IMG/VR virus record: IMGVR_UViG_3300028888_000124
Span: 2,407-66,406 of that record
From: a virus
Direction: 5' to 3' (one strand)
DNA: 64,000 bases
Made by a program: the position numbers and the translations under genes
The notes under the pieces: model-generated
What the model was told of the DNA's origin: nothing
What the model saw: the letters and a program-made list of their open reading frames with translations, nothing else
Databases searched by the model: none
In this document: in pieces, positions 1 to 64,000 of the stretch
How positions within the stretch are numbered: the first letter of the stretch is position 1
How the letters are laid out: the number at the start of each line of letters is the position of its first letter

Positions 1-22
1 GCTTTGCGCACTGGCCCTGATC

Positions 23-241
23 ATGCTGGGCTTGTCACTGACGGCACTGATCGCCGTGCACTTCTTCCGACTGGGTATGGAGAGCGCGGAAAGGCGGGAG
101 CAAGTGCAAGTGCAGTATGTTCCCGTTTCTGTTCCTCAGCCTGTCTCCCCCGGCTTTACTCAGCGTCTTCCGGGACAGGAACCCGGTTATGTGGAAGAGC
201 TTCCCGATAATGTGATCTATGTGAAAGGATGGATTGAATGA
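23..241 (+). CDS. hypothetical protein, hydrophobic N-terminus; the reading frame is open back to base 2, so the 5-prime end may be truncated by the window edge
   Basis: ORF track. The in-frame upstream codons are open to the window start. Confidence 0.3.
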   Translation: MLGLSLTALIAVHFFRLGMESAERREQVQVQYVPVSVPQPVSPGFTQRLPGQEPGYVEELPDNVIYVKGWIE

Positions 242-735
242 AAAAGAATGATTTGAAAACCGGCATGATGGTGGAATGCCGCAATGGAAATGTGTATACC
301 GTGATGCTCGGTGTAGAAGTTTCTTCGAGTGATGTGCTTGTTCGCCCGGAGGGCTGGATGGGCCTCAACGGTTACGATGATAACATGAAATGTCGTGGAG
401 CCAGGGAATGGGACATTATGAAAGTTTATCAGCCAAAGCTTGAAGCGCACATCGGACACAAGGATTCTTGTAACCTCATTTGGGAGCGGGATGAAGAGTT
501 CACAAAGGAAGATTTGCAGGTCGGAATGAGTGTAATCACCAGGGGAGGCAAACGGTATGATGTCTGCTCGAAAGTCGATGAACAAAAAATTACACATATT
601 CTATTCTGCAATGATGGAACCTGGAGACCTCTGTCTTGTTACGAGGATAATTTGATGTGGTGCGATTTCGCTACCGACGCCGACATCATGAAAGTATACA
701 GCGACCTCCAGCTTGTGTACGAACGTGAAAAATAA
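238..735 (+). CDS. hypothetical protein (165 aa)
   Basis: ORF track. The ATG is preceded by AAAGGATGG. Part of a tightly packed run of co-oriented early genes. Confidence 0.5.
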   Translation: MKKNDLKTGMMVECRNGNVYTVMLGVEVSSSDVLVRPEGWMGLNGYDDNMKCRGAREWDIMKVYQPKLEAHIGHKDSCNLIWERDEEFTKEDLQVGMSVITRGGKRYDVCSKVDEQKITHILFCNDGTWRPLSCYEDNLMWCDFATDADIMKVYSDLQLVYEREK

Positions 736-747
736 GGAGGTGAGAGC

Positions 748-918
748 ATGAGCGAACAATGGAAAACGGACGGCAAGTGCCTGGAGTGCCGCCGTCATGG
801 TTACTGCAAAACCCAGTGCAGCAAAAACAAGCAGGCTGTGCGGGCGTTTATTCTGCAATCGCTGAGAAACAAACTGCAGGGAACCGGCAAAGAAAAGGAG
901 GCCGAACCTGCCCAGTAA
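748..918 (+). CDS. small Cys-rich protein (56 aa, CxxC...C)
   Basis: RBS AAGGAGGTG 5 nt before the ATG; TAA stop. Not in the track because it is under 60 aa. Confidence 0.4.
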   Translation: MSEQWKTDGKCLECRRHGYCKTQCSKNKQAVRAFILQSLRNKLQGTGKEKEAEPAQ

Positions 919-926
919 TAACAAAA

Positions 927-956
927 GTCCCGGAAAAGCAGCAACTCTTCCGGGAC
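927..956 (+). terminator. hairpin gtcccggaa..ttccgggac after the small Cys-rich gene; the U-tract is weak
   Basis: Inverted repeat read directly from the sequence. Confidence 0.3.
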
Positions 957-1060
957 TGCCTTTGAAATCCCCTCTACTACAAGCGGATTCCACGGTAATT
1001 ATACCACATAGCCGTGTGATTCCGCAAGCATCTTGAAAACAGAATACGGAGGAATCACGC

Positions 1061-1711
1061 ATGGCTAAGACGTTCATGTCTATTCACGTCACAAATCACT
1101 CCGAAAACACGAAGATGGCGGGCATCCAGTCCATCGGCACAACATCACTTTGCAATCCCATCTGCCAGAAAAGAAAGGAACAATGCGACGGCGTCTGCGC
1201 TCATTGCTATGCGGATTCCCTGTGCAAGATGCGGAAGAACCTGAATGAGCATTTGATTCAGAATTATGAAAAGCTGACTTCCCGCCTGCTCTCCCCCACG
1301 GAAGCCGCCGCTGTTCCGGTCACCAGCCTGATCGCCCGCATCGAATCCTTCGGCGACGTGGCCAACGTGACGCAGGCGCGGAATTACCTGAGAATCATCC
1401 GCGCACACAAATGGATTCAGTTCGGCATCTGGAGCAAAAACTGGGGCATCTGGCTGGCGGCGTTCAAAAAGGAGGGAAAGCCCAGGAATTGTACTTATGT
1501 GCACAGCAGTATGCACCTGAACTTTGCGGACGGTGTGTATCCCGGCATGCAGAAATATGTGGACCATGTGTTCACCGTGTGGACGAAGGACGTTTATGAG
1601 GAAGTGATCAAGAAGAATCCTTCGTCTGAATGCGCGGGGCTGTGCTGTGCGAAGTGCCAGAAGTGCTACCACAAGGGCGGTAGCTTTTATATTAACGAAC
1701 GGCTCAGGTGA
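1061..1711 (+). CDS. hypothetical Cys-rich protein (216 aa)
   Basis: ORF track. RBS ACGGAGGAA upstream of the ATG. Confidence 0.5.
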   Translation: MAKTFMSIHVTNHSENTKMAGIQSIGTTSLCNPICQKRKEQCDGVCAHCYADSLCKMRKNLNEHLIQNYEKLTSRLLSPTEAAAVPVTSLIARIESFGDVANVTQARNYLRIIRAHKWIQFGIWSKNWGIWLAAFKKEGKPRNCTYVHSSMHLNFADGVYPGMQKYVDHVFTVWTKDVYEEVIKKNPSSECAGLCCAKCQKCYHKGGSFYINERLR

Positions 1712-1754
1712 GCAGGAGTTCCCACATTCACAAGAACACAAAAGGGAGGAACAG

Positions 1755-2342
1755 ATGATGAACGCACCCCGCTACATAGTCACCAATGGCTTTCAGTACA
1801 TGACCAAGTGTTCCGGTAACAGTTTGGGGCCGAAAGAACAGGCGTATTGCTGGAAAACACAGCGAGCAGCGGAGACCCAGGTGACGGTGAAGAACCGGTG
1901 TCATCCCGAATTTTCCTGGATGGTAGAAGAGGTGAAATCAGAGGACGCAACGCTTCAAGTGTTTGATACGGAGGATCGTGCCTTCAAAAATTCTCCTGAG
2001 TTTGTGAAAATGACCGAAGTTTTGTACGATTGTGTCCATAGTATAGGGCGCATCAAAGAAATGATCGAGCAATGCTCCCGTGGATTGTCCGAACAGGATA
2101 AAATTCAGGAAGATTTGCTCCACAAGATTGAGTTTGAATCAACTGGCCGTGGACAAGCCGGTCATTTGTGCGTTCTGCTTCGTGAATGCAGAAAAAAGAG
2201 ACGAGGCTACAAAGATATGCTGACCATGCTGCAGGGTGTCAGCACTGTGGCAATCAACAATGTGTCCACTGAATCACTGAACAATATCCAGGAGAGGATG
2301 AACGGACGGATGTACTCAACCCGTTCAAAGGAGGTGTTCTGA
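1755..2342 (+). CDS. hypothetical protein
   Basis: Internal ATG of track ORF 1647..2342, preceded by AAAGGGAGGAACAG. Confidence 0.5.
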   Translation: MMNAPRYIVTNGFQYMTKCSGNSLGPKEQAYCWKTQRAAETQVTVKNRCHPEFSWMVEEVKSEDATLQVFDTEDRAFKNSPEFVKMTEVLYDCVHSIGRIKEMIEQCSRGLSEQDKIQEDLLHKIEFESTGRGQAGHLCVLLRECRKKRRGYKDMLTMLQGVSTVAINNVSTESLNNIQERMNGRMYSTRSKEVF

Positions 2343-2719
2343 TGACTTATGACGATATCGTAAACAAAGTTGTGGAGCGTTATCGCAACGGAGAATTTCC
2401 CGGCTGGACGATGACGGACCCAGACAGTGCCCAGATGAGGAAGAATTGCGAGGATAGGCGCTATGAATTTGTTGAGCTGACCGAAAACTGGGATGGCGGT
2501 GTTGTAATTCACCATGACACCGTTAGCCTGGATGATTTTTCAGAAGGCGAATTGTGGTTTTTCGGGTCTGTATATTACGAAACCAAGGAGCAGTTTGAAT
2601 CTCAGGGCGCAGACGTTATGGCTGAGTGTATCTTCGAGCAAAATTTTTGGAACGTGGAGAGCTATGGCAACCCTCAAAAAATGCTGAACAAATACTTGAA
2701 GATTGTCAAGGAGGGCTAA
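2342..2719 (+). CDS. hypothetical protein (125 aa)
   Basis: ORF track; start overlaps the upstream stop. Confidence 0.5.
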   Translation: MTYDDIVNKVVERYRNGEFPGWTMTDPDSAQMRKNCEDRRYEFVELTENWDGGVVIHHDTVSLDDFSEGELWFFGSVYYETKEQFESQGADVMAECIFEQNFWNVESYGNPQKMLNKYLKIVKEG

Positions 2720-2722
2720 GAA

Positions 2723-3103
2723 ATGAACCAGCACGAAGTCAAGGTTTCCGAAAGTTTCTTTTTCACGGATCAGGACATGGAAGATATCATGGTCACCGCT
2801 TTGGAGGGCGGCATTGGCTACTGGGCCTGCCTGGATAACACCCTGCCTGAATGGGACGGCCAGCCCAGCGACACACCCACAGCGGTATGGGCCTGGAAGA
2901 TCCTAAGCGAAGGCGGCATCCTCCATTTTCAGGATGCTGAGGATGACGAAGAAAAGTGGGAGTTGACCCTGCAAAAGCTGTACTGCGGCATTGCCAAAAC
3001 CATTCAGGAAACCTACTGGGACGGTGATATGGACTGCATCGACGCGGAGGTGGCAGATATGATCATTCAGTACGCTCTGTTCGGAGAGCTGGTGTATGGC
3101 TGA
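2723..3103 (+). CDS. hypothetical protein (126 aa)
   Basis: ORF track; RBS AAGGAGGGC. Confidence 0.5.
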   Translation: MNQHEVKVSESFFFTDQDMEDIMVTALEGGIGYWACLDNTLPEWDGQPSDTPTAVWAWKILSEGGILHFQDAEDDEEKWELTLQKLYCGIAKTIQETYWDGDMDCIDAEVADMIIQYALFGELVYG

Positions 3104-3273
3104 TGGAAAGCATTTATCAGAAGAACGGCTACAAAAACCGGCGGGATTATCTGATGAACCTATCCGAAGAATACGGCGTGCCTTATGACGCTGTGGTTGC
3201 CGCCGCTCAAGCCCTGGGACCTGATGAAGATTTCGACGGGCTGCCCGCAATGCTGGAAGATTGGGAGGATTGA
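3103..3273 (+). CDS. small hypothetical protein (56 aa)
   Basis: ATG overlaps the upstream stop; the ORF fills the gap before 3277. Confidence 0.35.
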   Translation: MESIYQKNGYKNRRDYLMNLSEEYGVPYDAVVAAAQALGPDEDFDGLPAMLEDWED

Positions 3274-3276
3274 AGC

Positions 3277-3678
3277 ATGAAAACACGTTATCGAGTGCTG
3301 GTGGAAGAAAAGTATTCCAAGTGGGTGGAAGTAACTGTGGAGGACCCGGACTTAATTGATGAAGAGATCGCCGCCATGCAGGAATGCGGCGAAATCGAAT
3401 GGGATCGCGGTGAAGATTTCGATGAATGGAACGTCATCGAGTATGAGCAGAACAGCTACTCTCCCTGTGAGATTGAAATGGTTCGTACCTGGTGCCGGGA
3501 TATGGTTTCCGCTGCGGAAATCTTTGATCCCCAGTGGGTGATGGACAGCATGGATGAATACCAGTGCCAGGACTGGCTGGAGCAGATGCGGGACCGTGGC
3601 ATTACGATTCCAGACCCCGTTACTTCCTCTGATTTGTGGGACGCGGTGGAAAGCCGCAGAAAGGAGAAGAAACAGTGA
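3277..3678 (+). CDS. hypothetical acidic protein (133 aa)
   Basis: ORF track; RBS GGGAGGATTGAAGC before the ATG. Confidence 0.5.
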   Translation: MKTRYRVLVEEKYSKWVEVTVEDPDLIDEEIAAMQECGEIEWDRGEDFDEWNVIEYEQNSYSPCEIEMVRTWCRDMVSAAEIFDPQWVMDSMDEYQCQDWLEQMRDRGITIPDPVTSSDLWDAVESRRKEKKQ

Positions 3679-3806
3679 CAAAATATCGCATTACCCTGGA
3701 AACCGTGCTGGATATCGAAGCGGAAAGCGAGGAAGAAGCGCTGGATAAGCTGCCTGAAACCGTTTCTTTGAATGAAATGTATATCCTGGATGTTGTGGAG
3801 GGTTGA
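3675..3806 (+). CDS. small hypothetical protein (43 aa, GTG start)
   Basis: RBS AAGGAGAAGAAACA then GTG; the ORF fills the gap to 3810. Confidence 0.3.
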   Translation: MTKYRITLETVLDIEAESEEEALDKLPETVSLNEMYILDVVEG

Positions 3807-3809
3807 ACC

Positions 3810-4088
3810 ATGGAAATTGCCACCAGTTTGGGCACTATCACCGCCACCGTCAACAATGATCCCTATTATCCCGGCATTTATCTCTCACTCAAACGGGACG
3901 GTCGCACCTTTCCCATCGTATGGCTGGAAGCAGATCAGGTAGATGAGAAAAATCCAGAGCTGAAAGCCCATGTGTATGCCCCGGAAGAAATTTGGGACGA
4001 ACCGGTATTTTCCATGACCTCTCAGAAAGAAACAGTGGACGCGATGTTTGAGGAGGCGGCGGATGAGTATGCAAAAGATCACCCATGA
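3810..4088 (+). CDS. hypothetical protein (92 aa)
   Basis: ORF track; RBS GGAGGGTTGAACC. Confidence 0.5.
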   Translation: MEIATSLGTITATVNNDPYYPGIYLSLKRDGRTFPIVWLEADQVDEKNPELKAHVYAPEEIWDEPVFSMTSQKETVDAMFEEAADEYAKDHP

Positions 4089-4395
4089 AATGATCCTGCA
4101 TGGCATTCAAAATGGCGTGATTAAAATCACTGACGAAGGAACACACTTTGGCAATCCAGAACACGGCGGTTGTGTGATTTGCGTCATTGGAGACAGTTGG
4201 TTCTACGCTTTCGGATTAACCGGAGAAACCACACCTTTGAACGAATTCCTAAGGGCTGTTCCGATGGAAGATATTGTCCAGGAAATCTTTGATGTGCTGG
4301 ATGGCGACGGTGGGTTTGAAACCGAACTGCCGGACGAATACCTTTACTACTATTTTCTTCTCAAGGAGGCCGAGGATGGAAGAAAAAGCTTATAA
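4063..4395 (+). CDS. hypothetical protein (start ambiguous, 4048 or 4063)
   Basis: ORF track 4048..4395. Confidence 0.4.
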   Translation: MSMQKITHEMILHGIQNGVIKITDEGTHFGNPEHGGCVICVIGDSWFYAFGLTGETTPLNEFLRAVPMEDIVQEIFDVLDGDGGFETELPDEYLYYYFLLKEAEDGRKSL

Positions 4396-4582
4396 AGCCC
4401 GTGTTGAAATAAGTTTTATTGTGGAATTTGATATACAAGCCGCTTATGATGACGATGCGGAGAATGCCGCAGTGGAATGCGCATTGAAGAATGCTGAAAA
4501 AATAGCTGATGACATTCGTTCTTACGGGCGTGTGCGAGTTCCGAATTATGATGCACGAGTTATTGAAATGGAGGAGATATGA
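4376..4582 (+). CDS. hypothetical protein (68 aa)
   Basis: Internal ATG of track ORF 4274..4582, preceded by AAGGAGGCCGAGG. Confidence 0.4.
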   Translation: MEEKAYKARVEISFIVEFDIQAAYDDDAENAAVECALKNAEKIADDIRSYGRVRVPNYDARVIEMEEI

Positions 4583-4854
4583 AAAAAGAAATCGTTACCT
4601 ACCCCGACAAAATTCTCCCCACTGTCCGCTCAGATATGATGAGCTACCACAAGCACGGCTACACATTCGAGGAATACTGCGACCGCAATACCCATGGCAG
4701 AAATTATGGAAAGGAGCTTTACCCCATCTGGCTGGAAACCAAAGCGAAATTTGATAAGGAGCATGATCAGGATGATCGCGTATCAGAAAATCACCGTGAT
4801 GAAGGACGAGAAGAAAGACAAGATCGTCGTAGAACACGAAAGCAACACCTTTGA
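4579..4854 (+). CDS. hypothetical protein; the C-terminal third overlaps the next gene in another frame
   Basis: ORF track. Confidence 0.35.
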   Translation: MKKEIVTYPDKILPTVRSDMMSYHKHGYTFEEYCDRNTHGRNYGKELYPIWLETKAKFDKEHDQDDRVSENHRDEGREERQDRRRTRKQHL

Positions 4855-4921
4855 ATTCTTCGACTGCACCATGGAGGAAGCCGCCGCCTTCTTCAAAAAG
4901 ATGATCGATGAGGAATATTGA
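4763..4921 (+). CDS. small hypothetical protein (52 aa)
   Basis: ATG after TAAGGAGC, in the frame of track ORF 4694..4921. Confidence 0.3.
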   Translation: MIRMIAYQKITVMKDEKKDKIVVEHESNTFEFFDCTMEEAAAFFKKMIDEEY

Positions 4922-4922
4922 C

Positions 4923-5177
4923 ATGAATAAATTCTATTTCACCTTCGGTTCCGACCCCGCTTATCCCTATGGTATCAACGACTATGTGATTGTGGAGGCA
5001 AACGGAGTGAACGAAGCCTGCATCCTGTTCAATCTGGTGCATCCGCCGAGAAAGGGAAGCGATCTTGTCAACTGTGCCTTCTTTTACAGCGAAGAACAAT
5101 TCAATAAGAACTGCGCCCAATATTATCCCGGTGTCCAGCCCAGGGAAATCATCCGCTTGCAGGTTTATCAAAACTAA
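4923..5177 (+). CDS. hypothetical protein
   Basis: Internal ATG of track ORF 4908..5177, after GAGGAA. Confidence 0.45.
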   Translation: MNKFYFTFGSDPAYPYGINDYVIVEANGVNEACILFNLVHPPRKGSDLVNCAFFYSEEQFNKNCAQYYPGVQPREIIRLQVYQN

Positions 5178-5190
5178 AGGAGCGTGCTGC

Positions 5191-5580
5191 ATGGACGAAC
5201 TCTACTTCTTTATGATGAAAACTTGTCCTGAAACTGTGCCGCCTGAACTGAAACGGATGTACCGTTCCAAGTATCGGAAAAAGGAGGATCGTCTCGCCCG
5301 TTCTATCCGGGACTGCCGCTGGAGCGATCTGTTCGACGCGAACAAATATCCCTGGCGTGCTGTCGCAAAGAAAGGCGACTGGGAATCTTATTATGAATAC
5401 CTGATTGTTCCTGACGCGGATGGCTGGGATGATCAGGACATCAGCGAAACGGTGAAGGAGCTGGAAATCCATATCAACAGCGCTTACGATTGTACGGGAA
5501 AGTTTTTTACGCCCTGGGTCATCTGGTCCCGCACAAAAGCAGGCATCGTGATCATCCGCTGTATGAGCATAGATGTGTGA
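5191..5580 (+). CDS. hypothetical protein
   Basis: Internal ATG of track ORF 5065..5580, preceded by AAAGGAGCG. Confidence 0.5.
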   Translation: MDELYFFMMKTCPETVPPELKRMYRSKYRKKEDRLARSIRDCRWSDLFDANKYPWRAVAKKGDWESYYEYLIVPDADGWDDQDISETVKELEIHINSAYDCTGKFFTPWVIWSRTKAGIVIIRCMSIDV

Positions 5581-5594
5581 AAGGAGGAAAAAAC

Positions 5595-5795
5595 TTGGTC
5601 GTTGATAGTCAACTTAGGAGATATGCCCGGCGCGGCATCCTGGCGGAAATGGAGGAATGGACGGCGAAACGCCAGGCGGTCGCTGCTCTGACCGGCGTTC
5701 TTTCGGAGGCTGAATTGGAAAGAATGCTGGCTGGAATCGACCTGGAAATCGAAGCGCTGAAAATTGATCTTGACGAATTGGATGGGAGGATGTAA
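5595..5795 (+). CDS. small coiled-coil protein (TTG start)
   Basis: AAAGGAGGAAAAAAC then TTG, in the frame of track ORF 5490..5795. Confidence 0.4.
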   Translation: MVVDSQLRRYARRGILAEMEEWTAKRQAVAALTGVLSEAELERMLAGIDLEIEALKIDLDELDGRM

Positions 5796-5824
5796 AATAA
5801 GAACATACATTCGCATTTTTCCTC

Positions 5825-5853
5825 TTGACAAACGCCCGGAAATGTGATAAGTT
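5825..5853 (+). promoter_or_regulatory. candidate sigma70-like promoter (TTGACA, 17 nt spacer, TAAGTT) with an adjacent CAAAC..GTTTG palindrome
   Basis: Hexamers read from the sequence, in the intergenic gap before the 5903 gene and the integrase-like gene. Confidence 0.3.
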
Positions 5854-5902
5854 TAATAAGCAAACAATAAAGTTTGTAATTTAAATTGAAAGGAACAAAG
5901 CC

Positions 5903-6136
5903 ATGATGAATAAGATCACCGCCACTTCTTCCCACAATTTTGAAACGAACTCCCGCAAGCTGGAACAGTTCCTTTTCATGCACGATATCCAGCATAAGCG
6001 CTTCTATAAGAACGAGGACAACATGACCGTGTGGGTCTACCCCGATAATGCGGAAGTGCGTGAAGTGGTGAGTGAGTACCGGCGCATTGTCGCCCGCCGT
6101 CAGGCCCGGATGAACAGCAGCACCTACACCGCGTAA
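5903..6136 (+). CDS. hypothetical protein (77 aa)
   Basis: ORF track; RBS GAAAGGAACAAAGCC. Confidence 0.5.
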   Translation: MMNKITATSSHNFETNSRKLEQFLFMHDIQHKRFYKNEDNMTVWVYPDNAEVREVVSEYRRIVARRQARMNSSTYTA

Positions 6137-6150
6137 AGGAGGAACAAAAG

Positions 6151-7074
6151 ATGCGCCCCATGATTCAGTTCTATGTGCAGTCCATGCGTGTGAAGGGCAG
6201 AAAACCCATGCCCTCCACCGCAGCCCATGTGTCCGAAATGCTGGACCGTGTGTTCAATACCCTGGAAAGCAGCTACGGCGTCGTGATGCGGGATAATAAA
6301 ATCACGGGGCTGAACACCGAAGTTCTCCAGCGCTGGATCAATGACGCTTCGGAAAGCTGGAAGCCCGCCACGTTCAACAACTACATCAGCATTCTCAATC
6401 CCTTTCTCCGCTGGGCGCACAAAATGAAGGGAAGCGATGGCGAATATATCGAGGATGATCTTTCCATCCTCCTGCGCACCCAATCTTTGCCGAACCCGGA
6501 GGATCTGCCGGAAGAAGATCGCCCCAAGAGCAAGTATTATTCCGTGGATCAAGTGGAAAATCTTCTGCATGGCGGCTATGGGCGCAACAATATCCGGGAC
6601 ACAGCCATTGTCGCCATGATTCTTTGGTCCTCCCTTCGTGTGTCGGAGCTGTGCCAGATCACGGTGGGCAATTTCCGCCAAGGCAAAGCGGCGCACACCG
6701 TTCGGGTGCAGCGGAAGGGCAGCGTGGCCATGAAGGATGTTGAAATCGCAGACCCCGCGTATTCCTATGTGGAAGCGTACCTGAAAACCAGAAAGGAGCT
6801 GCGGGACGATCAGCCCTTGTTCATGACCACACATGGGCAGCCCTGCAACAGGACACAGATTTACAAATGCCTGTCATTCAAGCAGAAGCAATTGGGCCTT
6901 GCCACTGGCCCCCACGCTCTGCGCCACACCTCCCTCTCCGCCCAGGAAAAGGAAGCGCCGCTCAGTGTGGTGCGCGATATCGCCAACCACAAGGACTTCC
7001 GTGTCACCAACCGCTACACTCACTCCACCCACGAAGAACGGCTTGCCGCCCTGAACGCGCTGCCGTGGAAGTAA
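6151..7074 (+). CDS. tyrosine site-specific recombinase (XerC/D-like integrase)
   Basis: Catalytic motifs R..., HALRHT (HxxR) and NRYTH with the catalytic Tyr; RBS AAGGAGG. Confidence 0.85.
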   Translation: MRPMIQFYVQSMRVKGRKPMPSTAAHVSEMLDRVFNTLESSYGVVMRDNKITGLNTEVLQRWINDASESWKPATFNNYISILNPFLRWAHKMKGSDGEYIEDDLSILLRTQSLPNPEDLPEEDRPKSKYYSVDQVENLLHGGYGRNNIRDTAIVAMILWSSLRVSELCQITVGNFRQGKAAHTVRVQRKGSVAMKDVEIADPAYSYVEAYLKTRKELRDDQPLFMTTHGQPCNRTQIYKCLSFKQKQLGLATGPHALRHTSLSAQEKEAPLSVVRDIANHKDFRVTNRYTHSTHEERLAALNALPWK

Positions 7075-7092
7075 GACGAAGGAGATGATTTT

Positions 7093-7674
7093 ATGCCCCT
7101 GTTTCTCGCCAAGTACACAGACCGGAAGAAAAAAGAGAAAAAGTATCTGATCCTGGAAGAAAACGAACGGGCGGCGTTCGATCAAGCCTGTCCCATGCGA
7201 AGCTTCCTTGGGGATGATTGGGAATTGAGCGATCTTTTTCCCGTGGAAGACAACACAGAGGCGGAGGCGCTGCCCAAAATCCCCAAAGAATACGGGAAGC
7301 TGTATTATCCCACCAAATATTATTACAAAGTCATGATCGTGGAAGGTACAAGGCTGCTGAATATCCGGGACGATGGCAAATCCTCCAGTTATGGCGCGCT
7401 TCTTCGGAACCAGGACACCGGAGAAATGACTTATGCCTGCGCAAACGGGGAATTCTTCACGCACGAAGATATTCTGAAGCATAAACGCCTGTACTTTGAC
7501 CATACGGCGTTCCCATGGAAGCCCGTTTTGTTTCCTTTTGCGGAAAAAGACACGGTGGATCTTTGTTACTATGTTACGAGCCGCTTCCTGCTCACTTATC
7601 CCATCCAGTTCTGGGGCCACAAGGCTTACGACCGGCAAATCGAATGGCTGGCCAGGCAGGAAGGGCTGCTATGA
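7093..7674 (+). CDS. hypothetical protein (193 aa)
   Basis: ORF track; RBS GAAGGAGATG. Confidence 0.5.
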   Translation: MPLFLAKYTDRKKKEKKYLILEENERAAFDQACPMRSFLGDDWELSDLFPVEDNTEAEALPKIPKEYGKLYYPTKYYYKVMIVEGTRLLNIRDDGKSSSYGALLRNQDTGEMTYACANGEFFTHEDILKHKRLYFDHTAFPWKPVLFPFAEKDTVDLCYYVTSRFLLTYPIQFWGHKAYDRQIEWLARQEGLL

Positions 7675-7757
7675 TCACACACACATTTCCCCATCACAAA
7701 ATCAGGAGGAAAAAATCTTCCTGATTTTTTTATTTTGCCTGAAAAATCCTTTGGATT

Positions 7758-7798
7758 CTGTTTCCATTATGGATGAGTAAGGAAAATTACTCATCCAT
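7758..7798 (+). promoter_or_regulatory. conserved intergenic motif CTGTTTCCATTAT followed by a perfect 12-bp palindrome ATGGATGAGTAA-ggaaaa-TTACTCATCCAT
   Basis: The motif recurs at least 8 times in intergenic regions (see findings); palindrome read directly. Confidence 0.5.
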
Positions 7799-7834
7799 GT
7801 TTCGATGATTAAGGAAGAAAAGGAGAAAAGGTAC

Positions 7835-8830
7835 ATGATTCAGTTACAGAAAGCAAAACGCAGTTAGGCGCGTATCAAATAGGCTTTGGGCGGTCCTTCC
7901 GGCAGCGGAAAAACGCTCAGTTCTCTTTTGATGGCGTATGGCCTGGTAAAAGGAGAGCATCCCGAGTGGCCGGATGATAAAATCTGGGAAAACATCTGCA
8001 TCATTGATACGGAAAACGGTTCTGCCAGCCTGTATGCCAACAGTTCTGTAGGTCAGTATAAAACAGGCTCGTATTTCACCATTCCGATGGAACCGCCTTA
8101 TACATTCGAGAGCTATGAAGCTGCGATTCATGCTGCGGAGGACGCCAATATCAAGGTAATCATCATCGACAGCCTGACGCACCTGTGGCAAGGCGAAGGC
8201 GGCGCTTTGGATATGCAGAGCAAGGTTGCTTCCGCCCGGTATCAGGGCAATAGCTACATGGCTTGGCGTGATATTACCCCCAAGCTGAATCATCTGATGG
8301 ATGTGATCCTGCAAAGCCCCTGCCACATCATTGGCAATATCCGCGCCAAGACAGACTATGTGCAGGAGAAAAACGCGGCAGGAAAAACCGTTGTAAAAAA
8401 TGTTGGTATGGGCCTGCAGATGAGAGACGGCGTGGAATTTGAATTCTCCACCGTGTTCATGTTGGATCAGGATCATATCGCAAACGCCACCAAGGATCGT
8501 ACCGGCTTGTTTGACGGAAAGTATTTCACCATCACGCCCGAAACCGGCAAGGAAATCTATCGTTGGCTGGCTTCCAGCGACAGTGCCAGCGTTCCCGAAA
8601 AGAAAACTGCGCCCGCTCCTGTGAAAACGGAGCCTGAACCTGCGGAAACCACCGACGCCGTTACCGTGGAACAGGTGGACGCATTGATCAAGAGCCGCGT
8701 GGCTGGCGTCACCCCAGAAGAGAAGAAGCAAATCATTGCGGAGCTCAAGGAAATCGCTGGAACGGCAAACTATATGAAGATTACCGACCCCGGCGTCCTG
8801 AAAGCGATCTATGATCACTTCAACGGATAA
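7835..8830 (+). CDS. RecA-like / Sak4-like ATPase (Walker A GGPSGSGKT); contains 2 in-frame TAG codons (7865, 7880) read as sense
   Basis: Strong RBS AAGGAGAAAAGG then ATG at 7835, in frame with track ORF 7886..8830; P-loop immediately after the TAGs; TAA stop. Confidence 0.75.
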
Positions 8831-8847
8831 AAGAAAGGAAAACAAGC

Positions 8848-9258
8848 ATGAATAAAGTTATGATTATTGGCAGGTAGACCGGTGATCCAACCCAGGGTCA
8901 GGGCGCTACACCCTGCGCCAACTTTTCCGTCGCGTCCGACACGCGAGTCAAAGGAAAAGACGGCGAATTCATCACCAATTTTTACCGCTGCACCGCATGG
9001 CGCGGCCAGGGCGAAAACTGCATGAAATATCTCCATAAAGGAGATCGGGTTTCCATCATTGGTGATCTGGTGCTGCAGTCCTATGTGGACATCAAGGGCC
9101 AGGAGCGCTACAGCATGCAGGTAAGCATTACCGATATCGAATTTCTGAGCGCCAAACGCTCAAAAGACGAACCGCAGCAATCACAAGCATCACGAGCAAG
9201 TTCACAGCCAACGGCAGCGGCAGTCACCGATGATAACGAGGATGACCTGCCGTTCTAA
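8848..9258 (+). CDS. ssb: single-stranded DNA-binding protein (SSB); in-frame TAG at 8875
   Basis: N-terminus MNKVMIIGR(TAG)TGDP matches the canonical SSB start MNKVILIGRLTKDP; acidic C-terminal tail DDLPF; RBS AAAGGAAAACAAGC. Confidence 0.85.
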
Positions 9259-9326
9259 ATCATGAATTCACGGCCAGGTTGCACGCGCTTCGATTCGCAA
9301 ACACGAATTGAAGGGAGACGCGCAAC

Positions 9327-9875
9327 ATGAAACTCACCTCTTATCAGGAAGAACAATTGATTCAGCAGTATGACAGGCTCCTGTGGAGCGTTGTGCATCG
9401 TTTCAAGCGCAGGAACCACGGAGGATATGACAACAAGGAAGATCTTCACAGCGAATGTACGCTTGTGTTTCTTCGCCATATCCGTTCCTGCGAAACGATG
9501 GATGAAGTGCGGAAAGTCCCCATCCGTGACATGATCAATGCCATGTGCCGTTTCGTACTGGAAGAACAGGCGCTTACCTATCCTCAGCGCACCACCAACT
9601 TTTCCCATGTAATAAAAAATGCGGCGCATAAAACAGACTATACCGCCGTTGACCGCGATGAGGATCGGCGCTCCGACCCCATGAACGACACGCTGGACGA
9701 GATCGCTTTCAGCAATTTTTACCATGGCTTATCGGCGGAAGATCGTATAATCGTGAAAATGAAGCTGGATGGAAGGCGAAATTGTGATGTCGCCCACGAT
9801 CTTGGTGTCACGGATGTTATCATTACGCGGGCCTTGAAAAGACTGCGTAAAATTTACACGGCTCAGGCGGCGTAA
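9327..9875 (+). CDS. sigma-70 family / ECF-like sigma factor (region 2 and region 4 HTH)
   Basis: C-terminal HTH DVAHDLGVTDVIITRALKRLRKIY with region-2-like N-terminus; RBS GAAGGGAG. Confidence 0.65.
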   Translation: MKLTSYQEEQLIQQYDRLLWSVVHRFKRRNHGGYDNKEDLHSECTLVFLRHIRSCETMDEVRKVPIRDMINAMCRFVLEEQALTYPQRTTNFSHVIKNAAHKTDYTAVDRDEDRRSDPMNDTLDEIAFSNFYHGLSAEDRIIVKMKLDGRRNCDVAHDLGVTDVIITRALKRLRKIYTAQAA

Positions 9876-9917
9876 TGCAAAATAATATTTACATAAAAGA
9901 AGTTAAAGGAAGTAAAT

Positions 9918-10091
9918 ATGGATATCAGCGTAACGATGACAAAAGAAATGTACAGGATTTTGCTGAACGGACGAAAAGCCACGGAAGATCATCCTGGCGT
10001 GAACGGATGCGGAACACCTGAAAAGGTGGCGGAATACGTGGATGAGACGTTTGGCCTGTTGGGCCATGTTGTGGAGGTCGTAACACAGTGA
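9918..10091 (+). CDS. small hypothetical protein (57 aa)
   Basis: RBS AAAGGAAGTAAAT then ATG. Confidence 0.35.
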   Translation: MDISVTMTKEMYRILLNGRKATEDHPGVNGCGTPEKVAEYVDETFGLLGHVVEVVTQ

Positions 10092-10366
10092 CTACGCAAG
10101 AATTTGAAATCGCGGCAAAGAACGCGGTCATCGGAATCATGAAACAGAACCATGGCGTCACGGTTGAGTTCAAGAACCTGCAGTTTGTGTGGTTCGCTCA
10201 TGAATTGGGGTATAAAAAGTGTACGCTGTATGCCCGTGAGCTTGGGCACTATTACCCTGAAGTGACTTATAACCTGGAGAAAAACGAAATGTATGTGGAT
10301 ATCTATTTGAAGCAAAGCAACACATGCATTCCGGGAGATCGGATGGATTTTCATACCCGCAATTAA
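10088..10366 (+). CDS. hypothetical protein (92 aa)
   Basis: ORF track. Confidence 0.45.
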   Translation: MTTQEFEIAAKNAVIGIMKQNHGVTVEFKNLQFVWFAHELGYKKCTLYARELGHYYPEVTYNLEKNEMYVDIYLKQSNTCIPGDRMDFHTRN

Positions 10367-10437
10367 AGGAAAACGTTGACAGCAATATCTTTTGCAGCCA
10401 TTTATGCAAAAACACGTTTTGAAAAGGAGAAATCAAT

Positions 10438-11991
10438 ATGAACTTTTATGATCAGCTTCAAAAGACCATCACCAACAGTGATTCCAATCGTTCTGTAACG
10501 GAAAACGGCGCTGTCGGATTCAAAACCACCGGCAGAAAGCTGCTGGATCTGAACTTTGCCGTGTCCTCTCTTCGCTCCAAGACCGACAGCGAAGTGGAGC
10601 GCATGTTTGCCGACGCTTTGGCGGACGATTTCAACACCGCCATCGTGTGGTTGTTCTTTGCCCGTGATGTGCGCGGCGGACTGGGCGAACGCCGTCTGTT
10701 CCGGGTGGCCATGAAGTATCTCGCCCGGGAATTTCCCGATACGGTGCGGAAGCTGCTGCCTCTGATCGCCGAATACGGGCGGTGGGACGATCTGCTGTGT
10801 CTGATGGGCTCCGACAAGGTAAAGAACGATGTGATTTCCATCGTGAAGGCGCAGCTCACCAGCGATATGGCGAGCATGAAAGCTGGAAAGAGCGTTTCCC
10901 TGCTCGCCAAGTGGATGTATTCGCTCAACACCTCCAGCGAAAACACCCGCAAGAAAGCGGAAATTTTTAGACGTGCCTTGGGCGTCACTCCCCGCCAGTA
11001 CCGCCTGATGCTGTCCAACCTGCGCCGCTACATTGATGTGACAGAACGGAAGATGAGCGCCAACCAGTGGGAGCAGATCAAGTATGAGGCTGTTCCCTCC
11101 CGCGCCAATTTGAATTATAACTCCGCGTTCCTCCGGCACGACGAGGCTCGCCGCCGTGCGTTCCTGGGCAAAGTGGAAAATGGAGAAGCCAAGATCAACG
11201 CTTCCGTGCTCTTCCCCCACGACATCGTGCATAAGTACAAGCAAGGGTCCTATGGTCTTACATTTGCAAACACCTCCGATCAGGCGCTGGAAGCCATGTG
11301 GAAAGCGCTGCCCAATACGGTCAAGGATGGGGAGGGCACCATCGTGGTGGCCGACGGTTCCGGCAGCATGTCTTCTCATGTGGGAAATACGGATGTTTCC
11401 GCCTGGGAAGTTGCGCATGCCCTGGCCATCTACTTTGCGGAACGGTTGCCCGGAGCGTACAAGGATCAGTACATCACCTTCTCCGAGCATCCCCAGTTGG
11501 TAAGGCTGGGCGGCAGCGGCACCTTGCTTGGCAAGATCAAGACCGCCCGTTCTCACAGCGAAGTGGCGAACACCAATATCGAAGCGGTGTTCGAGCTGAT
11601 TCTGGCAACCGCCGTTCAAAACGGCCTGCGTCAGAGCGAATTGCCCAAGAATATCCTGATCATCAGCGACATGGAGTTCGACGCCTGCGCAACTACGAAT
11701 AATGGCTGCAGCCGCTGGGACACTGTTCGCCCCACCAAGACGCTGTTCAATGCTATCGCCCGCCGCTATCACGCTCACGGGTATCAGCTTCCCCGACTGG
11801 TGTTCTGGAATGTGAACAGCCGCACCGGTACTATTCCCGTCAAGGAAAATGACCTGGGGGTGGCGTTGGTGTCCGGTTTCAGCCCCAACGTGGCGAAGAT
11901 GGTGATGTCCGGCAAGCTGGATCCCATGGACGCGCTGCTGGAAACGCTGAACGCGCCTCGGTATAACCCCGTGCGGGAAGCCCTGCGGTAA
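10438..11991 (+). CDS. DUF2828-like protein with a vWA-like MIDAS motif (DGSGSM)
   Basis: 517 aa; N-terminal GAVGFKTTGRKLLDLNF and a central vWA-like motif; RBS GAAAAGGAGAAATCAAT. Confidence 0.55.
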   Translation: MNFYDQLQKTITNSDSNRSVTENGAVGFKTTGRKLLDLNFAVSSLRSKTDSEVERMFADALADDFNTAIVWLFFARDVRGGLGERRLFRVAMKYLAREFPDTVRKLLPLIAEYGRWDDLLCLMGSDKVKNDVISIVKAQLTSDMASMKAGKSVSLLAKWMYSLNTSSENTRKKAEIFRRALGVTPRQYRLMLSNLRRYIDVTERKMSANQWEQIKYEAVPSRANLNYNSAFLRHDEARRRAFLGKVENGEAKINASVLFPHDIVHKYKQGSYGLTFANTSDQALEAMWKALPNTVKDGEGTIVVADGSGSMSSHVGNTDVSAWEVAHALAIYFAERLPGAYKDQYITFSEHPQLVRLGGSGTLLGKIKTARSHSEVANTNIEAVFELILATAVQNGLRQSELPKNILIISDMEFDACATTNNGCSRWDTVRPTKTLFNAIARRYHAHGYQLPRLVFWNVNSRTGTIPVKENDLGVALVSGFSPNVAKMVMSGKLDPMDALLETLNAPRYNPVREALR

Positions 11992-12002
11992 AAGATGTTT
12001 TT

Positions 12003-12048
12003 ACGGCGGAGAAGCGGAAATGCAGCCGCTCTCCGCTCTTTTTATAGA
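12003..12048 (+). terminator. Rho-independent terminator (GC hairpin plus TTTTTAT)
   Basis: ggcggagaagcgg..ccgctctccgctc followed by ttttta. Confidence 0.5.
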
Positions 12049-12070
12049 AGAAAAAAGAGAAGGAGAAAAC

Positions 12071-12598
12071 ATGAGCAGACAATTAAAAGCCCGTCCGCTT
12101 TCCAAGGCGAAAATTCATAGTATCTTATCACAAAATCTCAGCGAGAAAATTTCCCCTTCCAATCCCTCGCCTGTGATCATGAAGCCCGCCGCTCCTAAGT
12201 TCATTACCTTGAAAAGACAGGAAGAATTTGATTCTCTGCAGCCGGAAGAGAATCTGAAAACGTTTTTGACCTTCGCCCGGAATGTGATTGCCCGCTATGA
12301 GGACGATCAACGGCTGCAAACGGATCTGGAAACGGAAACGCAGGATCTTCTGCATCTGATTGAGCTCTCCCCTAACATGAACGCCTGTGAGTACACCAAG
12401 AAGTGCATTCAGCTGCGGGATGTGCGCCGTCAGCGCCGCGCCTGCAAGAATGAAATTGATTTACTCAAGCCTCTCTATGATTATCTGTCAGATAAGACGC
12501 TGATCAATCAGCTTTCGCAGCTTCAGGGCAAATGCAAGACCTCTAAAGAAGTGATCAGCCAGCGGCAGTATACTTTACGAACGGACGTGATGGAATGA
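12071..12598 (+). CDS. hypothetical coiled-coil protein
   Basis: ATG after GAAGGAGAAAAC, in the frame of track ORF 12020..12598. Confidence 0.5.
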   Translation: MSRQLKARPLSKAKIHSILSQNLSEKISPSNPSPVIMKPAAPKFITLKRQEEFDSLQPEENLKTFLTFARNVIARYEDDQRLQTDLETETQDLLHLIELSPNMNACEYTKKCIQLRDVRRQRRACKNEIDLLKPLYDYLSDKTLINQLSQLQGKCKTSKEVISQRQYTLRTDVME

Positions 12599-14430
12599 GC
12601 GAGGAAATCCGCTCCGCCGTCATCAAATTGGCGGATGAACACCTTTCCCCTTACGAAATCAAGCGCAAGCCCCACGGCGACGAGCTGATCCCGGAATTTT
12701 GCCCCTTCTGCATGGGCGGAAGCCACGGACAGGACAAAAAAACCTTCGCGGTCTCGCTGGATCGCGGCGTTTATGTGTGTAAACGCGGTTCCTGCGGAAA
12801 ACGCGGCACTTTGCAGATGCTGGCGGAGTTTTTTCATGAAACTGTGCAAGTGAGCGGCCAAAAAGCTGACCGTTCCAGCGCCGGAAGCCGGAATTTTGTG
12901 CTTCCCAGCGTAAAAATGCTGCCACCCACGGAAAAAATCTATCAATACTTTGAAACGAGGAAAATTTCCCGGAAAACGGTGGACTTTTTTAAGCTTGGCT
13001 CTGATGAAAAGGGAAATATCGTGTTCCCTTTTTATGTAAACGGCGAAAATGTGTTCGTTAAGTTCCGCAAGCCGGAAAAACACCGCCCGGAAGATAAATC
13101 TCCCAAGGAATGGCGCGAACCAGGCACAAAACCCGTGCTCTTTGGCATGGATATGTGCGTTTTCAGCCGCCCGTTGGTCATTACAGAAGGTCAATGCGAC
13201 GCTATGGCGCTCTACGAAGCGGGAATTGACAATGTGGTGTCGGTTCCTTCGGGGTGCGAAGACTTTTCCTGGATCGAAAACTGCTACGACTGGCTGGAGA
13301 AGTTCAAAACCATCATCCTCTTTGGCGATAACGACGAGCCGGGACAGAAAATGGTGAAAACCCTGTGCAAAAGGCTGGATGAAAGCCGCTGCCGAATCGT
13401 GGAGGATTATCCAGAGTACAGTCCGGGGAAGTTTTGCAAGGATGCCAACGAAATTCTTGCCCGCTGCGGTGAATTTACGCTCATTGACATGGTGGAAAAC
13501 GCCAAAGAGATTCCCGTTCGCGGGCTGTTGGACCTCGCTTCCGTCGCGCCCGAGGATCCCACGCTGGTGCCACGCATTAAAACCAATATTCCCAAGCTGG
13601 ACGCGCTGACGGGCGGCCTTCACGAGGGCGGCGTTACGGTGATCATGGGTCAGGCGGGGTCTGGCAAGAGCTGCCTGAGCAATATGATCATGCTCAATGC
13701 CGTGGAACAAGGGCATACCGTGGCTTTGTATACCGGCGAGTTCAACGCGCCCCGCGCTCAATATTGGATCAATCTTCAGGCGGCTGGCAGCGATTATCTC
13801 ACCACCAAATTTGATCCCATCAAAGGAAAAATGGTTCCTGTGCTCCCTTATGCGGTTCAGGAAAGGATTATGAACTGGTACAGAGGAAAACTGCTGGTGT
13901 TTGATAACGAAGAGATGTTCGATATCGACCAGGCAGACGCCGTGCTCAATGTGTTTACTGGCGCTGTGCGGCGCTATGGGGTGAGCCTGATCGTGATCGA
14001 CAACCTGATGACCCTGACATCCGATAAGGAAGATGAAACTACAGCCCAGCGCATCTTTGCCAATAAGGCCAAGCGTTTTGCCAACCGTTATGGCGTGGCG
14101 ATTCTGCTGGTAGCCCACGCCCGCAAAACAAAGGCGGGTGAAAAGCTTCGGGCGGATGATCTTTCCGGCGCTTCCGCCACGAATAATCTGGCAGAGACTA
14201 CCATGTCTGTGGAGCCTGGGCATATCACGATCCTCAAGAATCGGGACGAAGGAGTGAAGCAGGTAATTGATTTCTGCTACTGCCCGGATTCCAAACGGAT
14301 TTATCAGGCGGATGCCGGGGATCAAATGCAACTTTCCTGGGATAAGTCCGGCATTGCCCCGCCCGCTCACCTGGCCTGTTCCCTGCCGGAATATCAGGTG
14401 GTTCCACCGCCACCGTCTCAGCCTTTTTAA
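12595..14430 (+). CDS. primase-helicase (zinc finger, TOPRIM and DnaB-like helicase with Walker A GQAGSGKS)
   Basis: CPFC..C..C zinc motif, TOPRIM motifs EGQCD and DNDEPG, then a helicase domain; 611 aa. Confidence 0.85.
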   Translation: MSEEIRSAVIKLADEHLSPYEIKRKPHGDELIPEFCPFCMGGSHGQDKKTFAVSLDRGVYVCKRGSCGKRGTLQMLAEFFHETVQVSGQKADRSSAGSRNFVLPSVKMLPPTEKIYQYFETRKISRKTVDFFKLGSDEKGNIVFPFYVNGENVFVKFRKPEKHRPEDKSPKEWREPGTKPVLFGMDMCVFSRPLVITEGQCDAMALYEAGIDNVVSVPSGCEDFSWIENCYDWLEKFKTIILFGDNDEPGQKMVKTLCKRLDESRCRIVEDYPEYSPGKFCKDANEILARCGEFTLIDMVENAKEIPVRGLLDLASVAPEDPTLVPRIKTNIPKLDALTGGLHEGGVTVIMGQAGSGKSCLSNMIMLNAVEQGHTVALYTGEFNAPRAQYWINLQAAGSDYLTTKFDPIKGKMVPVLPYAVQERIMNWYRGKLLVFDNEEMFDIDQADAVLNVFTGAVRRYGVSLIVIDNLMTLTSDKEDETTAQRIFANKAKRFANRYGVAILLVAHARKTKAGEKLRADDLSGASATNNLAETTMSVEPGHITILKNRDEGVKQVIDFCYCPDSKRIYQADAGDQMQLSWDKSGIAPPAHLACSLPEYQVVPPPPSQPF

Positions 14431-14439
14431 TATTTGCTT

Positions 14440-14465
14440 CGCTTTGAAAAAGCGCTCGTCTTTTG
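14440..14465 (+). terminator. hairpin cgctttgaaaaagcg plus CTTTTG, immediately followed by the TTTGTTTCCATTAT motif and the GTTTCCA..TGGAAAC palindrome (14462..14485)
   Basis: Read directly from the sequence. Confidence 0.45.
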
Positions 14466-14513
14466 TTTCCATTATCTGTGGAAACCCAATAAACGATAAG
14501 GAGTTTTAAAACA

Positions 14514-15113
14514 ATGGAATTTATGTATGACTGGGAAGATCGTTCCAATAATTCTTGGAGCAAAATCTTTGGTTTCAACGCAAGTCCTGTCTATCAGAAA
14601 ATCATCCAGAAGCCGGATGAAATTGAAATCAAGGTAAGTATGCCCTACGTTCTCCCCCGTGTTGAACAGGTGATTTTCAATGAAGAATCCGCCACCACCG
14701 TGATCATCTGGGCGGACGGCAAAAAGACCATCGTCCATTGTGGCGAGGGTGAAACCTTTGACCGCTACACTGGTTTCATGGCCGCTGTGTGCAAGCGTCT
14801 GTTTGGCGGCACCACGACAGCAAAGAAGCTGATGAACTCTCTGGACAAACAGTATCAGGCCAAGCTCAAAGCCGAAGCAGAAGCGAAGGAGAAAGCCAAG
14901 CGGATGGCCGAGCAGGAAGAAGCCCGGAAGAAGGCCGAAGCCCGCCATGCCAAGGAAAATGATATGCTGCTGGAAGCAATGGTGGAGCATTACCTGCTGG
15001 AAGCGGAAGCCAAGCAGCGTGCCGCTGAGATCCTGGCTGCCCGCGATACCTCCGCGCTGACCGTTCCTTTTGAGGCTGCCGCCGAAGCAGAAGGAGAAAA
15101 AAATGAAAACTAA
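14514..15113 (+). CDS. hypothetical protein with an Ala/Glu/Lys-rich C-terminus
   Basis: ORF track. Confidence 0.5.
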   Translation: MEFMYDWEDRSNNSWSKIFGFNASPVYQKIIQKPDEIEIKVSMPYVLPRVEQVIFNEESATTVIIWADGKKTIVHCGEGETFDRYTGFMAAVCKRLFGGTTTAKKLMNSLDKQYQAKLKAEAEAKEKAKRMAEQEEARKKAEARHAKENDMLLEAMVEHYLLEAEAKQRAAEILAARDTSALTVPFEAAAEAEGEKNEN

Positions 15114-15666
15114 GTTTCTGATTGTCGTAGACATGCAGAATGATTTTGTCACCGGTTCCCTGGGCTCTCAAGAAGCCCAGGGGATCGTTTCCAATGTGGT
15201 AAAGCGGATTGAAAATGCCAGAGAAAACGGCTGGTCTATCTACGCCACGCAGGATACCCATTACGACGATTACCTTGAAACGCAGGAAGGAAAGAAGCTT
15301 CCCGTCCCGCATTGCGTGATCGGAACGGAGGGCTGGGAGCTGGCTCCCGCTGTAGCGGATTGCCTGGAAAAGGAGCCCTTCATGTGCTATGAAAAGAATA
15401 CGTTTGGCAGCGTGAATCTGGCCGAGGATCTTGCCGAGATCATTCACACCGGAGATTTTGACGAGCCTGAATGCGAGATCGAATTGATCGGCCTGTGCAC
15501 GGATATCTGCGTGGTGTCCAACGCTTTGCTTTTGAAAGCCTATCTGCCTGAAGCAAACATTTCCGTCAATGCTTCCTGCTGTGCTGGGGTCACACTGGAA
15601 AAGCACAAGGCCGCACTGGAAGTAATGAGGTCCTGCCACATTAAAGTAATTGAAGGAGAAGAATAA
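15103..15666 (+). CDS. pncA: nicotinamidase / isochorismatase-family cysteine hydrolase (PncA-like)
   Basis: VVDMQNDF, conserved Lys and LCTDICV catalytic Cys motifs. Sits in an operon with nadE, nadD and pncB. Confidence 0.7.
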   Translation: MKTKFLIVVDMQNDFVTGSLGSQEAQGIVSNVVKRIENARENGWSIYATQDTHYDDYLETQEGKKLPVPHCVIGTEGWELAPAVADCLEKEPFMCYEKNTFGSVNLAEDLAEIIHTGDFDEPECEIELIGLCTDICVVSNALLLKAYLPEANISVNASCCAGVTLEKHKAALEVMRSCHIKVIEGEE

Positions 15667-16454
15667 TGTACGATTTTGACCCCGTGGAAACTCGTGATAT
15701 GTTGGTGGCGGGCATCCACCGTATTGCCCGTCAAGGCGGATTTAACAAAGTAGTTATCGGTATTTCTGGCGGAAAGGATTCTACTGTGGCTGCTGCTCTG
15801 TGCGTTCGCGCTCTTGGCAAACAAAATGTGTATGGGGTGCTGTTGCCGGATGGTGTACAAGATGACATTGATGACAGCTATAAAGTTTGTGAAACTCTTG
15901 GCATTCCTTACACAATCATCAATATTGATGAAATGCATGACTCCTTAAAAAATGGAATCATTCTTTCTCTTGACCACAATCACAATATGTCGATTCCATT
16001 TTCCGAAGAAGCTGACATCAACGTGGCTCCCCGCCTTCGTATGACGGTGCTTCGATATATCACGCAAGCATTGGGCGCTCGATTAGCCGGCACTGGAAAT
16101 CTTTCCGAAATGACCGTCGGGTATTGCACAAAAGACGGCGATACCTCCTGCGATTTCTCTGTATTGGGCGGATTAACCAGCATTGAAGTTGTTCAGGTTG
16201 GCTTGACCATGCCTGAGATTCCCCGTGAATTGGTGCTCAAAACGCCCTCCGACGGTTTGTCTGGTATGAGTGATGAAGAAAAGCTGGGTGTTTCCTACGA
16301 GGATATTCATAAGTATATTCGCGGCCTCAAAGGCGTTCCTGAAGATGTGAAGGAAAAGATTTGCAAGCTTCAGGATAGAAGTTCGCACAAGCGCCGTTGG
16401 CCTCCTATTGCTTCTTATACGGTTCACGGGAATAATCTTTGGGAGCCATTTTAA
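15666..16454 (+). CDS. nadE: NH3-dependent NAD+ synthetase
   Basis: PP-loop GISGGKDST; 262 aa. Confidence 0.85.
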   Translation: MYDFDPVETRDMLVAGIHRIARQGGFNKVVIGISGGKDSTVAAALCVRALGKQNVYGVLLPDGVQDDIDDSYKVCETLGIPYTIINIDEMHDSLKNGIILSLDHNHNMSIPFSEEADINVAPRLRMTVLRYITQALGARLAGTGNLSEMTVGYCTKDGDTSCDFSVLGGLTSIEVVQVGLTMPEIPRELVLKTPSDGLSGMSDEEKLGVSYEDIHKYIRGLKGVPEDVKEKICKLQDRSSHKRRWPPIASYTVHGNNLWEPF

Positions 16455-16463
16455 GGAGGCCGT

Positions 16464-17111
16464 ATGAAAAAAGTTTTGGCGTATTGCGGCGCGTTTAATC
16501 CGCCAACAAATGCCCATGTCAATCTTGCGGAATTGGCTTTGAAAGAAACGGGACGGGAACAGGTGGTTTTCGTCCCATCTAAAGCTGAATATATTGTGGA
16601 TGAACAAAAAAAAGAGTATGCGTATGAAGATGCTTTGCGGCTGAATATGCTGGAAGACTTGGCGCTTACTCGCCCATGGATGCATATATGCCGTCATGAT
16701 ATGGAAGGCGAAACACAGCCTCGCACTTACGAAACTTTGTGTTGGCTGAAAGAGCAGGGATATGATCCCGCTTTGCTGATTGGTTCGGATGTGCTTGAAA
16801 GCATGGAAAGAGAATGGAAGAACGCTGATAAGATCGCGCAGGAGTTTGGCATTGTTTGCCTGACAAGAAGTACCCTTCAGTTACCAGATGCCTATCAAGA
16901 TGACGCTTTTCTTGCTCCGCTGCTTCCGCGCATCACTTTTGTCCATTCGCCGGAAGAATATTTGTTGAAGTCATCCACTGGTGCACGCTACCAATATGAT
17001 CAATCCATTCGCTATTGGGAAGGGCTTTGCGATATTGTTCCGCCAGAAGTGGCTGCTTATTTGCTAAAAGATTTTGTGGATATTTTATTAGGAGGTTCTC
17101 ATGAAGCTTGA
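16464..17111 (+). CDS. nadD: nicotinate-nucleotide adenylyltransferase (NadD / NMNAT family)
   Basis: CGAFNPPTNAH nucleotidyltransferase motif; 215 aa. Confidence 0.75.
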   Translation: MKKVLAYCGAFNPPTNAHVNLAELALKETGREQVVFVPSKAEYIVDEQKKEYAYEDALRLNMLEDLALTRPWMHICRHDMEGETQPRTYETLCWLKEQGYDPALLIGSDVLESMEREWKNADKIAQEFGIVCLTRSTLQLPDAYQDDAFLAPLLPRITFVHSPEEYLLKSSTGARYQYDQSIRYWEGLCDIVPPEVAAYLLKDFVDILLGGSHEA

Positions 17112-18318
17112 GCCTATTATTATTTCTTTGCTGGATACTGACCTATATAAATTTAACATGAATCAGGTCATGTTTCATCACCACACGGATTTGTGCGGTA
17201 CTTATGTATTTAAATGCCGAAACAAGGGCGTTCGATTTACACCTGAAATGCTGGATGAGATCAATACACAGATCGATCATTTGTGCACGCTGACATTCCA
17301 GGAAGATGAATTGAATTATCTACGTTCCATCCGTTTTATCAAGCCTGATTATGTTGAGTTTTTGCGCCTGTGGCGTCCCATCCGTGATTATGTGTTTACC
17401 GCTTTGAAGGAGGATACGGGCGAACTGATTGTTCAAGTGAAAGGTCCGCTGTTCTCCGCCATGCAGTTTGAAATCTATCTATTGGAAATCATTAACGAGG
17501 TTTATTTTGCTTTCCAATACAAGGATTATTATGTTGGCATGACAATGGAAGCTGTCAATCGGTTGGATAAAAAGATCGGCGGTTTCATTACCGGACAATA
17601 CACTTTTAAATTTGCCGAATTTGGATGCCGCCGCCGTTGGAACCGAAACTGGGAAGACCGTGTGGTGGAACGCTTTGCCACAGAAACAAATAACATGGTT
17701 GGCACCAGCAACGTGTACCTTGCCAAGAAATATGGACTTACGCCTATTGGCACTTACGCCCATGAATATGTTCAAATGTATCAGGGTATTGACAAAATTC
17801 CTTTGGCATATACCAATTACTATGCGCTAAAGGATTGGTACAATGAATACAAGGGCGATAACGGCACCGCGCTGACCGATACTATCACCACCGATTTGTT
17901 CCTATTGGATTTTGACCGTTCTATGTGCAACAACTTTACCGGCGTTCGTCATGACAGCGGCGATCCCTATGTATGGGGAGAAAAGATCATTGCCCATTAT
18001 CAGAAGTACGGCATCGACCCCAAGACCAAGACGCTGTTATTCTCCGACTCTCTGAATTTCGATAAAGCCCAGGCTTTGTACGATCATTTCAAAGACAGGG
18101 CGCGGGTATCCTTTGGTATCGGCACGTTTGTTTCCAATGATACCGGTGTTGAGCCGCTGAATATTGTGATCAAGCTGCAGGAGGTCAATGGAAAACCTGT
18201 TGCTAAGCTGAGTGATTCCTTGGGCAAAACCATGTGTCAAGACGAAGAATATGTAAAGTATCTTCGCAGCGCGGTGCAATTCAGATTAGATAGAGAAGGA
18301 GCTGGCTATGGAACCTAA
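17101..18318 (+). CDS. pncB: nicotinate phosphoribosyltransferase
   Basis: N-terminal signature LLDTDLYKFNM typical of NAPRTase; 405 aa. Confidence 0.8.
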   Translation: MKLEPIIISLLDTDLYKFNMNQVMFHHHTDLCGTYVFKCRNKGVRFTPEMLDEINTQIDHLCTLTFQEDELNYLRSIRFIKPDYVEFLRLWRPIRDYVFTALKEDTGELIVQVKGPLFSAMQFEIYLLEIINEVYFAFQYKDYYVGMTMEAVNRLDKKIGGFITGQYTFKFAEFGCRRRWNRNWEDRVVERFATETNNMVGTSNVYLAKKYGLTPIGTYAHEYVQMYQGIDKIPLAYTNYYALKDWYNEYKGDNGTALTDTITTDLFLLDFDRSMCNNFTGVRHDSGDPYVWGEKIIAHYQKYGIDPKTKTLLFSDSLNFDKAQALYDHFKDRARVSFGIGTFVSNDTGVEPLNIVIKLQEVNGKPVAKLSDSLGKTMCQDEEYVKYLRSAVQFRLDREGAGYGT

Positions 18319-18676
18319 ATGGCTGTATCGTTTAGAGAGCACCGATCCGTCCATGGGGCTTTGGTATAACGCTAACGGCGAATATGTGTGGACGATTGGT
18401 ACACTGCCGGATTGCCAAACCAGAGATCTTCCCATGGGCTATGATGAACGGTATCGGAAGGACGGGCGTTCCTGGAATTCTTCCTGCTCCAACCCGGAGG
18501 ACTTGGCGCATTGGTTCTCCTTGGATGATGCGCTGACGTTGATGAAAAAGGGTTTCCGGTTTATGAGGTATTTGGCAACGGAATATACGGAATATCCTTT
18601 GGAAACTGTGTTTATTAAAGATACCTGCCTTGCCAGTGAACCTGTAGACCCGCGTACATTATACAAGGAGATATAA
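18308..18676 (+). CDS. hypothetical protein (122 aa)
   Basis: ORF track. Confidence 0.45.
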   Translation: MEPKWLYRLESTDPSMGLWYNANGEYVWTIGTLPDCQTRDLPMGYDERYRKDGRSWNSSCSNPEDLAHWFSLDDALTLMKKGFRFMRYLATEYTEYPLETVFIKDTCLASEPVDPRTLYKEI

Positions 18677-18677
18677 A

Positions 18678-19472
18678 ATGTGCACGATTCCTGCCAATTT
18701 TAAATGGAGCTTTTCAAAATAGGAAAGCTATTCTCACTGTCCCATGATGTTCAAGCTGCATTATTTGGACGGGATCAAGGGAGATAACAATGCTTTTGCG
18801 CTGTACGGTTCGCTGTGCCATTCCCTCCTGGAGGATTATGAGAAAGGCAATATCCCCTCCTTTGCTTTGGCTGAGGAATATGAATCCCGCTATGATGGCA
18901 GCATTACTGCTCCGTGGCCGCCATTTCCCAAAGGCATGGCGCAAAAGTATTACGAGCAAGGGCTTCAGTATTTTGAATCCTTTGATGGGTTCGGCGATCA
19001 ATATGAAATCATTTCCGTAGAAGAAAAGTTTGAGCTGAACATTGAAGGATATCCTTTGGTTGGGCTGGCCGACCTGGTGCTCAGGGACAAAGAAACGGGT
19101 GAGATCACCGTCATCGATCATAAGTCCAAGTCCTCCTCCACCATGCAGAAGGATCTTCCCACTTACCGAAGGCAGCTTTATATCTATGCCGCTTACGTGA
19201 AAGAAAAGTTCGGCGTGTACCCCAAGTATTTGAAATTCAATTTGTTCCGGGAGAACGAATGGGTCACAGAAGAATTTGACCTGAACATGCTCAACGAAAC
19301 GATGAAGTGGGTGGTGGAAACGATTGAAAACATTTTGTTTGAAACGGATTGGAAGGTGTCGTGCTCGTCCTACTTCTGCCGCTTTGTCTGTTCAGTTTTC
19401 GATCATTGTCCCGCCAAGGAAGCGGTGCTGAATCCTCCGCCGAAAGAAAAGAAAGAGAAAAAGAATGAATAA
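18678..19472 (+). CDS. PD-(D/E)xK Cas4/RecB-like exonuclease with a Cys cluster; in-frame TAG at 18720
   Basis: RBS AAGGAG then ATG at 18678, in frame with track ORF 18744. N-terminus SFSK(TAG)ESYSHCP fits the S.S.L..Y..CP motif; QhxxY (YRRQLY) and C-terminal CxxxCxxxxxC. Confidence 0.7.
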
Positions 19473-20763
19473 AATAAAACAAGAACTCGAAGAAATCAGA
19501 GATTATTTTCTTCCTATCATGCAGTCCTCCGGTAAGGCAAAAGAACCGTTCATCATCGATTGCGTAAGCCATCGTCTCCCCCATCTTGCGCTGTATTTTC
19601 TTCTGAATCCTTCTTATGTCACGCATGTCGGGCCCAAGTCCTTTGAGAAAAAAAAAGACATCGAGCCGAATAAGTTTTATGAGTCGATCTTTGATATCAT
19701 CGATGACTTAAAATCTGTTCCCGCTGTGAATGACCAAATGATCGCCAATATTCACAATGCGTTCTGGGATCTCGGAGATATTAAACTATTTGCTTATCAG
19801 TTTATCTGCAAAGATATTTCCCTCGGCATCACGGCAAAGACAGTCAATAAAGTGATGGATGTGGAAGTGATTCCTGAATTCCGGTGCATGCTTGCCAATA
19901 AATACTTCGAGCATCCAGAGAAGGTGGAAGGAAAGCATTTCTATTTGACGGAAAAACTGGACGGTATTCGATGCATTGCCAAAGTGACACCCGAAGAAGT
20001 GAAATTATTTTCCCGACAAGGCCAGCCGATTGAAGGTTTATTGGATATCGAAGCCGAGCTGTTGGAAACAGCTTACCGTCTGGATAAATCCTTTGCTGTG
20101 GACGGCGAACTGCTGATAATTGACCGTGACAAGATCCCGTCCAAGGAACAGTATAAACGCACCACCATGATCGTGCGGAAGGATGGCGTGAAGCAGGGCG
20201 TTGCTTATAACGTTTTTGACATCCTGGATCTGGACGCTTTCGAGAACCGCCATTGCGAGATGCCGTATTATCAGCGCCGCCAAAGATTGGAAACCTATTT
20301 CCTTGACAAGACTTATGTAAAGGTTCTTCCTGTTTTGTACCACGGCAAAGATACTTCCAAGATCATGGAGCATTTGAATATCCAGCGCAAACTGGAGCAC
20401 GAAGGTGTTATGATCAATCTGGCGGATGAGTATTATCAGTTCAGCCGCACCAACGCCTTGCTCAAAGTAAAGGTGATGCAGGACTGCGACCTTGAAATCA
20501 CGGGCGTACAGGAAGGACAAGGCAAATTTGCCGGGACGCTTGGCGCATTGATCGTTGATTACAAGGGTACTCCCGTAGGCGTAGGCTCCGGCATCAGCGA
20601 TGAGATTCGCCGTATGATTTGGGCCGACCCTGACCAATACATTGGCCGCGTTGCTACCATTCAATACTTTGAAGAAACTAACGACGCGGATGGAAAACCA
20701 TCCATTCGTTTCCCCGTGTTCAAAGAACTGCGGGAAGAAGGAAAGGAAGTAAGCTATGAGTGA
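19465..20763 (+). CDS. ATP-dependent DNA ligase
   Basis: Motif I EKLDGIR (KxDGxR), motif III DGELL, motif IV EGVMI, motif V LLKVK. Confidence 0.8.
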   Translation: MNKIKQELEEIRDYFLPIMQSSGKAKEPFIIDCVSHRLPHLALYFLLNPSYVTHVGPKSFEKKKDIEPNKFYESIFDIIDDLKSVPAVNDQMIANIHNAFWDLGDIKLFAYQFICKDISLGITAKTVNKVMDVEVIPEFRCMLANKYFEHPEKVEGKHFYLTEKLDGIRCIAKVTPEEVKLFSRQGQPIEGLLDIEAELLETAYRLDKSFAVDGELLIIDRDKIPSKEQYKRTTMIVRKDGVKQGVAYNVFDILDLDAFENRHCEMPYYQRRQRLETYFLDKTYVKVLPVLYHGKDTSKIMEHLNIQRKLEHEGVMINLADEYYQFSRTNALLKVKVMQDCDLEITGVQEGQGKFAGTLGALIVDYKGTPVGVGSGISDEIRRMIWADPDQYIGRVATIQYFEETNDADGKPSIRFPVFKELREEGKEVSYE

Positions 20764-21295
20764 TTCGGAAAAGAAATACTACATTGATGGGCCGGTAACC
20801 ATCGAGCTCATAAAGTCTACACCCCAGAAAGCGTTTTCCAATCCATATTACACCGTCGAGCCTATCATGAAACGTGTTACGAGGGCTGAGTTTGAAGCGT
20901 GGATTAAAGCGTATCCTCGTGACCTTGATGTTGATGTATATGGCGCGTGTGATCCACCCGCAGTTTCATATAACGACTTTTCTCTGGCGGATCGTTGGCC
21001 TCACAGCATTGTTGCAAGAACGTATGCCTACGATGAAAAGCCGGGAAGCTATTATTATTTCCCCGAAGAACAGCGCCATTATTACGTGATGGTGAACTAC
21101 GAAGAAGTATTCGCCAGCAAGACAGGATATATGGCTGATCATTCGGGAGGCGATCCATTTATTGTTGGAACGTTGACAATCAGTGTTCCGAGCAATGAGA
21201 AAGGCGAGATTGTTGCAGAGTTTCATGATGTGAAGACTTGTACATTTGACGTGTTTGCGAATTCGCAGGCTGATGGAGGTGAACGAGATGCCTGA
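20756..21295 (+). CDS. hypothetical protein (179 aa)
   Basis: ORF track. Confidence 0.45.
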   Translation: MSDSEKKYYIDGPVTIELIKSTPQKAFSNPYYTVEPIMKRVTRAEFEAWIKAYPRDLDVDVYGACDPPAVSYNDFSLADRWPHSIVARTYAYDEKPGSYYYFPEEQRHYYVMVNYEEVFASKTGYMADHSGGDPFIVGTLTISVPSNEKGEIVAEFHDVKTCTFDVFANSQADGGERDA

Positions 21296-22067
21296 TTCTC
21301 TCGGCGACCGTATGAAGGGCTACGAAAATGTATCCCGTATTTATTTGCCGCGCCGCCTGCCCGTTATCATCCGGGTGGACGGCAGGGCATTTCATACTTT
21401 TACAAAGGGCTTTCAAAGGCCGTTTGATGAGGTGCTTGCCCAAGCAATGCGTGAAACCGCAATCGCGCTGTGCAAGGAAATCAGCGGCGCGAAGCTGGCG
21501 TACACGCAAAGCGATGAGATTTCTATTCTGGTAACCAATAACGACACGTTAGAAACTCAGCCTTGGTTTAATAATAACTTACAAAAATTAGTTTCTTTAT
21601 CTGCGTCTACTGCGACATTGGCTTTTGACAAGGCGTTTTATTGGGCCACAGTAACGTATAAGGGTGACGGACAAATGTTTCAAGTTTATGCAAAGGCATC
21701 CAAAACCGCCACATTTGATTCCCGTGCATTTGTTTTGCCTCCAGACGAAGTTACCAATTATTTTATCTGGCGGCAGCAGGACGCTGTCCGTAATTCTATC
21801 CAGATGGTTGCACAAAGCCTATATTCTCACAAGGAACTGCAAAACAAAAACTGCGATGACCTTCAGGAAATGATATTCCAAAAAGGCATCAACTGGAATC
21901 ATTATGAGCCCTGGAAAAAGCGTGGCATTTGTGTAAGAAAAAACGATATGGCGCTCATTGCGGGTGGTAAAGAAATATTACGTGGCACTTGGGAGCCGGA
22001 TTTCAACACACCTGTTTTTACCCAGGATCGTAACTATATCAACAACTTACTTCCAAAAGGAGATTAA
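21288..22067 (+). CDS. Thg1-like protein (tRNA-His guanylyltransferase family, 3-prime to 5-prime polymerase)
   Basis: IIRVDGRAFHTF and SDEIS motifs; ATG after GGAGGTGAACGAG, in the frame of track ORF 21246..22067. Confidence 0.7.
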   Translation: MPDSLGDRMKGYENVSRIYLPRRLPVIIRVDGRAFHTFTKGFQRPFDEVLAQAMRETAIALCKEISGAKLAYTQSDEISILVTNNDTLETQPWFNNNLQKLVSLSASTATLAFDKAFYWATVTYKGDGQMFQVYAKASKTATFDSRAFVLPPDEVTNYFIWRQQDAVRNSIQMVAQSLYSHKELQNKNCDDLQEMIFQKGINWNHYEPWKKRGICVRKNDMALIAGGKEILRGTWEPDFNTPVFTQDRNYINNLLPKGD

Positions 22068-22070
22068 CGA

Positions 22071-23090
22071 ATGACGCTTGATGAAATCAAAACTTAGGTC
22101 GCTTCACCGACCTACGACTTCCTGCGTACCGATCCCCATTTGCAGGGCCGCATGGCGATGCTGTGTCTTGGCGGTTCTCATGCCTATGGCACGAATACCG
22201 AAACGAGTGATCTGGATCTTCGGGGCTGCGCCTTGAACCGTCCTGAAGAACTGCTTGGCCTTTCCCATTTTGAACAAGTTCGCAACGACGAGCTGGACGT
22301 ATGTATCTATTCCTTCAATAAAATGGTGCCGCTCCTGTATGGCTGCAACCCTAACATCATTGAGATCCTGGGCTGTAAACCGGAGCACTATTTGTTCCTG
22401 TCGGATGTTGGGAAAGAGTTGATCAGCAACCGTCATATGTTCCTGTCTCAGCGGGCATCGTATACGTTTGGGGGCTATGCCTTTTCCCAGCTTCGCCGCC
22501 TGGAGAACGCTATTGCGCGGGACAAACTGCCGCAAGCGCAAAAGGAAGGCCACATCTGCAACAGTATCGAAAAGGTGATCCGTAACTTCAACACGGAAAG
22601 CCGCGCCAAACCCGTTTCCTATATGCTTTTCCTGGCCGATGCCGTACACGATGATCTTGAAAAGGAAACGTTCATCACCACCACATTGGATATGTATCCT
22701 GTTCGTGATCTCAAGGCTTTTGTGAATGACATCAACAATGTGATTAGGGATTATGAAAACGATTTGCACGGGCGCAACAAAAAGAAGGATGACCTCCATC
22801 TGAACAAGCACGCCATGCACCTTGTCCGATTGTATCTGATGGCGATTGATATCCTGGAAAAGGAAGAGATCATCACGTACCGCGAAGCTGACCACGATCT
22901 GCTGATGGATATCCGGCATGGGAAATATCAGCTTGAAGACGGCACGTTCGATTCTGCTTTCTTCGATATGGTCAACGACTTATCCAAGAAAATGGATTAC
23001 GCAAAGGCCAATACCTCCCTTCCCCGTTCGCCCGATATGAGACGCATTGAGGAATTTATGATTGAGGTCAATAAAAAATCAATTGTTTAA
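22071..23090 (+). CDS. nucleotidyltransferase (Pol-beta-like NTase fold, GS..DLDL); in-frame TAG at 22095
   Basis: RBS AAAAGGAG then ATG at 22071, in frame with track ORF 22140; GGSHAYGTNTETSDLDL motif. Confidence 0.65.
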
Positions 23091-23101
23091 GGAGAGCTTG
23101 A

Positions 23102-23941
23102 ATGAACTATACAGGCTATAAAACTGTTCGGTAGGACGATTCTTTGATTCCGACCCTCTACACAGAGAAGGATAAAAACTGGTTTGACTTATTGGAAAAT
23201 CAATATCTTTTGATTGTGGATGAAAATGGTGCGCCGGTTGACCGCTATAAGTGGCAGGATGGAAAGCATAAGGCGGTATATAAAAAGCCCGTTGAATCCA
23301 TGGCGATGGACAAGGTGAAGCCAAAAAACCCGGAGCAGGCATTTGCCCTGGATATGTTGCTTGATCCAACGATCACCGTGAAGGTTATGACTGGATCATT
23401 TGGTTCTGGCAAAACTATGCTGGCCTGCTGCGCCGCTTTCCAAATGATGCAGGCAACGCTGTATGATAAAATCGTTTGGATCAGAAACAACATCGAGGTA
23501 AAGGACACCAACTCCATCGGCGCTTTGCCCGGAACATATGCCGATAAAATGTCGGTTTGGGCCATGCCCCTGGCGGATCACCTGGGCGGCGTAGAGGAAC
23601 TGAACAAACAAATCATGTTCGGCAAGGTCGAGGTGGAGCACCTGGGTTTTCTTCGCGGACGCGATATCAAGAACAGCATTATCATTTGTTCGGAAGCCGA
23701 GCATTTGACCCGCGAGCATGTGCAGCTTCTGCTTGGCCGTGTGGCGGAAGGGTCTGTGCTGATTCTTGAGGGAGACTGGAAGCAGATCGATAAAAAGGCA
23801 TTTGAAAAGGACAACGGCCTGCACGCCGCCATTGACTGCCTGACGGGAAACCGCCTTTTTGGTTATGTTCATTTGAATGAATCCGTTCGCAGCGAGACCG
23901 CGAAGCTGGCTGACTTGCTGGATAAAAAAGAAGGAGATTAA
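23102..23941 (+). CDS. phoH: PhoH-like ATPase; in-frame TAG at 23132
   Basis: Walker A GSFGSGKT and ICSEAEHLT; RBS AAGGAG then ATG at 23102, in frame with track ORF 23144. Confidence 0.8.
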
Positions 23942-23945
23942 ACGA

Positions 23946-24560
23946 ATGTATATTGAAACGCCAAATCTGATTATTGATACACCGGAAAACAAACTCGCCC
24001 AGCCTGATGAAATCAGTTATTACGAATAGGAAAAGAAGCGAAAGCTGTTTCTGGATTATGATGTGAACGCGGATGTGATGGCCATTGTGCGGATGATTCT
24101 GCGCTGGAATATGGAAGACGCCGGAACCCCCCCCGAATCCCGCAAACCCATCTGGCTCTACATTGAATCCATTGGCGGCAACGCGATTTATATGTGGACT
24201 TTGATCGACGCGATCTTCGCCTCCGTTACGCCTGTGTATACTGTGAATATGGGGTTGGCTGCGTCCGCTGCTGGGCTCATCTTTATGGCGGGTTCCAAAC
24301 GATTCATGATGCCGCGTGCCAAGGTGATGATTCATGAAGGCTCCGCTTCCTTTGAAGGCGACGCGGGCAAGGTGCTGGATTTTTCCGATGCCTACAAAAA
24401 AGATTTGAAAGCAACCCGCGATTTTATCCTGGATCATACTTCCATTCCCAAGGCACAGCTCACCAAAAAACGAAGCAACGATTGGGAATTGGATTCTGCG
24501 CTTTGTTTGCAGTATCATGTGTGCGATCAGATCGTGCAAAGCCTGGAAGATATTCTATAA
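23946..24560 (+). CDS. ClpP-like serine protease subunit; in-frame TAG at 24027
   Basis: IESIGGNAIY..MGLAASAAG..MIHEGS is ClpP-like; RBS AAGGAG then ATG at 23946, in frame with track ORF 24063. Confidence 0.7.
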
Positions 24561-24570
24561 AAATTCTTGG

Positions 24571-24597
24571 CCCGGTGAAATCCGGGTCTTTTTTTGT
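24571..24597 (+). terminator. Rho-independent terminator (cccgg-tgaaat-ccggg plus T-run), merging into the TTTGTTTCCATTAT motif at 24593..24606
   Basis: Read directly from the sequence. Confidence 0.55.
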
Positions 24598-24650
24598 TTC
24601 CATTATAAGCGGATATCAATTTTTCAAATAACGATAAAGGAGCTTGAACG

Positions 24651-25091
24651 ATGATTTACCGTGAAGAAAAGATGAATCTGTTTTCTGTTCCCCAGGGTTA
24701 TATGCTGGCTCACTGCATCAGCGGTGACTTTGCTTTGGGCGCTGGCGTTGCCAAAGAAATGGACAGGGTATTCAATATGAAGGAGATGCTGAATCTTCTG
24801 TGGGGACCCATCAGCCCGATGAAGGATAAGTGGTCCGCCCCCTGCTGTCTCCCCTGTGCCAACGTGTTTAACCTGGTAACCAAAGAAAAATACTGGCATA
24901 AGCCTACGCTGGCCTCCCTTCGCACTGCGCTGGAAGAAATGTGTTCCCTCGCTGTGGAAATGGGCGTCACCAAAATTGCCATGCCCAAGATCGGCTGCGG
25001 CCTGGATCGCCTGGACTGGGAAAAAGTAAGCCCTATGATCCAGGAGATTTTCGCTGATACGGATATCGAAATTCTGGTGTGCGTATTATGA
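24651..25091 (+). CDS. macrodomain protein (ADP-ribose binding / processing)
   Basis: 146 aa with a macro-domain-like pattern (NLFSVPQGYMLAHCISGDFALGAGVA ... GVTKIAMPKIGCGLDRLDW). Confidence 0.6.
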   Translation: MIYREEKMNLFSVPQGYMLAHCISGDFALGAGVAKEMDRVFNMKEMLNLLWGPISPMKDKWSAPCCLPCANVFNLVTKEKYWHKPTLASLRTALEEMCSLAVEMGVTKIAMPKIGCGLDRLDWEKVSPMIQEIFADTDIEILVCVL

Positions 25092-25321
25092 GTGAAGACA
25101 AGTATGAAGGTTTGACCGTTGATTTCATTGACCGCCCGCTGCCTGAATCGCATCCCGATTTCGTGATGAGGATTAGCTGGTCCTGTCCGGGGCTTGGGTT
25201 TGGCACAGTGGATTTTATCTGGAGAGGCAACGATCTTCACGCTGATACGGAACATATGAGTAAAGCTTTCTTGGAGCGTCTGATGGCATTGGTGCTGCAG
25301 CGTGTGGTCATTGATGGTTGA
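25088..25321 (+). CDS. small hypothetical protein
   Basis: ORF track frame 25079..25321. Confidence 0.35.
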   Translation: MSEDKYEGLTVDFIDRPLPESHPDFVMRISWSCPGLGFGTVDFIWRGNDLHADTEHMSKAFLERLMALVLQRVVIDG

Positions 25322-25333
25322 GAGGAATACAAC

Positions 25334-26548
25334 ATGAAAGAACAAAGCGTTGTTTATCTGGTGAAGGTCGAGCCAGGAGCCAATAATAACAAATACTGGA
25401 AAGCAATGGCTCAAGGCGATCATTTCAACGTTGAGTATGGAAGGGTCGGCGGAACACCGCAGAAGTATTCCTATCCTATTTCCCAATGGAATAAAAAGTA
25501 CAACGAGAAGATAAAAAAAGGTTACGTTGACCGAACGGAATTGGTAGAGGATCTGATTGAAAAAGAAAAGCCCGCTACGCCGGATGGCTATCGTGCTATT
25601 GAAAACAAGGTGATCGCGGATATCGTGTCACGCTTGCAGGCCATGGCAAAGAAAGCGGTCAGCGAAAACTACACCATATCCTCCAGCAAGGTCACCATGG
25701 CAATGGTGTCTGCCGCTCAGGATCAATTAGCAAAGATGGCGGGCATGGCCGCCGCTTCCGTGGAAGAATTCAACCGCGCCTTGATTGAGCTGTTCGGTAT
25801 CATTCCCCGCAAGATGGGCCATGTATCATCCTATATTGCCACCAGCCAAAAGGAGTTTGGCCGTATTCTTGAACGCGAACAGGATCTGCTGGATGTGATG
25901 CGCGGTCAGGTGTATGTGCCGTCCAAGGAAAGCGAAATTGCCCCTCCTCCAAACGGTGAAGCCCACACGATCCTGGAAGAAAAGGGCCTTGTGTTTGAAG
26001 AAGTAACGGACGATGATATCGCCGTGATCAAATCCGCGCTTGGATCCTGTGCCGATAAATTCTGCCGCGCATGGCGAGTTACCAACCTGGCCACACAAAA
26101 ACGCTTTGATGAATATGTGCAGGGCGGCGTGAAGACAAAGCTTCTCTGGCACGGCTCCCGGAATGAAAACTGGTGGAGCATTGTGGGCAGCGGGCTGGTG
26201 TTGCGTCCCACCAATGCGGTCATCACCGGCAAGATGTTTGGCTATGGTATTTACTTTGCCACGAAAGCGCGAAAGTCTCTTGGGTACACCTCTCTTTCCG
26301 GCTCCTATTGGGCGCATGGTTCTTCCCCATCCGCGTTCATGGGGCTGTATGAAGTTGCCTACGGCAAGCCTTACGATGTGCATTCCTTTGATTCCAAATA
26401 TTATTCCCTGAATTATGAAGGGCTGCAGAAGATGTGTCCTGGGGCGAACTGCCTGCACGCGCACGAGGGCCAGATGCTTCGCAATGATGAAATCATTGTG
26501 TATCAGGAATGCCAAACGACAATCAAATATCTGGTGGAGCTCAAATAA
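25334..26548 (+). CDS. WGR-domain plus PARP catalytic-domain protein (H-Y-E triad present)
   Basis: N-terminal WGR-like YLVKVEPGANNNKYWKAMAQG..YGRVG; catalytic LLWHGSRNENWWSIVGSGL, GYGIYFATKA and NDEIIVYQ. Confidence 0.75.
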   Translation: MKEQSVVYLVKVEPGANNNKYWKAMAQGDHFNVEYGRVGGTPQKYSYPISQWNKKYNEKIKKGYVDRTELVEDLIEKEKPATPDGYRAIENKVIADIVSRLQAMAKKAVSENYTISSSKVTMAMVSAAQDQLAKMAGMAAASVEEFNRALIELFGIIPRKMGHVSSYIATSQKEFGRILEREQDLLDVMRGQVYVPSKESEIAPPPNGEAHTILEEKGLVFEEVTDDDIAVIKSALGSCADKFCRAWRVTNLATQKRFDEYVQGGVKTKLLWHGSRNENWWSIVGSGLVLRPTNAVITGKMFGYGIYFATKARKSLGYTSLSGSYWAHGSSPSAFMGLYEVAYGKPYDVHSFDSKYYSLNYEGLQKMCPGANCLHAHEGQMLRNDEIIVYQECQTTIKYLVELK

Positions 26549-26554
26549 TAAAAA

Positions 26555-26575
26555 GCCCGCGTTTTGCGGGCTTCA
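26555..26575. terminator. bidirectional hairpin agcccgc-gttt-tgcgggct
   Basis: Inverted repeat between convergent genes. Confidence 0.5.
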
Positions 26576-26577
26576 TT

Positions 26578-26952
26578 TTATGGATTCTGGCAAATATTTT
26601 TTATTTCCTCAACATCGCGTTTGATGTCGTAAGAAAGCTCGTTGGCTCTCATGAGGAGGCTGGCTTTGCCGTATGAAAAAGCCGAAAGAAACAGCAGCAG
26701 CATTCCTCCTGCAAAAACGATTGCTTTCATAGCAAGAACACCTGCGAGATATCCTGCTTTCAAACTTGCCTCTACCTGATAATTATATGCATCCCCTCCT
26801 ACATATGCTGCGCCCCTGTTTTTCATCCAATCATAGTCGTAGGCGTCGATACCGCTGTCTACACGCACGTATTTTTCCGGTACAGGATAAAGGATTCCAA
26901 ACCCAATCATTACCAACGCAACAATGATTCCCAGGACGGCCATGCCTTTCAT
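26578..26952 (-). CDS. small membrane protein (two TM segments)
   Basis: ATG after GAGGTGATACGA on the minus strand; same frame as track ORF 26578..27198. Confidence 0.5.
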   Translation of the reverse strand: MKGMAVLGIIVALVMIGFGILYPVPEKYVRVDSGIDAYDYDWMKNRGAAYVGGDAYNYQVEASLKAGYLAGVLAMKAIVFAGGMLLLFLSAFSYGKASLLMRANELSYDIKRDVEEIKNICQNP

Positions 26953-27066
26953 TCGTATCACCTCGTCATTTTTTATATCTTTTCTTTCGTCACTTTTTTC
27001 AATAATCCTGCCTTTGAAAACAATTATTGTTTTTGTTCCCATTTCTTTTAGAAAGGAAGTGGTTTT

Positions 27067-30000
27067 ATCTCTTATGTAAATTATCACCGCCATTCCCACT
27101 ATTCCAACATCATGCTGACTGATTCTGTTGCTACCAACGAGGACTATTGCAAGCGTGCAGTAGAGTTGGGCCACACCATTGTTTCCTCCTGCGAGCATGG
27201 AACACCCGGCGCGTACAGAGAAGTGTACGACCTTGCCAAGAAATACGGTTTACGCTGGCGGTATGTTGCCGAGGCTTATTTTGTGAAAGACCGCCTGACT
27301 GAGGATGAGAATGGCCGTCGTGACCGCAAGAATTGCCATTTGATTCTGGCAGCGAAAACCGCAAAGGGTATCGGTGATTTGAACGAAGTCCTCAGCGAGG
27401 CCAATATCTCCGGCTATTATTTCCGTCCCCGTGTGGATATGGAATTGCTGCTGCGCCTGGACCCCAGGGACGTATTTGTTACTACGGCCTGCATCGGCGG
27501 TATCTGGGTATATGGCTATAACAGCGACAAAGAAACGGGCGAATGGTCCTATGACTTTACCGAGCCCGACGCGCTTGTCCGTCAGCTTCACGCCCACTTT
27601 GGCGATAGCTTCATGCTCGAAGTCCAGTCTCACAATGTTGAAAAACAGAAAGCGGTCAACGCCCATATCCTTGATCTTTACCGCAAAGAAGGCATCAAGA
27701 TCATCGCGGGCATGGACAGCCATTTCATTTACCCGGAGGACAAAGCGCTGCGGGATATGCGGCTTGAAGCCAATGGTCTGCATTACGAGGATGAAGAAGG
27801 ATGGGCATTGGATTATCCTTCCGATGAAGAAGCTTACCTCCGCTTTGAGGAACAGGGCGTCTTGTCTCCCGCGCAGATTCAGGAAGCGATGGAGAACACA
27901 AACATCTTCCTTGACTTTGAGGACGTTGAATTTGACAAAGGCAAAAAGCTGCCGACCATTTATCCCGATCTGACCCAAGAAGAACGGAATGAAAAATACC
28001 GTCAGCTCGTGCTGTCCAAGTGGGATGAATACAAGAAGACAGTTCCGCAGGAAAGGTGGCCGGAGTACGAAGCTGGAATCAAATATGAAATGGACACCAT
28101 CACCTCCACGAACACCAGCGACTATTTCCTCCTGGATTACGAGTGGATTCGCAAAGCCAAAGAAATGGGCGGGCAATTGACAAAAACCGGAAGAGGTTCG
28201 GCTCCGTCCTATTTCACCAACACACTGCTTGGCTTCTCTTCCATTGACCGCTTTGCCTTGCCCATCACCATGTATCCTGACCGTTTCATTTCCGCTGACC
28301 GCCTAAAGGCAGGGTCGTTGCCAGATATAGATATGAACGTTTCCGATCAGGCTTTGTTTGGCGAAGCGATGACCGAAGTCATGGGGGAATGGCATTGCGC
28401 TCCCATGGTTGCTTATGGCACCTTGAAGAGACTGGCTGCGTGGAAGATGTATTGCCGCGCTGCCAACGTGCCATTTGATGTAGCCAATGAACTTTCGGAT
28501 AAGCTGAAAGCTTATGAACTGGATTATAAACATGCCGATGAAGATGAAAAGGATGAGATCAACGTCGAGGATTATGTGCCGGAAAAGTACCGCGAGTATT
28601 TGAAGGCTTCTGAAAAATACCTTGGGATGGTTGATTCCATTTCTCCTCACCCTTGTGCTTATCTGATTTGCAATCAGGATATTCGGCGCGAGGTTGGTAT
28701 CTTTCGCATCAACTCCAAGACGAGCAAAAAGAAGGTTGTCTATGCCGCGTTTATTGACGGCGCTACTGCCGATGCGTATGGCTATCTAAAGAACGACGAT
28801 CTCCAGGTCACGGTTGTGAAGCTGAACGATGAAATCTATAAGCGCATTGGGATTCCCCAACCTTCCGTGCCTGAGCTTTTGAAGATGACGGATGGGGATC
28901 AGCAGACGTGGGATATGTACGCGCAAGGATGGACGCTGGGCTTGAACCAGGCCGAGAAAGAAAAGTCCACCGAAAAAGTGATGCGCTATAAGCCCAAGAA
29001 TATTTCTGAACTTTCTGCTTTTGTGGCTGGTATCCGTCCCGCTTTTCAAAGCATGCTTCCCAAGCTGCTGAATCGTGGAAGCTTTTCCTATGATATTCCG
29101 GCTTTGGATAAACTGCTTCAAACCAAAGAACTCCCTCAATCATTTATTCTATACCAGGAGCAGATGATGAAGGTTCTCCAGTGGGGTGGATTCTCAGCTC
29201 CTGAGTCCTATGCGGCCATTAAAGCCATTGCAAAAAAACATCCTGAAAAAGTTCTTCCGCTGAAAGAAAGATTCATGGAGGGTTTTGCAAAGCGTCTGAT
29301 CGAAGAAGAAAATACGGAAGCAAGCGTTGCCAAAGAAACGACGGATAAAGTTTGGACGATCATTGCAGATGCTTGCGGCTATGGGTTCAATAGCAGCCAC
29401 TCCACCGCAGTTGCTCTGGACTCCCTCTATACTGCCTGGGCAAAGGCACACCACCCTTATGAGACTTACGTGTCGCTCCTTTCCCTTTACGCAGAGAAAA
29501 AAGATAAGGACCGCATCGCCAAAGCCAAGGTGGAAATGAAGAAAGCCTTTGGCATCAGTATCGCCCCCTGCCGCTTCCGTCAGGATAACCGCAGCTACTT
29601 TGTGGATAAAGACGCGCACACCATATCTGACGCGCTCACATCCGTCAAAGGCATTTCATTTGCCGTGGCCGGGAAGCTGTACCAGATGCGGAACAACCAA
29701 TACGATTCCGCCGTGGATCTGTTCTATGATCTTGAGGTGAACACCTCCATCAATTCCGCTGTGGTAAAAACTCTGATCCAGATGGGTTACTTTGAAGAGT
29801 TCGGCAAGGCCGGAAAGCTGCTCAAGCTCTATCAGGAATTCCGTGAAGGCGAAAGTAAGTTTTCCAAGACTCATGTGAAAACTACACAGGAAAAGCGGCT
29901 GGATACACTTCGGCAAATTGAAAAGAAATTGCCGGATGAAGATATTCCCATGCAGGATCAAATGGCGTTTGAGGTAGAGTTTTACGGTACACCACTGTCC

Positions 30001-30291
30001 GTCTATCCAGAGCATCTTGGCTGCTTTGCCATTCTGGAAGTGGACGACAAGTACAGTCCCAAGGTAAAGATGTACAATGTTGCCAAGGGTACGGTGGGCG
30101 TGATGAAGATGCGCAAGTCGCTGTATAAGTTGCATCCCCTTGCGGAAGGAAATGTGATCCGTCTGATTGATTGGAAACGGAAACCGGCTTACCAATACAT
30201 TGACGGGAAGCAAACGGTAAAAGCGGGGGTTTTTGATTTGTGGATCGAGGATTACGAAATTCTTTCCGGCAGTCCTGAAAAAGCGGCGTGA
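27067..30291 (+). CDS. dnaE: DNA polymerase III alpha-like replicative polymerase (PHP domain plus polymerase core); probable non-canonical ATC start
   Basis: Track ORF 27112..30291 (PDIDMN catalytic motif). In-frame upstream codons ISYVNYHRHSHYS match the DnaE N-terminus MSFVHLHVHSEYS. The only start 7 nt after SD AAGGAAG is ATC at 27067. Confidence 0.75.
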   Translation: MSYVNYHRHSHYSNIMLTDSVATNEDYCKRAVELGHTIVSSCEHGTPGAYREVYDLAKKYGLRWRYVAEAYFVKDRLTEDENGRRDRKNCHLILAAKTAKGIGDLNEVLSEANISGYYFRPRVDMELLLRLDPRDVFVTTACIGGIWVYGYNSDKETGEWSYDFTEPDALVRQLHAHFGDSFMLEVQSHNVEKQKAVNAHILDLYRKEGIKIIAGMDSHFIYPEDKALRDMRLEANGLHYEDEEGWALDYPSDEEAYLRFEEQGVLSPAQIQEAMENTNIFLDFEDVEFDKGKKLPTIYPDLTQEERNEKYRQLVLSKWDEYKKTVPQERWPEYEAGIKYEMDTITSTNTSDYFLLDYEWIRKAKEMGGQLTKTGRGSAPSYFTNTLLGFSSIDRFALPITMYPDRFISADRLKAGSLPDIDMNVSDQALFGEAMTEVMGEWHCAPMVAYGTLKRLAAWKMYCRAANVPFDVANELSDKLKAYELDYKHADEDEKDEINVEDYVPEKYREYLKASEKYLGMVDSISPHPCAYLICNQDIRREVGIFRINSKTSKKKVVYAAFIDGATADAYGYLKNDDLQVTVVKLNDEIYKRIGIPQPSVPELLKMTDGDQQTWDMYAQGWTLGLNQAEKEKSTEKVMRYKPKNISELSAFVAGIRPAFQSMLPKLLNRGSFSYDIPALDKLLQTKELPQSFILYQEQMMKVLQWGGFSAPESYAAIKAIAKKHPEKVLPLKERFMEGFAKRLIEEENTEASVAKETTDKVWTIIADACGYGFNSSHSTAVALDSLYTAWAKAHHPYETYVSLLSLYAEKKDKDRIAKAKVEMKKAFGISIAPCRFRQDNRSYFVDKDAHTISDALTSVKGISFAVAGKLYQMRNNQYDSAVDLFYDLEVNTSINSAVVKTLIQMGYFEEFGKAGKLLKLYQEFREGESKFSKTHVKTTQEKRLDTLRQIEKKLPDEDIPMQDQMAFEVEFYGTPLSVYPEHLGCFAILEVDDKYSPKVKMYNVAKGTVGVMKMRKSLYKLHPLAEGNVIRLIDWKRKPAYQYIDGKQTVKAGVFDLWIEDYEILSGSPEKAA

Positions 30292-30293
30292 CT

Positions 30294-30345
30294 TTGTTTC
30301 CATTATGTGTGAAGAGGAGCGATTCTTCTTCACACAATTTTTTAT
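30294..30345 (+). promoter_or_regulatory. TTTGTTTCCATTAT motif followed by the palindrome TGTGTGAAGA..TCTTCACACA
   Basis: Read directly from the sequence. Confidence 0.45.
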
Positions 30346-30359
30346 GAAAGGATAAACAT

Positions 30360-31451
30360 ATGAGAAAATAGGCGAGCATTAAAACCATTACCAGCATTGC
30401 CCCGATTGAAGGAAAAGATTTGATCGGGCTGGCTGCCGTGGATGGCTGGGGTGTGATCGTGCAGAAGAGTCAGTTCAAGCCAGGCGATAAATGCGTGTAC
30501 GTTGAAATTGATTCCGTCATGCCTGAGAAGCCGGAGTTTGAATTTCTGCGCAAGAGAGATTTTCGCATTCGCACCATGAAGATGGCTGGCGTGATCAGTC
30601 AGGGCATCTGCTTCACGTTGGACATTCTTCCGCCCAAGAAAAACGGAAAAGAATATGCTCTGGACGAAGATGTGACGGAGGTCATCGGTGTTACCCAGTA
30701 CGAGCCTACAATGGATAAGGAACAGAACACCGAGAAAAAAGAACAGACAAAGAAATACCCCAAATGGCTGATGCGGTTTGCCTGGTTCCGGCGATTGGTA
30801 CTGGGGCCTCAAAAGAAAAAGGGCGGCTTCCCATCTTTCATTTCAAAAACAGACGAAGTGCGTATTCAGAATATCCCTCATATTCTGCAGGATAAGCGGG
30901 AATGGATCGCCACTGAAAAGGTGGATGGACAGAGCGGTACGTTTGCGCTGGTTCGCCATAAGCGCCGCATTCCCTTTATGAAGGACAAGTTTGAATACAT
31001 CGTCTGCTCCCGGAACTTGCGTTTGGCAAAGCCGGACAGTTCTTCTTACTGGCGTGTGTCCGAACGGTACAAGATCGAAAACGTTCTTGAGAATATGATT
31101 GGAGATCGTGAGTGGATCGCTATTCAGGGCGAGTGCGTTGCCCCCAACGTGCAGGGCAACAAATACAAAGTTACCGAGCCCGACCTGTATGTGTTCAATT
31201 TGATCTATCCCACCGGAAGGCTGGGAAGCAAGGTCGCCAAGTCAATCATCGAAAACCACGGCATGAAGTTTGTTCCCATCGTGGCTGAGGATTATGTGCT
31301 GCCGGATACCGTACAGGAAGTATTGGATTATGCTCATGGCCAGAGTGTATTGGGTGACACGCTGCGAGAAGGCATTGTTTTTCGCAGTAAAGACGGCGTG
31401 CATTCATTCAAAGCTGTCGATCCATTATTCCTGATCAAATACAACGAATAA
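30360..31451 (+). CDS. ATP-dependent RNA ligase (KxDG nucleotidyltransferase; N-terminal domain of the MRKLASI-type); in-frame TAG at 30369
   Basis: ATG at 30360 after GAAAGGA, in frame with track ORF 30420. N-terminus MRK(TAG)ASIKTI..PIEGKD; EKVDGQSGT motif. Confidence 0.7.
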
Positions 31452-31466
31452 AGAAAGGATATCATT

Positions 31467-32552
31467 ATGTCCAGAAGCTACGAGGAAGATCGTATCAAAC
31501 TGCAAAAGCTGATCAAGAGGATCATCATTGCTGTTGTTTCTCTGATTGCTGCTTTGGTTCTGGTCACCCAGACCATTGGTATTGTGCCTGTCAACCATAC
31601 GGGCGTATGGAAACGAGCTGGGGTTGTGCAGGATGCGGCAGTCAAAGAAGGTTGGCATTTGAAGATTCCTTTTGTGGATTCTATCGAAACCATTTCCAAC
31701 TTGGTGCAGACCACTACTGTTTCCTTTGCTCAGACAAAAGAAACGGCAGAAACCAAGGATCAGCAACTGATTATGGATTACGCTTTTGAAATTCAGCATC
31801 AGTTAGTGCCCGAGCAAAGCTTTGTCGTCTATAAGAATTATGGCAAAAACTATGAGCAAATGCTCATCACCTCTAATGTTCTTCCTGTGATCAAGCAAGC
31901 CTTCGCCAATTATGAAAGCGAGGAAATCACCACGCACAAAGAAGATATTGCGCTGTATATTCAAGGCAAATTGCAGTCATTCACTAAGGAATTCGGTATC
32001 AAAATCCTTCGTGTCAATTTCCAAAGCTATGATTTCACGAAGGAGTACGACGCGATTCTGGAAGAACGCGCCACCCTGAAAGCAAGAGTCACCAATGAAG
32101 AACTGCGCCAGAATCAGGAGCGGGTAGCGGCACAGACCGCCTATGATGTGGCGGTAAAACGCGCCGAGCAAGAAGCCGAAACAGCGAGGATTGCGGCAGA
32201 CAACGCCAAAGAAGTAGCGCTCGTAAAGGCCGAACAGGATAAGCAGACTGCATTGATCCAGGCGAACGCAAAAGCGGAGGCGGCGAAGATCGAGGCTGAC
32301 AACAAAGCATATGTAACTGTTACTTTGGCGGACGCGGATCGTGACGCCCGGCTTGCGGCAGCGGAAGCAACCAAAGCAGAATTGGAAGCGCAGGCCGCAG
32401 GGCTGACCGACCTTGTGATTCAGCGTGAATGGATCAACCGCTGGAATGGTAAGCTGATTCCCAGTTTTGGAACAGGCAGCGGATTGAGTTTTACTAATAT
32501 GACCGATATCATGAAATACTTTTTTGAGGAGACGGTAAAGGATGCAGAATAA
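31467..32552 (+). CDS. SPFH / band-7 domain membrane protein
   Basis: N-terminal TM then GVWKRAGVVQDAAVKEGWHLKIPFVDSI and an Ala/Glu coiled coil. Confidence 0.65.
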   Translation: MSRSYEEDRIKLQKLIKRIIIAVVSLIAALVLVTQTIGIVPVNHTGVWKRAGVVQDAAVKEGWHLKIPFVDSIETISNLVQTTTVSFAQTKETAETKDQQLIMDYAFEIQHQLVPEQSFVVYKNYGKNYEQMLITSNVLPVIKQAFANYESEEITTHKEDIALYIQGKLQSFTKEFGIKILRVNFQSYDFTKEYDAILEERATLKARVTNEELRQNQERVAAQTAYDVAVKRAEQEAETARIAADNAKEVALVKAEQDKQTALIQANAKAEAAKIEADNKAYVTVTLADADRDARLAAAEATKAELEAQAAGLTDLVIQREWINRWNGKLIPSFGTGSGLSFTNMTDIMKYFFEETVKDAE

Positions 32553-32844
32553 ATTCGCCCATATCGGAATGGGCACAGTGGTTCAGGTCAGCCGCATTGT
32601 ATTTATTACTTCCCTTGGCACCACCACAGCTAACCGCTATGTGGAGAACGCGAAGGCAGCCGGGAAGCTACACAATGCCACATTGGGGCATAAATACAGA
32701 AGCCTGATTGTTATGGACGATGGCACTGTACTGATTTCCTGCATTAAACCCATGACGCTGATGAAAAGAATGAACGGTATCATGGGGCTTGAAAACGAAA
32801 CCGAAGAAGACGAGGGCGAGGAAAGCGAGGAACCTGAAGCATGA
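32542..32844 (+). CDS. DUF370 / RemA-like protein
   Basis: HIGMGTVVQVSRIVFITS..GKLHNATLGHKYRSLIVMDDGTVLIS pattern. Confidence 0.45.
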   Translation: MQNKFAHIGMGTVVQVSRIVFITSLGTTTANRYVENAKAAGKLHNATLGHKYRSLIVMDDGTVLISCIKPMTLMKRMNGIMGLENETEEDEGEESEEPEA

Positions 32845-33503
32845 GGATCATCAACCAATCCGCTGTCGCCCTGGACCCGCTCTGCATGGATGAAGGCATT
32901 CGCGCACTGAAGCTGTGTGAGCGGGCGGGGCGTACCTGCTATAATTCCATTGACAAAATTACTGATGACAGCTACGAACGTTTCCTGCGCAGTATCATCA
33001 AGCGCGGCCATACCTCCGTGCTGGAGCATGGCAAGGTTACGCTGGAAGTGGTAACGGGGCGTGACGTGCTGGCTGAGATCACGCGGCATCGTCTCTGCTC
33101 TTTCAGTGTACAGAGCCAGCGCTATGTGCAGGCGGATAAGGAAGGCGGTATCGCGTTCATCAAGCCGCACTTCTATGTTCCCAAAGATGGCAGTCTGTTG
33201 GACGCTAAAGCCTACGTTGCCTCCCGTGCCTGGGAAACGGATATGCAATACACCGAAGCGGCCTATGCCCGCAACATCAACGAATACGGTCTGCCTCCAG
33301 AGGATGCCAGGAAGGTACTGCCTAATTCAGCGGCCACCCAGTTTGTGATCACAACGAATTTCCGTGAGCTTCTGCACATCATTGAGCTTCGCACTTCCGT
33401 CCGTGCGTATCCTGAAATGCGCCAAATGATGGATTGCGTGATTGACGCCTTAGAGCGTGTTATCCCGCCTATCTGGACCTGGGGAAAGGATGAAACCGTA
33501 TGA
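32841..33503 (+). CDS. thyX: flavin-dependent thymidylate synthase
   Basis: ThyX signature RHRLCSFSVQSQRY (RHRx7S..R). Confidence 0.85.
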   Translation: MRIINQSAVALDPLCMDEGIRALKLCERAGRTCYNSIDKITDDSYERFLRSIIKRGHTSVLEHGKVTLEVVTGRDVLAEITRHRLCSFSVQSQRYVQADKEGGIAFIKPHFYVPKDGSLLDAKAYVASRAWETDMQYTEAAYARNINEYGLPPEDARKVLPNSAATQFVITTNFRELLHIIELRTSVRAYPEMRQMMDCVIDALERVIPPIWTWGKDETV

Positions 33504-33703
33504 TCAAGCTGTATTCCCTGAAAGGCTGCCCCATGTGCAGTCACGCCAAAGAAGTGCTGTCGAAAAAGAATATTCCGTTCGAGCAAATAATGGACGCGGA
33601 TATCATGTCCGCGAAAGGGATCACCCATGTGCCCGTCCTTGAAACAGAAAATGGGAACCTCCTCACTGGGAAAGCTCTTGTCCAATATTTGAATACATTA
33701 TAA
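33500..33703 (+). CDS. nrdH: glutaredoxin-like NrdH redoxin
   Basis: CPMC active site; 67 aa; lies upstream of nrdD. Confidence 0.65.
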   Translation: MIKLYSLKGCPMCSHAKEVLSKKNIPFEQIMDADIMSAKGITHVPVLETENGNLLTGKALVQYLNTL

Positions 33704-33718
33704 AGGAGCTTTAGCTTT

Positions 33719-35611
33719 ATGTCGATGTAGATTGACAAATATGAACCTTTCCGAAAAGACTTGAACTTTATCAAGCGATATGCCAAATCAGTCAATGCCG
33801 CGTCCGCCTCTGAGGTGGACGCTAATTCCAACGTATCCAATAAGAACATCGCAACCATGGCCCCGGAGATTCACAAGAAGGATAATATTTATTGCAATCG
33901 ACTGGCTATGCACGATAAAATCACAGAGCTGTACGGACGGGAGTTGGCTGACGAATATATTCGCCAGCTGGAAGCGCACGAGATTTACCGCCACGATGAA
34001 TCTGGTATGCCGGTGGGGACTCCTTACTGTGCCAGCATTACCCTGTATCCCTTCCTGTTTGACGGGATGAAAAAGATTGGCGGTACAACGTCGGCCCCCA
34101 AGCATCTGAAGTCGTTTATCGGCGGCTTTATCAATCTGGTGTTCGCCGTATCCGCTCAGTTATGCGGGGCCGTTGCCACCCCGGAGTTCCTGGCTTACAT
34201 GGATTACTTTGTAAGAAAAGAATATGGCGATGATTACTATCTGAAATCTGAAACGGTGGTGGATGTTCAGGGCAATACCATCAAGGATATCATCGAAGGG
34301 TACTTCAATCAGGTTGTGTATTCTTTGAATCAGCCAGCGGCAGCAAGAGGAAGCCAATCAGTATTTTGGAACCTGGCCTATTTTGACCATCCTTATTTTG
34401 AACAACTCTTTGAGGGATTTGTATTCCCGGATGGAACGGGTATGCAGTGGGAAAGCGTAAGCTGGCTGCAGAAGGTATTTATGAAGTGGTTCAATGCCGA
34501 ACGGCTGAAGAACGTTTTGACATTCCCTGTTGAAACCATGTCACTTCTCAACGACGGAGAAGATTTTGTGGACAAGGAATGGGCAGACTTCGCTGCAGAA
34601 ATGTACGCTGAGGGACACAGCTTCTTTACTTATACCTCGGACAGCGTAGACAGCTTGGCGTCCTGCTGCCGCCTCCGCAATGGCATTCAGGACAATCAGT
34701 TCTCTTATACTCTGGGTGCTGGCGGTGTAAGCACAGGAAGCAAATGTGTGATGACCATCAACATCAACCGTTTGGTCCAGAATACAACTAAGAAATATGG
34801 ATGGGATCTCTTCGGCGTCAATCTTTCTGAACTGTCTGACGAAGTAACTGAGCAAGTTGAAAAGATTCATAAGTATCTCACAGCCTTCAATGCCATTATC
34901 AAAGACATGGAAGCCGCCCATATGATTCCAATTTATGACGCTGGATTTATCTCGCCGGAAAAACAATATCTGACAGTGGGTATAAATGGATTGGTTGAAG
35001 GCGCTGAGTATCTTGCTATCAGCATCTCCAACAATGAAACATATCAGGCTTATGTGAACGCCATTATGCGTCCCATCTATGATCTGAATAAGCGTGATAA
35101 AACACAGGCAATTATGTTCAATTGTGAAATGGTCCCGGCAGAAAATCTTGGTGTTAAGTTTTGTGGTTGGGATAAGAAGGATGGCTACGCTGTTCCCCGC
35201 GACTGCTACAACAGCTACTTCTATGTCGTGGAGGATGAGGGAACCAATATCCTTGATAAGTTCCAGCTCCATGGCAAACGGTTTACCCAGTATCTCGACG
35301 GAGGTTCCGCTCTGCACATGAATTTGGAAGAGCACCTGACGAAGGATCAGTATGCCCGCCTGCTCCGTTATGCGGTCAAGACCGGATGCAATTATTTCAC
35401 CTTCAACATTCCCAACACCGTTTGCAATGATTGCGGGCACATCAGCAAACACAAGCTGGCGAAGTGTCCCAAGTGCGGCGGCGAGAATTTGGATTATGCC
35501 ACAAGGATCATCGGTTATCTCACCTTGATCTCCAAGTGGTCGGAAGAGCGAAAGAAAGAATCCGCACGGAGATACTATGATAACCGAGGTCTGAACAAAC
35601 ATGAAGTATAA
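33719..35611 (+). CDS. nrdD: anaerobic ribonucleoside-triphosphate reductase; in-frame TAG at 33728
   Basis: C-terminal zinc ribbon CNDCGH..CPKCGG and glycyl-radical motif RIIGY. ATG at 33719, in frame with track ORF 33761. Confidence 0.85.
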
Positions 35612-35801
35612 AACAATCAAAAATCCCGATAAAGAATTTCTGAAGCAATTCAAAAAAGAACTGAAGGATAACTCCGGCTACTGCCCTTGCCGCCCCATCA
35701 AAACGCCGGACACAAAATGTCCATGCAAACCTTTCCGGGATACAGGAGAATGCATTTGCGGCCTGTATATCCAGGTTCCCACTTATGATGATGAGGAATA
35801 A
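35601..35801 (+). CDS. small CPC/CxC Cys-rich protein (ferredoxin-thioredoxin-reductase-like motif)
   Basis: CPCRP..CPCKP..CIC pattern. Confidence 0.35.
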   Translation: MKYKTIKNPDKEFLKQFKKELKDNSGYCPCRPIKTPDTKCPCKPFRDTGECICGLYIQVPTYDDEE

Positions 35802-35804
35802 GCG

Positions 35805-36047
35805 ATGTATTACTGCGATTCCTGCGGTGCTGAATTTGAAACGCCGCATTTGTAGAAAGAAAACTATGGCATGGCGGGACCTTATTATGATGAGGTTCCC
35901 GTCTGCCCTCGCTGCAGAGAGCCGATGATCATTCAAATGGTTCAATGTTCCTGCTGTAACGAATGGACACCGCTGCGTTATATCAGAACAGATGACGGGC
36001 GCGTCTACTGCGAAAATTGTTTTCACTGGGAGGATCCTTCATGGTAA
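35805..36047 (+). CDS. zinc-ribbon protein; in-frame TAG at 35853
   Basis: RBS GAGGAATAAGCG then ATG; CxxC..CxxC..CxxC..CxxC. Confidence 0.4.
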
Positions 36048-36532
36048 AGTATTGCGGCCATTATATCACCGTGCAAGAAGTGCCAAACGAGATTAGTCTT
36101 GTCCTAAGCATTACCAACTGTCCCCATCGTTGCGAAGGCTGCCATTCCCCTTGGCTGCAAAAAGACTTTGGCGACGAGCTGACACCGGATGTATTGAGCG
36201 ATCTCATAAAGAAATATCAGGATGGGATTACCTGTGTGTGTTTCATGGGAGAGGGTGAGGATCAGGAGGCATTGGATCTCCTGATTGGTTTTGCCCATGA
36301 ATTCGGTTTAAAAACATGTCTATATTCCGGCCAGGACATTGGGCATGATTTGGGAAACTTCCGTGCCCGTCCCCTGGTTGACTACATCAAAACCGGAAGC
36401 TACAAAAAAGAACTGGGCGGTTTGGATCACCCCACCACCAACCAAAGGATGTGGAAGCTGAGTGGGTTTACCGATGATGGCGTTGCGGTGTACGAAGATA
36501 TTACTTCATGGTTCTGGAGGAAGAAAGAATGA
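36041..36532 (+). CDS. nrdG: anaerobic RNR activating enzyme (radical SAM)
   Basis: CPHRCEGC cluster motif. ATG after GGGAGGATCCTTC, in the frame of track ORF 36017..36532. Confidence 0.75.
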   Translation: MVKYCGHYITVQEVPNEISLVLSITNCPHRCEGCHSPWLQKDFGDELTPDVLSDLIKKYQDGITCVCFMGEGEDQEALDLLIGFAHEFGLKTCLYSGQDIGHDLGNFRARPLVDYIKTGSYKKELGGLDHPTTNQRMWKLSGFTDDGVAVYEDITSWFWRKKE

Positions 36533-36714
36533 AACAGCATGAGTATATGGTGCGGTGTGATAAGGATGTTTTTGAGGACACTCGTTCGCACTATTTGTTA
36601 GAAGTATCGACCAATAACTTTGAGTGCTATCGTGAAATAAAGAATGCCGTTTTTCAAATTATCACAAGATACGAAGCTCAAGAGAATCGAGAGAACAAAG
36701 AGGAGAAAGAGTAA
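36529..36714 (+). CDS. small hypothetical protein
   Basis: ATG after GGAGGAAGAAAGA. Confidence 0.35.
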   Translation: MKQHEYMVRCDKDVFEDTRSHYLLEVSTNNFECYREIKNAVFQIITRYEAQENRENKEEKE

Positions 36715-36716
36715 AC

Positions 36717-37217
36717 ATGGAAAAAATTGCTACATTTGAAAAGGTATCCTTTGAACAATATCTGGAAGACCGGCGGAAATGCGACGGGGAAGATATTGAA
36801 GCCAGCGCTATCCATAAAGAATGGGAAGATATTCGTTTGCCCGAACGGGCGACGGTCGGTTCTGCCGGTTACGATTTCTTTTTGCCGATGGCCTGCTGCT
36901 TTGATAAGAAGCCTTTGCTTTTCCCAACAGGTGTTCGGTGCAAGATGGAGCCCGGATGGGTGCTGATGCTGTTTCCCAAGTCCGGGCTTGGATTCAAGAA
37001 CCGCATGGCTCTGGCAAATACGGTCGGGATTGTTGATGCCGATTATTATTCCAGTACAAATGAAGGCCACATCATGGCAAAGTTCAACTCCAAAAAGCCT
37101 TTCCACCTGGAAGCCGGAGATAAATATATGCAGGGCATTTTTGTTCCGTTCGGTGTAACAACGGATGACGTAGCCGTGGGTGTCCGTGATGGAGGCTTTG
37201 GCTCAACTGGAGCATAA
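36717..37217 (+). CDS. dut: dUTP diphosphatase
   Basis: GSAGYDF motif and C-terminal RDGGFGSTG. Confidence 0.8.
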   Translation: MEKIATFEKVSFEQYLEDRRKCDGEDIEASAIHKEWEDIRLPERATVGSAGYDFFLPMACCFDKKPLLFPTGVRCKMEPGWVLMLFPKSGLGFKNRMALANTVGIVDADYYSSTNEGHIMAKFNSKKPFHLEAGDKYMQGIFVPFGVTTDDVAVGVRDGGFGSTGA

Positions 37218-37220
37218 TGT

Positions 37221-37481
37221 ATGAAAAAGAAAAGAGATCCATGGGATGATCCTGAGTTTGAGGAATTTTATCAGAGCGTAGAAGAAAACAACGCATGGTA
37301 TATTCCACTTTTTATGATCGTATTTATTCTCCTTCTGTCGCTTGGCATTACGGAATTGATTGTCTGGTTTCTTTGCACAATCACAAGTGTTCCTTTCTCA
37401 TTACTCTTAGGGTTTGCCGGTTGGCTGTTGTTTCTGGTTGTCCGATACAACATCGTTATTCGCATGAAAAACGAAGAATAA
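37221..37481 (+). CDS. small membrane protein
   Basis: ORF track; two hydrophobic segments. Confidence 0.4.
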   Translation: MKKKRDPWDDPEFEEFYQSVEENNAWYIPLFMIVFILLLSLGITELIVWFLCTITSVPFSLLLGFAGWLLFLVVRYNIVIRMKNEE

Positions 37482-37509
37482 TTTTGGCCAACTGTAAAAA
37501 ACGCTGATA

Positions 37510-37545
37510 TTTGTTTCCATTACAGTCGGAGGGAAACCTCCGGCT
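37510..37545 (+). promoter_or_regulatory. TTTGTTTCCATTAC motif followed by the hairpin cggagg-gaaa-cctccg
   Basis: Read directly from the sequence. Confidence 0.45.
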
Positions 37546-37572
37546 TATTTGATTTGAATAGAGGTGTTGTAA

Positions 37573-37779
37573 ATGATTAGTCATCGATGTTATTGTGACC
37601 GATGCGGCAGTCTTGCTCCGCTCTCAATTTTTCATGTTGATGGTAATACAACGGCACAGTATACTCTCCTCCTTGAAGATACTGGTGACGAAAACTGGGC
37701 CTTAAATCGGATAAAATGTCATCTTTGCGAAAACTGTTATGCACAGATTCGTCGATTTATTAAAGGAGACAGCGAATAA
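37573..37779 (+). CDS. small zinc-finger protein
   Basis: ORF track; CxxC pairs. Confidence 0.4.
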   Translation: MISHRCYCDRCGSLAPLSIFHVDGNTTAQYTLLLEDTGDENWALNRIKCHLCENCYAQIRRFIKGDSE

Positions 37780-37789
37780 TATGCCTCAT

Positions 37790-38515
37790 GTTTTTGTTAC
37801 CGGGGATAAACATGGTGATTACAAGGATGTAGAACGCTGGTGCCTCAAATGGAATACTTCAAAGGATGATCTATTGGTCGTTCTTGGCGATAACGGTGTG
37901 AACTACTGGGGCCCACATCGGGATAAGAAGCTCAAGAACTATCTCTCCGCTCTGCCAATCACCTTCTTTATGATCAAAGGCAATCATGACCAGCGTCCGT
38001 CCACAAAACTGTATCACATTTCCGACGAAGTTCACCCGCTTGTAAAAGGGCCCTGCTATGTGGAACCGGATTATCCGTCGCTCCTGTTCTCCGCTATGTA
38101 TGGCGGCTATGAATTCCTGTGCAGCGATCTATGGAAGAAAGCTTTTGTTCTTGGCGGCGCATACAGCGCGGATAAGTGGTATCGCCTGGAAATGCAAGCG
38201 CTGGGTCACAGCGGGTATCGCTGGTTTGCGGACGAACAGATGAACAATTGGGAAATGAAGGAAGCCTCCTCCATGATCCATGCTTTCGAGCCGGACTTTG
38301 TTTTGTCCCACACCTGCCCGTTCCGCTACATACCGAGAGATATGTTTTTGCCTATGGTAGATCAGTCCACCGTAGACGATACCATGGAGCATTGGATGGA
38401 CATCGTTGAAGATGAGGTGCCTTATCAGAAATGGTACTGCGGCCACTGGCACACAGACAGAACGGTGGATCAAATGCGGTATATGTATCATGATATTATT
38501 TTGTTAGGAGAATAA
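37790..38515 (+). CDS. calcineurin-like metallophosphoesterase
   Basis: GDKHGD, GDNGVNYWG and GNHD motifs. Confidence 0.65.
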   Translation, partial: VFVTGDKHGDYKDVERWCLKWNTSKDDLLVVLGDNGVNYWGPHRDKKLKNYLSALPITFFMIKGNHDQRPSTKLYHISDEVHPLVKGPCYVEPDYPSLLFSAMYGGYEFLCSDLWKKAFVLGGAYSADKWYRLEMQALGHSGYRWFADEQMNNWEMKEASSMIHAFEPDFVLSHTCPFRYIPRDMFLPMVDQSTVDDTMEHWMDIVEDEVPYQKWYCGHWHTDRTVDQMRYMYHDIILLGE

Positions 38516-38519
38516 ATCT

Positions 38520-38762
38520 ATGCTGCGTAATCTCATTGACAAGATGCACGAAAAAAAATTCCGTGAATGGAAGTTTGAGTATTTTCTTGTTTTTGTTGTA
38601 ATTAACGTGATGGCTTGGGGTGGATGTATTGCTACCATGGCTACGCTTATACTTTTCTTTGCTCAAAAGTGTACCTTTCAGTATGTCGTTTATGCTGTTG
38701 GTTCCGCCATTCTTGGCATATCAGCTTTTGCTTATATTACCTCAGGGAAAGATGAATGGTGA
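38520..38762 (+). CDS. small membrane protein
   Basis: ORF track. Confidence 0.4.
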   Translation: MLRNLIDKMHEKKFREWKFEYFLVFVVINVMAWGGCIATMATLILFFAQKCTFQYVVYAVGSAILGISAFAYITSGKDEW

Positions 38763-38958
38763 TTCAGCTATGTTGTCCACGGAAGAACAAAAGAGAATCT
38801 GTGCTCAATACAGTAAGAAAGTAAACGGAAAGGTTCGATGTCCAGACTGCCCGCTCGTTATATCAATCAACGATTTGATGTGCCACGCCAATTCGCATTA
38901 TGACCCAGCCTTATGTGACTTTGTTGCGGATGAATATGCGGAACCAGAGGATGGATAA
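38752..38958 (+). CDS. small Cys-rich protein
   Basis: Internal ATG of track ORF 38620..38958. Confidence 0.3.
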   Translation: MNGDSAMLSTEEQKRICAQYSKKVNGKVRCPDCPLVISINDLMCHANSHYDPALCDFVADEYAEPEDG

Positions 38959-38960
38959 CA

Positions 38961-39275
38961 ATGGCTACGCTATATTGTAATGATGAAAAAAGACGGCAAT
39001 GGAACTTTGGCCCAAGCTTTCACTGTGACGGAGACTCTGCAAAGTGCAGATACCTTGTGAAGTTTGGCAAGCAAGAGTATTGCGGCTACTGTCCTCCCCG
39101 CTGCACGCTGCATCAAGTGATACGCAGTCAGGCTGGATGTCTGTTTTGTTTGTTCGCCACAAAAGATTTAAGCTGCGCAAAGTGCTTGCCATGTCTTAGT
39201 GCGGAAACAAGAATCAACTTCGCAGATCAAAGAGAACTGGAGAAACGAATAGAGATAAAACACAGGAAGGGATAA
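38961..39275 (+). CDS. Cys-rich hypothetical protein
   Basis: ORF track. Confidence 0.4.
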   Translation: MATLYCNDEKRRQWNFGPSFHCDGDSAKCRYLVKFGKQEYCGYCPPRCTLHQVIRSQAGCLFCLFATKDLSCAKCLPCLSAETRINFADQRELEKRIEIKHRKG

Positions 39276-39281
39276 CTTATT

Positions 39282-39899
39282 ATGTTGGTTAGTATGAGCG
39301 AATTACGGGAAAAGGTGATACGCGGCTTGGAATGCGTTATATGCCCGAATAAGTTCTGCGGAGATTGTTCGTACTTTATCCGCAACGAAAACGATCCCGA
39401 TACTGGATGGTGCAATCGTGACGCTATTTATAAAGACGCCATCACCCTGCTGAAAGTGCAGGAGCTGCCAGACGTAAAGCCAGAAAAGCTGGAAGAAAGA
39501 ACGACCAAGTGGCTCGACCAAATGACAGCCGAAGAACGTCTCGAGGAAATCGCAGCTATACTTGATGACTGGGACGGGTACAGGACGGCGAAGGGGCTTG
39601 GCGGGCTTATCAATGAAGTATGGGCGTATGCGCTATATCCTGTGAAAGCGCAGGAACCCAGGGTGATGACGTGGGAAGAATTATCCGCATTACCATTTGA
39701 TACTCCTGTTTTCATTGAAGAAAACAATGGCGAATGCGGATGGAATGTTTTTTGCGGTATTGAGGAAGAAAATGATGTTTGCTTCTGTGGATTTAAAGCG
39801 TCGGCAGACTATTACGATTTAGAAGAATACGGCGAATCATGGCGCTGCTGGACTTCCCGGCCCACGGACGAACAGAGGGAGAACACACCATGGATATAA
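39282..39899 (+). CDS. hypothetical protein (205 aa)
   Basis: ORF track. Confidence 0.45.
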   Translation: MLVSMSELREKVIRGLECVICPNKFCGDCSYFIRNENDPDTGWCNRDAIYKDAITLLKVQELPDVKPEKLEERTTKWLDQMTAEERLEEIAAILDDWDGYRTAKGLGGLINEVWAYALYPVKAQEPRVMTWEELSALPFDTPVFIEENNGECGWNVFCGIEEENDVCFCGFKASADYYDLEEYGESWRCWTSRPTDEQRENTPWI

Positions 39900-39996
39900 T
39901 TAAAATATTATTGGTTCTAATGTTGATTTATTGGTTTGGTTTTATCGTTTATACAATAATTAAGTATGGATGAACAGAGGGAGAAGGTGAAGTGGA

Positions 39997-40218
39997 ATGG
40001 CTGAATACCACGTCGGATGCGGTGCATTTGGCATTTACGCTGGAACACTGAACAGCAAAAATAAGTCACTTTGGCAAAACAAATCAGATGTAACAAACGA
40101 GGCTATTTCGGCTGTCGCACAATACCTACTTCAAGAGGATAAAAGTTTGCTGTTTAACTATCATGGTTGCCGTTACAGGTTAAGCGTAACGCCTGAACCG
40201 CCGAAGGAGGAAACATGA
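39997..40218 (+). CDS. hypothetical protein
   Basis: ORF track. Confidence 0.35.
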   Translation: MAEYHVGCGAFGIYAGTLNSKNKSLWQNKSDVTNEAISAVAQYLLQEDKSLLFNYHGCRYRLSVTPEPPKEET

Positions 40219-40397
40219 AGTGCAAGCACTGTAAATTCTGGAAGTTGGAAGATGAACTGCCGTACATATCCGAATTTATGGAATGTACACGGGTTGACAA
40301 AAACGACCCTGATTGGTGGAAGAAATATCACTTTAGAGGGCCGGAAGATTCGTGTGAATATGGGGTGTTGAAAATAACCGATAGAGAAGAGGTTTAG
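40215..40397 (+). CDS. small Cys-containing protein
   Basis: ORF track. Confidence 0.35.
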   Translation: MKCKHCKFWKLEDELPYISEFMECTRVDKNDPDWWKKYHFRGPEDSCEYGVLKITDREEV

Positions 40398-40486
40398 TAT
40401 ATGTCGCCTGAATTGTTGTTTGGTTTAAAGATTGCTGGTGTTGTTCTTCTTGTCATTTTTTGGATCACAATGGAGGTGTTTAAGAA

Positions 40487-40807
40487 ATGAAAAAAGGTAT
40501 TGCGTTAGTGATTCTTCTTGTGATGCTGGTGCTCTGTCTGTGCGGCTGCGAAGTAAAAAGCGGCAACCGTATTATCGAAGGAAAGGACGTGCAAACATTT
40601 ACTTATGCCTATGTCCGCTTGGGCGACAGGGACATTGCTGAAGGATACGTCACCCAATGGCGGGACTACAACAACAGCGATGAGGTTCAAGTGTTGGTAA
40701 ACGGTAAATATTATCTGACCCATTATAGCTGTGTTGTCCTTGTGGCAGATCCTGCTCAAGGCGCATTGCAGTATTCCAACCCAACCACATTTGGAGGGGA
40801 GAATTAA
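40487..40807 (+). CDS. putative lipoprotein (signal peptide plus LCGC lipobox)
   Basis: ORF track. Confidence 0.45.
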   Translation: MKKGIALVILLVMLVLCLCGCEVKSGNRIIEGKDVQTFTYAYVRLGDRDIAEGYVTQWRDYNNSDEVQVLVNGKYYLTHYSCVVLVADPAQGALQYSNPTTFGGEN

Positions 40808-41101
40808 ATGCTGGGACATATAAGAATGATAACACCGGATAAAATAGAATTTCCGAATCTCCCCACATATGATATTCCTTTGCGAGATCATGCGGTTCCC
40901 ATGGTGCGTGTCATAGATTTAAAGAGATTCGCGTCAGCAGCGTTAGATAACTTATGTGAGTATCTGTCACAAAATGCCACCTTGGTGTGTCATGTATGTG
41001 CGAAATACAGAGACACTTGTGACAATGGATGCGGGTTGACTTCCGATGAATGGAAGACATTGATATTAGAATGGGCGGAGAAACAGAATGAGACCAATTG
41101 A
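40808..41101 (+). CDS. hypothetical protein
   Basis: ORF track. Confidence 0.35.
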   Translation: MLGHIRMITPDKIEFPNLPTYDIPLRDHAVPMVRVIDLKRFASAALDNLCEYLSQNATLVCHVCAKYRDTCDNGCGLTSDEWKTLILEWAEKQNETN

Positions 41102-41402
41102 CGCTGATAAATTGTCCGAACAATATGAGACGTCGATGTGTGAACTTTTGAAAAGCACAAATTGTGAGAACATCAGCATAGAAGCTTTAAGTCTACTTTG
41201 CGGGGCGAAGCTCATTGCGGATGCGCCCACCGTTTGCGCTGTGCCCGTGAAGCATGGGCGGTGGCTGAACATGAGAAACGGAAACGCCGATTGTTCCGTT
41301 TGCGGACGGCATGTAATAGGCGTTTACGATGACGATAACGCCGATAGATTTTGCCGATGCTGCGGCGCAAAAATGGATTTGGAGGCACAAGGTAATGGAT
41401 GA
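41088..41402 (+). CDS. hypothetical Cys-rich protein
   Basis: ORF track. Confidence 0.35.
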   Translation: MRPIDADKLSEQYETSMCELLKSTNCENISIEALSLLCGAKLIADAPTVCAVPVKHGRWLNMRNGNADCSVCGRHVIGVYDDDNADRFCRCCGAKMDLEAQGNG

Positions 41403-41685
41403 TCTGATAAGCCGGGAAAGGGCAATTGAAGCCGTAAAAATTCCTGATGATGGATGCAACAATCCATCAGAACGGCATGGAATCATTTTTGCGCGAGTTG
41501 AAGCCAGAAGAGCAATCCAATCTATTCCATCCGTCCCCGCCGTGCCGCTGGATAAGCTGTGCGAATGGCTGGCGAAGAATGCTTCATGGTATGCAGCTGA
41601 AATTGATGGTGATTCAGAAGAATGGAAATCAATATTAACAGAGTGGATGGAGGAACAAGATAATGGCAATTATAATGGACGGTAA
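41395..41685 (+). CDS. hypothetical protein
   Basis: Internal ATG of track ORF 41329..41685. Confidence 0.35.
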   Translation: MDDLISRERAIEAVKIPDDGCNNPSERHGIIFARVEARRAIQSIPSVPAVPLDKLCEWLAKNASWYAAEIDGDSEEWKSILTEWMEEQDNGNYNGR

Positions 41686-42490
41686 AGCTCTTGCCGAAAA
41701 AATAAAAAACGCATGTAAATACACAAACGAAAAAGTTCGTCGTCCTGTTCTGACAGTGTGTCAGGTTGGAAATGATCCAGCCAGCGATATCTATGTGCGG
41801 AACAAAGAAAAGGCGTGTCGGGAAGCGGGCATCATTTTTTTACATGAGAGAGTCCCGGAATACGTGGAACAGCCGATGCTTGAAGCGCAGCTCCGCAGAG
41901 GTTCAAAAGAAGCCTGCATGCTGCAATTGCCCATCCCGAAGCATTTGGACGCTAACAAAGCCATTGACGCTATTGAGCCATTTTCAGATGTGGATGGCCT
42001 ACACCCCAGAAACATGGGCCTCCTGATGCAGGGAAGACCATTCATGATTCCTTGTACAGCCAAAGGAATCCTGCGTCTGCTCAAAGAGTATCAAGTTCCT
42101 CTTGACGGAAAGCACGCCGTTATCGTTGGCAGAAGCAATATCGTTGGAAAGCCTACGGCTATGCTTCTTCTGAATGAAAATTGCACAGTCACGATCTGCC
42201 ATTCCCACACAGAGAACCTGGCAAGCATAACCAAGCAAGCCGATATTCTTGTTGTCGCCGTCGGCAAAGCCAAACTCATTACAGCAGACATGGTAAAGCC
42301 CGGAGCAGCCGTCATCGACGTAGGGATCAACCGAGTGGACGGGAGAGTCGTTGGGGATGTGGACTTTGAAAACGTAGAGAAGGTCGCCGGATGGATCACG
42401 CCTGTCCCTGGCGGTGTGGGACCGATGACTGTTGCCATGCTGTTGGAGAATACAGTTCAGGCCGCAGAACAGGATCATTGGCCCTGGTAA
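41663..42490 (+). CDS. folD: bifunctional methylenetetrahydrofolate dehydrogenase / cyclohydrolase
   Basis: GRSNIVGKP and PVPGGVGPMT motifs; 275 aa. Confidence 0.85.
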   Translation: MAIIMDGKALAEKIKNACKYTNEKVRRPVLTVCQVGNDPASDIYVRNKEKACREAGIIFLHERVPEYVEQPMLEAQLRRGSKEACMLQLPIPKHLDANKAIDAIEPFSDVDGLHPRNMGLLMQGRPFMIPCTAKGILRLLKEYQVPLDGKHAVIVGRSNIVGKPTAMLLLNENCTVTICHSHTENLASITKQADILVVAVGKAKLITADMVKPGAAVIDVGINRVDGRVVGDVDFENVEKVAGWITPVPGGVGPMTVAMLLENTVQAAEQDHWPW

Positions 42491-42503
42491 AGGAGAGAAA
42501 ATT

Positions 42504-42707
42504 TTGAATTCGTTAGTGGTTGTTGTTATTACTCTGTTTTCTTATTGGGGATTGGGCTGGATCATCTATTTTCTCACGGATCAGAATGAACAGTTCATGC
42601 TTTATTGGGGAGCAGGGCTTTGGTATTGGATATTTTATATCATCTTTTGGCCTGTACGGCAAGTGCGTACAGGGCGATGGAAATTGAAATGGAGGAAAAG
42701 AAAATGA
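42504..42707 (+). CDS. small membrane protein (TTG start after AAAGGAG)
   Basis: In the frame of track ORF 42432..42707. Confidence 0.35.
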   Translation: MNSLVVVVITLFSYWGLGWIIYFLTDQNEQFMLYWGAGLWYWIFYIIFWPVRQVRTGRWKLKWRKRK

Positions 42708-42991
42708 CAAAGACTGAACGGCACATGGAAATCTGTGAGGAATAGAACCATCTTTATGATCAAAAGAATCACGATTACGGCGACAGCTTCCACACCACTT
42801 ATCTGGAAGAAGGCATGGCGATGCCAAGAATCCGCTTGGGGGATAAGCTGAACCGTTTTAAAACACTGACCAAAGGAATGGAAATCGCTTTGGTGAATGA
42901 TGAATCTGTTCGTGACACACTTGTTGATCTGGCGAACTATGCCATTATGACGATCATGGAGATCGACGAGGAAAGAGGAAGAAATGTGTGA
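42704..42991 (+). CDS. DUF1599-like protein (KNHDYGDSF); in-frame TAG at 42743
   Basis: ATG overlaps the upstream TGA; coding-like continuation after the TAG through to a TGA at 42989. Confidence 0.4.
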
Positions 42992-43400
42992 GTTTGAAGA
43001 AAAAACAAATGTATGGTTCCGTGGGAAACGATGCGATAATGGCGAATGGGTCGTTGGCCGTCTCCTCGCTGACGATGTAATCGTCCCGCTAAATCAACCG
43101 TTTGAAATAATCAACGGAAAAATCAACGGACATTTAATCGCTTATGAAGTTCGTCCTACTACCGTGGGACAGTTTACGGGATTGCGCGATAAGCATGACG
43201 TTCCCATTTATGAGGGGGACATTGTGATGAAGCGCACATATCACGGGAAGAAACCAATGAAAGTTGTGTTCAGCTCCGGCTGTTTCCATTGCGGCTGGGG
43301 CGGCGGCAGTTCAACCGCAACGCATCCTTACACGCTGGAAGATAAGCAAATCGAAGTAATTGGAAACGCTTACGATCATCCCGAATTATTGGAGGAATAA
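42984..43400 (+). CDS. YopX-like phage protein
   Basis: C-terminal IGNAYDHPELL is a YopX hallmark. Confidence 0.6.
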   Translation: MCEFEEKTNVWFRGKRCDNGEWVVGRLLADDVIVPLNQPFEIINGKINGHLIAYEVRPTTVGQFTGLRDKHDVPIYEGDIVMKRTYHGKKPMKVVFSSGCFHCGWGGGSSTATHPYTLEDKQIEVIGNAYDHPELLEE

Positions 43401-43401
43401 T

Positions 43402-43734
43402 ATGGAAATTCTTTATGAACATGTTGCTGGTTCCGCGCCATGTATGCCGCTTGCAATTGTGGCGTGGAGTATCGCTGGGCTGATTTCTCTCTGGACTATC
43501 TATGAAGCAATTAAAGATGAAGATTCTTCATACTTGCTTATTCTTTTCCTCACGGGCATTATAGCGCTTCTTGGGTTCAAATCTACAGCTGATACCCGCT
43601 ACAACGAAGTAGTCGCTACAATCAATGAAAACGTTTCCTGGACTGAAGTGAACGATAGGTATGAACTGCTAAAACAAGAGGGTCAGCTTTATACCTTCAA
43701 AGTCAAAGAGGCACCCGATGAAGCAGAAGAATGA
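43402..43734 (+). CDS. small membrane protein
   Basis: ATG after GGAGGAATAAT, in the frame of track ORF 43360..43734. Confidence 0.4.
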   Translation: MEILYEHVAGSAPCMPLAIVAWSIAGLISLWTIYEAIKDEDSSYLLILFLTGIIALLGFKSTADTRYNEVVATINENVSWTEVNDRYELLKQEGQLYTFKVKEAPDEAEE

Positions 43735-44230
43735 TCTTGATTTAATCTGCGCCGATTAGTCGATGCGCTGTCCCGGCTTCGCGTAGATTCATTACAGCGC
43801 CAAAGAGCGTAAAGCGGCAGTAGTTCGCATGAGCTACGTGGATAACCACTATTCCAAAAAGCCACACGGCCAAATGCTTTCCGAGATCGCCCATGAATTC
43901 CGCACCTATCTCAAGGAAAAGCCAGACGCTATCCTCGTTCGGGAGCGTGGCTTCTTTCGGTTCGCAGCGGAAACAGAAGTGTAGTGCCGGGTCATTGGGG
44001 TGTCCGACCTGTATGCTTGGGCAACGGGGGAAAAGGTGTTTCAGGAAATCTCCCCAAAGGAAATCAAAAAATAGGTTGCAGGTTCCGGCAAAGCCGACAA
44101 ACAAGCGGTAGCGGATGCTTTGGAAAAATATGTGGGCAAATTGGAATATGAGCGTGACGACTGCAGTGATGCTGTGGCTGTAGGAATCGCCTGGCTGATT
44201 CAAAATAAATAGATCGATACCAAAGATTAA
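43718..44230 (+). CDS. RuvC-family Holliday-junction resolvase with 5 in-frame TAG codons (43757, 43784, 43982, 44072, 44210)
   Basis: RBS AAAGAGG then ATG. Translation LICAD(TAG)SMRCPGFA(TAG)IHY ... DCSDAVAVGIAWLIQNK resembles RuvC N- and C-terminal motifs; TAA stop. Not in the track because TAG splits it. Confidence 0.65.
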
Positions 44231-44254
44231 ATTGTCAAGAAACATGTGCAGCAA

Positions 44255-44290
44255 AACAAACAAAGAGGCTTGCGCCTCTCCGCTCACGGT
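44255..44290 (-). terminator. minus-strand hairpin agaggc-gcaa-gcctct plus TTGTTTGTTTTG
   Basis: Read directly from the sequence. Confidence 0.4.
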
Positions 44291-44321
44291 GTGCACGTAT
44301 TCCAGGTATGCGATGAGGAGA

Positions 44322-44528
44322 GCGACCTACCCCGTCGCCGGATTCACCAGGGATACGAACGCCACGATTACATCAAACATAGATTCGAGTGTTGGATCGC
44401 TCAGGCATATGCTCAAGGAAAATAGGACGCCCAACAATCCGAATTGAAGTCCCGCCATTCCAAGAACCGCCTAAGCAAGAGCCACCGCCGTCTTCCAGAT
44501 TTGGATATTTTTGTTCTTAATCACACCA
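44322..44528 (-). CDS. putative small two-TM membrane protein (GTG start after AAGGAG); contains a TAG, and a second TAG just before the terminator may act as its stop
   Basis: Sigma70-like promoter TTGCGA, 17 nt spacer, TATAGT upstream on the minus strand; hydrophobic translation. The end point is uncertain. Confidence 0.3.
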
Positions 44529-44623
44529 ACCACTCCTTATGAGGTGAACACAAAAATTGAAGGAGTAATCGGCATGGAGAACAGTATAACTATATCACGA
44601 GTAGGCATGTTTCGCAAATAGTT

Positions 44624-44658
44624 TTTTAAGGGCGGGTGAAAATCCGCCCCGTTTTTGT
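44624..44658 (+). terminator. Rho-independent terminator (gggcggg-tgaaaat-ccgcccc plus GTTTTTG), followed by the TTTGTTTCCATTAT motif at 44654..44667
   Basis: Read directly from the sequence. Confidence 0.5.
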
Positions 44659-44686
44659 TTCCATTATGGGTGTAGGAGGGCAACGA

Positions 44687-45628
44687 ATGAATTCAGTACA
44701 TGAGCTCATTGAGCAATTAAGGAAGTCTGATTATGTGCGCGAAAAGAGATTTGGAGACATATCGTCTTTCAACTTCACGCGCTCCGCTTTCTATGAGGGA
44801 CATTGGAACGCAGTAACGACGAAAGCACGAGGTCTGTTCATCAACACCCGCACAGAAAAAATCGTAGCCAGAGGATACGATAAGTTTTTCAATGTTGACG
44901 AAAATTCCCAAACCACCATGGACGCAATCCGGCAAAAGATTCTCTTTCCAATAAAAGTGTACAAGAAAGAAAACGGCTTCCTGGGACTCATCTCCTGGGA
45001 CCATGAGAAAGATGATTTCTTTTTTGCCACCAAGTCTATGATGGAGGGACCCTACGTTGACACCTTGAAGCATCTCTTCTTCACCACGGGTATCAACACA
45101 GAAGAAGTAAAAGCGTTTCTGCGCGAAGACAATTCTACTATGATTGTTGAGGTCATCGATCCTGTGTTTGACCCGCACATCATCGAATACGAAACAGCGC
45201 ATCTGGTTCTTCTGGATATAGTAGCCAATGCTCTGAGCACTGCCTATATGCCCTACTGGCGTCTTACTATACAAGCTTCCAATTTTCATATGGAAATAAA
45301 GAAGCTTCAAAGCACCCTCATGAAATTTCCATCTTTGGAAATTATTAAGCTGCTTTGCGATAAGCCCTATTTCGTTGACGAGAGCGGCAAGCCTTTTGAA
45401 GGCTATGTGTTCCGGGACGCCCGCAACTTTATGTTCAAAATGAAAACCGCCTACTATCTCAAGTGGAAACGGTATCGGAGATATGCCGATATGCTTCTTA
45501 ACGGCAAACAGCCTCAGGTTAAAGGGGATCTATTTCTTGCCTGGGTTGAAAAGAACAAGGACAAGCTGGGCTGTAAAAGCATTATTGAAATGAGGAATCT
45601 GTATGAGGCTGACAGCACGGAATTGTAA
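44687..45628 (+). CDS. T4 Rnl1-like RNA ligase
   Basis: KARGLFINTRTEKIVARGYDKFFNVDE parallels T4 Rnl1 ECRGIMFE..KPVRIASRPMEKFFNLNE, and a KKENG lysine motif follows. ATG after GTAGGAGGGCAACGA, in the frame of track ORF 44636..45628. Confidence 0.65.
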   Translation: MNSVHELIEQLRKSDYVREKRFGDISSFNFTRSAFYEGHWNAVTTKARGLFINTRTEKIVARGYDKFFNVDENSQTTMDAIRQKILFPIKVYKKENGFLGLISWDHEKDDFFFATKSMMEGPYVDTLKHLFFTTGINTEEVKAFLREDNSTMIVEVIDPVFDPHIIEYETAHLVLLDIVANALSTAYMPYWRLTIQASNFHMEIKKLQSTLMKFPSLEIIKLLCDKPYFVDESGKPFEGYVFRDARNFMFKMKTAYYLKWKRYRRYADMLLNGKQPQVKGDLFLAWVEKNKDKLGCKSIIEMRNLYEADSTEL

Positions 45629-45809
45629 CGGCATGGTGTATATCCCCGGATATGCTCCCAAATGTGATGACCCCGCTACGTGCGAAATGATCGTAAAGGC
45701 AGTCACCTGGCTGGCGGCGTTGGAGGATCTGCTGGAATATCCCGGCATTTTTGACTCTATGCCGCAGGAAGCAATTGATAATCTTAAAAAGGAAGGAATA
45801 CTCGAATGA
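45603..45809 (+). CDS. hypothetical protein
   Basis: ORF track. Confidence 0.35.
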   Translation: MRLTARNCNGMVYIPGYAPKCDDPATCEMIVKAVTWLAALEDLLEYPGIFDSMPQEAIDNLKKEGILE

Positions 45810-46468
45810 AAGATAACCTCACTGAAATTGTTTTTATTCTGGATCAAAGCGGTTCTATGGAAAGCCTGCGTGACGACACCATTGGCGGCTACAACAGCTA
45901 CATAGAAGATCAAAAAAAGGAAGAGGGAGAAGCGTATCTCACCACCGTCCTATTTGATCATCGGTACGAATTGCTTCACGACCATGTGAACATTCAGAAT
46001 GTTGCTCCGATCACGACAAAGGAATATCGTCCTGGTGGAACCACCGCTCTGATGGATGCCGTTGGCCGCACGATCAACAGCGTCGGACAGCGGTTGGCTG
46101 ACACGCCGGAAGAGGAACGTCCCGCCCATGTCATCTTCGTGATCACCACGGATGGCTATGAGAACGACAGCCAGGAGTTTACGCGGGAACAGGTCAAACG
46201 GATGATCGAACATCAGCAGGACAAGTATTCATGGCAATTCATTTTTATCGGCGCAGGGATTGACGCTTACGCCGAGGCCGAATCCATCGGGCTGGGCGGC
46301 TATCACACCATGTCTGTTTCCAAGAGCAGTGCCGGTGCGCAGTCCATGTTTAATTCCGTCACCTTCGCATCCAAAGCTATTCGATCCGCCAACACCTCCT
46401 ATGCTACGCTGGATAGCCTGGGTGATAGCTGGAAGACAGGAGATTTGGGAAATGACCTGCAGCAGTGA
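45806..46468 (+). CDS. von Willebrand factor A domain protein (MIDAS DQSGSM)
   Basis: ILDQSGSMESL motif. Confidence 0.6.
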   Translation: MKDNLTEIVFILDQSGSMESLRDDTIGGYNSYIEDQKKEEGEAYLTTVLFDHRYELLHDHVNIQNVAPITTKEYRPGGTTALMDAVGRTINSVGQRLADTPEEERPAHVIFVITTDGYENDSQEFTREQVKRMIEHQQDKYSWQFIFIGAGIDAYAEAESIGLGGYHTMSVSKSSAGAQSMFNSVTFASKAIRSANTSYATLDSLGDSWKTGDLGNDLQQ

Positions 46469-46604
46469 TTGTCAAAGGTGTGTTTACGGCGTACCGCAGC
46501 TAAAAGTAAAGTGCGGGAATAAGAATGCCACATGCAATGGCGAATGCACCAAATGTATATATAGACAGGAAATAGCCGTAAGATACATTTGCACATCTCA
46601 TTAA
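46452..46604 (+). CDS. small Cys-rich protein
   Basis: Internal ATG of track ORF 46260..46604. Confidence 0.3.
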   Translation: MTCSSDCQRCVYGVPQLKVKCGNKNATCNGECTKCIYRQEIAVRYICTSH

Positions 46605-46613
46605 GTAAGAGGA

Positions 46614-46838
46614 GTGTATATAATGAAGGAAGTCACTCAATATCAGTGTGAACATTGCGGCACCTTTTATAAAGAAGCCGCTAAAGCCAGAGAGTGTGAA
46701 GAGTTTCACATCCTGTCTGACACCGATTCTCCCATAGTATATAAATACAGGGCAAAGAACGAAGGTCATGAATCCAAATATCCTTACGCTGTAGTCATTA
46801 CTATGGCTAACGGCGAAAAGCTTACATTCAAGAGGTGA
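46614..46838 (+). CDS. small zinc-ribbon protein
   Basis: ORF track. Confidence 0.4.
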   Translation: MYIMKEVTQYQCEHCGTFYKEAAKARECEEFHILSDTDSPIVYKYRAKNEGHESKYPYAVVITMANGEKLTFKR

Positions 46839-46847
46839 GCCGCACCG

Positions 46848-47420
46848 ATGAACGATTTGATGATCAACCTGTTTATCCCCCGTACTTAGGATGGTTCCGC
46901 AGCCGCGATTGCCGCCCACATCTTTGCCAAAGAAAACAGCGGCGCTGTATCGATTGTGCGGTACGAAGACGAAGATGAGCTAAACAAAACCGTGGGAGAA
47001 TTGATGCGTCATATTACCGTTGCCGATGGATATGACGCGCCGCAGCCAAGCCGCCGTCTTGTATGGATCGTAGGCGAAGGCGTCAATGAAGATATCCACG
47101 ATGAACTGATATGGTTCGCCACCAACAAACCTGGGAGATCATATGCTCAAGCCTTTGACGGAAGTTTTCTCTATATAACGGAAGTGTGGAAACCAGACCA
47201 TCTTTTCAGCCTGCACCGATTCTTTTATCATCTGCGCTTATAGGATGACATAGGGAAAAACATTGAAGACCTCTACAATATGCTGGACGCTGACGAGTTT
47301 GAACACCTGATGGCTTATCTTCTGCAGGAACATCCGATGGCAGAAGACGTGACCAAAGAAGATTATGTGCTTAACCTGTTCGTTGAGCACGAGAAGAAAC
47401 GGAGAGAATCTTACATTTAA
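46848..47420 (+). CDS. hypothetical protein with 2 in-frame TAG codons (46887, 47241)
   Basis: RBS AGAGGTGA then ATG at 46848, in frame with track ORF 46956..47243. A coding-like continuation after the TAG at 47241 runs to a TAA at 47418. Confidence 0.45.
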
Positions 47421-47553
47421 ACCACCGTGAGGAAACGCTGCGCCGCGCAGTCGATTGGAAGCAGGGTCTACGTGGGCAAAGTAAGTGTGTTCATCCCCCT
47501 CGTCGTGGAGGAAAATTGTGTTGCCTCGTGACGGCTTTATGGTGTGTCCGTCC

Positions 47554-47658
47554 TTATTCGAAGATAAGTTTGAACAGGATGCTGATCTACTGCTTCACAG
47601 CTTCGATCAGCAGAGCCCATCCAAGATCAGACAGAAACTTGCGAATCTTATCTTTCAC
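47554..47658 (-). CDS. small hydrophobic peptide (34 aa, GTG start; TAG at 47587 read as sense)
   Basis: RBS GGGGCGGAGGTGATTCAA then GTG; consensus promoter immediately upstream. Confidence 0.35.
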
Positions 47659-47753
47659 TTGAATCACCTCCGCCCCAGGGCTTGCGTTTCAATTGCAGCC
47701 AATATGTAAACAATCGAATTCACCCCTGGCTGGTTTCCTCACGGCTTATCTGT

Positions 47754-47782
47754 ATTTTATCATATATCACCAATATTTTCAA
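47754..47782 (-). promoter_or_regulatory. near-consensus sigma70 promoter TTGAAA, 17 nt spacer, TAAAAT (leftward)
   Basis: Hexamers and spacing read on the minus strand. Confidence 0.5.
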
Positions 47783-47891
47783 CCACCGCAGAGAAGCAAG
47801 CAGATTCTCGTTCAGCCAGAAGATCTCTGCACTTTATCCTCAAGACACGTAAATGCCAGGTTATTGCTGCGAAGTGTCTTTTGTCTTGGGC

Positions 47892-47999
47892 TTATCCGAA
47901 GATTAGCTTACCAACAAACTATACGATCAAGCCGGTTATTACGCCGATCACAATCGCACGGGTGTCTCTTTGAAGTTTTTTCTTGGTTTTTTTCTTCAT
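47892..47999 (-). CDS. small hydrophobic peptide (35 aa; TAG at 47919 read as sense)
   Basis: RBS GAAGCGGAGGTGGTATCT then ATG; Lys-rich N-terminus and a single TM. Confidence 0.35.
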
Positions 48000-48072
48000 A
48001 GATACCACCTCCGCTTCAACATTATCAATCTATTTATAAATGGCTGATCGGGCTTCTCTGCGGCTTATCCAT

Positions 48073-48101
48073 ATAATATCATACTTTATCCAATGTTTCA
48101 A
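48073..48101 (-). promoter_or_regulatory. near-consensus sigma70 promoter TTGAAA, 17 nt spacer, TATTAT (leftward)
   Basis: Read on the minus strand. Confidence 0.5.
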
Positions 48102-48209
48102 TTACCGCCGGGTGTGTGTCTGTGCCGAACAGCCGACTGGCTTGTACTGCCCGACATGAGTTGTGCTTTGTGTTTCGTGGATTTGTGCTGTGTTAAGTGA
48201 AGTGTGTTA

Positions 48210-48296
48210 TCACTTTAGGATAGCAACAATCTACCTGGCAACCGATACCAGGAGTGTGGCTACTTTGATGATCCGGTCAAAGACTTTCTCGCTCAT
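48210..48296 (-). CDS. small hydrophobic peptide (28 aa; TAG at 48231 read as sense)
   Basis: RBS AAGAGGAGGCGGGCAAA then ATG. Confidence 0.35.
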
Positions 48297-48413
48297 TTTG
48301 CCCGCCTCCTCTTACGCAAAACACTGCCGCTGCGTTCACAGCGGGTTCTATGTCAACAGCCGTCCACCCGGCGGCTTACAAATATTATAGAAAATAAAAA
48401 GGAATATTGCAAG

Positions 48414-48935
48414 ATGAAAGAAACTTTTGTTTGCGCCGATCTTCACTTCTGCCACGAAAATATCATCAAGTATGAGAACCGCCCCTGGCTCAACGCAGAC
48501 GCCATGAACTGGGGCTTGATCCATAGCTGGAACCAGGTTGTTTCCAAGGATGATAAGGTATTCGTTCTGGGCGATGTTGGCTTCTGCGGCAAAGAAAAGA
48601 TGAGCGAGCTGGTTCATAAGCTGAACGGCTACAAGATTCTCATAATGGGCAATCATGATAGAGGACGGCCCACCCACTGGTGGAGAGAGGTCGGCTTCGA
48701 GGATGTTTCCAAGTATCCCGTGATCTATCACGAGCATATTGTTCTCATGCATGAGCCGCCCACGTATTTCAATGACGCCACGCCGTACTTCTATGTGTAC
48801 GGCCATGTTCATGGATGCCCTGATTATCAGGATCACACCGAGCATTCCGCCTGCGTCAGTATTGAGCGGCTGAATTATGCGCCCGCCAAACTGGATGACG
48901 TGATCAGTGGTTCGGCTTATACACATCAAAAATAA
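48414..48935 (+). CDS. calcineurin-like metallophosphoesterase
   Basis: CADLHF, GDVGFCG and GNHD motifs. Confidence 0.7.
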   Translation: MKETFVCADLHFCHENIIKYENRPWLNADAMNWGLIHSWNQVVSKDDKVFVLGDVGFCGKEKMSELVHKLNGYKILIMGNHDRGRPTHWWREVGFEDVSKYPVIYHEHIVLMHEPPTYFNDATPYFYVYGHVHGCPDYQDHTEHSACVSIERLNYAPAKLDDVISGSAYTHQK

Positions 48936-49039
48936 AACCGCCACGGAGCGACAAGCAGATGTTCGTTCGGCTGGAAAATCTCTGCAAGCTTATACCCAGT
49001 GTTCGTGAGATTGTGAATTGTGGAACGTGTAGTAAGGAA

Positions 49040-49147
49040 TTACTTCCTCATAAAACGGTCATACAACCAAGCAGCTATCTATCCGCCAAGGATACCCACC
49101 GCGAGGTCGTAGCCCAGCTTCAGAATTGCGTTTACAATAATCAGCAT
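49040..49147 (-). CDS. small hydrophobic peptide (35 aa; TAG at 49079 read as sense)
   Basis: RBS GAAAGGAAGGGAGG then ATG; single TM and a basic C-terminus. Confidence 0.35.
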
Positions 49148-49229
49148 GAGTAGCGACCTCCCTTCCTTTCACTTCCGGTTGCCCGGTTTCTATATCAACA
49201 GTCGAGCGGCCTCCCCGTGGCTTATCCAT

Positions 49230-49258
49230 ATTATATAATAAACTCCTTGGTTTTTCAA
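49230..49258 (-). promoter_or_regulatory. consensus sigma70 promoter TTGAAA, 17 nt spacer, TATAAT (leftward)
   Basis: Read on the minus strand. Confidence 0.55.
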
Positions 49259-49354
49259 CGCCCTGTCTCTGGATAACCTGTTTGTCGTCCAAGACAGGGT
49301 ACTTCATTTTTTTCTTGATAATTATCTAAGAAAAAATGAAAAAGTTGCCCTTCT

Positions 49355-49368
49355 GTGTCCCCATTATC
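49355..49368 (+). promoter_or_regulatory. variant of the recurring motif (TGTGTCCCCATTAT) upstream of the 49387 gene
   Basis: Read directly from the sequence. Confidence 0.3.
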
Positions 49369-49386
49369 AGTGTAAGGAGGAACGAA

Positions 49387-49701
49387 ATGAAAAAGATTGA
49401 GAAACAAAGCATCCAGTAGATCGAACAAGAAACGGATATCGTTCTTGATCCTTTGACAAAGCGGGCTACGGTATACTCCTGTATCCCGTCTATGGTGAAG
49501 AGGCTGTATGCCATGGCTGAGGAGCATGGGGATGAAGTAAAAGTCGAACTGGACAATTCTTATGGGTTCATGATCTCTGTTCCGCAAAGCTGGATCAAGG
49601 TTCGTCCGTCTGTGAAACGTCAATTGACTGATGAGCAAAAGGCGGCGCTGGCAGAAAGAATGAATAAGGTCCGAAAGGAAAAGAGAAAGGAAACAAAATG
49701 A
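49387..49701 (+). CDS. hypothetical protein (104 aa); in-frame TAG at 49417
   Basis: RBS AAGGAGGAACGAA then ATG at 49387, in frame with track ORF 49453..49701. Confidence 0.45.
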
Positions 49702-49865
49702 ACATCACAATTTTAGGAATACTTGACATCCTGATTGGCATAAGCGATTTAGCAATGGCCGTTGTCGATATCATGACAGGCGAATATGTCATGGCGGTCA
49801 TGTTATTCTTGTTCGGAATTTCTGTGCTTTGCTTCGGCATTTATTTTTTGGTGCACGAAAAATGA
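49698..49865 (+). CDS. small two-TM membrane protein (55 aa)
   Basis: ATG overlaps the upstream TGA. Confidence 0.4.
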   Translation: MNITILGILDILIGISDLAMAVVDIMTGEYVMAVMLFLFGISVLCFGIYFLVHEK

Positions 49866-50452
49866 AAATCAAAAATGTGCTTGCCCATCTGAAAAAGATC
49901 ATGACACATCGGCGCTGGGTTCGTTACTACTGCTTCAAAGCTGGGTTATACTGGCAGGGGCTGACGCATGATCTATCCAAATATTCCCCTACTGAGTTCT
50001 GGGAGTCGGTCAAGTATTATCAGGGCACATCATCTCCAATCATCGCATGCAAAAAAGATAAAGGCTATTCCATGGCCTGGTTCCATCACCGTGGCAGAAA
50101 CAAGCACCACTGGGAATACTGGGTAGATGACTTTGATCATGGCATGATCCCAAAGCTGATGCCTGAGCGGTATGCCATCGAAATGTTCTGCGATTTCCTG
50201 GCTGCTGGCCGCGCCTACATGGGCGAAGATTATTCCCGTCAAAAGGAGTACGCCTGGTGGACAGAAAAACGAAAGATCTATGTGATGCACCCTGCTGTCA
50301 GGGATTTCATCGACAGCTGCTTTGCCGGGTACTTAGCCTTCGGCGAACGCTATGCCTTAGATCGTGCACGGCTTCACAGGATCTATCAAACATGCGTAGC
50401 AGGTTATCAAACATGTGCAGAGGAAAACGGGAATGGCAAAAGCAAAACGTAA
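49862..50452 (+). CDS. hypothetical His/Trp-rich protein
   Basis: ATG in the frame of track ORF 49829..50452. Confidence 0.45.
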   Translation: MKIKNVLAHLKKIMTHRRWVRYYCFKAGLYWQGLTHDLSKYSPTEFWESVKYYQGTSSPIIACKKDKGYSMAWFHHRGRNKHHWEYWVDDFDHGMIPKLMPERYAIEMFCDFLAAGRAYMGEDYSRQKEYAWWTEKRKIYVMHPAVRDFIDSCFAGYLAFGERYALDRARLHRIYQTCVAGYQTCAEENGNGKSKT

Positions 50453-50612
50453 ACCTCGCCCCTCTATGCCGCGCTGGTGGTGGTTGGACTCAGATGGTTG
50501 CTGGTGGTGCCATAACCGCCAAAACTGTAATTCCTGTAAAATACTAAAACGGGCAGACTTGCCAAGGAAAAGTGATTTACAGGAACGTGAAAGAAGCAAA
50601 GAAGAAAAATGA
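50433..50612 (+). CDS. small basic Cys/His protein (CWWCHNRQNCNSC, HNH-like)
   Basis: ATG after GAGGAAAACGGGA. Confidence 0.35.
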   Translation: MAKAKRKPRPSMPRWWWLDSDGCWWCHNRQNCNSCKILKRADLPRKSDLQERERSKEEK

Positions 50613-50833
50613 AAGTTGAACTCGGATCGGGAATTACACCATATACCAAACCGCCTGATACACCAGTACCATTGAAACCGCGAAAGATCCCTTTAATCCA
50701 AAAATGCCCATTGTTTTCTATCTGTAACTGCAAGAGTGCTGTATGCGCCGTTCTTCCGCCAGACAATTCATGCTACTGGTACAGGTACTTCAAAACGCGG
50801 ATCAAAGAAGTAGAAGAAAACAAGCAGGAGTGA
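50609..50833 (+). CDS. small Cys-rich protein
   Basis: ORF track. Confidence 0.35.
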   Translation: MKVELGSGITPYTKPPDTPVPLKPRKIPLIQKCPLFSICNCKSAVCAVLPPDNSCYWYRYFKTRIKEVEENKQE

Positions 50834-50871
50834 GGTTCAGAGGGACGGCCTCTGGTTGTTGTCCTACTTGT

Positions 50872-50982
50872 TTAACGCTTCATATATTCTACCTTTTCCG
50901 TGCTGGCCGTTTGGCTGCGAACCTCACAAACAACCGCAGGGTATCCCATCAGAACCATCATAAGTGCATAACCAATGCTCAT
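50872..50982 (-). CDS. small hydrophobic peptide (36 aa)
   Basis: RBS GGAGGTAAAGTAATA then ATG; transcript driven by the promoter at 51147..51175. Confidence 0.35.
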   Translation of the reverse strand: MSIGYALMMVLMGYPAVVCEVRSQTASTEKVEYMKR

Positions 50983-51146
50983 TATTACTTTACCTCCATC
51001 AATTGTGATTTTCCAAAGAGTCTGACTTTTGTTATCGGCCTTTCGGCCAAGAGGTATTTCGCAACTTATATTGACGCAGCACAGCAAAATGTACATGAAG
51101 CAAACAAATAGCTTGCGTCAGCAGTTCATGGGATTCTGCCTGTTTG

Positions 51147-51175
51147 CAGTATAGCAGATACGGCCAGCTTTGTAA
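51147..51175 (-). promoter_or_regulatory. near-consensus sigma70 promoter TTTACA, 17 nt spacer, TATACT (leftward)
   Basis: Read on the minus strand. Confidence 0.5.
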
Positions 51176-51354
51176 ATAGCTACACCGCAGAGTGGATGAT
51201 GCGGGATAAAAATATCGACCATCCCTCATGGGTGGGGACACTGAAAGACTGTCAGCCACATGAGGTGAGTCCAATAGCCCATGGTTCTAATGGACGATGC
51301 GTGAACGGCGAAGCGTTAGCGAAGCCTAAAAAGAACCTGAAACGCTTGGCAAAA

Positions 51355-51392
51355 ACAAAACGAGCCCTTTCGGGCCCGCCCGGAAGCTCGGC
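51355..51392 (-). terminator. Rho-independent terminator downstream of hicA (gggccc-GAAA-gggctc plus GTTTTGTTTTTG)
   Basis: Read on the minus strand. Confidence 0.45.
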
Positions 51393-51399
51393 TGACATG

Positions 51400-51600
51400 T
51401 TACCGAAGTCGCACGTCAGTCGTACTCTCTATGCTTTTCTGCGTCCCTATGGGCTACTCTTTCGAGAACGGGATCGTAACGGTTTTCCCATCTAAGGACT
51501 TCATAACCGTGTGGCTGCCCTTGCCACGTTTCGGGATGGCGGTCCATCCCTACTTAACCAGCATAGAGATGACTTCCTTTGAAGAATAGGTTTTCTTCAT
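51400..51600 (-). CDS. hicA: HicA-family mRNA interferase toxin (66 aa) with 2 in-frame TAG codons (51550, 51454)
   Basis: RBS GGAGGTGAGGCCG then ATG. Translation VK(TAG)GWTAIPKRGKGSHTVMKSLDGKTVTIPFSKE(TAG)PIGT matches HicA motifs L.K.GW...KGSH...vT.P.H...lp.Gt. Promoter TTGACT, 17 nt spacer, TATGCT lies upstream. Confidence 0.6.
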
Positions 51601-51664
51601 CGGCCTCACCTCCAAATGAAGCATACACGATGAAGAATTCAAAGTCAAGTCCCGGGCGGGATTT

Positions 51665-51695
51665 ATATAAAAAGCTCCGCTGTGTGGAGCGGAGC
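51665..51695 (-). terminator. hairpin ctccgct-ccacaca-agcggag plus CTTTTTA on the minus strand
   Basis: Read directly from the sequence. Confidence 0.4.
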
Positions 51696-51699
51696 CGTT

Positions 51700-51830
51700 G
51701 GATGATCAGTCTTCTTTTTCTACGATGGTCACGCAGAAATCAATAAAGCCGATGATTCCAGCCGGTGCTACTAACCAGATCGGGAGGATTCCGCAGATAC
51801 CTGCGAAAGAGATCCAGTTAGAGACATACA
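51700..51830 (-). CDS. possible small membrane peptide; start uncertain, tandem TAG TAG near the 5-prime end
   Basis: Hydrophobic minus-strand ORF ..WISFAGICGILPIWLVAPAGIIGFIDFCVTIVEKED. Confidence 0.2.
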
Positions 51831-52025
51831 CCAGCCACCTTAGATATTTCTACTACCTCAATAGACATCACCCGACCTTTCTTTTTAGAGGGCGAGTAAT
51901 GTCATTATAACAGAATCGTTTGGTTAAAACAAGCTTACCAACGCAAGCCAAAACAAAAAAATAGGGGCCCCTTCATTTTAGAAGAGGCCCCAAATAATTA
52001 TATCGGAAGAAAGAGAGGAATCAAT

Positions 52026-53210
52026 TTGACGGTTGACACTTGTAATGAATCTTTATATACTAAAGATGAGTTGGAAGAAGTAGCCAAGATGACTGCCAGC
52101 GCGGTTGTCCAAGAACTGCTTCATTCCAACGTGAACCTTGACAACTCCATATCTGAGATTATAAATGTGCCAGAAAGGACAAATGATATGGCACGTATCA
52201 AACAAAGAGTTGTCCTCCCGAACGGACAGACCGTATGGTGCACAGGAGATACAATTGGAGACGCTATTACAAACCTCATGTCGCATATCGCTATAAACAA
52301 TAACGCGCCAAAACGAACAACCCCAACCTTACAGGAATACGGAGACAAATGGTATCACCTATACCACATCAAAAAAGTAAAGTGGAATACCGCGCAAAAC
52401 ACTCGTATCTATTTGGACAAACATATCTATCCGATAATTGGAGAAAAGCATCTTGATGAAATCACATTTGACGATATTCAATCTGTTTTCAACTCCATGG
52501 ATAGCTTGGCACGATCAACTGTTGAGAAGGTACAAATTGTCCTCAATCAAATTATGAAGAATGCAATAGAAGATGGCTACATCGAGAAAAACGTTATGTC
52601 ATCTTCTCGGTATGTGTTAAGCAAGAAAGTTAAGCAGAGAGAAGCTCTATCTACATCATCCGCACAAGATGTTATCAGACAGCTGGACACCCTGGAACCA
52701 AACGATAAAATTCTTATGGCACTCATTATCTTCACAGGACTTCGGCGTGGAGAAATTCTTGCGCTGACTTGGGACGATATTGATTTTGAAAACAAAGTAA
52801 TCCACGTAAAGCACAGCGTCACATTTAAAAATAACCAACCAATCATCTGCGGGACAAAAAGCAAGTCCGGCGTAAGAGACGTTCCAATAATAAAGGAGCT
52901 AAGGGAAATACTGAGCGCGGAAGAAGATAAGCATGGCTACATCATAAAGAATCATAAGTTCCCGGACATGCCGATTACAGAAAAAACATATCAGCGGGCA
53001 TGGGAGCGAATCAAAAAAACAATTGATCTTCACAATGCTACAGCCCATGTATTCAGACACACTTTTGCCACAATGATGGAGCCACACACAGACATAAAAA
53101 CTCTGCAGACAATAATGGGGCATGCGGATATTCAAACAACAATGAACCGATATACGCATAAAATTGATAAAAATATACAGGCACTTGCAGAAATCGATTC
53201 TTTTGTGTGA
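52026..53210 (+). CDS. int: tyrosine integrase (phage integrase family)
   Basis: AHVFRHTFAT (HxxR) and NRYTH catalytic Tyr motifs. AT-rich and TAG-free, compositionally distinct from its neighbours. Confidence 0.85.
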   Translation: MTVDTCNESLYTKDELEEVAKMTASAVVQELLHSNVNLDNSISEIINVPERTNDMARIKQRVVLPNGQTVWCTGDTIGDAITNLMSHIAINNNAPKRTTPTLQEYGDKWYHLYHIKKVKWNTAQNTRIYLDKHIYPIIGEKHLDEITFDDIQSVFNSMDSLARSTVEKVQIVLNQIMKNAIEDGYIEKNVMSSSRYVLSKKVKQREALSTSSAQDVIRQLDTLEPNDKILMALIIFTGLRRGEILALTWDDIDFENKVIHVKHSVTFKNNQPIICGTKSKSGVRDVPIIKELREILSAEEDKHGYIIKNHKFPDMPITEKTYQRAWERIKKTIDLHNATAHVFRHTFATMMEPHTDIKTLQTIMGHADIQTTMNRYTHKIDKNIQALAEIDSFV

Positions 53211-53300
53211 CATGAGTTGTGACATGAAACTACCCTGAAACCCTTATGCCACAACGGTTTCGAGACTTGTGTTGTGACACGAGATGTGACAAAGTCGGTA
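53209..53300 (+). repeat. four TGTGACA repeats and duplicated AAACCCTTATG near the integrase 3-prime end; candidate arm-type or Xis binding sites
   Basis: Direct repeats read from the sequence. Confidence 0.35.
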
Positions 53301-53384
53301 AAAATGAATATACACCCCATAATTTCCCTGCTCAAAACCACAATAAAAAATCCGCAAACCCTTATGTGGTAAGGATCTGCGGTT

Positions 53385-53425
53385 TGGTACGCCCGGTGCG
53401 ATTCGAACGCATGGCCTTCAGAGTC
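53385..53425 (-). other. attP-like core carrying a tRNA 3-prime fragment (T-arm GCGTTCGAATCGC, acceptor CGGGCGT, discriminator A, CCA)
   Basis: tRNA T-loop and acceptor signature on the minus strand. No matching 5-prime acceptor strand lies within 100 nt, so it is a fragment and not a gene; it is adjacent to int. Confidence 0.45.
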
Positions 53426-53544
53426 GGAGTCTACTATCTTTATGTAAAAGTGCATATTTATAATCTCGGTATGGAGATGTTAAGTTTCTATCAAAGTACC
53501 AATTTTGCTTGATATTTTGATAAGAACTTGAGCCAAAAAACAAA

Positions 53545-53572
53545 AAGAGGGAGGTCTTTCGACCTCCCTTAT
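53545..53572. terminator. bidirectional hairpin gagggaggtc-tttc-gacctccctt
   Basis: Downstream of the minus-strand holin gene. Confidence 0.5.
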
Positions 53573-53575
53573 TTA

Positions 53576-54037
53576 TTACATTTTGTCCCCACGAATCTCG
53601 GGAACGTTTTCATTTTCTTCTTCTGGTGCCTTCTTCTCGTGCGGTAGCACAATGCAAACCGCCTCAATGATCCCGTCGATAATCATAGCGATCTGCGGTG
53701 TAATCTCAATACCAGCATTACCCAATGTCTCCTTCACGAGAGATTTGGCGTAAGGATTCCGTTCTTCTTTTGTTAAGTTTCCAAGCTTCCACGCCTTCTC
53801 TGCAATCTCCGCCCCTTCGATAGCCGCCTTCATTACGGTTGAAACGGTCTTGAGCTCCTTCCGCTCAGGCCAGATATTGTATACAGCATCACAAGCAGCC
53901 TGCAGTCCGGCGATCACAGGGCGTGACAACACAATTCTCTTCAGGATGTCGATTCCCGTAAACCGTTTGACGAAGTACAAGATCGCTACAATCGCCGCAA
54001 AAACAATCTAAGCGATTTGATAAATGTTCAGTTCCAT
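53576..54037 (-). CDS. holin, LL-H family-like (N-terminal TM plus soluble domain); in-frame TAG at 54008 inside the TM segment
   Basis: RBS GAAGGAGGG then ATG at 54037, in frame with track ORF 53576..53980. The soluble domain resembles Holin_LLH proteins. Confidence 0.6.
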
Positions 54038-54039
54038 TA

Positions 54040-54330
54040 TCCATTCCCTCCTTCAGTTTCTTCGAATTCATTCTTTACGAATCCCAGCAGCTTCTTGTGT
54101 TTATCATAGTTTTCAAAACCAGCTTTGCCAAAGTAGCCAATCAGGACAGAGCCGGTCAGCGTGGCTGTGGTTTGAAAAATTTGCTATGAGGTTTCCCCCA
54201 CCCACTCAAACAGGATAGGGAGTGTATAGGAAACAACCATGGCAACACAAAATATACCAAGCACAAAGTAGACAATTCCTTTGGATGTTTCTCTTTTCTT
54301 TTCATTATTTTTTGCTGTTGCCACAGGCAT
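54040..54330 (-). CDS. small membrane protein (96 aa, holin-like accessory); in-frame TAG at 54184
   Basis: The ORF is exactly 97 codons from ATG to TAA, and its stop overlaps the start of the holin. Confidence 0.45.
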
Positions 54331-54334
54331 CACC

Positions 54335-54766
54335 TCAAATCAAAAAATCGTTTTCTATAGTAGACTTATGGTAAAGATTTACAATGTATTTATATTCTTC
54401 CTCGAACACGCCGTTTTTATCGCCCGTTACTTTCAGAAGATTTTCATATTTATCGTTCAGGGAAATGATGTGCTGAAATTCTTCCCGCGTGTGACGAACA
54501 CCATTTCTGCAGGATGTGGAAAAAGACAGCACCTCATATCGAATCCGGTCCTTCTCGTCAGCTAATTGCTGCTCCTTGATTTCCTTCATCTCAGTAGACA
54601 TCTTGTCCAGCTTATCTTCAACTGGCTTCACGATAATCCTGCCGATCCATGAAAACTACGCGCTGATCGGATTCCATTTGATTGCCGGTGTAAACTGAAT
54701 AACGATTCCAAGGAGAAAAGCGCACAGTCCCCAGTGATCCTATATCCACTTCAATACATCGTCCAT
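54335..54766 (-). CDS. membrane-anchored coiled-coil protein of the lysis cassette; 2 in-frame TAG codons (54740, 54656)
   Basis: ATG after GGGGGTG. The C-terminal part equals track ORF 54335..54631. Confidence 0.45.
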
Positions 54767-54769
54767 TGA

Positions 54770-55558
54770 TCACACCCCCAGAGAAGTGCCCAATGCTGCG
54801 AACAATTCTCTGGCAGCCTGCGTGGAAAGAATCACAACCACCGTGTCATCTGTGGCCGGAGTGGTTTGTCCTCCATCTACCTTTTGAAGGAACTTGCTCA
54901 TCATATAGCCATCCTTGTTTTTCGTATGAATTTTTGACCAACCGCTGTCCTATTCACCGAGTACCTGTACGATTGTGCCAATGCGGATGGGCTCCAGGAT
55001 TGTCGCGTTTGTGTTGGGATTCGCCCGCATGTTCACAGTAGCGCCGCTTTGCGCCACCACCTTTGCCGAATAATTGAGCTCGCTCATTTCACGATCATCT
55101 CCCCCATTTTGTTTAATCAAATCCAATGTTCCAGTATAGTGCCACGCACCAAGTTTACTGTCTCGCTGAATACCGCCCACCACGCTGGTGCAGTGTGTAA
55201 TACACAGCGGAGAAACAGATGTGACAACGCCGACATGGTAATAGTCTCTTTGGTCTGGATGATTTCTGTAAGCATCCGGCTACGACCATTTTGCGTCGCC
55301 TGGTTCCCGCGCCTTGAAGACAAGATCACCCAAAGACAATTCAGAGGCGGAGGATACATAATGGAAATTCACCACCCTGTTTCTGGCCGTGTAATTGCTT
55401 CCGTGTGTTCCAGTCCATTTAGCGCCGCAAAGACGGACAGCCCCGATGATCTATCCGATACAATCGCATTTGCCGCCGGTTCCGTCACAAGCGTTTTGAT
55501 ATTGATTCACACGGGAAACATTTTTTTGAACTCCGTCTAAAAATTCATTCAGGGTCAT
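54770..55558 (-). CDS. endolysin: CHAP-like amidase/peptidase domain plus a C-terminal SH3b cell-wall-binding domain; 3 in-frame TAG codons (55451, 55280, 54950)
   Basis: RBS AGGTGATAGTG then ATG. Catalytic Cys/His-region motifs KCDC.., PGDLVF, DYYHVGVVTSV; SH3b-like ATVNMRANPN..GWSKI..GYMMSKFL. Contains track ORF 54950..55183, whose stop is a TAG. Confidence 0.7.
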
Positions 55559-55781
55559 CACTATCACCTGATTCCGCGTCTTCGTTTTCTGTCTCTTCCT
55601 CTGGAAGGTCTGCCAACGGGATCATTTCGTTTGTTTCCTCATATTCCCGATCCTCATCGGCTGGATCAATTGCGTCCTCATATTTGACGCCGTCCCGCGT
55701 AATATATACCCCAATGTCTGAATACGTGCGGTACAGCGTCACACCGTCACTGCGAACCACATAAAGCTCTTTCACGATCAT
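55545..55781 (-). CDS. small acidic protein
   Basis: ORF track. Confidence 0.3.
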   Translation of the reverse strand: MIVKELYVVRSDGVTLYRTYSDIGVYITRDGVKYEDAIDPADEDREYEETNEMIPLADLPEEETENEDAESGDSDDPE

Positions 55782-56952
55782 GCTGATTCCTCCTTCTTAT
55801 TTCTCTCTTCGAAAACCATGGAAAATCTCTTTGCTCCTTCGGAAACAATTCCCTCACTAACTGTTCCATTTTACAAATCGTTCTGAACGCCATAAAATTT
55901 CTTGCGTATGCCCGCCAGGAAATGAAGGATTGAAAAACTTCAAGCGGTGTCATCTTTCCATTTTCCACCCGTGTCTTTAACCGTTTCAACTTCCGCCTTT
56001 CTACCACAACGCTGTGCTTATATATTTTTTTGATTACCTTGCCGCTGTTCGTCAGGTAGAATCGCGCTTTAAGAAAAGTGAATCCATGGGTCAGCTTCAC
56101 AATCTGCGTTTTCTTTGTATTCATCACAATGCCAAGCTCGTCGCAAATCCTGCGAATCTCTTTGAGGCAATGCCGCAAGTATTCCTTGGATGGGTGAATC
56201 AGGTATCCGTCATCCATATATCTTCCGTACCATTTGATCCTGAGCACTTCCTTCACGTAATGATCCAAACGGTTGGCGGAGGCAAGCGCCTATATCTGAC
56301 TTACCTGGCTGCCCAGTCCCAAACCTTTATCGCCAAACATGTGAACCATTTGCATAGCGACACTCTTTATTTCATTGTCCGAAACTGCCCGGTCGATCAC
56401 CTGTTCTATGACGGCGTGTGACACATTATCAAAGAATTTGCTGAAATCAAAAAGCAGCACATATCCATCATTTCCGTATTTCCGGTAATACTGGCGCAGG
56501 TGCGTTTCCATTCGCCTGATCGCAAATGCGTATCCCTTGTTCTCCATTGACGCGCCGTTATCATATATAAAAGAGCGTTTGACGGCGGGAACCAGGGCGT
56601 AATCGCAAAGACAGCGCTGTACACCACGCTCTCGAACTGTCACGCTTTTGATGTGGCGGTCATGGCCGCGTTCCCTGATATCAAACTCATAGAATTTATC
56701 TGGCTTGAATTTGCGTTTCTTCATTCTCCGGTAGCATTTTTCCACTTCCGTCGGAGCAAAGACGATTTGCTTTTGAATGCTGGCCTTCCATCTTACGCCA
56801 CGAGTGCATAGCTGAAAAGCCCGATAAAGGTGAGGATAGCTGAAAACCTGATCGTATGTGCCGATCTGGTTTTTGTTATATTCTTTCTATTTCTGTTTTC
56901 TCTTTTGAATACGGCGCTGGTATCTCGCCTCATGCCTTTCTTTGCTGTTCAT
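55747..56952 (-). CDS. DGR reverse transcriptase (motif 4 LGSQVSQ of the SQ type, YMDD); 2 in-frame TAG codons (56887, 56290)
   Basis: Fuses track ORFs 56290..56745 and 55747..56268 across the TAG at 56290, which sits in the S(P/Q)LLAN motif, and extends to the ATG at 56952 after GGAGGAAGA. RT motifs 1 to 7 are recognisable. Confidence 0.85.
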
Positions 56953-57180
56953 TCTTCCTCCAAAAATGGGCAGTCGCCCACGTCTGATAGATGGCTTTCC
57001 GCGATAGACGCATAGAACCACTGGGCATGAAACAAAGGGTTCGCCATCGACCTTTGCCATGCAAGAAGCGTCCGCCCAGGTTCGTCACGACTGATATTTA
57101 CGCTGAATGCGAAGGTTATTTCCTCCTTCTCTCCACCCGCGCTGATTTCGCAAAGCCTACTTTGTCTGACGGAGAGGATC

Positions 57181-57301
57181 CGAAGACCACGCCATTCGTG
57201 TTGGTCGGACCGTTATTGTTGTTGTTGCCGTTGTTGTTCACATTCACGAAGTTCGAAGTCGAATTCGCAGAACGGGTCCACCAGTTGTTCGTAGAGCCGG
57301 T
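57181..57301 (-). repeat. DGR template repeat (TR); AAC/AAT-rich, about 120 bp
   Basis: Aligns to VR1 and VR2 with all mismatches at TR adenines. Confidence 0.8.
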
Positions 57302-57336
57302 CTCATACAGGAAATAACCTCAATTAAAATGATAAA

Positions 57337-57750
57337 TTAAAATGGTTCGTTCAAAAACGACCAACGCTTTTTATCTGTTTCCATTACGCCTTGAATCAGG
57401 CGCATCTCTTCATTGATTTTTTCACTCCATTGCTGTATAATATTTTTGTCAATACCGAATCTGCCGTCTGCGAGGCCGATGAAACAGTCCAGCTTTTTCA
57501 GTTCACCAATGGCTTTCATGAAATAATCTTTTCTGGTCTGCAGCTCTCCTGCGTTCGTCGGCCAGATGTTATTGGCTTCGATCACATGACCGCAGGTATC
57601 AAGCGCTGCGTCGATGATTCTTTGCCCCAGGCCGAAGCGCTGTCCCTTTGGAAAATGCCCATACTGCACAAGCGTGAAGGCTGCCTATTCGCGGGCTTGA
57701 TAAATAAATTGCGTTGATGGTTCTGATCGTAGACTTTTAGGGACTGACAT
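57337..57750 (-). CDS. avd: Avd-like DGR accessory protein (four-helix-bundle protein family); in-frame TAG at 57685
   Basis: QRFGLGQRIIDAALDT..IEANN pattern of the four-helix-bundle family. ATG at 57750 after AGGAGG, in frame with track ORF 57337..57669. Sits between the target gene and TR-RT. Confidence 0.7.
57373..57405 (+). promoter_or_regulatory. plus-strand copy of the TCTGTTTCCATTAC motif followed by the hairpin cgcct-tgaatc-aggcg, inside the minus-strand avd gene
   Basis: Read directly from the sequence. Confidence 0.3.
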
Positions 57751-57769
57751 TTCCTTTTATCCTCCTGCG

Positions 57770-57800
57770 AAGAGTGGGGAGGGACGGAGCCCTCCCCGAT
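57770..57800 (-). other. GC-rich stem-loop ggggaggg-acggag-ccctcccc immediately 3-prime of VR1 (DGR homing-associated hairpin)
   Basis: Inverted repeat. An analogous hairpin, ggggcggcg..cgccgcccc, follows VR2 at about 58960..58990. Confidence 0.5.
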
Positions 57801-57817
57801 TTTAAGATTTTAGATTA

Positions 57818-58936
57818 TCAAATGCAGAAGCCGAAGACCACGCCATACGTGCCGGTCGGACCGTAATTGCCGCTGCCGCCGCCGCCGTACACACTCACGA
57901 AGTACGAAGTCGAAAACGCAGAACGGGTCCACCAGGAGTTCGTAGAGCCGGTTGATGTAAACCTGACCCTGCTTGAGCTATCATCAAAAATGCCGGTATA
58001 CTGCACGCCGCTTGTTTCTTTCAAATAGTTGCCCGTAAAACATACTTCGCGGGATGACGGGATCCACAGCTTGTCGCTGCTTGTTTTCTATTCCCCAGCG
58101 TTGCTGTTGGCGGTTGCGTCCCAATAGGTTTTGTTGACCGCCTTGATAACGCCTTCCGCCTGCAGTTCGGAAGGAAGCTGACTGAACACTGTATCGTTCA
58201 GCCAATACCGCATAGTGTTGGTTCCGCTTGCGCCCCAGCCATCGGTCATGCTGCTTCCCATTGCGTGGGTGCCATATTGCTGGGCAAGGAGCCACGTCAT
58301 TTTTGCGTTTCCGCCGCTGGTCAGTTCGTCCGCGTTTTTGGCTGCCAGCGTAATAATATAATTCGTTCCATTCAGGTTGATGTACGCCGTGTCCCCCACG
58401 TTGTATTTGGAATCAAACGTCCCATCCTCTCCGGCGGCAATGATTTGTGCCCAGGTATCGGTAATTGTTACGAAGCTTGTTTTCGGATAGGAGCTGATGG
58501 GAAAAATCACATTGCGGTATGCTTTCCAGTTGCTGGCAGCTTTATAGGTATCGACAAGATTGTCGGTCACATAAATACCCGCCTGGCCTTTTGCAATAGG
58601 AGTGCTGGCAAATGCGTCATAATTGTTCAACGTGCAAGCTTGGGCATTTTCCAGAATCACGCCCTTTAAAGCGGAGCACCCTGAAAAGGCAGACTGGATT
58701 GCACACTTGCCGCCAATTCTTACCGTTTCCTATGCGGTGCAGTCACTAAAAGCAGAAGAACCCAAAGAGGTCAGAGTGGGAAAATTCACGTCCTTCTACG
58801 TGGTCTGCTTATACATTGCGTATTGACCGAGCGTAGATATGCCGTCGTCCACAAACTCTGTCAGCGTATGGGCGATCAAAGCATCCAATGTTCCTTGGTC
58901 TCCCAGCGTTGCTTTGGTGTTGGTATATGTTGCCAC
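57818..58936 (-). CDS. DGR target protein 1: LRR (BspA-type) plus a C-terminal variable domain ending GVVFGFCI; 3 in-frame TAG codons (58796, 58730, 58088)
   Basis: Fuses track ORFs 57818..58024 and 58088..58660 and extends to the GTG at 58936. It is a paralogue of the C-terminus of the giant gene. VR1 lies at 57832..57952. Confidence 0.7.
57832..57952 (-). repeat. DGR variable repeat 1 (VR1)
   Basis: Matches TR except at TR adenine positions. Confidence 0.8.
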
Positions 58937-59003
58937 AAAAACACCTTCTTTCAAAGAGTGAGGGGCGGCAGGGACGCCGCCCCGATTTTAAGATTTCAGA
59001 TTA

Positions 59004-62000
59004 TCAAATGCAGAAGCCGAAGACCACGCCAAGCGTGCCGGTCGGACCGTTACTGCCGATGCTGCCGTAGTAGAGCACACTCACGAAGCCCGAAGTCGAA
59101 TACGCAGAACGGGTCCACCAGTTGCTCGTAGAGCCGGTAGTCAAATCGTATTTCTTCCTATTATTATTGCTTGTGAATTTGCTGGAATAAATAACGCCGC
59201 TCGTCTCCTGCGCGTATTGCCCAGTGAAGCCAACCTCCCGTCCAGATGCCAGCCAAACCTTCATTGCCGCAGTTTGAGTTGTGTTTGCTGAAGCGTCCCA
59301 GTATGTCTTATCAACAGACTTGATACCAGTTGACGCTTTCAACGCAGCGGGCAGACTGTTGTATACATCATTTTCCAGGTATGTGCACATTTCTGTCTGG
59401 ACATAAGGGACCATTGAACCGTGCATGCGTTTCGTTTCCGCAAAGTCCTTGACCATCCATGCAGTCTTCGCCGTTCCTTCTTCACCGATATTGACCAGCT
59501 CCATCATAACCAGCTTGCCGTCTCCGTAAGTAACGGACTTGGTTGCGCCCACCGTGTATGAGAATGTACCGGAGTTAATATTACTTACGATGGTAGCCCA
59601 GTCATCGGTAATAGAACCAAAGTCTGTTACAGGGTAATCTCCGATTGGATGGATTCTGCTGGCATATGCGCTCCAATTGGTTGCGGACTTGTACTGTGCC
59701 ACCAATGAGGCGGGCACATAAATTACTCCGAAACCGGAAGTGAACGGGTTAGAAGGCAAAGCGTTAGATGAAGCCAACGTAGCCACGCCAGATGTGGAAC
59801 GAATAAACAGAGCAGTCAGCGCATTACAGCTTGAGAATGCGTTTGCCGCAATACTCACTTGCCCGCTTGTCGCGGTCAAGTCAACGGTGTTCAGTTTGGA
59901 ACAGCCAGAGAAGGCATATTGCTCAATCGTGGTAGCGGATGTTGTTGCTGTTTCCAGCGTGCTCATATTATAGAACGCATATTGTCCAACCGTTGTAGCC
60001 GTGTCGCTCTCGTACTCCGTCATGGTTCTCGCCAGATACTTCACAATCGGAGAACTCATATCCCGGAACACAGCATAGCATGTGGTGTTGCCCTGAATAT
60101 TCGTAGGAGCAGGAGACCATCCGTCAAACACAAACGCGCTGCCGCGAGATGAGGTAGGCGTTGATCCGGTATAGCTTGCGCTTCCGCCATAAGGCACATT
60201 GTTCACTGTCTGCAATGTTCCGCCGCCGTCAGTAGAATTCTTGGCGAAAGTTACGGTGTAAACCTGTCCGGTCAGGCGGTAAGCCGCATAGACGTTTCTA
60301 TCCGCCGTCACGTTTTGCGTGGCCGTGCTGTCCACTGTGGTGGAATTTGTGTTCCTGCTCCATCCAATGAATGTAAAGGTATTCGCTGCCGTAGCCGCGT
60401 GTGTTGGTTGGCCGCTCCAAGTTCCATTACCACCGTCAACAATCGTATCGGTGTGGAGAAGCGTATCACCCTCGTAGTTATAGTAATGCAGATAACTGGT
60501 GATATGATCAAACAATACAGTAATATCGGGATATCGTTCCTGCAGGCTGGCCATTTGTGCGCCTGTCAAAGAAGGAATATGGATCACGCCGCGCACCTGC
60601 GCTCTGTCCACATTGCCGCCGTTTTCGTCCAGGCCCCGCATGGTATCCTACTTGTTATACAGCGCGTTTGCCGCCGCGTAGTCCACCATATTCCAGGTAA
60701 ATCCAATCAGCCGCAGACGGGAATTGGCCGCCAGGGAATTGACGATAGAAGCAGAATCAATTGTATTGCTCACGTTTTCCAGTCTCAAGGTGGTAATGTT
60801 CGCCCCAGAAGGAAGCGTGAATTCCGTAATGCCTGTCTGGTTCAGGATCGTCAGGTTGGTGATCGTAGAAGGAAGATGCAGTTTTTTCAGCACACCGCCG
60901 TTAGGCAGGGCCACGCCTGTAATCTGCGTTCCGTCAAAGTAGACTTCTTCAATGGCTATGCAGCCGGAAAGGTCAACCGATTTCTGGTCGCCCGTTCCAA
61001 GCGCTGTGCAGTTCCGAGCGTCCAATGTCTTGAGCAGCTTGTTGCTTCCCAGCGTCAGGTTGTTCAGGTTGGGGTTTTCATAGTTTGCGTCCGAATCGCC
61101 CACCTTGATGTGCTGCAGGTTGACGCCCATGGAGAAGTCGGCAAAGCCCACCTTCAACCCGGACAAGTCGCCGCAGGATGCAATCTGGGGCGCGGAATAG
61201 ATATAGATTTCTGTATCGTTCACGTTGTCCAGCGGGCAGGCCAGGGTTGTCGCCTGTCCATGCGTGCCGCGCTGCTGCACCAGGTAAGAGGCGTATTTCA
61301 CGGTTGGGTAAATGTCAGTGTAAGGAGTAAGGGTGATGTCCGCTTTTGCGTAACCGCGCAGCTGGATCACCTGGCTCAATGCCTCACCCGCATTCCATTT
61401 GGAATCCAGATACTTGAAGCGGTTATACAGCCACCATTTTCTTTGTTCCGTCTTTGATCCCTGCAGCATTGGCAGATATACGGCTGTTGGCTGCTTGCCG
61501 GGGTCGGGAGAAATCAGCGGCATAATGTATTTGAACCATGCGTCTTCGTTCCACACGGCTTCCGGCCATTTCTCCTGGTGCGTTTCAAAGCGCCGCTCCA
61601 CTTCCGCGTAAGACAGCGTTCCGTTTGAGCGCAGGGTTTGGTACATTTGCCGGATCTCGTTGGAGAATGCGTCGCGCACATTGCACCACAGCACGGAATC
61701 CTGTCCGTTGAACACGTTCGCGCCTCCGGCAAGATGGTCGGTGTCTTCCAAAGAATATCCAAACACCAGCGAGCCTTCGTTGTTCGTGCCAAGGCCGGTA
61801 TCCATGTCGTAAGGTTCCGCCACCGCTTTACGGTCAATATGCTGAATCTTTGTGGGGTCGGTGTCTGAGCCGGAGAAACCAATAAACAGGTTCTTGGCTC
61901 GGCTGTCCACCATCAGGAAGAATTCCGTAAAGATATAATAGAAGATAAAGGACTGCACTTCGGCGTAATTGCCAAACTCCGCCTTGAACTTCGCCAATCT

Positions 62001-64000
62001 GTAATTTGCGGAGTCGGTCGTATAGGTCACGCCGTCATAGGTCACGGAATCCGCCTAAGCGTCGCCCGTTGCCTCTGTTCTGTCGGTAGACACAATGAAG
62101 GATTGCAGTTCCTGAAGCTTCGTGTAATCCACCCATTCGTCAGATGGGAAGCGGGCTTCAAAGTCATAGCGCCACAGTTCTTTTGTTTCGCCGGTGTCAG
62201 GGTCGGTATACATGGTTTCGTCGAAATAGTCAGATTTGTAAACCATCAGGTCAGAAGTGTTGTTCTGGAATTCCCAGCTTTCCATGTTACCCGAATAGCC
62301 ATAAGGTTCCGGTGCTCTCTTGGGCAGGTTGAAGTTATATTTTCCAAGGAAAGAAGTGGTTCCGCTGTCCGTATTGTTCCAGAACACCACCATCGGGAAT
62401 CCGAAAATACCCTGGCGCACTTTGGGGTTGGCGATCATTTCCCGCGTCTTGAAAGGAGAAATGTCACAGTACAGCTTCACCAACTCCACGTTGTTCGCGC
62501 CTTCGCTGGAAGCCACGTCCGCCTTATACACAAAACGGTTGAAAGGAATAACGGAAGAATCCAGAGCATAATTGTCAATGTGTCCATAATTGGTTTCAAA
62601 TCCGCTCTTGTATTGCGTGTCGTAGTTTTTCCGGGCATAAGGAGCAGATGAAGTACCCTGCACGTTGATTTGCACGCCGGTCGCCACAAAGCTCTTTTCC
62701 GCATGAACAGGGTCAATGTAGCGGATAGTACATGTTTTTTTATCCCCTTTGTACTGGGGCAGCTCAGGCACCTCAATGATGACGTATGGCAGGTCGCCCG
62801 GCAAGCTGGAAATCACGATGTTTCCATACTCGTCATACACCTTGTTGCGGTTATACCGCGCCACCATATCTTCGATCACCTGGGTATCCGCAATCCAGTT
62901 GTCCAGAATCTGATTTCTGTTCAGGTCGTTGTCATACACGCGGATGCAATAGATGTCCACCGCGCAATCGTTTGAGCCGATGGAAATGTTCGCGGGTGTC
63001 GCTTGCGCAAAGTCGTCGTCGCTCGGATATTGCACCACGCCGCTCATGATGCCGTTCACGTAGCAGAAAACCAGCCGGTTTTCCGATCTCTTTTCCACCA
63101 CGAATGACAGCCGCACATGCTCGTTTTCTTTGTACTGCATGGAGATTTCGCTCTGCTCGGATTTCAGCGTCGCTTTCTGGGATGTCATCGAAAATCCCCG
63201 TCCGCCGTTCATGCTGGAAATAATTGTCGCGTCGTAGTCCAGCACGGAACGGGTGGCAAACTCAACCTCAATCGTCTTGCCTGTGCCGCGGAAGTCCGTC
63301 TCAAAAATCTTGTAAGGAATGGTCACTCTCGCGTCGCCAGCCACGCGCAGAACGGGCGTACCCTCCTCGTCGTGCTGCCATCCGTCAGAGGTCCAGTTAA
63401 AGTCGCTCATGGTCGCGGAGATATTGCCGGAAGTCCATGTCGCCCTTGCCACGGCGGATTCGTCGTTGCTTCGTCCGGCGCTGGTCAGGTACAGCGCAAG
63501 GTCTTCCGTTTCGGCAGCCACGTCGATCTCGCTTTCAGTCACGGTGATCGTGAACGCACGCACCTCTTCCCCGCTTGCAATGGTGACGGTCATCGTTCCG
63601 GTATTCACAGGCCGATAGTCAAACACATGGCTTGTGCGGTCCACGTTGGTCAGCGTGGAGACCACTTCATTGTTGATCGCAATGGTCACGTCGGACACCA
63701 TGCTCAAAGGATTATAAACAGTGTAATCAATATGAATAGGCGTATACTGCGTAACAGATGTTGTGGTGAAGTTTGATGTGATAATTGGTTCTGAGCTCAG
63801 AGGATCAATGCAGATGATTTCGTAATACAGCTCGTTGCTGCGAACGGTTTGGCCGTTGATCTCTGCTTCAAAATAACACCGCAGCGTATGCGCCCCGTGA
63901 GATTGCTGCAAAATTGTGTAAGATTGCTGGCGGTTGGAAACGGATGTAGTCGCTGTTCCAATAAATTCATTGGCGGTTCCTTCGTCCAGAATAAAATAAA
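59004..64000 (-). CDS. giant DGR target protein 2 (over 1650 aa, N-terminus beyond the window): lectin-like domain, LRR arrays and a C-terminal variable domain; at least 2 in-frame TAG codons (62055, 60648)
   Basis: Track ORFs 62055..63911, 60648..62045 and 59004..60641 share one frame and are separated only by TAG. The frame stays open upstream to the window end. VR2 lies at 59018..59138. Confidence 0.7.
59018..59138 (-). repeat. DGR variable repeat 2 (VR2)
   Basis: Matches TR except at TR adenine positions. Confidence 0.8.

What the first reader, a model, noticed from the sequence alone, without database searches (positions are those of the whole stretch)
15103..18318. Complete four-step Preiss-Handler NAD+ salvage operon in a phage (pncA, nadE, nadD, pncB)
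Four adjacent, co-oriented genes encode:
- nicotinamidase (isochorismatase fold, D-K-C triad);
- NH3-dependent NAD synthetase (SGGxDS);
- NaMN adenylyltransferase;
- nicotinate phosphoribosyltransferase (LLDTDLYKF signature).

Together they convert nicotinamide, the product of NADase-type defences (TIR, SIR2 and SEFIR effectors), back to NAD+. Phage NAD+ reconstitution pathways described so far are two-enzyme routes (NAMPT-like plus NMNAT, or Adps plus Namat). A full deamidated four-enzyme route as a phage cassette would be a distinct solution and a candidate counter-defence module. It sits about 6 kb upstream of a macrodomain-PARP pair.
Basis: partly seen in the sequence, partly recalled or inferred. 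Interest (0 to 1): 0.85.

Follow-up and report, generated by a model that had tools for sequence, protein, structure and literature searches.

The report
Phage copy of host nicotinamide-to-NAD+ operon
A large phage from a ruminant gut carries a complete four-enzyme operon that should turn nicotinamide back into NAD+; it was copied from its Clostridia-type hosts without their repressor, but similar gene clusters in gut phages have already been published and the anti-defence role is untested.

Summary
Window 15103-18318 holds four co-oriented, translationally coupled genes: pncA (nicotinamidase), nadE (NH3-dependent NAD synthetase), nadD (NaMN adenylyltransferase-like) and pncB (nicotinate phosphoribosyltransferase). 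The genes lie inside a phage replication and RNA-repair module.

The interpretation needs three corrections.
- The cassette has the same gene order as a chromosomal nrtR-pncA-nadE-nadD-pncB operon of ruminant-gut Clostridia (PncB 73-76% identical). It is most likely a host operon capture. The phage copy lacks the NrtR repressor and its putative operator.
- It is not unprecedented. Li et al. 2024 (Microbiome) described animal-gut jumbo phages with complete Preiss-Handler clusters (pncB-nadD-nadE), phage pncA genes, PARP co-occurrence and the counter-defence hypothesis. GenBank phages Phosso and Phass-1 carry similar clusters, and 18 IMG/VR contigs carry relatives.
- No experiment links this route to NADase defences. 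Supplying the phage's own PARP is an equally good reading.

New here: PncA plus PncB is the conserved core across the related phage loci. A conserved phage-only 122-aa protein overlaps pncB or is fused to it.

Verdict: new member of a known kind, moderate interest.

The parts
14514..15113 (+). orf199, a phage ORF of unknown function. Its stop overlaps the pncA start by 11 nt, which leaves no intergenic space for a regulator site.
   Evidence: ORF. (no Pfam or PHROG hit). (ribosome-binding site and overlap). A weak terminator-like hairpin at 14440-14454 precedes it.
15103..15666 (+). pncA: nicotinamidase (nicotinamide -> nicotinate + NH3).
   Evidence: PF00857, E 1e-27. phrog_19305. Best PDB match is P. 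horikoshii pyrazinamidase/nicotinamidase 1IM5. D10, D51/H53/H70 and C136 align to its D10, D52/H54/H71 and C133. K98 was placed by analogy with the EK-x2-YSAF context of other hits.
15666..16454 (+). nadE: single-domain, NH3-dependent NAD+ synthetase (NaAD + ATP + NH3 -> NAD+).
   Evidence: PF02540, E 2e-49. TIGR00552 above its cut-off. SGGKDS at residues 34-39. Best PDB hits are NH3-dependent enzymes (2E18, E 1.5e-31).
16464..17111 (+). nadD-like nucleotidyltransferase, predicted NaMN adenylyltransferase (NaMN + ATP -> NaAD).
   Evidence: PF01467, E 2e-15. All the top NCBIfam hits are NadD models, but none reaches its cut-off. Best PDB hit is B. subtilis NadD 1KAM. TNAH and SSTGAR motifs are present. 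Orthologues are fused to PncB in bacteria (L023, L025, L035; 601-607 aa) and to NadE in phage locus L005.
17101..18318 (+). pncB: nicotinate phosphoribosyltransferase (nicotinate + PRPP + ATP -> NaMN).
   Evidence: PF17767 plus PF04095. NF003704 scores 495 bits and TIGR01514 434 bits, both above their cut-offs. Full-length match to PDB 3OS4, E 2e-88, with the AHE histidine conserved.
18308..18676 (+). orf122: a conserved phage-only small protein attached to the cassette. Function unknown; there is a weak hint of an ADP-ribosyltransferase-like fold.
24569..24588 (+). First strong intrinsic-terminator-like site downstream of the cassette. It probably ends the long transcription unit that contains the cassette.
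   Evidence: a 7-bp stem with 6 GC pairs followed by TTTTTTT. No comparable + strand site lies between 14454 and 24569.
24651..25091 (+). Macrodomain protein (handles ADP-ribose); context for NAD+ turnover.
   Evidence: PF01661, E 1e-6. A 63% identical homologue lies 5 kb from pncB in phage locus L004.
25334..26548 (+). PARP1/2-like WGR plus catalytic-domain protein. It is a phage-encoded NAD+ consumer that releases nicotinamide.
   Evidence: PF05406 plus PF00644. Best PDB hits are PARP1 and PARP2, with LLWHGSR and GIYFA aligned. A bidirectional terminator lies at 26553-26573.
49862..50452 (+). DUF5662 protein. It is distant from the cassette here, but its homologues sit next to pncA/pncB in most related phage loci.
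   Evidence: PF18907, E 7.5e-36. Homologues lie within about 3.5 kb of pncB in 14 of 19 phage loci and in 0 of 79 bacterial loci.

Best explanation
The region is a functional four-step deamidating salvage operon.

- PncA deamidates nicotinamide to nicotinate.
- PncB converts nicotinate, with PRPP and ATP, to NaMN.
- NadD adenylates NaMN to NaAD.
- NadE amidates NaAD with free ammonia to give NAD+.

An ancestor of this phage captured the operon as one block from a ruminant-gut Clostridia chromosome. In those chromosomes the same-order operon sits behind the ADP-ribose-responsive repressor NrtR.

The phage copy has neither NrtR nor its putative operator. It is translationally coupled to phage genes on both sides, so it should be made together with the replication genes whatever the host's NAD status.

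Its job is to keep the NAD+ pool up in the infected cell by recycling nicotinamide. That nicotinamide may come from host NADase defences or from the phage's own PARP.

Shown here: gene identities, catalytic motifs, operon structure, the likely host origin, loss of the regulator, and recurrence in phage contigs.

Inferred: enzyme activities, NaMN preference of NadD, timing of expression, and any benefit against defence systems.
For: - **Family and motif evidence** for all four enzymes.
- **Operon structure.** Ribosome-binding sites, overlapping stop and start codons, and no strong terminator until 24569.
- **Phage context.** Primase-helicase, exonuclease, ATP ligase, Thg1, RlaP, a Pol III alpha most similar to Tsamsa-like phages, and a - strand protein shared with Bacteroides phages.
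- **Not a misassembly.** The same contig was assembled in JGI and ENA data.
- **Host origin.** Sixteen bacterial loci have all four genes in the same order. NrtR (Nudix plus NrtR_WHD) is directly upstream in 24 of 79 loci. Chromosomal DnaE and ABC transporter genes flank the operon, on a contig of 593 kb.
- **Loss of regulation.** A TATGGTCA-N3-TGACCATA palindrome lies upstream of nrtR in 10 bacterial loci. It is absent from window 14-19 kb.
- **Maintained in phages.** Eighteen IMG/VR contigs of up to 299 kb and one phage-like contig binned in a MAG carry relatives. Pfam and jackhmmer place all four activities at six loci: the window, L003, L004, L022, L005 and L109. L005 and L109 keep them in a rearranged order or as fusions, which argues for selection on the whole pathway.
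- **Not a recent insertion.** The cassette's base composition matches its neighbours.
Against: - No enzymatic or infection data exist for this route in any phage.
- NadD scores below every NCBIfam NadD cut-off, and its NaMN versus NMN preference is unknown.
- The likely hosts already own the same pathway, so the phage copy adds dosage and timing rather than a new capability.
- The contig is a fragment. It begins in a tandem repeat and has no terminal overlap, and no capsid or terminase gene was seen in it.
- Most related phage loci keep only pncA and pncB, so the full four-gene set is not universally needed.
- The direction of transfer rests on an unrooted, distance-based tree built only from the 80 bacterial sequences most similar to the query.
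Confidence: 0.6

Rival explanations
1. Self-supply rather than counter-defence. The cassette exists to feed and recycle NAD+ for the phage's own NAD+-consuming enzymes (the PARP1/2-like protein working with the macrodomain) and for general metabolism in a host whose gene expression is shut down. It has no specific relation to NADase immunity.
For: - A PARP with WGR and catalytic domains, plus a macrodomain, lie 6 kb downstream.
- A macro homologue is also near the cassette in L004.
- Li et al. 2024 found that NAD-synthesis genes co-occur with many NAD+-consuming enzymes in gut jumbo phages.
- The hosts already have the pathway.
Against: - Nicotinamide is also the common product of TIR, SIR2 and related defence NADases.
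- Three other phage NAD+ pathways were shown experimentally to counter such systems.
- The two roles are not mutually exclusive.
- Most related phage loci were not checked for a PARP.
Confidence: 0.3
2. Nicotinamide clearance. The conserved PncA-PncB core mainly removes nicotinamide, a product inhibitor of PARP and sirtuin-type enzymes. This would keep phage ADP-ribosylation running, as Pnc1 does for Sir2 in yeast (established knowledge). NAD+ resynthesis would be secondary.
For: PncA plus PncB is kept in 13 of 14 distinct phage loci. NadE is kept in 9 and a NadD domain in 5.
Against: - PncA alone would be enough for clearance, yet PncB is always retained.
- At least six loci keep all four steps, even after rearrangement and gene fusion.
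- The pattern is equally well explained by reliance on the host's essential NadD and NadE.
Confidence: 0.07
3. Not phage-borne. The four genes are ordinary bacterial chromosomal DNA or passive prophage-flank cargo, or the contig is a chimera.
For: - The genes are 45-76% identical to chromosomal operons.
- Two integrase genes are in the window.
- No capsid or terminase gene was seen.
Against: - Phage-specific ORFs overlap both ends of the cassette.
- There is no NrtR, DnaE or ABC transporter context like that in the bacterial loci.
- Two assemblies give the same contig.
- Syntenic relatives occur in IMG/VR contigs and in L022, with orf122, DUF5662 and Pol III alpha alongside.
- In the distance tree, PncB groups with the phage sequences, outside the bacterial clade.
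Confidence: 0.03

Closest known systems
NrtR-regulated pncA-nadE-nadD-pncB salvage operon of ruminant-gut Clostridia (e.g. loci L025, L058, L093; the related L100 has nrtR-pncA-nadE-pncB without a separate nadD)
   Same: Same four enzymes in the same order. Identities are PncB 73-76%, NadE 59-67%, PncA 53-58% and NadD 41-53%.
   Different: The phage copy has no NrtR gene and no NrtR-box-like palindrome. It is flanked and overlapped by phage genes. It has gained orf122 at its 3' end.
Preiss-Handler gene clusters of animal-gut 'NAD-jumbo phages' (Li et al. 2024, Microbiome, PMC11662467)
   Same: Both are phage-borne, physically clustered pncB, nadD and nadE genes from livestock gut metagenomes. 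Both co-occur with PARP. The same counter-defence hypothesis was proposed.
   Different: The cluster cited there (Kuafu_71) is described without pncA, and that clade is predicted to infect Bacteroidota. The phage here is related to large Firmicutes phages, the cassette starts with pncA, and a host-operon origin can be shown. Sequences from that study could not be compared, because its supplements are not held.
NARP2 (Nampt plus Nmnat; Osterman et al. 2024) and the KVP40 NadV/NatV salvage pathway
   Same: Both start from nicotinamide, use PRPP and ATP, and end in NAD+. Both are phage-encoded.
   Different: NARP2 is a two-enzyme amidated route through NMN. The route here has four enzymes and is deamidated, running through nicotinate, NaMN and NaAD. 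It uses more ATP and needs ammonia. NARP2 has been validated experimentally; this route has not.
NARP1 (Adps plus Namat) and NARP3 (PnuC plus NadR)
   Same: All are phage modules that rebuild NAD+.
   Different: NARP1 re-joins ADP-ribose and nicotinamide through ADPR-PP. NARP3 imports nicotinamide riboside. Neither uses a deamidated intermediate, and none of their marker genes is in the cassette.
NAD gene clusters of Sinorhizobium jumbo phage Phosso (PV764938) and gut phage Phass-1 (OQ749652)
   Same: Phosso has NadE, PncB, a Nudix protein, an adenylyltransferase and an isochorismatase-family protein within 6 kb. Phass-1 has a nicotinamidase, a PRPP-synthetase-like protein, an NAPRT-family enzyme and a NadE-like gene.
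   Different: The proteins are only 25-46% identical. Gene order differs and extra genes are interspersed. These look like independent assemblies of similar functions.

Membership tests
Nicotinamidase (PncA) within the isochorismatase-like hydrolases | Isochorismatase fold with the Asp-Lys-Cys catalytic triad | tested here: met
   PF00857, E 1e-27. D10 and C136 align to D10 and C133 of 1IM5. K98 lies in a YEK-NTFGS context like the EK-TRYSAF of other hits.
Nicotinamidase (PncA) within the isochorismatase-like hydrolases | Metal-binding Asp-x-His ... His motif, which separates nicotinamidases from other family members | tested here: met
   D51, H53 and H70 align to D52, H54 and H71 of P. horikoshii PncA.
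Nicotinamidase (PncA) within the isochorismatase-like hydrolases | Score above the curated equivalog cut-off | tested here: not met
   NF008623 scores 34 bits against a cut-off of 174. That model is built on the proteobacterial enzyme. Nicotinamide deamidase activity itself is untested.
Nicotinate phosphoribosyltransferase (PncB, type I) | N-terminal and catalytic NAPRTase domains, curated model scores, and the autophosphorylated histidine | tested here: met
   PF17767 plus PF04095. NF003704 scores 495 bits against 379, and TIGR01514 434 against 270. Full-length alignment to 3OS4 with AHE conserved (H221).
NaMN adenylyltransferase (NadD) | HIGH-type nucleotidyltransferase fold with the (H/T)xxH and SxTxxR motifs | tested here: met
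   PF01467, E 2e-15. TNAH at residues 15-18 and SSTGAR at 170-175. Best PDB hit is NadD 1KAM.
NaMN adenylyltransferase (NadD) | Curated NadD model cut-off and preference for NaMN over NMN | tested here: inconclusive
   TIGR00482 scores 92 bits, below its cut-off of 112, and every other NadD model is also below cut-off. Fusion of orthologues to PncB in bacteria argues for NaMN as the substrate, but specificity cannot be read from the sequence.
NH3-dependent NAD+ synthetase (NadE) | N-type ATP pyrophosphatase domain with the SGGxDS loop and no glutaminase (CN hydrolase) domain | tested here: met
   PF02540, E 2e-49. TIGR00552 is above its cut-off. SGGKDS at residues 34-39. The protein is 262 aa with a single domain. 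The top PDB hits are NH3-dependent enzymes.
Phage NAD+ reconstitution pathways (NARP) as a functional class of counter-defence | Restores NAD+ and phage replication in cells that express NAD+-depleting defence systems | not testable with these tools
   This needs infection assays and NAD+ measurements. No paper found tests a PncA/PncB route.
Phage NAD+ reconstitution pathways (NARP) as a functional class of counter-defence | Encoded on a phage genome and expressed with phage genes | tested here: met
   Phage gene context, overlapping ORFs on both sides and no internal terminator. Expression itself was not measured.
NrtR regulon | Adjacent NrtR (Nudix plus winged-helix) gene and its palindromic operator | tested here: not met
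   NrtR is present in 24 of 79 bacterial loci but in none of 20 phage loci. The candidate operator is absent from window 14-19 kb.

The most novel reading that the evidence does not exclude
The cassette plus orf122 is a fourth, deamidating phage NAD+ reconstitution pathway. On this reading it is a host NrtR-regulon operon stripped of its repressor, it counters NADase-type immunity (TIR, SIR2 and similar) in gut Clostridia, and the phage-only orf122 (fused to PncB in relatives, possibly with an ADP-ribosyltransferase-like fold) is a new functional fifth component.
Probability: 0.3. Interest if true: 0.6.

Novelty: new member of a known kind. Interest (0 to 1): 0.4.

Why it matters
NAD+ depletion is a common bacterial anti-phage strategy. 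Three phage pathways that rebuild NAD+ have been validated, and none uses the deamidated route. This locus is a compact, clonable four-gene (or five-gene) candidate for testing that route.

It also shows one way such modules can arise: a host salvage operon is taken whole and its ADP-ribose-sensing repressor is lost.

The comparison gives a testable prediction. PncA plus PncB should be the minimal useful unit, with the host's NadD and NadE completing the pathway.

The value is limited. The existence of such clusters in gut phages is already published, and the enzymes themselves are textbook.

Tried and rejected
- **DNA-level search against 50,697 phage records.** It found only two short 71-76% matches, so no close sequenced relative exists.
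- **tRNA scan of the window.** None found.
- **Test for a complete or circular genome.** The contig's two ends share no sequence, and one end is a tandem repeat. The contig is therefore a fragment.
- **Function of orf122.**
  - Pfam, even at E up to 1, found nothing meaningful.
  - A profile search of PDB sequences found nothing.
  - Foldseek against PDB found nothing with E below 0.5.
  - BFVD matches only uncharacterised phage proteins.
  - The AlphaFold database library was not available.
  - Three distant homologues are not next to NAD genes, so the link to pncB holds only within this phage lineage.
- **DUF5662 against PDB sequences.** No hit.
- **Supplementary tables of Li et al. 2024.** Not held, so their Preiss-Handler phages could not be compared directly.
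- **Promoter scan.** The number of matches equals the shuffled expectation (22 against 21), so no promoter call was made.
- **Considered and rejected.**
  - A glutamine-dependent NadE: there is no second domain.
  - NadM- or NadR-type NMNAT identity for the nadD-like gene: those models do not appear among the hits.
  - A recent insertion: base composition matches the neighbouring genes.

Full report
**1.

The + strand carries four consecutive ORFs at exactly the stated coordinates.

| Gene | Coordinates | Pfam | E-value |
|---|---|---|---|
| pncA | 15103-15666 | PF00857 | 1e-27 |
| nadE | 15666-16454 | PF02540 | 2e-49 |
| nadD | 16464-17111 | PF01467 | 2e-15 |
| pncB | 17101-18318 | PF17767 + PF04095 | 1e-29 / 9e-66 |

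Curated NCBIfam models give a mixed picture:
- PncB clears its cut-offs: 495 bits against 379, and 434 against 270.
- NadE clears its cut-off: TIGR00552, 165 bits against 64.
- NadD hits only NadD models, but all fall below cut-off (best 92 bits against 112).
- PncA matches the proteobacterial equivalog only weakly.

Alignment to solved structures shows that the active sites are intact.
- PncA has D10, K98 and C136, plus the nicotinamidase-specific metal ligands D51, H53 and H70. These align with P. horikoshii PncA.
- NadE has SGGKDS and a single domain. Its best matches are NH3-dependent enzymes.
- NadD has TNAH and SSTGAR, and B. subtilis NadD is its best match.
- PncB aligns end to end with 3OS4 at E 2e-88 and keeps the AHE histidine.

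**2. Operon anatomy**

Each gene is preceded by a GGAG-type ribosome-binding site. Successive genes overlap by 11, 1, 11 and 11 nt, or are 9 nt apart. The overlaps include an unknown phage ORF upstream (14514-15113) and a 122-aa ORF downstream (18308-18676).

The first strong + strand terminator after 14454 is at 24569-24588, behind ClpP. The macro-orf77-PARP unit is bracketed by that terminator and a bidirectional one at 26553-26573. The promoter scan was uninformative, because the number of matches equalled the shuffled expectation.

GC and GC3 of the cassette fall within the range of neighbouring genes.

**3. The setting is a phage**

The surrounding genes are a phage replication, nucleotide and RNA-repair module:
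- AAA_24 protein, SSB, and a TROVE/Ro-like protein
- primase-helicase and a PD-(D/E)XK exonuclease
- ATP-dependent DNA ligase and Pol III alpha
- a Thg1-like enzyme, RlaP and two RNA ligases
- PhoH and ClpP
- ThyX, NrdD, dUTPase and FolD
- YopX
- two tyrosine recombinases

Other evidence points the same way.
- Pol III alpha is most similar (39%) to those of 160-170 kb Tsamsa-like Bacillus siphophages.
- A large - strand protein has homologues in cultured Bacteroides phages.
- The window is 64 kb of a 69.95 kb contig that was assembled identically in JGI and ENA data.
- The contig starts in a tandem repeat and has no terminal overlap, so it is a fragment of a larger genome.
- No capsid or terminase gene was seen in it.

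**4. Where the cassette came from**

A scan of one genome per bacterial species returned more than 575 relatives. The best 80 are almost all ruminant-gut Clostridia MAGs (Ruminococcus, Christensenellales, Oscillospiraceae), plus the isolate R. flavefaciens Y1. PncB is 72-76% identical across 79 of the 80; the exception is L022 (82%), the phage-like contig binned in a MAG.

Of the 79 bacterial loci (all but L022):
- 16 have pncA, nadE, nadD and pncB in the same order as the window
- 3 have nadD fused to pncB
- 11 have pncA-nadE-pncB
- 17 have only pncA-pncB
- 24 have an NrtR gene (Nudix plus NrtR winged-helix domain) directly alongside

In L025 and L100 (the latter on a 593 kb contig) the operon is flanked by ABC-transporter genes and the chromosomal DnaE.

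A palindrome, TATGGTCA-N3-TGACCATA, lies just upstream of nrtR in 10 of these loci. It is a plausible NrtR operator. It is absent from the cassette region of the window. The other phage loci have only one 3-mismatch hit, downstream of pncB in L003, which is probably chance.

The phage cassette therefore most likely began as a whole-operon copy of a host regulon. It has lost the regulator, and no intergenic space is left upstream for one.

**5. Recurrence in phages**

IMG/VR holds 18 contigs of up to 299 kb with PncB 63-79% identical to the window's. None has NrtR. These contigs, the phage-like contig binned in a MAG (L022) and the window make 14 distinct loci.

| Feature | Distinct loci (of 14) |
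|---|---|
| PncA + PncB | 13 |
| NadE | 9 |
| NadD domain | 5 |

- L003, L004 and L022 share the window's gene order.
- L005 has pncA, a PncB-orf122 fusion and a NadD-NadE fusion.
- L109, a further contig found later, has pncA, a PncB-orf122 fusion, nadD and nadE.
- So six loci, counting the window and L109, carry all four activities.

In a neighbour-joining tree the window groups with L022, L003, L004 and L005. This group lies outside the clade that holds all the bacterial sequences. The tree is distance-based, midpoint-rooted and sampled only from the top bacterial hits, so the direction and number of transfers are not settled.

A DUF5662 gene sits next to pncB in 14 of 19 phage loci and in none of the bacterial loci. 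In the window it lies 32 kb away.

**6. A phage-specific extra gene**

orf122 (phrog_23161) overlaps the pncB stop codon. Among the related loci it is next to pncB or fused to it in several, and it is absent from all bacterial loci.

Its 124 homologues are unnamed proteins on contigs of up to 376 kb, and 27 columns of the alignment are invariant. Three distant homologues are not near NAD genes.

**7. What is already known**

- Osterman et al. 2024 defined NARP1 and NARP2 and do not mention PncA, PncB, NadD or NadE.
- NARP3 is PnuC plus NadR.
- The surveys by Iyer et al. list only NadV, NadM and NadR.
  - 174 of 668 livestock-gut jumbo phages have complete salvage or Preiss-Handler pathways.
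  - One cluster contains pncB, nadD and nadE.
  - Phage pncA genes are mentioned.
  - PARP co-occurs with the NAD-synthesis genes.
  - Countering NAD+ depletion is proposed as a function.
- The GenBank phages Phosso and Phass-1 also carry comparable clusters.
- I found no paper that tests a phage nicotinamidase route against a defence system.

**8. Mechanism and rivals**

The biochemical route is nicotinamide -> nicotinate -> NaMN -> NaAD -> NAD+. It uses PRPP, ATP and ammonia. The route is well supported by sequence.

The biological role is inferred. Nicotinamide is produced both by defence NADases and by the phage's own PARP1/2-like enzyme. Counter-defence and self-supply are therefore both plausible and not exclusive.

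The gradient PncA/PncB > NadE > NadD across phage loci fits a model in which committing nicotinamide to NaMN is the key phage contribution, and the host's essential NadD and NadE can finish the job. Pure nicotinamide clearance is a weaker alternative. A bacterial or chimeric origin of the contig is nearly excluded.

**9. Verdict**

The locus is a new member of a known kind. Its useful new details are the likely host-operon origin, the loss of NrtR, the PncA-PncB core, and orf122. Interest is moderate, and the case for a counter-defence role rests entirely on experiments that have not been done.

Noticed in passing
[not shown]
   Followed up: yes
window 49862-50452; L007, L008, L009, L012, L016, L019, L020, L022: A DUF5662 protein (with HDxSK and HHxxxNKHH motifs) lies next to pncA/pncB in 14 of 19 related phage loci and in no bacterial locus. 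In several loci it occupies the slot where nadD sits in the four-gene version. Its function is unknown.
   Followed up: partly
window 24651-26548: A macrodomain, a 77-80 aa ORF and a PARP1/2-like protein (WGR, helical region, catalytic domain with the His and Tyr motifs) form their own unit between two strong terminators.
   Followed up: partly
window 10438-11991, 21246-23090, 30420-31451, 44636-45628: There is a dense RNA-repair gene set: a TROVE/Ro-like DUF2828 protein, a Thg1-like tRNA-His guanylyltransferase, the RlaP nucleotidyltransferase and two RNA ligases (one T4 Rnl1-like). This suggests defence against tRNA- or RNA-cleaving host systems.
   Followed up: no
L023, L025, L035 (bacterial); L005 and L109 (phage): Gene fusions occur within the pathway. 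NadD is fused to PncB (601-607 aa) in Clostridia MAGs. NadD is fused to NadE (415 aa) and PncB to orf122 (523-524 aa) in phage contigs.
   Followed up: partly
L025 5292, L100 5889, L093 5005, L058 5120 and six other bacterial loci: A conserved palindrome, TATGGTCA-N3-TGACCATA, lies about 0-45 nt upstream of nrtR in most of these loci. In L060, L070 and L098 it falls just inside my ORF call, whose start codon is uncertain. It is a candidate NrtR operator for this Clostridia group.
   Followed up: partly
window 6151-7074 and 52026-53210: Two tyrosine recombinase/integrase genes lie in one phage fragment. The strand of the coding genes switches near 54 kb, just after the second one.
   Followed up: no
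window 54500-64000 (- strand); L103: The - strand block encodes large proteins with LRR_5/DUF6273 and faint CotH hits, and a 1024-aa protein shared with Bacteroides phages. A short ORF nearby has a weak reverse-transcriptase (RVT_1) hit. This may be a receptor-binding region with a diversity-generating element.
   Followed up: no
L104 1-150 (contig end, about 2.4 kb before the window start): The source contig begins in a GC-rich tandem repeat (CACCGGGCACCGCAACACCGGGGACGGCAA...). This probably broke the assembly.
   Followed up: partly
window 31467-43400: There is a nucleotide-metabolism block: ThyX, glutaredoxin, NrdD, dUTPase, FolD, a Band_7 protein and a RemA-like protein. The anaerobic ribonucleotide reductase fits a strictly anaerobic host.
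   Followed up: no
L108 (Phage Phass-1 OQ749652, 96.8-101.3 kb): A human-gut phage that uses genetic code 15 has a run of genes for a nicotinamidase, a PRPP-synthetase-like protein, an NAPRT/NAMPT-family enzyme, a hypothetical protein and a NadE-like protein. This is another possible deamidating salvage module.
   Followed up: no

Follow-up and report, generated by a model that had tools for sequence, protein, structure and literature searches.

A dispersed set of predicted RNA-end repair genes in a phage whose TAG codons appear to be read as leucine

Described repair kits and the present phage

RNA-repair kits of phages are reportedly treated by Burroughs and Aravind in 2016, named beside the survey considered here. 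In its section 3.4.9 that survey describes the same kind of repair kit in jumbo phages, and it records phage kits with RlaP, Rnl1/Rnl2, RtcB, a CCA enzyme and Thg1 (Iyer et al., 2021, Viruses 13:63, PMC7824862), so that the gene set presented here adds one example to a known pattern. As set out in that section, the kits share with ours at least two families of ATP-grasp RNA ligases per genome, an RlaP nucleotidyltransferase, Thg1 and phosphoesterases, as well as nearby Macro and NAD-related genes, and the purpose proposed for them, the undoing of host attacks on tRNA, is also the same. Our phage, a large one of the rumen or gut, differs in that its genome, at ~118 kb, is not jumbo, that two of its genes need TAG as a sense codon, that RlaP is start-stop coupled to a Thg1-like protein (TLP) with no ligase adjoining, and that a kinase, a CCA enzyme, RtcB and a tRNA array are all missing from the portion of the genome covered (~85 kb, consisting of a 70-kb contig, which includes the 64-kb stretch of DNA analysed here as the window, and the next 14.7 kb). 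No near-identical phage was found in GenBank.

Phage T4 repairs PrrC-cleaved tRNA-Lys with Pnkp and Rnl1, and NrdC.11 is its homologue of RlaP. T4 and the present phage both encode a ligase of the Rnl1 family, but ours is nearer to the ligase domain of Trl1, the defining kinase-phosphatase Pnkp is absent, and no anticodon nuclease partner is known here. That no host nuclease is known counts against reading the set as a repair toolkit. Enzymatic activity of RlaP has been described for Pseudomonas enzymes only: these append one or two NMPs to RNA 3'-OH ends, bring over-damaged tRNA back to function in vitro, and took only RNA among cellular macromolecules (PMC12776372). The RlaP of the Pseudomonas RtcB-RlaP-RtcA operons (Carruthers, Fatma and Huang, 2025, preprint) has the same catalytic aspartates as ours, but RtcB and RtcA are both missing here; because the partner ligases of this phage use 5'-phosphate ends, they fit the 3'-OH product of RlaP better than does the Pseudomonas setting. 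The counterparts of TLP are the Bacillus thuringiensis enzyme (BtTLP, PDB 4KGK/4KGM), which is a 5'-end repair enzyme (PMC3701042), and the 'tRNA-His guanylyltransferases' of Bacillus phages, with ~54% identity over the full length and the same catalytic residues. In Bacillus phage Goe8, the gene after TLP encodes an unrelated protein and RtcB lies 3 kb off, whereas here TLP is in an operon with RlaP.

The predicted enzymes and their families

The genes under discussion are the following.

10438..11991, plus strand: DUF2828 and vWA-like (DUF7788) protein (PF11443, 121 bits; PF25043, 149 bits; PHROG 850, 471 bits)
20756..21295, plus strand: orf179, of no family, translationally coupled, between DNA ligase and TLP
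21288..22067, plus strand: predicted TLP of bacterial type, a templated 3'-to-5' nucleotidyltransferase (PF04446, 4KGK, PHROG 4717)
22071..23090, plus strand: Pol-beta nucleotidyltransferase of the RlaP family (PF10127, PHROG 388), with an in-frame TAG at 22095-22097 (codon 9)
23102..23941, plus strand: PhoH-like P-loop ATPase (PF02562, 130 bits), directly 3' of RlaP, with a TAG at 23132 (codon 11)
30360..31451, plus strand: predicted nick-sealing RNA ligase of the Rnl5 (NgrRnl/DraRnl) type (PF21189, PF09414, 5COT), with an in-frame TAG at 30369-30371 (codon 4)
37790..38515, plus strand: metallophosphoesterase 1 (MPE1), candidate 3'-end healing enzyme (PF00149, PHROG 1649)
44687..45628, plus strand: ATP-dependent RNA ligase of the Rnl1/Trl1 type (PF09511, 6N0V, KENG)
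48414..48935, plus strand: metallophosphoesterase 2 (MPE2), candidate 3'-end healing enzyme (PHROG 547, 1XM7, motifs)

A sequence-only reading of the window had assigned six genes to families, and all six assignments were borne out in profile searches, with significant matches for genes at or near the positions it gave. TLP matches the Pfam Thg1 family at 112.4 bits (cutoff 29.2), PHROG 4717 at 318 bits and BtTLP (4KGK) over its full length (residues 3-253, E 5e-74). That its catalytic carboxylates might have been lost had been raised as a possible objection; in the alignment, the NTP-binding and catalytic positions of BtTLP are all kept (E12, R28, D30, S74, D75, E76 and R131, thus including the three carboxylates D30, D75 and E76), and K43 is replaced by R, as it is in 38 of 78 phage homologues. 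HINNLYN, the tRNA-His recognition motif of eukaryotic Thg1, is absent and VRNSIQM stands in its place; this region reads WRQQDAVRNSIQMV and resembles WRQQDASKNSISMV of BtTLP in the 4KGK alignment. The start of the TLP gene overlaps the stop of orf179, which has no family match and whose AlphaFold model (core pLDDT >90) matched no fold in the PDB at an E below 2.

The nucleotidyltransferase said to sit next to the Thg1-like gene does adjoin it, as the true RlaP start is the ATG at 22071, 3 nt past the TLP stop. This start is preceded by the Shine-Dalgarno sequence AAAGGAG, and the N-terminus agrees with RlaP of the closest relative, L001. It matches PF10127 at 60.1 bits (cutoff 23) and PHROG 388 at 181 bits across residues 2-309; no solved structure matched it by sequence at E 0.01. 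When six diverse members were aligned, G35, S36, D47 and D49 were invariant and the third carboxylate was D in five and E in one, so that the GS/DxD/third-carboxylate set is present. The family takes its name from an RNA ligase neighbourhood, which is an association and not a structural criterion; here RlaP is flanked by TLP and PhoH, and 7.3 kb separate it from the closest RNA ligase. In L001 the TLP and RlaP genes share 11 nt although the flanking genes differ, which speaks for the repair toolkit proposed below. The two genes nevertheless lie within 4 kb of each other in only two of 80 phage loci, this lineage and its closest relative, and with tblastn and jackhmmer in agreement on this count we rejected the idea of a conserved TLP-RlaP operon. 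The start-stop coupled pair is a modest new detail; it points to a testable scheme in which two enzymes together mend both strands at the tRNA acceptor end.

Both RNA ligases have their motif-I lysine (KVDG in one, KENG in the other). The one at 30360-31451 combines an N-terminal OB domain (PF21189, 94 bits) with a nucleotidyltransferase domain (PF09414, 72 bits) and matches NgrRnl (5COT) at E 1e-39, its KVDGQS aligned to KLDGSS. With the Rnl5 enzymes of Naegleria gruberi and Deinococcus radiodurans it has in common the N-terminal OB and adenylyltransferase domains and the KxDG motif, but it falls under the cutoff of the DraRnl equivalog (TIGR02306, 139 bits against 151) and carries a TAG at codon 4; judged by these profiles, it is a member of the Rnl5 family and not a DraRnl equivalog. 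The frame is broken by that TAG under the standard code and intact only if TAG is sense, and 29 of 30 homologues have leucine at this position. The earlier description of an 'MRKLASI' ligase was thus right as to family and wrong as to the letters, since the DNA encodes M-R-K-TAG-A-S-I. NgrRnl-type ligases join duplex nicks in which RNA is the 3'-OH strand. Burroughs and Aravind are said to have described SPFH-linked repair systems, and a comparable conserved Rnl5/Band-7 module was considered here and rejected, adjacency being seen in one of 30 loci. The second ligase, called T4 Rnl1-like beforehand, is indeed of the Rnl1/Trl1 type (PF09511, 130 bits) but not a T4 RnlA equivalog (TIGR02308, 29 bits, cutoff 242), a model that includes the C-terminal tRNA-specificity domain. 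Among solved structures it comes closest to the ligase domains of fungal Trl1 (Trl1-LIG 6N0V, E 3e-14, with KENG aligned to KENG of Trl1), and no T4 Rnl1 chain was among its PDB matches at E 0.01.

Calcineurin-like phosphoesterases had been placed at 37790-38515 and 48414-48935, and both are there. MPE1 matches PF00149 (35.7 bits) and PHROG 1649, with weak similarity to PPP phosphatases as its closest solved relatives. MPE2 has no Pfam match at 0.01; it matches PHROG 547 (139 bits) and an uncharacterised Aquifex protein (1XM7, E 1e-6), and weakly the ligase-associated PdeM family. The metal-binding motifs of metallophosphoesterases are DxH, GD, GNH(D/E), H and GHxH, and the MPE2 translation has ADLHF, LGDVG, GNHD, MHEP and GHVHG. 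As far as their sequences tell, both enzymes are generic. At two other phage loci, L095 and L097, a homologue of MPE2 lies directly 3' of Rnl5, and at six of 80 loci one is found no more than ~2 kb from TLP. The protein at 10438..11991, labelled 'RNA-binding protein' in PHROGs, has no solved relative by sequence and is possibly an accessory RNA-handling factor.

Likely function, gene layout and alternatives

The reading we favour, at a probability of about 0.55, is that of a dispersed phage toolkit for RNA-end repair, probably of tRNAs. TLP would refill lost 5' nucleotides in the tRNA acceptor stem with the 3' strand as template, starting from an end with a 5'-phosphate or a 5'-triphosphate, which the enzyme needs; RlaP, probably translated from the TLP transcript, would extend the 3'-OH end by one or two untemplated nucleotides; the Rnl1/Trl1-type ligase would join 3'-OH/5'-phosphate breaks in loops and the Rnl5-type ligase would close nicks in duplex stems; and the MPEs are at best candidates for the removal of 2',3'-cyclic or 3'-phosphates. 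The genes are present, belong to these families and retain their catalytic residues, with TLP and RlaP start-stop coupled and probably co-transcribed; the substrates, the order of the steps and a role in counter-defence against host tRNA nucleases are what we infer. Homologues of TLP and RlaP in 164 and 311 GenBank phage records, respectively, favour the toolkit, as does the position of RlaP in Klebsiella and Vibrio phages, 2-3 kb from the CCA-adding enzyme, likewise a tRNA-end enzyme. Against it count the scatter of the repair genes across 38 kb, the rarity of the TLP-RlaP and Rnl5/Band-7 adjacencies noted above, and the commonest neighbour family of TLP, which is found at just 10 of 80 loci.

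In the sequence-only reading, these enzymes jointly can heal and seal cleaved tRNAs at both ends, as Pnkp and Rnl1 of T4 do. The families and the catalytic residues agree with this, but the P-loop proteins lack a kinase, the MPEs are generic, and the gene set forms no operon and has no conserved neighbourhood, so that T4-style repair of both ends is only partly supported. No polynucleotide 5'-kinase was found by Pfam scans of all window ORFs together with a Walker-A scan, in which the only three P-loop proteins were AAA_24, a DnaB-like helicase and PhoH, and the ~85 kb seen hold no 5'-kinase, 2H or HAD phosphatase, CCA-adding enzyme, Pth or tRNA gene. With no kinase or phosphatase of these kinds visible, ends of the type left by PrrC, RloC or colicins (5'-OH and 2',3'-cyclic phosphate) would probably not be healed by the genes seen, and the suggested tie to these nucleases is one that we can only infer.

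The layout of the genes bears on what else they might be for. As no strong plus-strand terminator was found within 18,000-24,569, the genes for the PD-(D/E)XK nuclease, DNA ligase, orf179, TLP, RlaP, PhoH and ClpP are probably on one transcript. A syntenic 110-kb relative, L269, has the order PD-(D/E)XK, DNA ligase, three small ORFs, orf179, RlaP, PhoH, ClpP ... DnaE, Rnl5; orf179 is there directly 5' of RlaP, both orf179-RlaP-PhoH-ClpP and DnaE-Rnl5 are present, and TLP is absent, which counts against the toolkit. In that genome RlaP and Rnl5 lie within a conserved replication/repair block, and they might then form a DNA replication/repair module that handles RNA-containing ends or nicks (primers, ribonucleotides, RNA-DNA junctions) alongside the PD-(D/E)XK nuclease, the ATP-dependent DNA ligase and DnaE, with TLP a later accessory insertion and the MPEs nucleases or protein phosphatases. 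Such a role, to which we give a rather low but appreciable probability, would be in keeping with the conservation of this order in the relative that lacks TLP, with the probable co-transcription of nuclease, DNA ligase and RlaP in the window, with the place of Rnl5 immediately past DnaE, with the sealing of RNA-bearing duplex nicks by NgrRnl-type ligases and with the weak PdeM match of MPE2. We know of no DNA role for TLP, however, and the insertion of its gene falls precisely at the start of RlaP, a coupling that L001 retains. The phage further encodes a second RNA ligase, of the loop type, and the RlaP enzymes characterised so far took RNA alone among cellular macromolecules (PMC12776372).

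The enzymes might instead serve the phage's own tRNA supply, through maturation or upkeep of phage-encoded tRNAs, including a UAG reader, or through G-1 addition to tRNA-His. The many essential genes with in-frame TAG make a UAG-reading tRNA necessary, the Thg1 family works on tRNA 5' ends (PMC3701042), and the phage homologues are annotated as tRNA-His guanylyltransferases; we nonetheless think this quite unlikely, given that there is no tRNA gene in ~85 kb, that most TLP-bearing phages are not known as recoded, and that the missing HINNLYN and the near-identity to BtTLP point to generic 5'-end repair rather than tRNA-His specificity. RlaP and Rnl5 moreover carry TAG themselves, so neither would be made until UAG decoding works. 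It is improbable, finally, that independent auxiliary genes, each with a role of its own and sharing no pathway, came together here by chance: the spread over 38 kb, the unconserved neighbourhoods and the mosaic gene content between relatives would suit this, but four RNA-terminus enzymes exceed the typical phage load, the TLP-RlaP coupling is seen in two lineages, and other phages also have MPE2-like genes next to Rnl5 and next to TLP.

TAG codons and leucine

In-frame TAG occurs in RlaP, Rnl5, PhoH, SSB, ClpP, RuvC, RT, and tail and tape-measure genes. Homologues have leucine at these positions, and their alignment implies a TAG-to-Leu code: leucine is the commonest residue in 18 of 30 well-sampled TAG-aligned sites and glutamine in none, for which reason we rejected a reading as glutamine (code 15). 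Where database proteins such as P0001 show a Q, the DNA has TAG, which the source translated with code 15. That the TAGs are nonsense mutations or mark pseudogenes was likewise rejected, as there are ~70 of them in essential genes and the same TAG appears in independent assemblies and nine relatives, the latter sharing the TAG of the tube-protein gene.

With in-frame TAG in so many essential genes, the phage depends on a tRNA that reads UAG. The remark that the enzymes may help maintain a suppressor tRNA pool was therefore sound as to the need for UAG decoding, but no such tRNA was found: no CUA anticodon appeared in the contig, in L200 or in ~260 loci, and the phage tRNAs that the remark presupposed are contradicted by the count of zero tRNA genes in the window and the whole 70-kb contig. 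No tRNA-like RNA was detected either, the sole Rfam match being RT-2. It is tempting to imagine that TLP, RlaP and the two ligases maintain, mature or remodel a UAG-as-leucine tRNA, which would make the kit part of the TAG-to-Leu machinery, beyond anti-nuclease defence, but we consider this very improbable.

The larger value of the locus is the TAG recoding and not the repair kit. Two kit genes and dozens elsewhere in the genome are mis-called under the standard code, and as TAG sits where homologues have leucine, code 15 mistranslates them; if this is true, it is a warning that public pipelines put glutamine into these proteins. TAG-to-Leu reassignment is absent from the phage recoding literature that could be searched and, if confirmed, would give phages a natural genetic code that is new.

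Gene families of the putative repair set

Repair-gene candidates in the window
21288-22067: Thg1-like protein (TLP); Pfam Thg1 112 bits, PHROG 4717 318 bits
22071-23090: RlaP nucleotidyltransferase, following TLP; PF10127 60 bits (cutoff 23), PHROG 388 181 bits
30360-31451: Rnl5-type (NgrRnl/DraRnl-type) RNA ligase; PHA02142 OB domain plus PF09414, NgrRnl 5COT E 1e-39, KVDG
37790-38515: metallophosphoesterase; PF00149 36 bits
44687-45628: Rnl1-superfamily RNA ligase; PF09511 130 bits
48414-48935: metallophosphoesterase MPE2; PHROG 547 139 bits, uncharacterised Aquifex protein 1XM7, full metal-binding motif set

The sequence-only reading had placed a Thg1-like enzyme beside a Pol-beta-type nucleotidyltransferase, and the profile scores bear out both calls, the latter as a member of the RlaP family carrying a GS motif, a DxD pair and a third carboxylate. 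TLP aligns over its full length with the Bacillus thuringiensis TLP (BtTLP) structure 4KGK (E 5e-74). In an alignment with BtTLP and 78 phage homologues it keeps E12, R28, D30, S74, D75, E76 and R131, catalytic or NTP-binding residues named by Hyde et al., 2013 (PMC3701042), whereas K43 is replaced by Arg, a change that half of the phage homologues share. With these seven residues kept, the worry that TLP might lack its catalytic carboxylates does not apply: D30, D75 and E76 are all present. Homologues of TLP are annotated in 164 phage records of GenBank, and 311 contain an RlaP homologue.

The gene at 30360 is indeed an RNA ligase, of Rnl5 type, although it scores 139 bits with the DraRnl model, under the cutoff of 151; the ‘MRKLASI’ read at its start is not literally encoded, as the DNA reads M-R-K-TAG-A-S-I. 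The second ligase, called T4 Rnl1-like, belongs to the Rnl1 superfamily but not to the T4 RnlA equivalog (29 bits against 242); among solved structures it comes closest to fungal Trl1 ligase domains (E 3e-14). Both calcineurin-like phosphoesterases hold up, the first with a weak resemblance to PPP phosphatases and MPE2 with no Pfam match.

Neither Pfam scans of every window ORF nor a Walker-A scan detected a polynucleotide kinase, a CCA-adding enzyme, a peptidyl-tRNA hydrolase or a phosphatase of the HAD or 2H type in the window, and ARAGORN found no tRNA in the window, the whole contig or the 14.7 kb of genome that follow. ATP-dependent ligases and TLP need a 5'-phosphate and no kinase is visible; therefore the visible genes alone cannot carry out T4-style heal-and-seal, about 34 kb of the genome lying outside view.

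Gene neighbourhood and proposed roles

20756-21295 (+): orf179, translationally coupled to TLP
31467-32552 (+): SPFH/Band-7 protein, directly after the Rnl5-type ligase

RlaP starts at ATG 22071, 3 nt past the TLP stop and 7 nt past an AAAGGAG site, and orf179 overlaps the DNA ligase stop at one end and the TLP start at the other. Because the first strong plus-strand terminator (24569) comes only after the ClpP-like gene, the genes for a PD-(D/E)XK nuclease, DNA ligase, orf179, TLP, RlaP, PhoH and ClpP probably form a single transcript. The closest relative (69-70% identity) has an 11-nt overlap between TLP and RlaP, although the flanking genes differ from those of the window. Elsewhere the pairing is rare: of 80 phage TLP loci, two have RlaP no more than 4 kb from TLP. 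The most frequent neighbour family occurs in only 10 of the 80; the neighbours, which are HAD, Macro, Nampt, metallophosphoesterase and Pth2 genes, make up a loose ‘auxiliary island’ and not an operon. MPE2-like genes are near TLP in 6/80 loci and adjoin Rnl5 in L095 and L097, all in other phages.

A syntenic 110-kb relative, L269, has PD-(D/E)XK nuclease, DNA ligase, three small ORFs, orf179, RlaP, PhoH and ClpP, with DnaE-Rnl5 later than ClpP, and lacks TLP. TLP is therefore an accessory gene inserted where RlaP begins, whereas a conserved replication/repair block houses both RlaP and Rnl5. The L269 homologue of orf179 (10001-10507) directly precedes RlaP; databases contain just 27 homologues of orf179, which falls in no Pfam or PHROG family, and the confidently modelled part of its AlphaFold structure (core, residues 30-125) matches no fold in the PDB. 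The Band-7 gene 3' of Rnl5 is not a conserved partner (1/30 loci), and the surroundings of the two genes showed no tRNA-like RNA.

A tRNA-end repair toolkit is the best-supported reading of TLP, RlaP and the ligases. TLP would carry out templated 5' fill-in, BtTLP being a 5'-end repair enzyme (PMC3701042); RlaP would add one or two untemplated nucleotides at the 3' end, as described in PMC12776372; and one ligase would close loops, the other duplex nicks. The coupling of TLP and RlaP suggests that the pair works on both strands of one acceptor end. We infer this joint action and the substrates of these enzymes, as well as an anti-defence purpose. In the main rival reading, RlaP and Rnl5 would instead work for the replication/repair module, within which both are syntenically fixed. 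In Klebsiella (Vequintavirinae; L198:686-5056) and Vibrio (L199:2176-5023) phages, a CCA-adding tRNA nucleotidyltransferase is followed 2-3 kb downstream by RlaP, which is there again paired with an enzyme acting on tRNA ends. To return to the toolkit, phage RNA-repair kits have already been described (Iyer et al., 2021; PMC7824862, section 3.4.9), with several RNA ligase families, RlaP, a CCA-adding enzyme, Thg1, phosphoesterases and Macro/NAD genes. The window shares RlaP, Thg1, phosphoesterases and multiple RNA ligase families with them, and its gene set is a further case of this kind, ordinary for a large phage. Overall, the gene observation is confirmed and the repair interpretation partly supported.

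Source genome and other window features

The window is part of ENA contig ERZ27257205 k141_3889370 (69,949 bp), also assembled identically in JGI 3300032030 and Logan SRR9006805; by DNA sequence it has no close relative among GenBank phages. The contig is incomplete, with a 15-nt tandem repeat at one end and a 132-nt tandem repeat at the other, the latter overlapping (L200:14390-14768) the 48.5-kb JGI contig Ga0310697_10000562, which carries the genes for tube, tape measure and baseplate. This puts the genome at about 118 kb, comparable to relatives of 110-114 kb. Coding is nearly all plus-strand to about 53 kb and minus-strand from there on.

10438-11991 (+): DUF2828 + DUF7788 (vWA-like) protein, 517 aa; PHROGs ‘RNA-binding protein’ 471 bits
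15070-18318 (+): full NAD+ salvage set (isochorismatase/PncA-like, NAD synthase, NMN/NaMN adenylyltransferase-like, nicotinate phosphoribosyltransferase)
24651-25091 (+): Macro-domain protein
25334-26548 (+): WGR + PARP-catalytic-domain protein
32542-37217 and 41663-42490 (+): nucleotide-metabolism block (RemA-like protein, ThyX, anaerobic ribonucleotide reductase NrdD and activase, dUTPase, FolD)
55747-59138 (-): diversity-generating retroelement (DGR)
about 55747-56745 (-): DGR reverse transcriptase, TAG at 56292
57120-57301 (-): DGR template repeat
57771-57952 and 58957-59138 (-): DGR variable repeats, each closing an LRR_5/DUF6273 tail gene at its 3' end

The DUF2828/DUF7788 protein, whose gene position is kept in relatives L268-L270, may be a Ro/TROVE-like RNA chaperone. 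The NAD+ salvage genes, absent from L269 between helicase and PD-(D/E)XK nuclease, may counter NAD-depleting defences. The Macro and WGR/PARP genes form their own transcription unit (terminators 24569 and 26553) after the TLP-RlaP-PhoH-ClpP unit. In the part of the repeat that forms the template/variable pair, DGR substitutions sit at template adenines, and an Rfam RT-2 RNA (127 bits; 56951-57174) overlaps the template-repeat end.

In-frame TAG codons

In-frame TAG occurs at codon 9 of RlaP (22095), codon 11 of PhoH (23132) and codon 4 of NrdD, within the canonical GRL motif of SSB (‘IIGR-TAG-TGDP’), in the ClpP-like, AAA_24, DGR reverse transcriptase and lysin genes, and 17 times in the tape-measure gene. 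That of the Rnl5-type ligase (30369) aligns with Leu in 29 and Met in 1 of 30 viral homologues. Standard ORF calling misses a RuvC-like resolvase gene (43718-44230, +) with five in-frame TAGs, which matches PDB RuvC (E 1e-4, the TAGs being translated as X), and picks a spurious minus-strand ORF (43742-44296); it likewise breaks the TAG-containing gene of a tail protein of >2,000 residues into three. By coordinate, examples of in-frame TAGs also include 8875, 24027, 43757-44210 (inside the RuvC-like gene), 60650 and 62057, plus L200:3347-14766 in additional DNA of this genome. The stop codons of 90 standard-code ORFs are TAA (45), TGA (36) and TAG (9), and the nine ending in TAG read through in frame.

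Residues opposite TAG, from homologous DNA translated with the standard code
Tail, first site: Leu in 73/80 homologues
Tail, second site: Leu in 76/79
LRR repeats: Leu in 12/14 and 13/14
Tape measure, position 490: Leu in 35/35
o991, position 67: Leu in 46/59

Across the 30 sites with at least five homologues, the commonest residue is Leu at 18 and Gln at none; L269 has Leu opposite 5/7 window TAGs. That TAGs in essential early and late genes align with the leucines of homologues implies that the phage would read TAG as Leu, and the alignments leave room for another hydrophobic or a non-standard residue. No UAG-reading tRNA was found in the DNA examined, which is part of the genome. In some relatives (L117, L172) the TAGs fall instead on polar or Glu positions, the pattern that code 15 (TAG read as Gln) would give. 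Public database proteins such as P0001 show Q at a tube-protein position where the underlying DNA is TAG (L201:686-1525, L202:449-1288, L200:94-933), a codon common to nine IMG/VR relatives, because source pipelines translated TAG with code 15; for this phage clade, a ‘Q’ in a database protein can thus be an artefact of that assumption.

Integrases of recoded temperate phages are reported to avoid recoded stops, and the two tyrosine integrase genes here (6151-7074 and 52026-53210, +), which have no in-frame TAG, match this avoidance. In phages whose code differs from that of the host, Borges et al. name TAG-to-Gln and TGA-to-Trp as the only reassignments, and the phage recoding literature searched held no report of TAG-to-Leu. 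The decoding anomaly crosses two genes of the repair kit and merits a separate study.

Follow-up and report, generated by a model that had tools for sequence, protein, structure and literature searches.

A predicted PARP–TARG1-type macrodomain cassette carried by large phages of Clostridia

Two genes encoding products of 146 and 404 residues are present at 24651..25091 and 25334..26548 on the + strand of the window, i.e. the whole 64-kb stretch of viral DNA analysed here. The first product is predicted to be a TARG1/OARD1-type macrodomain ADP-ribosyl hydrolase (from Pfam, PHROG and PDB searches) and the second a PARP2/3-like ADP-ribosyltransferase (from Pfam, PHROG, a PARP2 profile and AF2/Foldseek). 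A 77-aa ORFan (25088..25321, + strand) lies between them. Using a consensus scan, we detected a terminator-like hairpin on either side of these genes. The putative upstream hairpin (24569..24588, + strand, 7-bp stem with 6 G-C pairs followed by TTTTTTT) comes after the stop codon of a ClpP-like gene, which ends at 24560. The putative two-way hairpin downstream (AAGCCCGCGTTTTGCGGGCTT, 26553..26573, both strands, 9-bp stem with 6 G-C pairs) begins 5 nt past the PARP stop codon. Being pattern matches only, these hairpins are candidates for the upstream and downstream edges of the unit. The macro gene is preceded by a ribosome-binding site (AAAGGAG), its stop codon overlaps the ATG of the ORFan (ATGA) and 12 nt separate the ORFan stop from the PARP start. 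Judged from the sequence, the macro, ORFan and PARP genes form a single unit between the terminator-like hairpins, and the macro and PARP genes are coupled in transcription and probably in translation too. The promoter scan gave no signal higher than the shuffled background and the tRNA scan found no tRNA.

The macro ORF matches the Pfam Macro family (PF01661) with a score of 29.2 bits, above the curated cut-off of 22 bits, and E=9.8e-07, over residues 67-129 only. It also matches phrog_335 (E=6e-24) and the human TARG1/OARD1 structures 4j5r and 2eee (E=2e-26, residues 7-144), with 42% identity to human TARG1 over 140 residues. Lys78 (in VTK, 24882-24884) and Asp119 (in GCGLDRL, 25005-25007) align with K84 and D125 of human TARG1, respectively, and a Lys/Asp couple is the catalytic pair of TARG1 (PMC8120803, PMC6397177). 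The macro-domain call made in the original prediction stands and can be sharpened: the ORF is predicted to encode a full-length single-domain TARG1-type macrodomain whose Lys/Asp catalytic pair is intact. Of 85 cassette macros, 81 have the catalytic Lys and 49 the Asp; in a third of the cassettes, Asn or Gly occupies the Asp position, as in DarG.

Matches to DarG itself were obtained with the PADLOC model (E=2.9e-13, spanning 71-142 of 329 only), with the NCBIfam model (E=2.8e-11, 43.3 bits for a cut-off of 250, positions 72-145 of 338 alone being matched) and with the DarG macrodomain structures 5m31 and 5m3i (E about 1e-4 to 1e-5). The identification of the macro protein as a DarG antitoxin was ruled out, given the score below the cut-off, the partial coverage of the models and a neighbour that is a PARP and not DarT. 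These matches also bear on a counter-defence role, in which the macro protein would strip host DarT-type ADP-ribose off phage DNA or destroy ADP-ribose-derived immune signals, the PARP being a passenger or having a separate role. Protection against DarT-like toxins, which had been proposed from the sequence, is possible in the light of the DarG matches, weak as they are, and of the phage macrodomains proven to neutralise DarT2, for instance AdfM of PhiKZ (PMC13309987). In its favour, TARG1-like macros stand alone in 82 phage records, and one cassette macro in three has only the Lys in its active site, as DarG does. However, the macro protein is far nearer to TARG1 than to DarG or to AdfM (E=0.016, marginal), its NCBIfam DarG score is far under the cut-off, and such a role would leave unexplained the near-obligate operon coupling and the co-divergence with the PARP described below. 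We regard counter-defence as decidedly improbable.

In the 404-residue protein, Pfam detected both a WGR domain (PF05406, 28.8 bits for a cut-off of 22, residues 7-69, 25352-25540) and a PARP domain (PF00644, 77.5 bits for a cut-off of 26.7, E=1.3e-21, residues 242-404, i.e. the ART domain at 26057-26545), in agreement with the domains first assigned by eye. The protein matches phrog_23333 over its full length (E=1.4e-58). A profile of the family aligns with the WGR-HD-ART chains of PARP2 over residues 7-403 (E=2e-32), placing the catalytic Glu residues opposite each other, and the PARP profile also aligns with the catalytic domains of PARP1 and PARP2. In these alignments 'rNdEiivy' is paired with 'NYNEYIVY', 'lLwHGsR' with 'LLWHGSR' and 'GiYfa' with 'GIYFA' of PARP2. 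Within the WGR domain, which was detected in 57 of 58 family members, the signature reads Y35-G36-R37, with Tyr35 in place of Trp, a replacement usual in bacterial PARPs (PMC5966428).

The H-Y-E triad is made of H273 (26150-26152), Y307 (26252-26254) and E386 (26489-26491), in register with H862/Y896/E988 of PARP1. It had been predicted to be intact, and a careful alignment with PARP2 confirms this, the catalytic Glu being kept. Two of the three motifs on which the prediction was based were correctly read, namely HGS (residues 273-275) and NDEIIVY (384-390, containing E386); the third, given as Y-x-Y, is actually Y-x-x-Y (G-Y304-G-I-Y307-F), and a second stacking tyrosine is found at Y318. In 58 aligned PARPs, down to 27% identity, H273, G274, R276, Y307, K314, S315, Y318, E386, G36 and R37 are invariant, and the H, Y, Y and E residues are intact in 90 of 91 PARP loci. 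PARP3 and PARP4 are mono-transferases despite having H-Y-E; the triad is thus compatible with poly- as well as mono-ADP-ribosylation, and its presence is not enough to predict that a polymer is made. In the searchable literature, we found no data on the activity, targets or expression of any phage PARP.

The segment between the WGR and ART domains is a helical linker of about residues 85-192 (25586-25909). The alignment with PARP2 runs through the helical domain of the latter, 'FGIIPRKMG' being paired with 'YTRIPHDFG'. Comparing residues 76-240 with the PARP2 helical domain using hhalign gave P=0.0036 over 80 columns, a low hhalign probability, and Pfam PARP_reg was not detected in this PARP and in only 1 of the 58 family members. 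AF2 predicts helices at residues 92-192 with a pLDDT of about 68-91. The AF2 models are mediocre (pLDDT of 63.9 for the first; 68.8 with a pTM of 0.60 for the second) and the NAD+ pocket loop (292-331) is still of low confidence in the second model, so that we make no claims on structural detail. The ten best Foldseek matches of the PARP model are PARP2 and PARP1 WGR-HD-ART chains on DNA breaks (E=2e-13 to 5e-11, probability 1.00), with about 370-390 columns aligned to HD+ART fragments. A homologue search made to diversify the PARP alignment yielded a second clade that is abundant but near-identical. From the profile and model comparisons, the ORF is predicted to encode a minimal PARP1-3-clade enzyme, in which a helical linker joins the WGR domain to an ART domain with an intact H-Y-E triad and for which autoinhibition by the helical domain is plausible but not established.

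We then considered how the two genes are associated across viruses. Of 80 viral loci, 77 have a TARG1-like gene on the PARP strand; in 71 of the 80 this gene is directly upstream of the PARP gene, overlapping it or with a gap of 15 nt at most. It also adjoins PARPs of at least 43% identity in GTDB genomes. The PARP and macro proteins diverge together (Mantel r=0.65, p<=0.0005, 48 de-replicated pairs). These patterns strongly support the reading as a writer and an eraser, as first proposed, and indicate that their genes are co-inherited across a wide phage family. In a few loci the PARP has no macro partner (L060, L088, L101, L108, L111 and L064), and no known eraser was found among its neighbours. 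A small shared family without known function was the only one seen beside these macro-less PARPs. For phage PARPs outside the present family (Cellulophaga, Xanthomonas and LR756500), no macro neighbour was detectable, and Pfam found no macrodomain in the PARP neighbours of about 150 aa in Cellulophaga, Klebsiella and Xanthomonas phages. A Klebsiella 'phosphatase' located 2.4 kb upstream of the FBKp34 PARP is a weak macro. We found no published description of a phage PARP-TARG1 operon; phage PARPs and viral TARG1-like macrodomains have already been catalogued.

The intervening 77-aa ORFan gave no match in Pfam and PHROG searches. Its relatives, all of 77-81 aa, amount to just 7 clusters in a set of 5.8 billion proteins, and one locus, L137, encodes at the same position a homologue 46% identical to it (E=3e-23). 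It is confined to some sub-lineages; for instance, L135 lacks it and L008 has an unrelated 114-aa ORF instead.

The PHROG matches and the typical large-phage genes nearby support the phage origin assumed in the original prediction, as do 253 related viral contigs of IMG/VR. A nucleotide search with positions 24000-27100 gave no match among 50,697 phage records, hence no close relative has been isolated. The phages hosting the cassette are large phages of Clostridia. The cassette is common among phages of gut and rumen Clostridia, and it is also present in cultured Ruminococcus sp. YE282, Lacrimispora amygdalina (src4) and Lachnospiraceae TWA4.

The genomes of isolates also contain copies of the cassette, in one case within a 3.1-Mb scaffold, and integrases are encoded in the window. 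Both observations would fit a toxin-antitoxin or abortive-infection-like system, in which the PARP would be a toxin triggered by DNA ends, for instance those of a superinfecting phage, and would deplete NAD+ or modify essential targets, the macro protein encoded upstream being the antitoxin by analogy with DarTG. The hydrolase gene comes first, the genes overlap or are tightly spaced and the pair moves as a unit; in this window the unit also has its own putative flanking terminators. However, the PARP matches none of 5027 defence-system models (PADLOC). Moreover, most lineages have the cassette about 15 nt after a ligase, ERCC4 or DnaE gene, and such gaps imply a transcript shared with lytic replication genes. 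It is also kept over 43-100% PARP identity at positions internal to the module, and not in lysogeny or moron regions. We thus consider a toxin-antitoxin function highly improbable.

The cassette lies within a replication/repair module. Nine de-replicated loci have a DNA ligase gene directly upstream of it, for NAD-dependent LigA (5 loci) or for an ATP-dependent ligase (4 loci), two unrelated types; other loci have DnaE or an ERCC4 nuclease there. In the window, the phage ligase is encoded at 19465-20763. In Cellulophaga phage phi4:1, the order is PARP, one ORF, then ATP ligase. The cassette is accessory: 8 phage loci have the DnaE/ERCC4/ThyX/NrdD backbone without it, and its slot varies. These cassette-less backbones come from a single-sequence DnaE search that returned 9 loci and are not a census. 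Such an accessory pattern is equally typical of counter-defence cargo, and the closeness to ligase and DnaE may reflect only the usual auxiliary nucleotide-metabolism module of these phages.

The domain content and the gene neighbourhood, together with the analogy to known PARPs, lead us to favour, with roughly even confidence, a DNA-break-activated and reversible ADP-ribosylation module for phage DNA metabolism. Following the biochemistry of the family, the WGR domain would bind broken DNA, the break being probably a nick or an end with a 5' phosphate; break binding would lift the inhibition by the helical domain and the PARP would then spend NAD+ to modify itself and nearby proteins on acidic residues. 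The PARG signature (GGG-x6-8-QEE) was not found in any frame of the 64-kb window by a motif search only, no PARG was present among the window ORFs scanned with Pfam, and HPF1 was not found. Because neither HPF1 nor PARG was found, the mark is probably a Glu/Asp ester, carrying mono-ADP-ribose or short chains. The TARG1-like enzyme would cut this ester, releasing mono-ADP-ribose or entire chains, and removal of the mark would reset the system and curb NAD+ drain and self-toxicity. In view of its neighbours, the cassette may serve phage DNA replication, repair or ligation, and not early host takeover.

A role in host takeover has been conjectured for jumbo-phage PARPs (PMC7824862). Here, the macro protein would shield phage or self proteins, or undo the marks later in infection. 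The T4 ADP-ribosyltransferases (PMC8120803) and the ART anti-CRISPR AcrIF11 are precedents for it, and the cassette is accessory, as is much host-manipulation cargo. By contrast, this PARP carries the WGR domain and helical linker through which DNA-repair PARPs sense breaks and are regulated (PMC10789625), both lacking in T4-type enzymes, and the genes sit inside the replication/repair module, often at 15 nt or less from the ligase-macro pair, so that no space is left for a separate early promoter. We judge host takeover unlikely, although it is compatible with the explanation by DNA metabolism.

PARP2 and PARP3 ADP-ribosylate terminal phosphates in vitro. By analogy, the phage PARP might act on nucleic acid and not on protein, reversibly capping terminal phosphates at phage DNA nicks or ends, or on RNA under repair. 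The cap would keep off host exonucleases or prevent ligation that comes too early, and the TARG1-like enzyme would take it off just before the neighbouring ligase seals. Such capping would account for a ligase-macro-PARP order that recurs with two ligase types unrelated to each other. It would also explain the choice of eraser family, since the TARG1 family cleaves phosphate-linked ADP-ribose at nucleic-acid ends (PMC8120803). We hold nucleic-acid capping to be a rather improbable reading.

An NAD+ synthesis operon had been placed alongside the pair in the original prediction. Such an operon does exist in the window (15070-18318, with PncA-like, NadE, NadD and PncB genes), about 7 kb upstream of the pair and thus not alongside it. 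It is not found at that position in relatives of 88%, 82% and 78% PARP identity, and none of 18 PncB-bearing viral contigs was among the 80 PARP contigs. The operon is a separate accessory insertion, missing from close relatives. A functional link between the operon and the PARP was rejected, the two being neither adjacent nor conserved together.

PARP signalling has a central place in the DNA repair of eukaryotes and in cancer therapy, and to our knowledge only two bacterial PARPs have been assayed. The cassette would be a minimal self-contained writer-eraser pair, made of about 400 aa and about 146 aa, without zinc fingers, BRCT, HPF1 or PARG, and its presence in cultured strains makes its function directly testable. 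From our results, the 'bacterial' PARPs of Clostridiales and the TARG1s of Firmicutes in earlier surveys seem to be largely phage-borne, which bears on the movement of eukaryote-like enzymes between domains of life. Such phages are predicted to use NAD+ and, in this window, also to rebuild it, which places them in the NAD+-centred conflict between phages and hosts.

Compared with human PARP2 and PARP3, the phage PARP has the same domain order, with an end-to-end profile alignment, and shares the motifs NNNKY, (W/Y)GRVG, IP..(F/M)G, LLWHGSR, GIYFA, KS..Y and NE.IVY. It differs by the lack of an N-terminal tail, by an overall identity of only about 20%, by a shorter helical region (four main helices, about 100 residues), by about 20 missing ART-loop residues before the Glu strand and by sharing an operon with its eraser. 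In PARP1-3, the WGR domain binds breaks and the helical domain autoinhibits, PARP2 and PARP3 requiring 5'-phosphorylated ends (PMC10789625).

Among prokaryotes, CdPARP (C. difficile CD160) and HaPARP (Herpetosiphon) are, like the phage PARP, WGR-(helical)-ART proteins with H-Y-E. Both are active in vitro, HaPARP in a DNA-dependent manner (PMC5966428, PMC8120803). In 2018, García-Saura described a Clostridiales clade with WGR and PARP_cat domains, 'no defined PARP_reg' and helices in models (PMC5966428), a pattern that the phage PARP matches. The partner of CdPARP and HaPARP is a PARG encoded elsewhere, whereas that of the phage PARP is a TARG1-type macro of the same operon, and the present family is phage-borne. 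A bacterial PARP-PARG system was considered and rejected for this locus, no PARG partner being found in the 64-kb window by the motif search and the Pfam scans.

Like human TARG1 and FmTARG1 of Fusobacterium mortiferum, the macro protein is a single domain of about 150 aa, and its GCGLDRL motif is identical in human TARG1. The TARG1 family removes Glu/Asp-linked mono-ADP-ribose, PAR chains en bloc and O-acetyl-ADP-ribose (PMC6397177, PMC8120803). The phage macro is operon-linked to a PARP, whereas FmTARG1 lies in a polymorphic-toxin-like operon of a genome without any PARP (PMC6397177). With DarTG, the cassette shares the pairing of a writer with a macro-eraser, on the TARG1/DarG branch and with the catalytic Lys kept. 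However, its writer is a WGR-containing, PARP-clade enzyme instead of DarT, and the 146-aa macro lacks the C-terminal toxin-binding half of DarG (model of about 330 aa).

Finally, the annotated phage PARPs of Cellulophaga phi4:1, Klebsiella FBKp34, Xanthomonas XacN1 and Xoo-sp13 (phrog_23333) have the same family and architecture, with 24-37% identity. They are annotated as 'poly(ADP-ribose) polymerase' and catalogued in PMC4245714 and PMC7824862. Apart from the weak macro of FBKp34, they have no adjacent TARG1-like gene, and their hosts are Bacteroidota or Proteobacteria, whereas those of the present family are Clostridia.

The PARP ORF (25334-26548, + strand, 404 aa) carries the two domains anticipated by the original prediction: an N-terminal WGR domain at residues 7-69 (Pfam PF05406, 28.8 bits for a cut-off of 22) and a PARP catalytic domain at residues 242-404 (PF00644, 77.5 bits for a cut-off of 26.7). 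Over its whole length it also matched phrog_23333, labelled 'polymerase' (E=1.4e-58). Using a 58-sequence family profile, with members from Cellulophaga, Klebsiella and Xanthomonas phages that are 27-35% identical, the protein was aligned end to end (positions 7-403, E=2e-32) with PARP2 constructs spanning the WGR, helical (HD) and catalytic (ART) domains. The profile segments 'lLwHGsR', 'GiYfa', 'KSlgYt' and 'rNdEiivy' were found opposite 'LLWHGSR', 'GIYFA', 'KSANYC' and 'NYNEYIVY' of PARP2. None of the 58 sequences departs from H273, G274, R276, Y307, K314, S315, Y318 and E386, nor from G36 and R37 in the WGR motif. The catalytic H-Y-E triad had been described as intact, and is indeed complete in 90 of 91 loci, the sole exception being a truncated ORF. 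Of the motifs then quoted, HGS (273-275) and NDEIIVY (384-390) are present, while the tyrosine motif is Y-x-x-Y (G-Y304-G-I-Y307-F) and not Y-x-Y.

The macro-domain ORF predicted upstream (24651-25091, + strand, 146 aa) matched Pfam Macro (PF01661, 29.2 bits for a cut-off of 22) and phrog_335 (E=6e-24). The Pfam and PHROG matches of both proteins are far beyond chance. Searching the PDB retrieved human TARG1/OARD1 (E=2e-26, residues 7-144), with 42% identity over 140 aligned residues; by sequence, the macro protein is a full-length relative of TARG1/OARD1 rather than a generic macrodomain. Lys78 (in VTK) and Asp119, the latter in a GCGLDRL motif identical to that of TARG1, are aligned with TARG1 Lys84 and Asp125, its catalytic pair (PMC8120803; PMC6397177). 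Both window proteins belong to their families with intact catalytic residues, and their identity is close to certain. In contrast with TARG1, DarG macrodomains of the PDB matched far less well (E about 1e-4 to 1e-5). The PADLOC DarG model reached 2.9e-13 but over half of the model only, the NCBIfam DarG model scored 43 bits for a cut-off of 250, and AdfM, a characterised phage anti-DarT2 macrodomain, showed marginal similarity (E=0.016). That the macro protein serves as an eraser countering DarT is, beside these matches, quite improbable.

The evidence for a regulatory helical domain between WGR and ART is mixed. The linker is helical and the family profile aligns it with the PARP2 helical domain, 'FGIIPRKMG' being opposite 'YTRIPHDFG'. 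Pfam PARP_reg had no match in the protein, the isolated profile comparison of this region with the PARP2 helical domain gave only P=0.0036, and two AF2 models were mediocre (pLDDT 63.9 and 68.8). The Foldseek top ranks for the PARP model were PARP2 and PARP1 WGR-HD-ART chains on DNA breaks (E=2e-13 to 5e-11), with about 370-390 columns aligned to HD+ART fragments. Such a domain is likely but unproven. The protein agrees in this respect with published Clostridiales PARPs, which have no 'defined' PARP_reg yet show helices in models (PMC5966428).

The macro gene is preceded by an AAAGGAG ribosome-binding site and followed by a 77-aa ORF (25088-25321, + strand), whose ATG overlaps the macro stop codon (ATGA) and whose end lies 12 nt from the PARP start (intervening sequence GAGAGGAA). 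Two terminator-like hairpins, both pattern matches only, bracket these three genes, one at 24569-24588 behind a ClpP-like gene, the other at 26553-26573, starting 5 nt beyond the stop codon of PARP. The domain search returned no match for the 77-aa protein, which has only 7 clusters among 5.8 billion proteins. A 46%-identical counterpart occupies the same position in one relative (L137); some other close relatives lack the ORF or carry an unrelated 114-aa ORF in its place. It is a lineage-specific insert, and this ORFan, translationally coupled between macro and PARP, may assist the cassette as an accessory factor. A minus-strand ORF (26578-27198), located between dnaE and the terminator of PARP, has no match in Pfam, PHROG or PADLOC; its C-terminal half, hydrophobic as judged by eye, points to a membrane protein. 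Its true start is probably internal, as the listed one overlaps dnaE.

The main new result is the conserved pairing of macro and PARP. Metagenomic relatives of the PARP number in the thousands, none of the closest 120 being named. Scanning IMG/VR yielded 253 viral contigs with PARP relatives, and 80 of those loci were analysed (55-79% identity, contigs up to 290 kb). A TARG1-like macro gene, detected with an HMM of TARG1-like macros, is found on the PARP strand in 77 of the 80, and in 71 the two genes overlap or are separated by at most 15 nt. Because the macro played no part in the search, this result is not circular; it held up with the 46 PARP clusters that remained once loci were de-replicated at 90% identity. 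Among the GTDB loci with PARP identity of at least 43% and enough flank, 14 of 16 have a TARG1-like gene within 1 kb upstream; of the two exceptions, L106 has one 4.5 kb upstream and L101 none. No TARG1-like gene lies beside GTDB PARPs of 32-42% identity, including those of Microscillaceae and Cytophagaceae. Over 48 pairs, macro divergence correlates with PARP divergence (Mantel r=0.65, p<=0.0005), with the macro evolving faster. The two genes form an operon and are co-inherited, and functional coupling of writer and eraser is highly probable. That they act as a toxin-antitoxin or abortive-infection-like pair is even less probable than the anti-DarT role.

The TARG1 Lys is retained in 81 of 85 cassette macros and the Asp position is occupied by D (49), N (20), G (14), E (1) or A (1), the window macro having the full Lys/Asp pair. 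About a third of cassettes (L005-L007, L012 and other loci) have Asn or Gly there (motifs CCGRNGL, CCGRGGL) while keeping the catalytic Lys. This is similar to DarG, whose active site is Lys-only, and may mean that mechanism or substrate has shifted inside the same operon. There is also a second and very abundant clade of PARPs (L107, P0128-P0247), about 45% identical to the window PARP. Its more than 120 clusters share at least 90% identity with one another and come from contigs of about 210-228 kb, a length within the jumbo-phage range; JGI labels some members 'poly [ADP-ribose] polymerase', and L107 too has a macro gene upstream. Of the three PARP loci without a TARG1-like gene, two (L088 and L101), together with L064, where the only macro is a weak one downstream, share an ORF of 137-157 aa directly downstream of PARP (L064 8205-8678, L101 7204-7674, L088 8247-8660; 47-66% mutual identity) for which Pfam gave nothing convincing.

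The cassette lies in a large-phage replication and nucleotide-metabolism region encoding primase-helicase, PD-(D/E)XK nuclease, ATP-dependent DNA ligase, DnaE, ThyX, NrdD and dUTPase, together with Thg1-like and RlaP proteins, PhoH, two RNA ligases and a ClpP-like protein. Nine de-replicated loci have a DNA ligase directly upstream of macro, belonging to two unrelated types (5 NAD-dependent LigA, 4 ATP-dependent); in some of the remaining loci DnaE or an ERCC4 nuclease is found there. Cellulophaga phage phi4:1 has the order PARP, one ORF, ATP ligase. In 8 loci with the PD-(D/E)XK / DnaE / ERCC4 / (LigA) / ThyX / NrdD backbone (35-46% DnaE identity), neither cassette gene occurs within 7 kb. 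The cassette is accessory: macro and PARP thus travel together from one slot of the replication/repair module to another. Host takeover by ADP-ribosylation in the manner of T4 Alt/Mod is, for a cassette in such a context, unlikely.

Other features of the region were recorded. In close relatives (L137 12320-16294; L135 17372-20332), a DnaE intein (PF14890; 1324 aa vs 1059 aa in the window) and an NrdD split by inserted ORFs indicate active selfish elements in the module. The window has two tyrosine integrases (6151-7074 and 52026-53210, + strand), no tRNA genes, and a strand switch near 54 kb leading to BspA-type LRR/DUF6273 and CotH-like genes (59004-63911, - strand). Its RNA-repair complement (10438-11991, 21246-23941, 30420-31451, 37739-38515, 44636-45628) comprises a DUF2828/DUF7788 protein, the Thg1-like 3'-5' polymerase, the RlaP nucleotidyltransferase, PhoH, an RNA ligase with a PHA02142 OB domain, a metallophosphatase and a T4 Rnl1-like RNA ligase, and suggests defence against host tRNA-cleaving nucleases.

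The hosts of cassette phages are Clostridia. Two isolates, Ruminococcus sp. YE282 and Lacrimispora amygdalina, carry copies, as do a 3.1-Mb Lachnospiraceae TWA4 scaffold and many MAGs of Ruminococcus, Oscillospiraceae and Lachnospiraceae; a few odd bins (Treponema, Absconditabacterales, Pacearchaeota, Nanoarchaeia) probably represent mis-binned phage contigs. Both the 'bacterial' Clostridiales PARP clade and the scarce, mostly Firmicutes 'bacterial TARG1' proteins of earlier surveys (PMC5966428, PMC8120803) probably correspond to this phage or prophage cassette (cf. the GTDB loci L091-L107).

The NAD+ synthesis operon reported alongside the pair exists and is more complete than first described. 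It consists of an isochorismatase-family, PncA-like protein (15070-15666; Pfam 97 bits, weak NCBIfam nicotinamidase match), NadE (15666-16454, exceeding the TIGR00552 cut-off), a NadD-like protein (16464-17111, named from its best match, which stays below cut-off) and PncB (17101-18318, 434 bits for a cut-off of 270). These four + strand genes would provide a route from nicotinamide to NAD+ by deamidating Preiss-Handler salvage. Their presence with PARP in one window is suggestive because PARP releases nicotinamide. The operon is an accessory insertion between the primase-helicase region and PD-(D/E)XK; relatives with 88%, 82% and 78% PARP identity lack it at that position, and 18 viral contigs bearing PncB had no overlap with the 80 PARP contigs. 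The linkage is therefore not conserved. This four-gene NAD+ cassette differs from the described phage pathways NARP1, NARP2 and NARP3 (PMC13464706) and may be an undescribed NAD+ rebuilding route. Near PncB in related viral loci, PncA-like genes occur in 15 of 18, NadE in 9 and NadD in 2.

The best overall reading, to which we give about even chances, is a break-activated, self-resetting ADP-ribosylation module for phage DNA metabolism. PARPs without HPF1 modify Glu and Asp. PARP1-3 bind breaks via WGR and are autoinhibited by the helical domain, PARP2/3 requiring 5'-phosphorylated ends (PMC10789625), and TARG1 cleaves the Glu/Asp ADP-ribose ester, removing chains en bloc (PMC6397177). By analogy, the phage PARP would bind a DNA break via its WGR domain, be autoinhibited by its helical domain and, without HPF1, modify Glu/Asp; the macro protein would cut the ester and strip chains en bloc, whereby the module would reset. 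The part played by DNA breaks or repair is the more tentative element. No PARG signature was detected within the 64-kb window, which makes it more likely that the mark is mono-ADP-ribose or a short chain, or that the macro protein removes chains en bloc.

GenBank records and PHROGs already carry phage PARP annotations; such PARPs have also been catalogued, and viral TARG1-like macrodomains noted, in the literature (PMC4245714, PMC7824862). Both proteins are thus additional members of known families, a solid finding that is not categorically new. The literature searched held neither an experimental study of a phage PARP nor a description of a PARP-TARG1 operon. The added interest lies in the conserved operon, its placement beside ligase and the replacement of PARG by a TARG1-type eraser: bacterial WGR-PARPs, active in vitro, are partnered by PARG (PMC5966428), whereas the partner in the window cassette is a TARG1-type macro protein.
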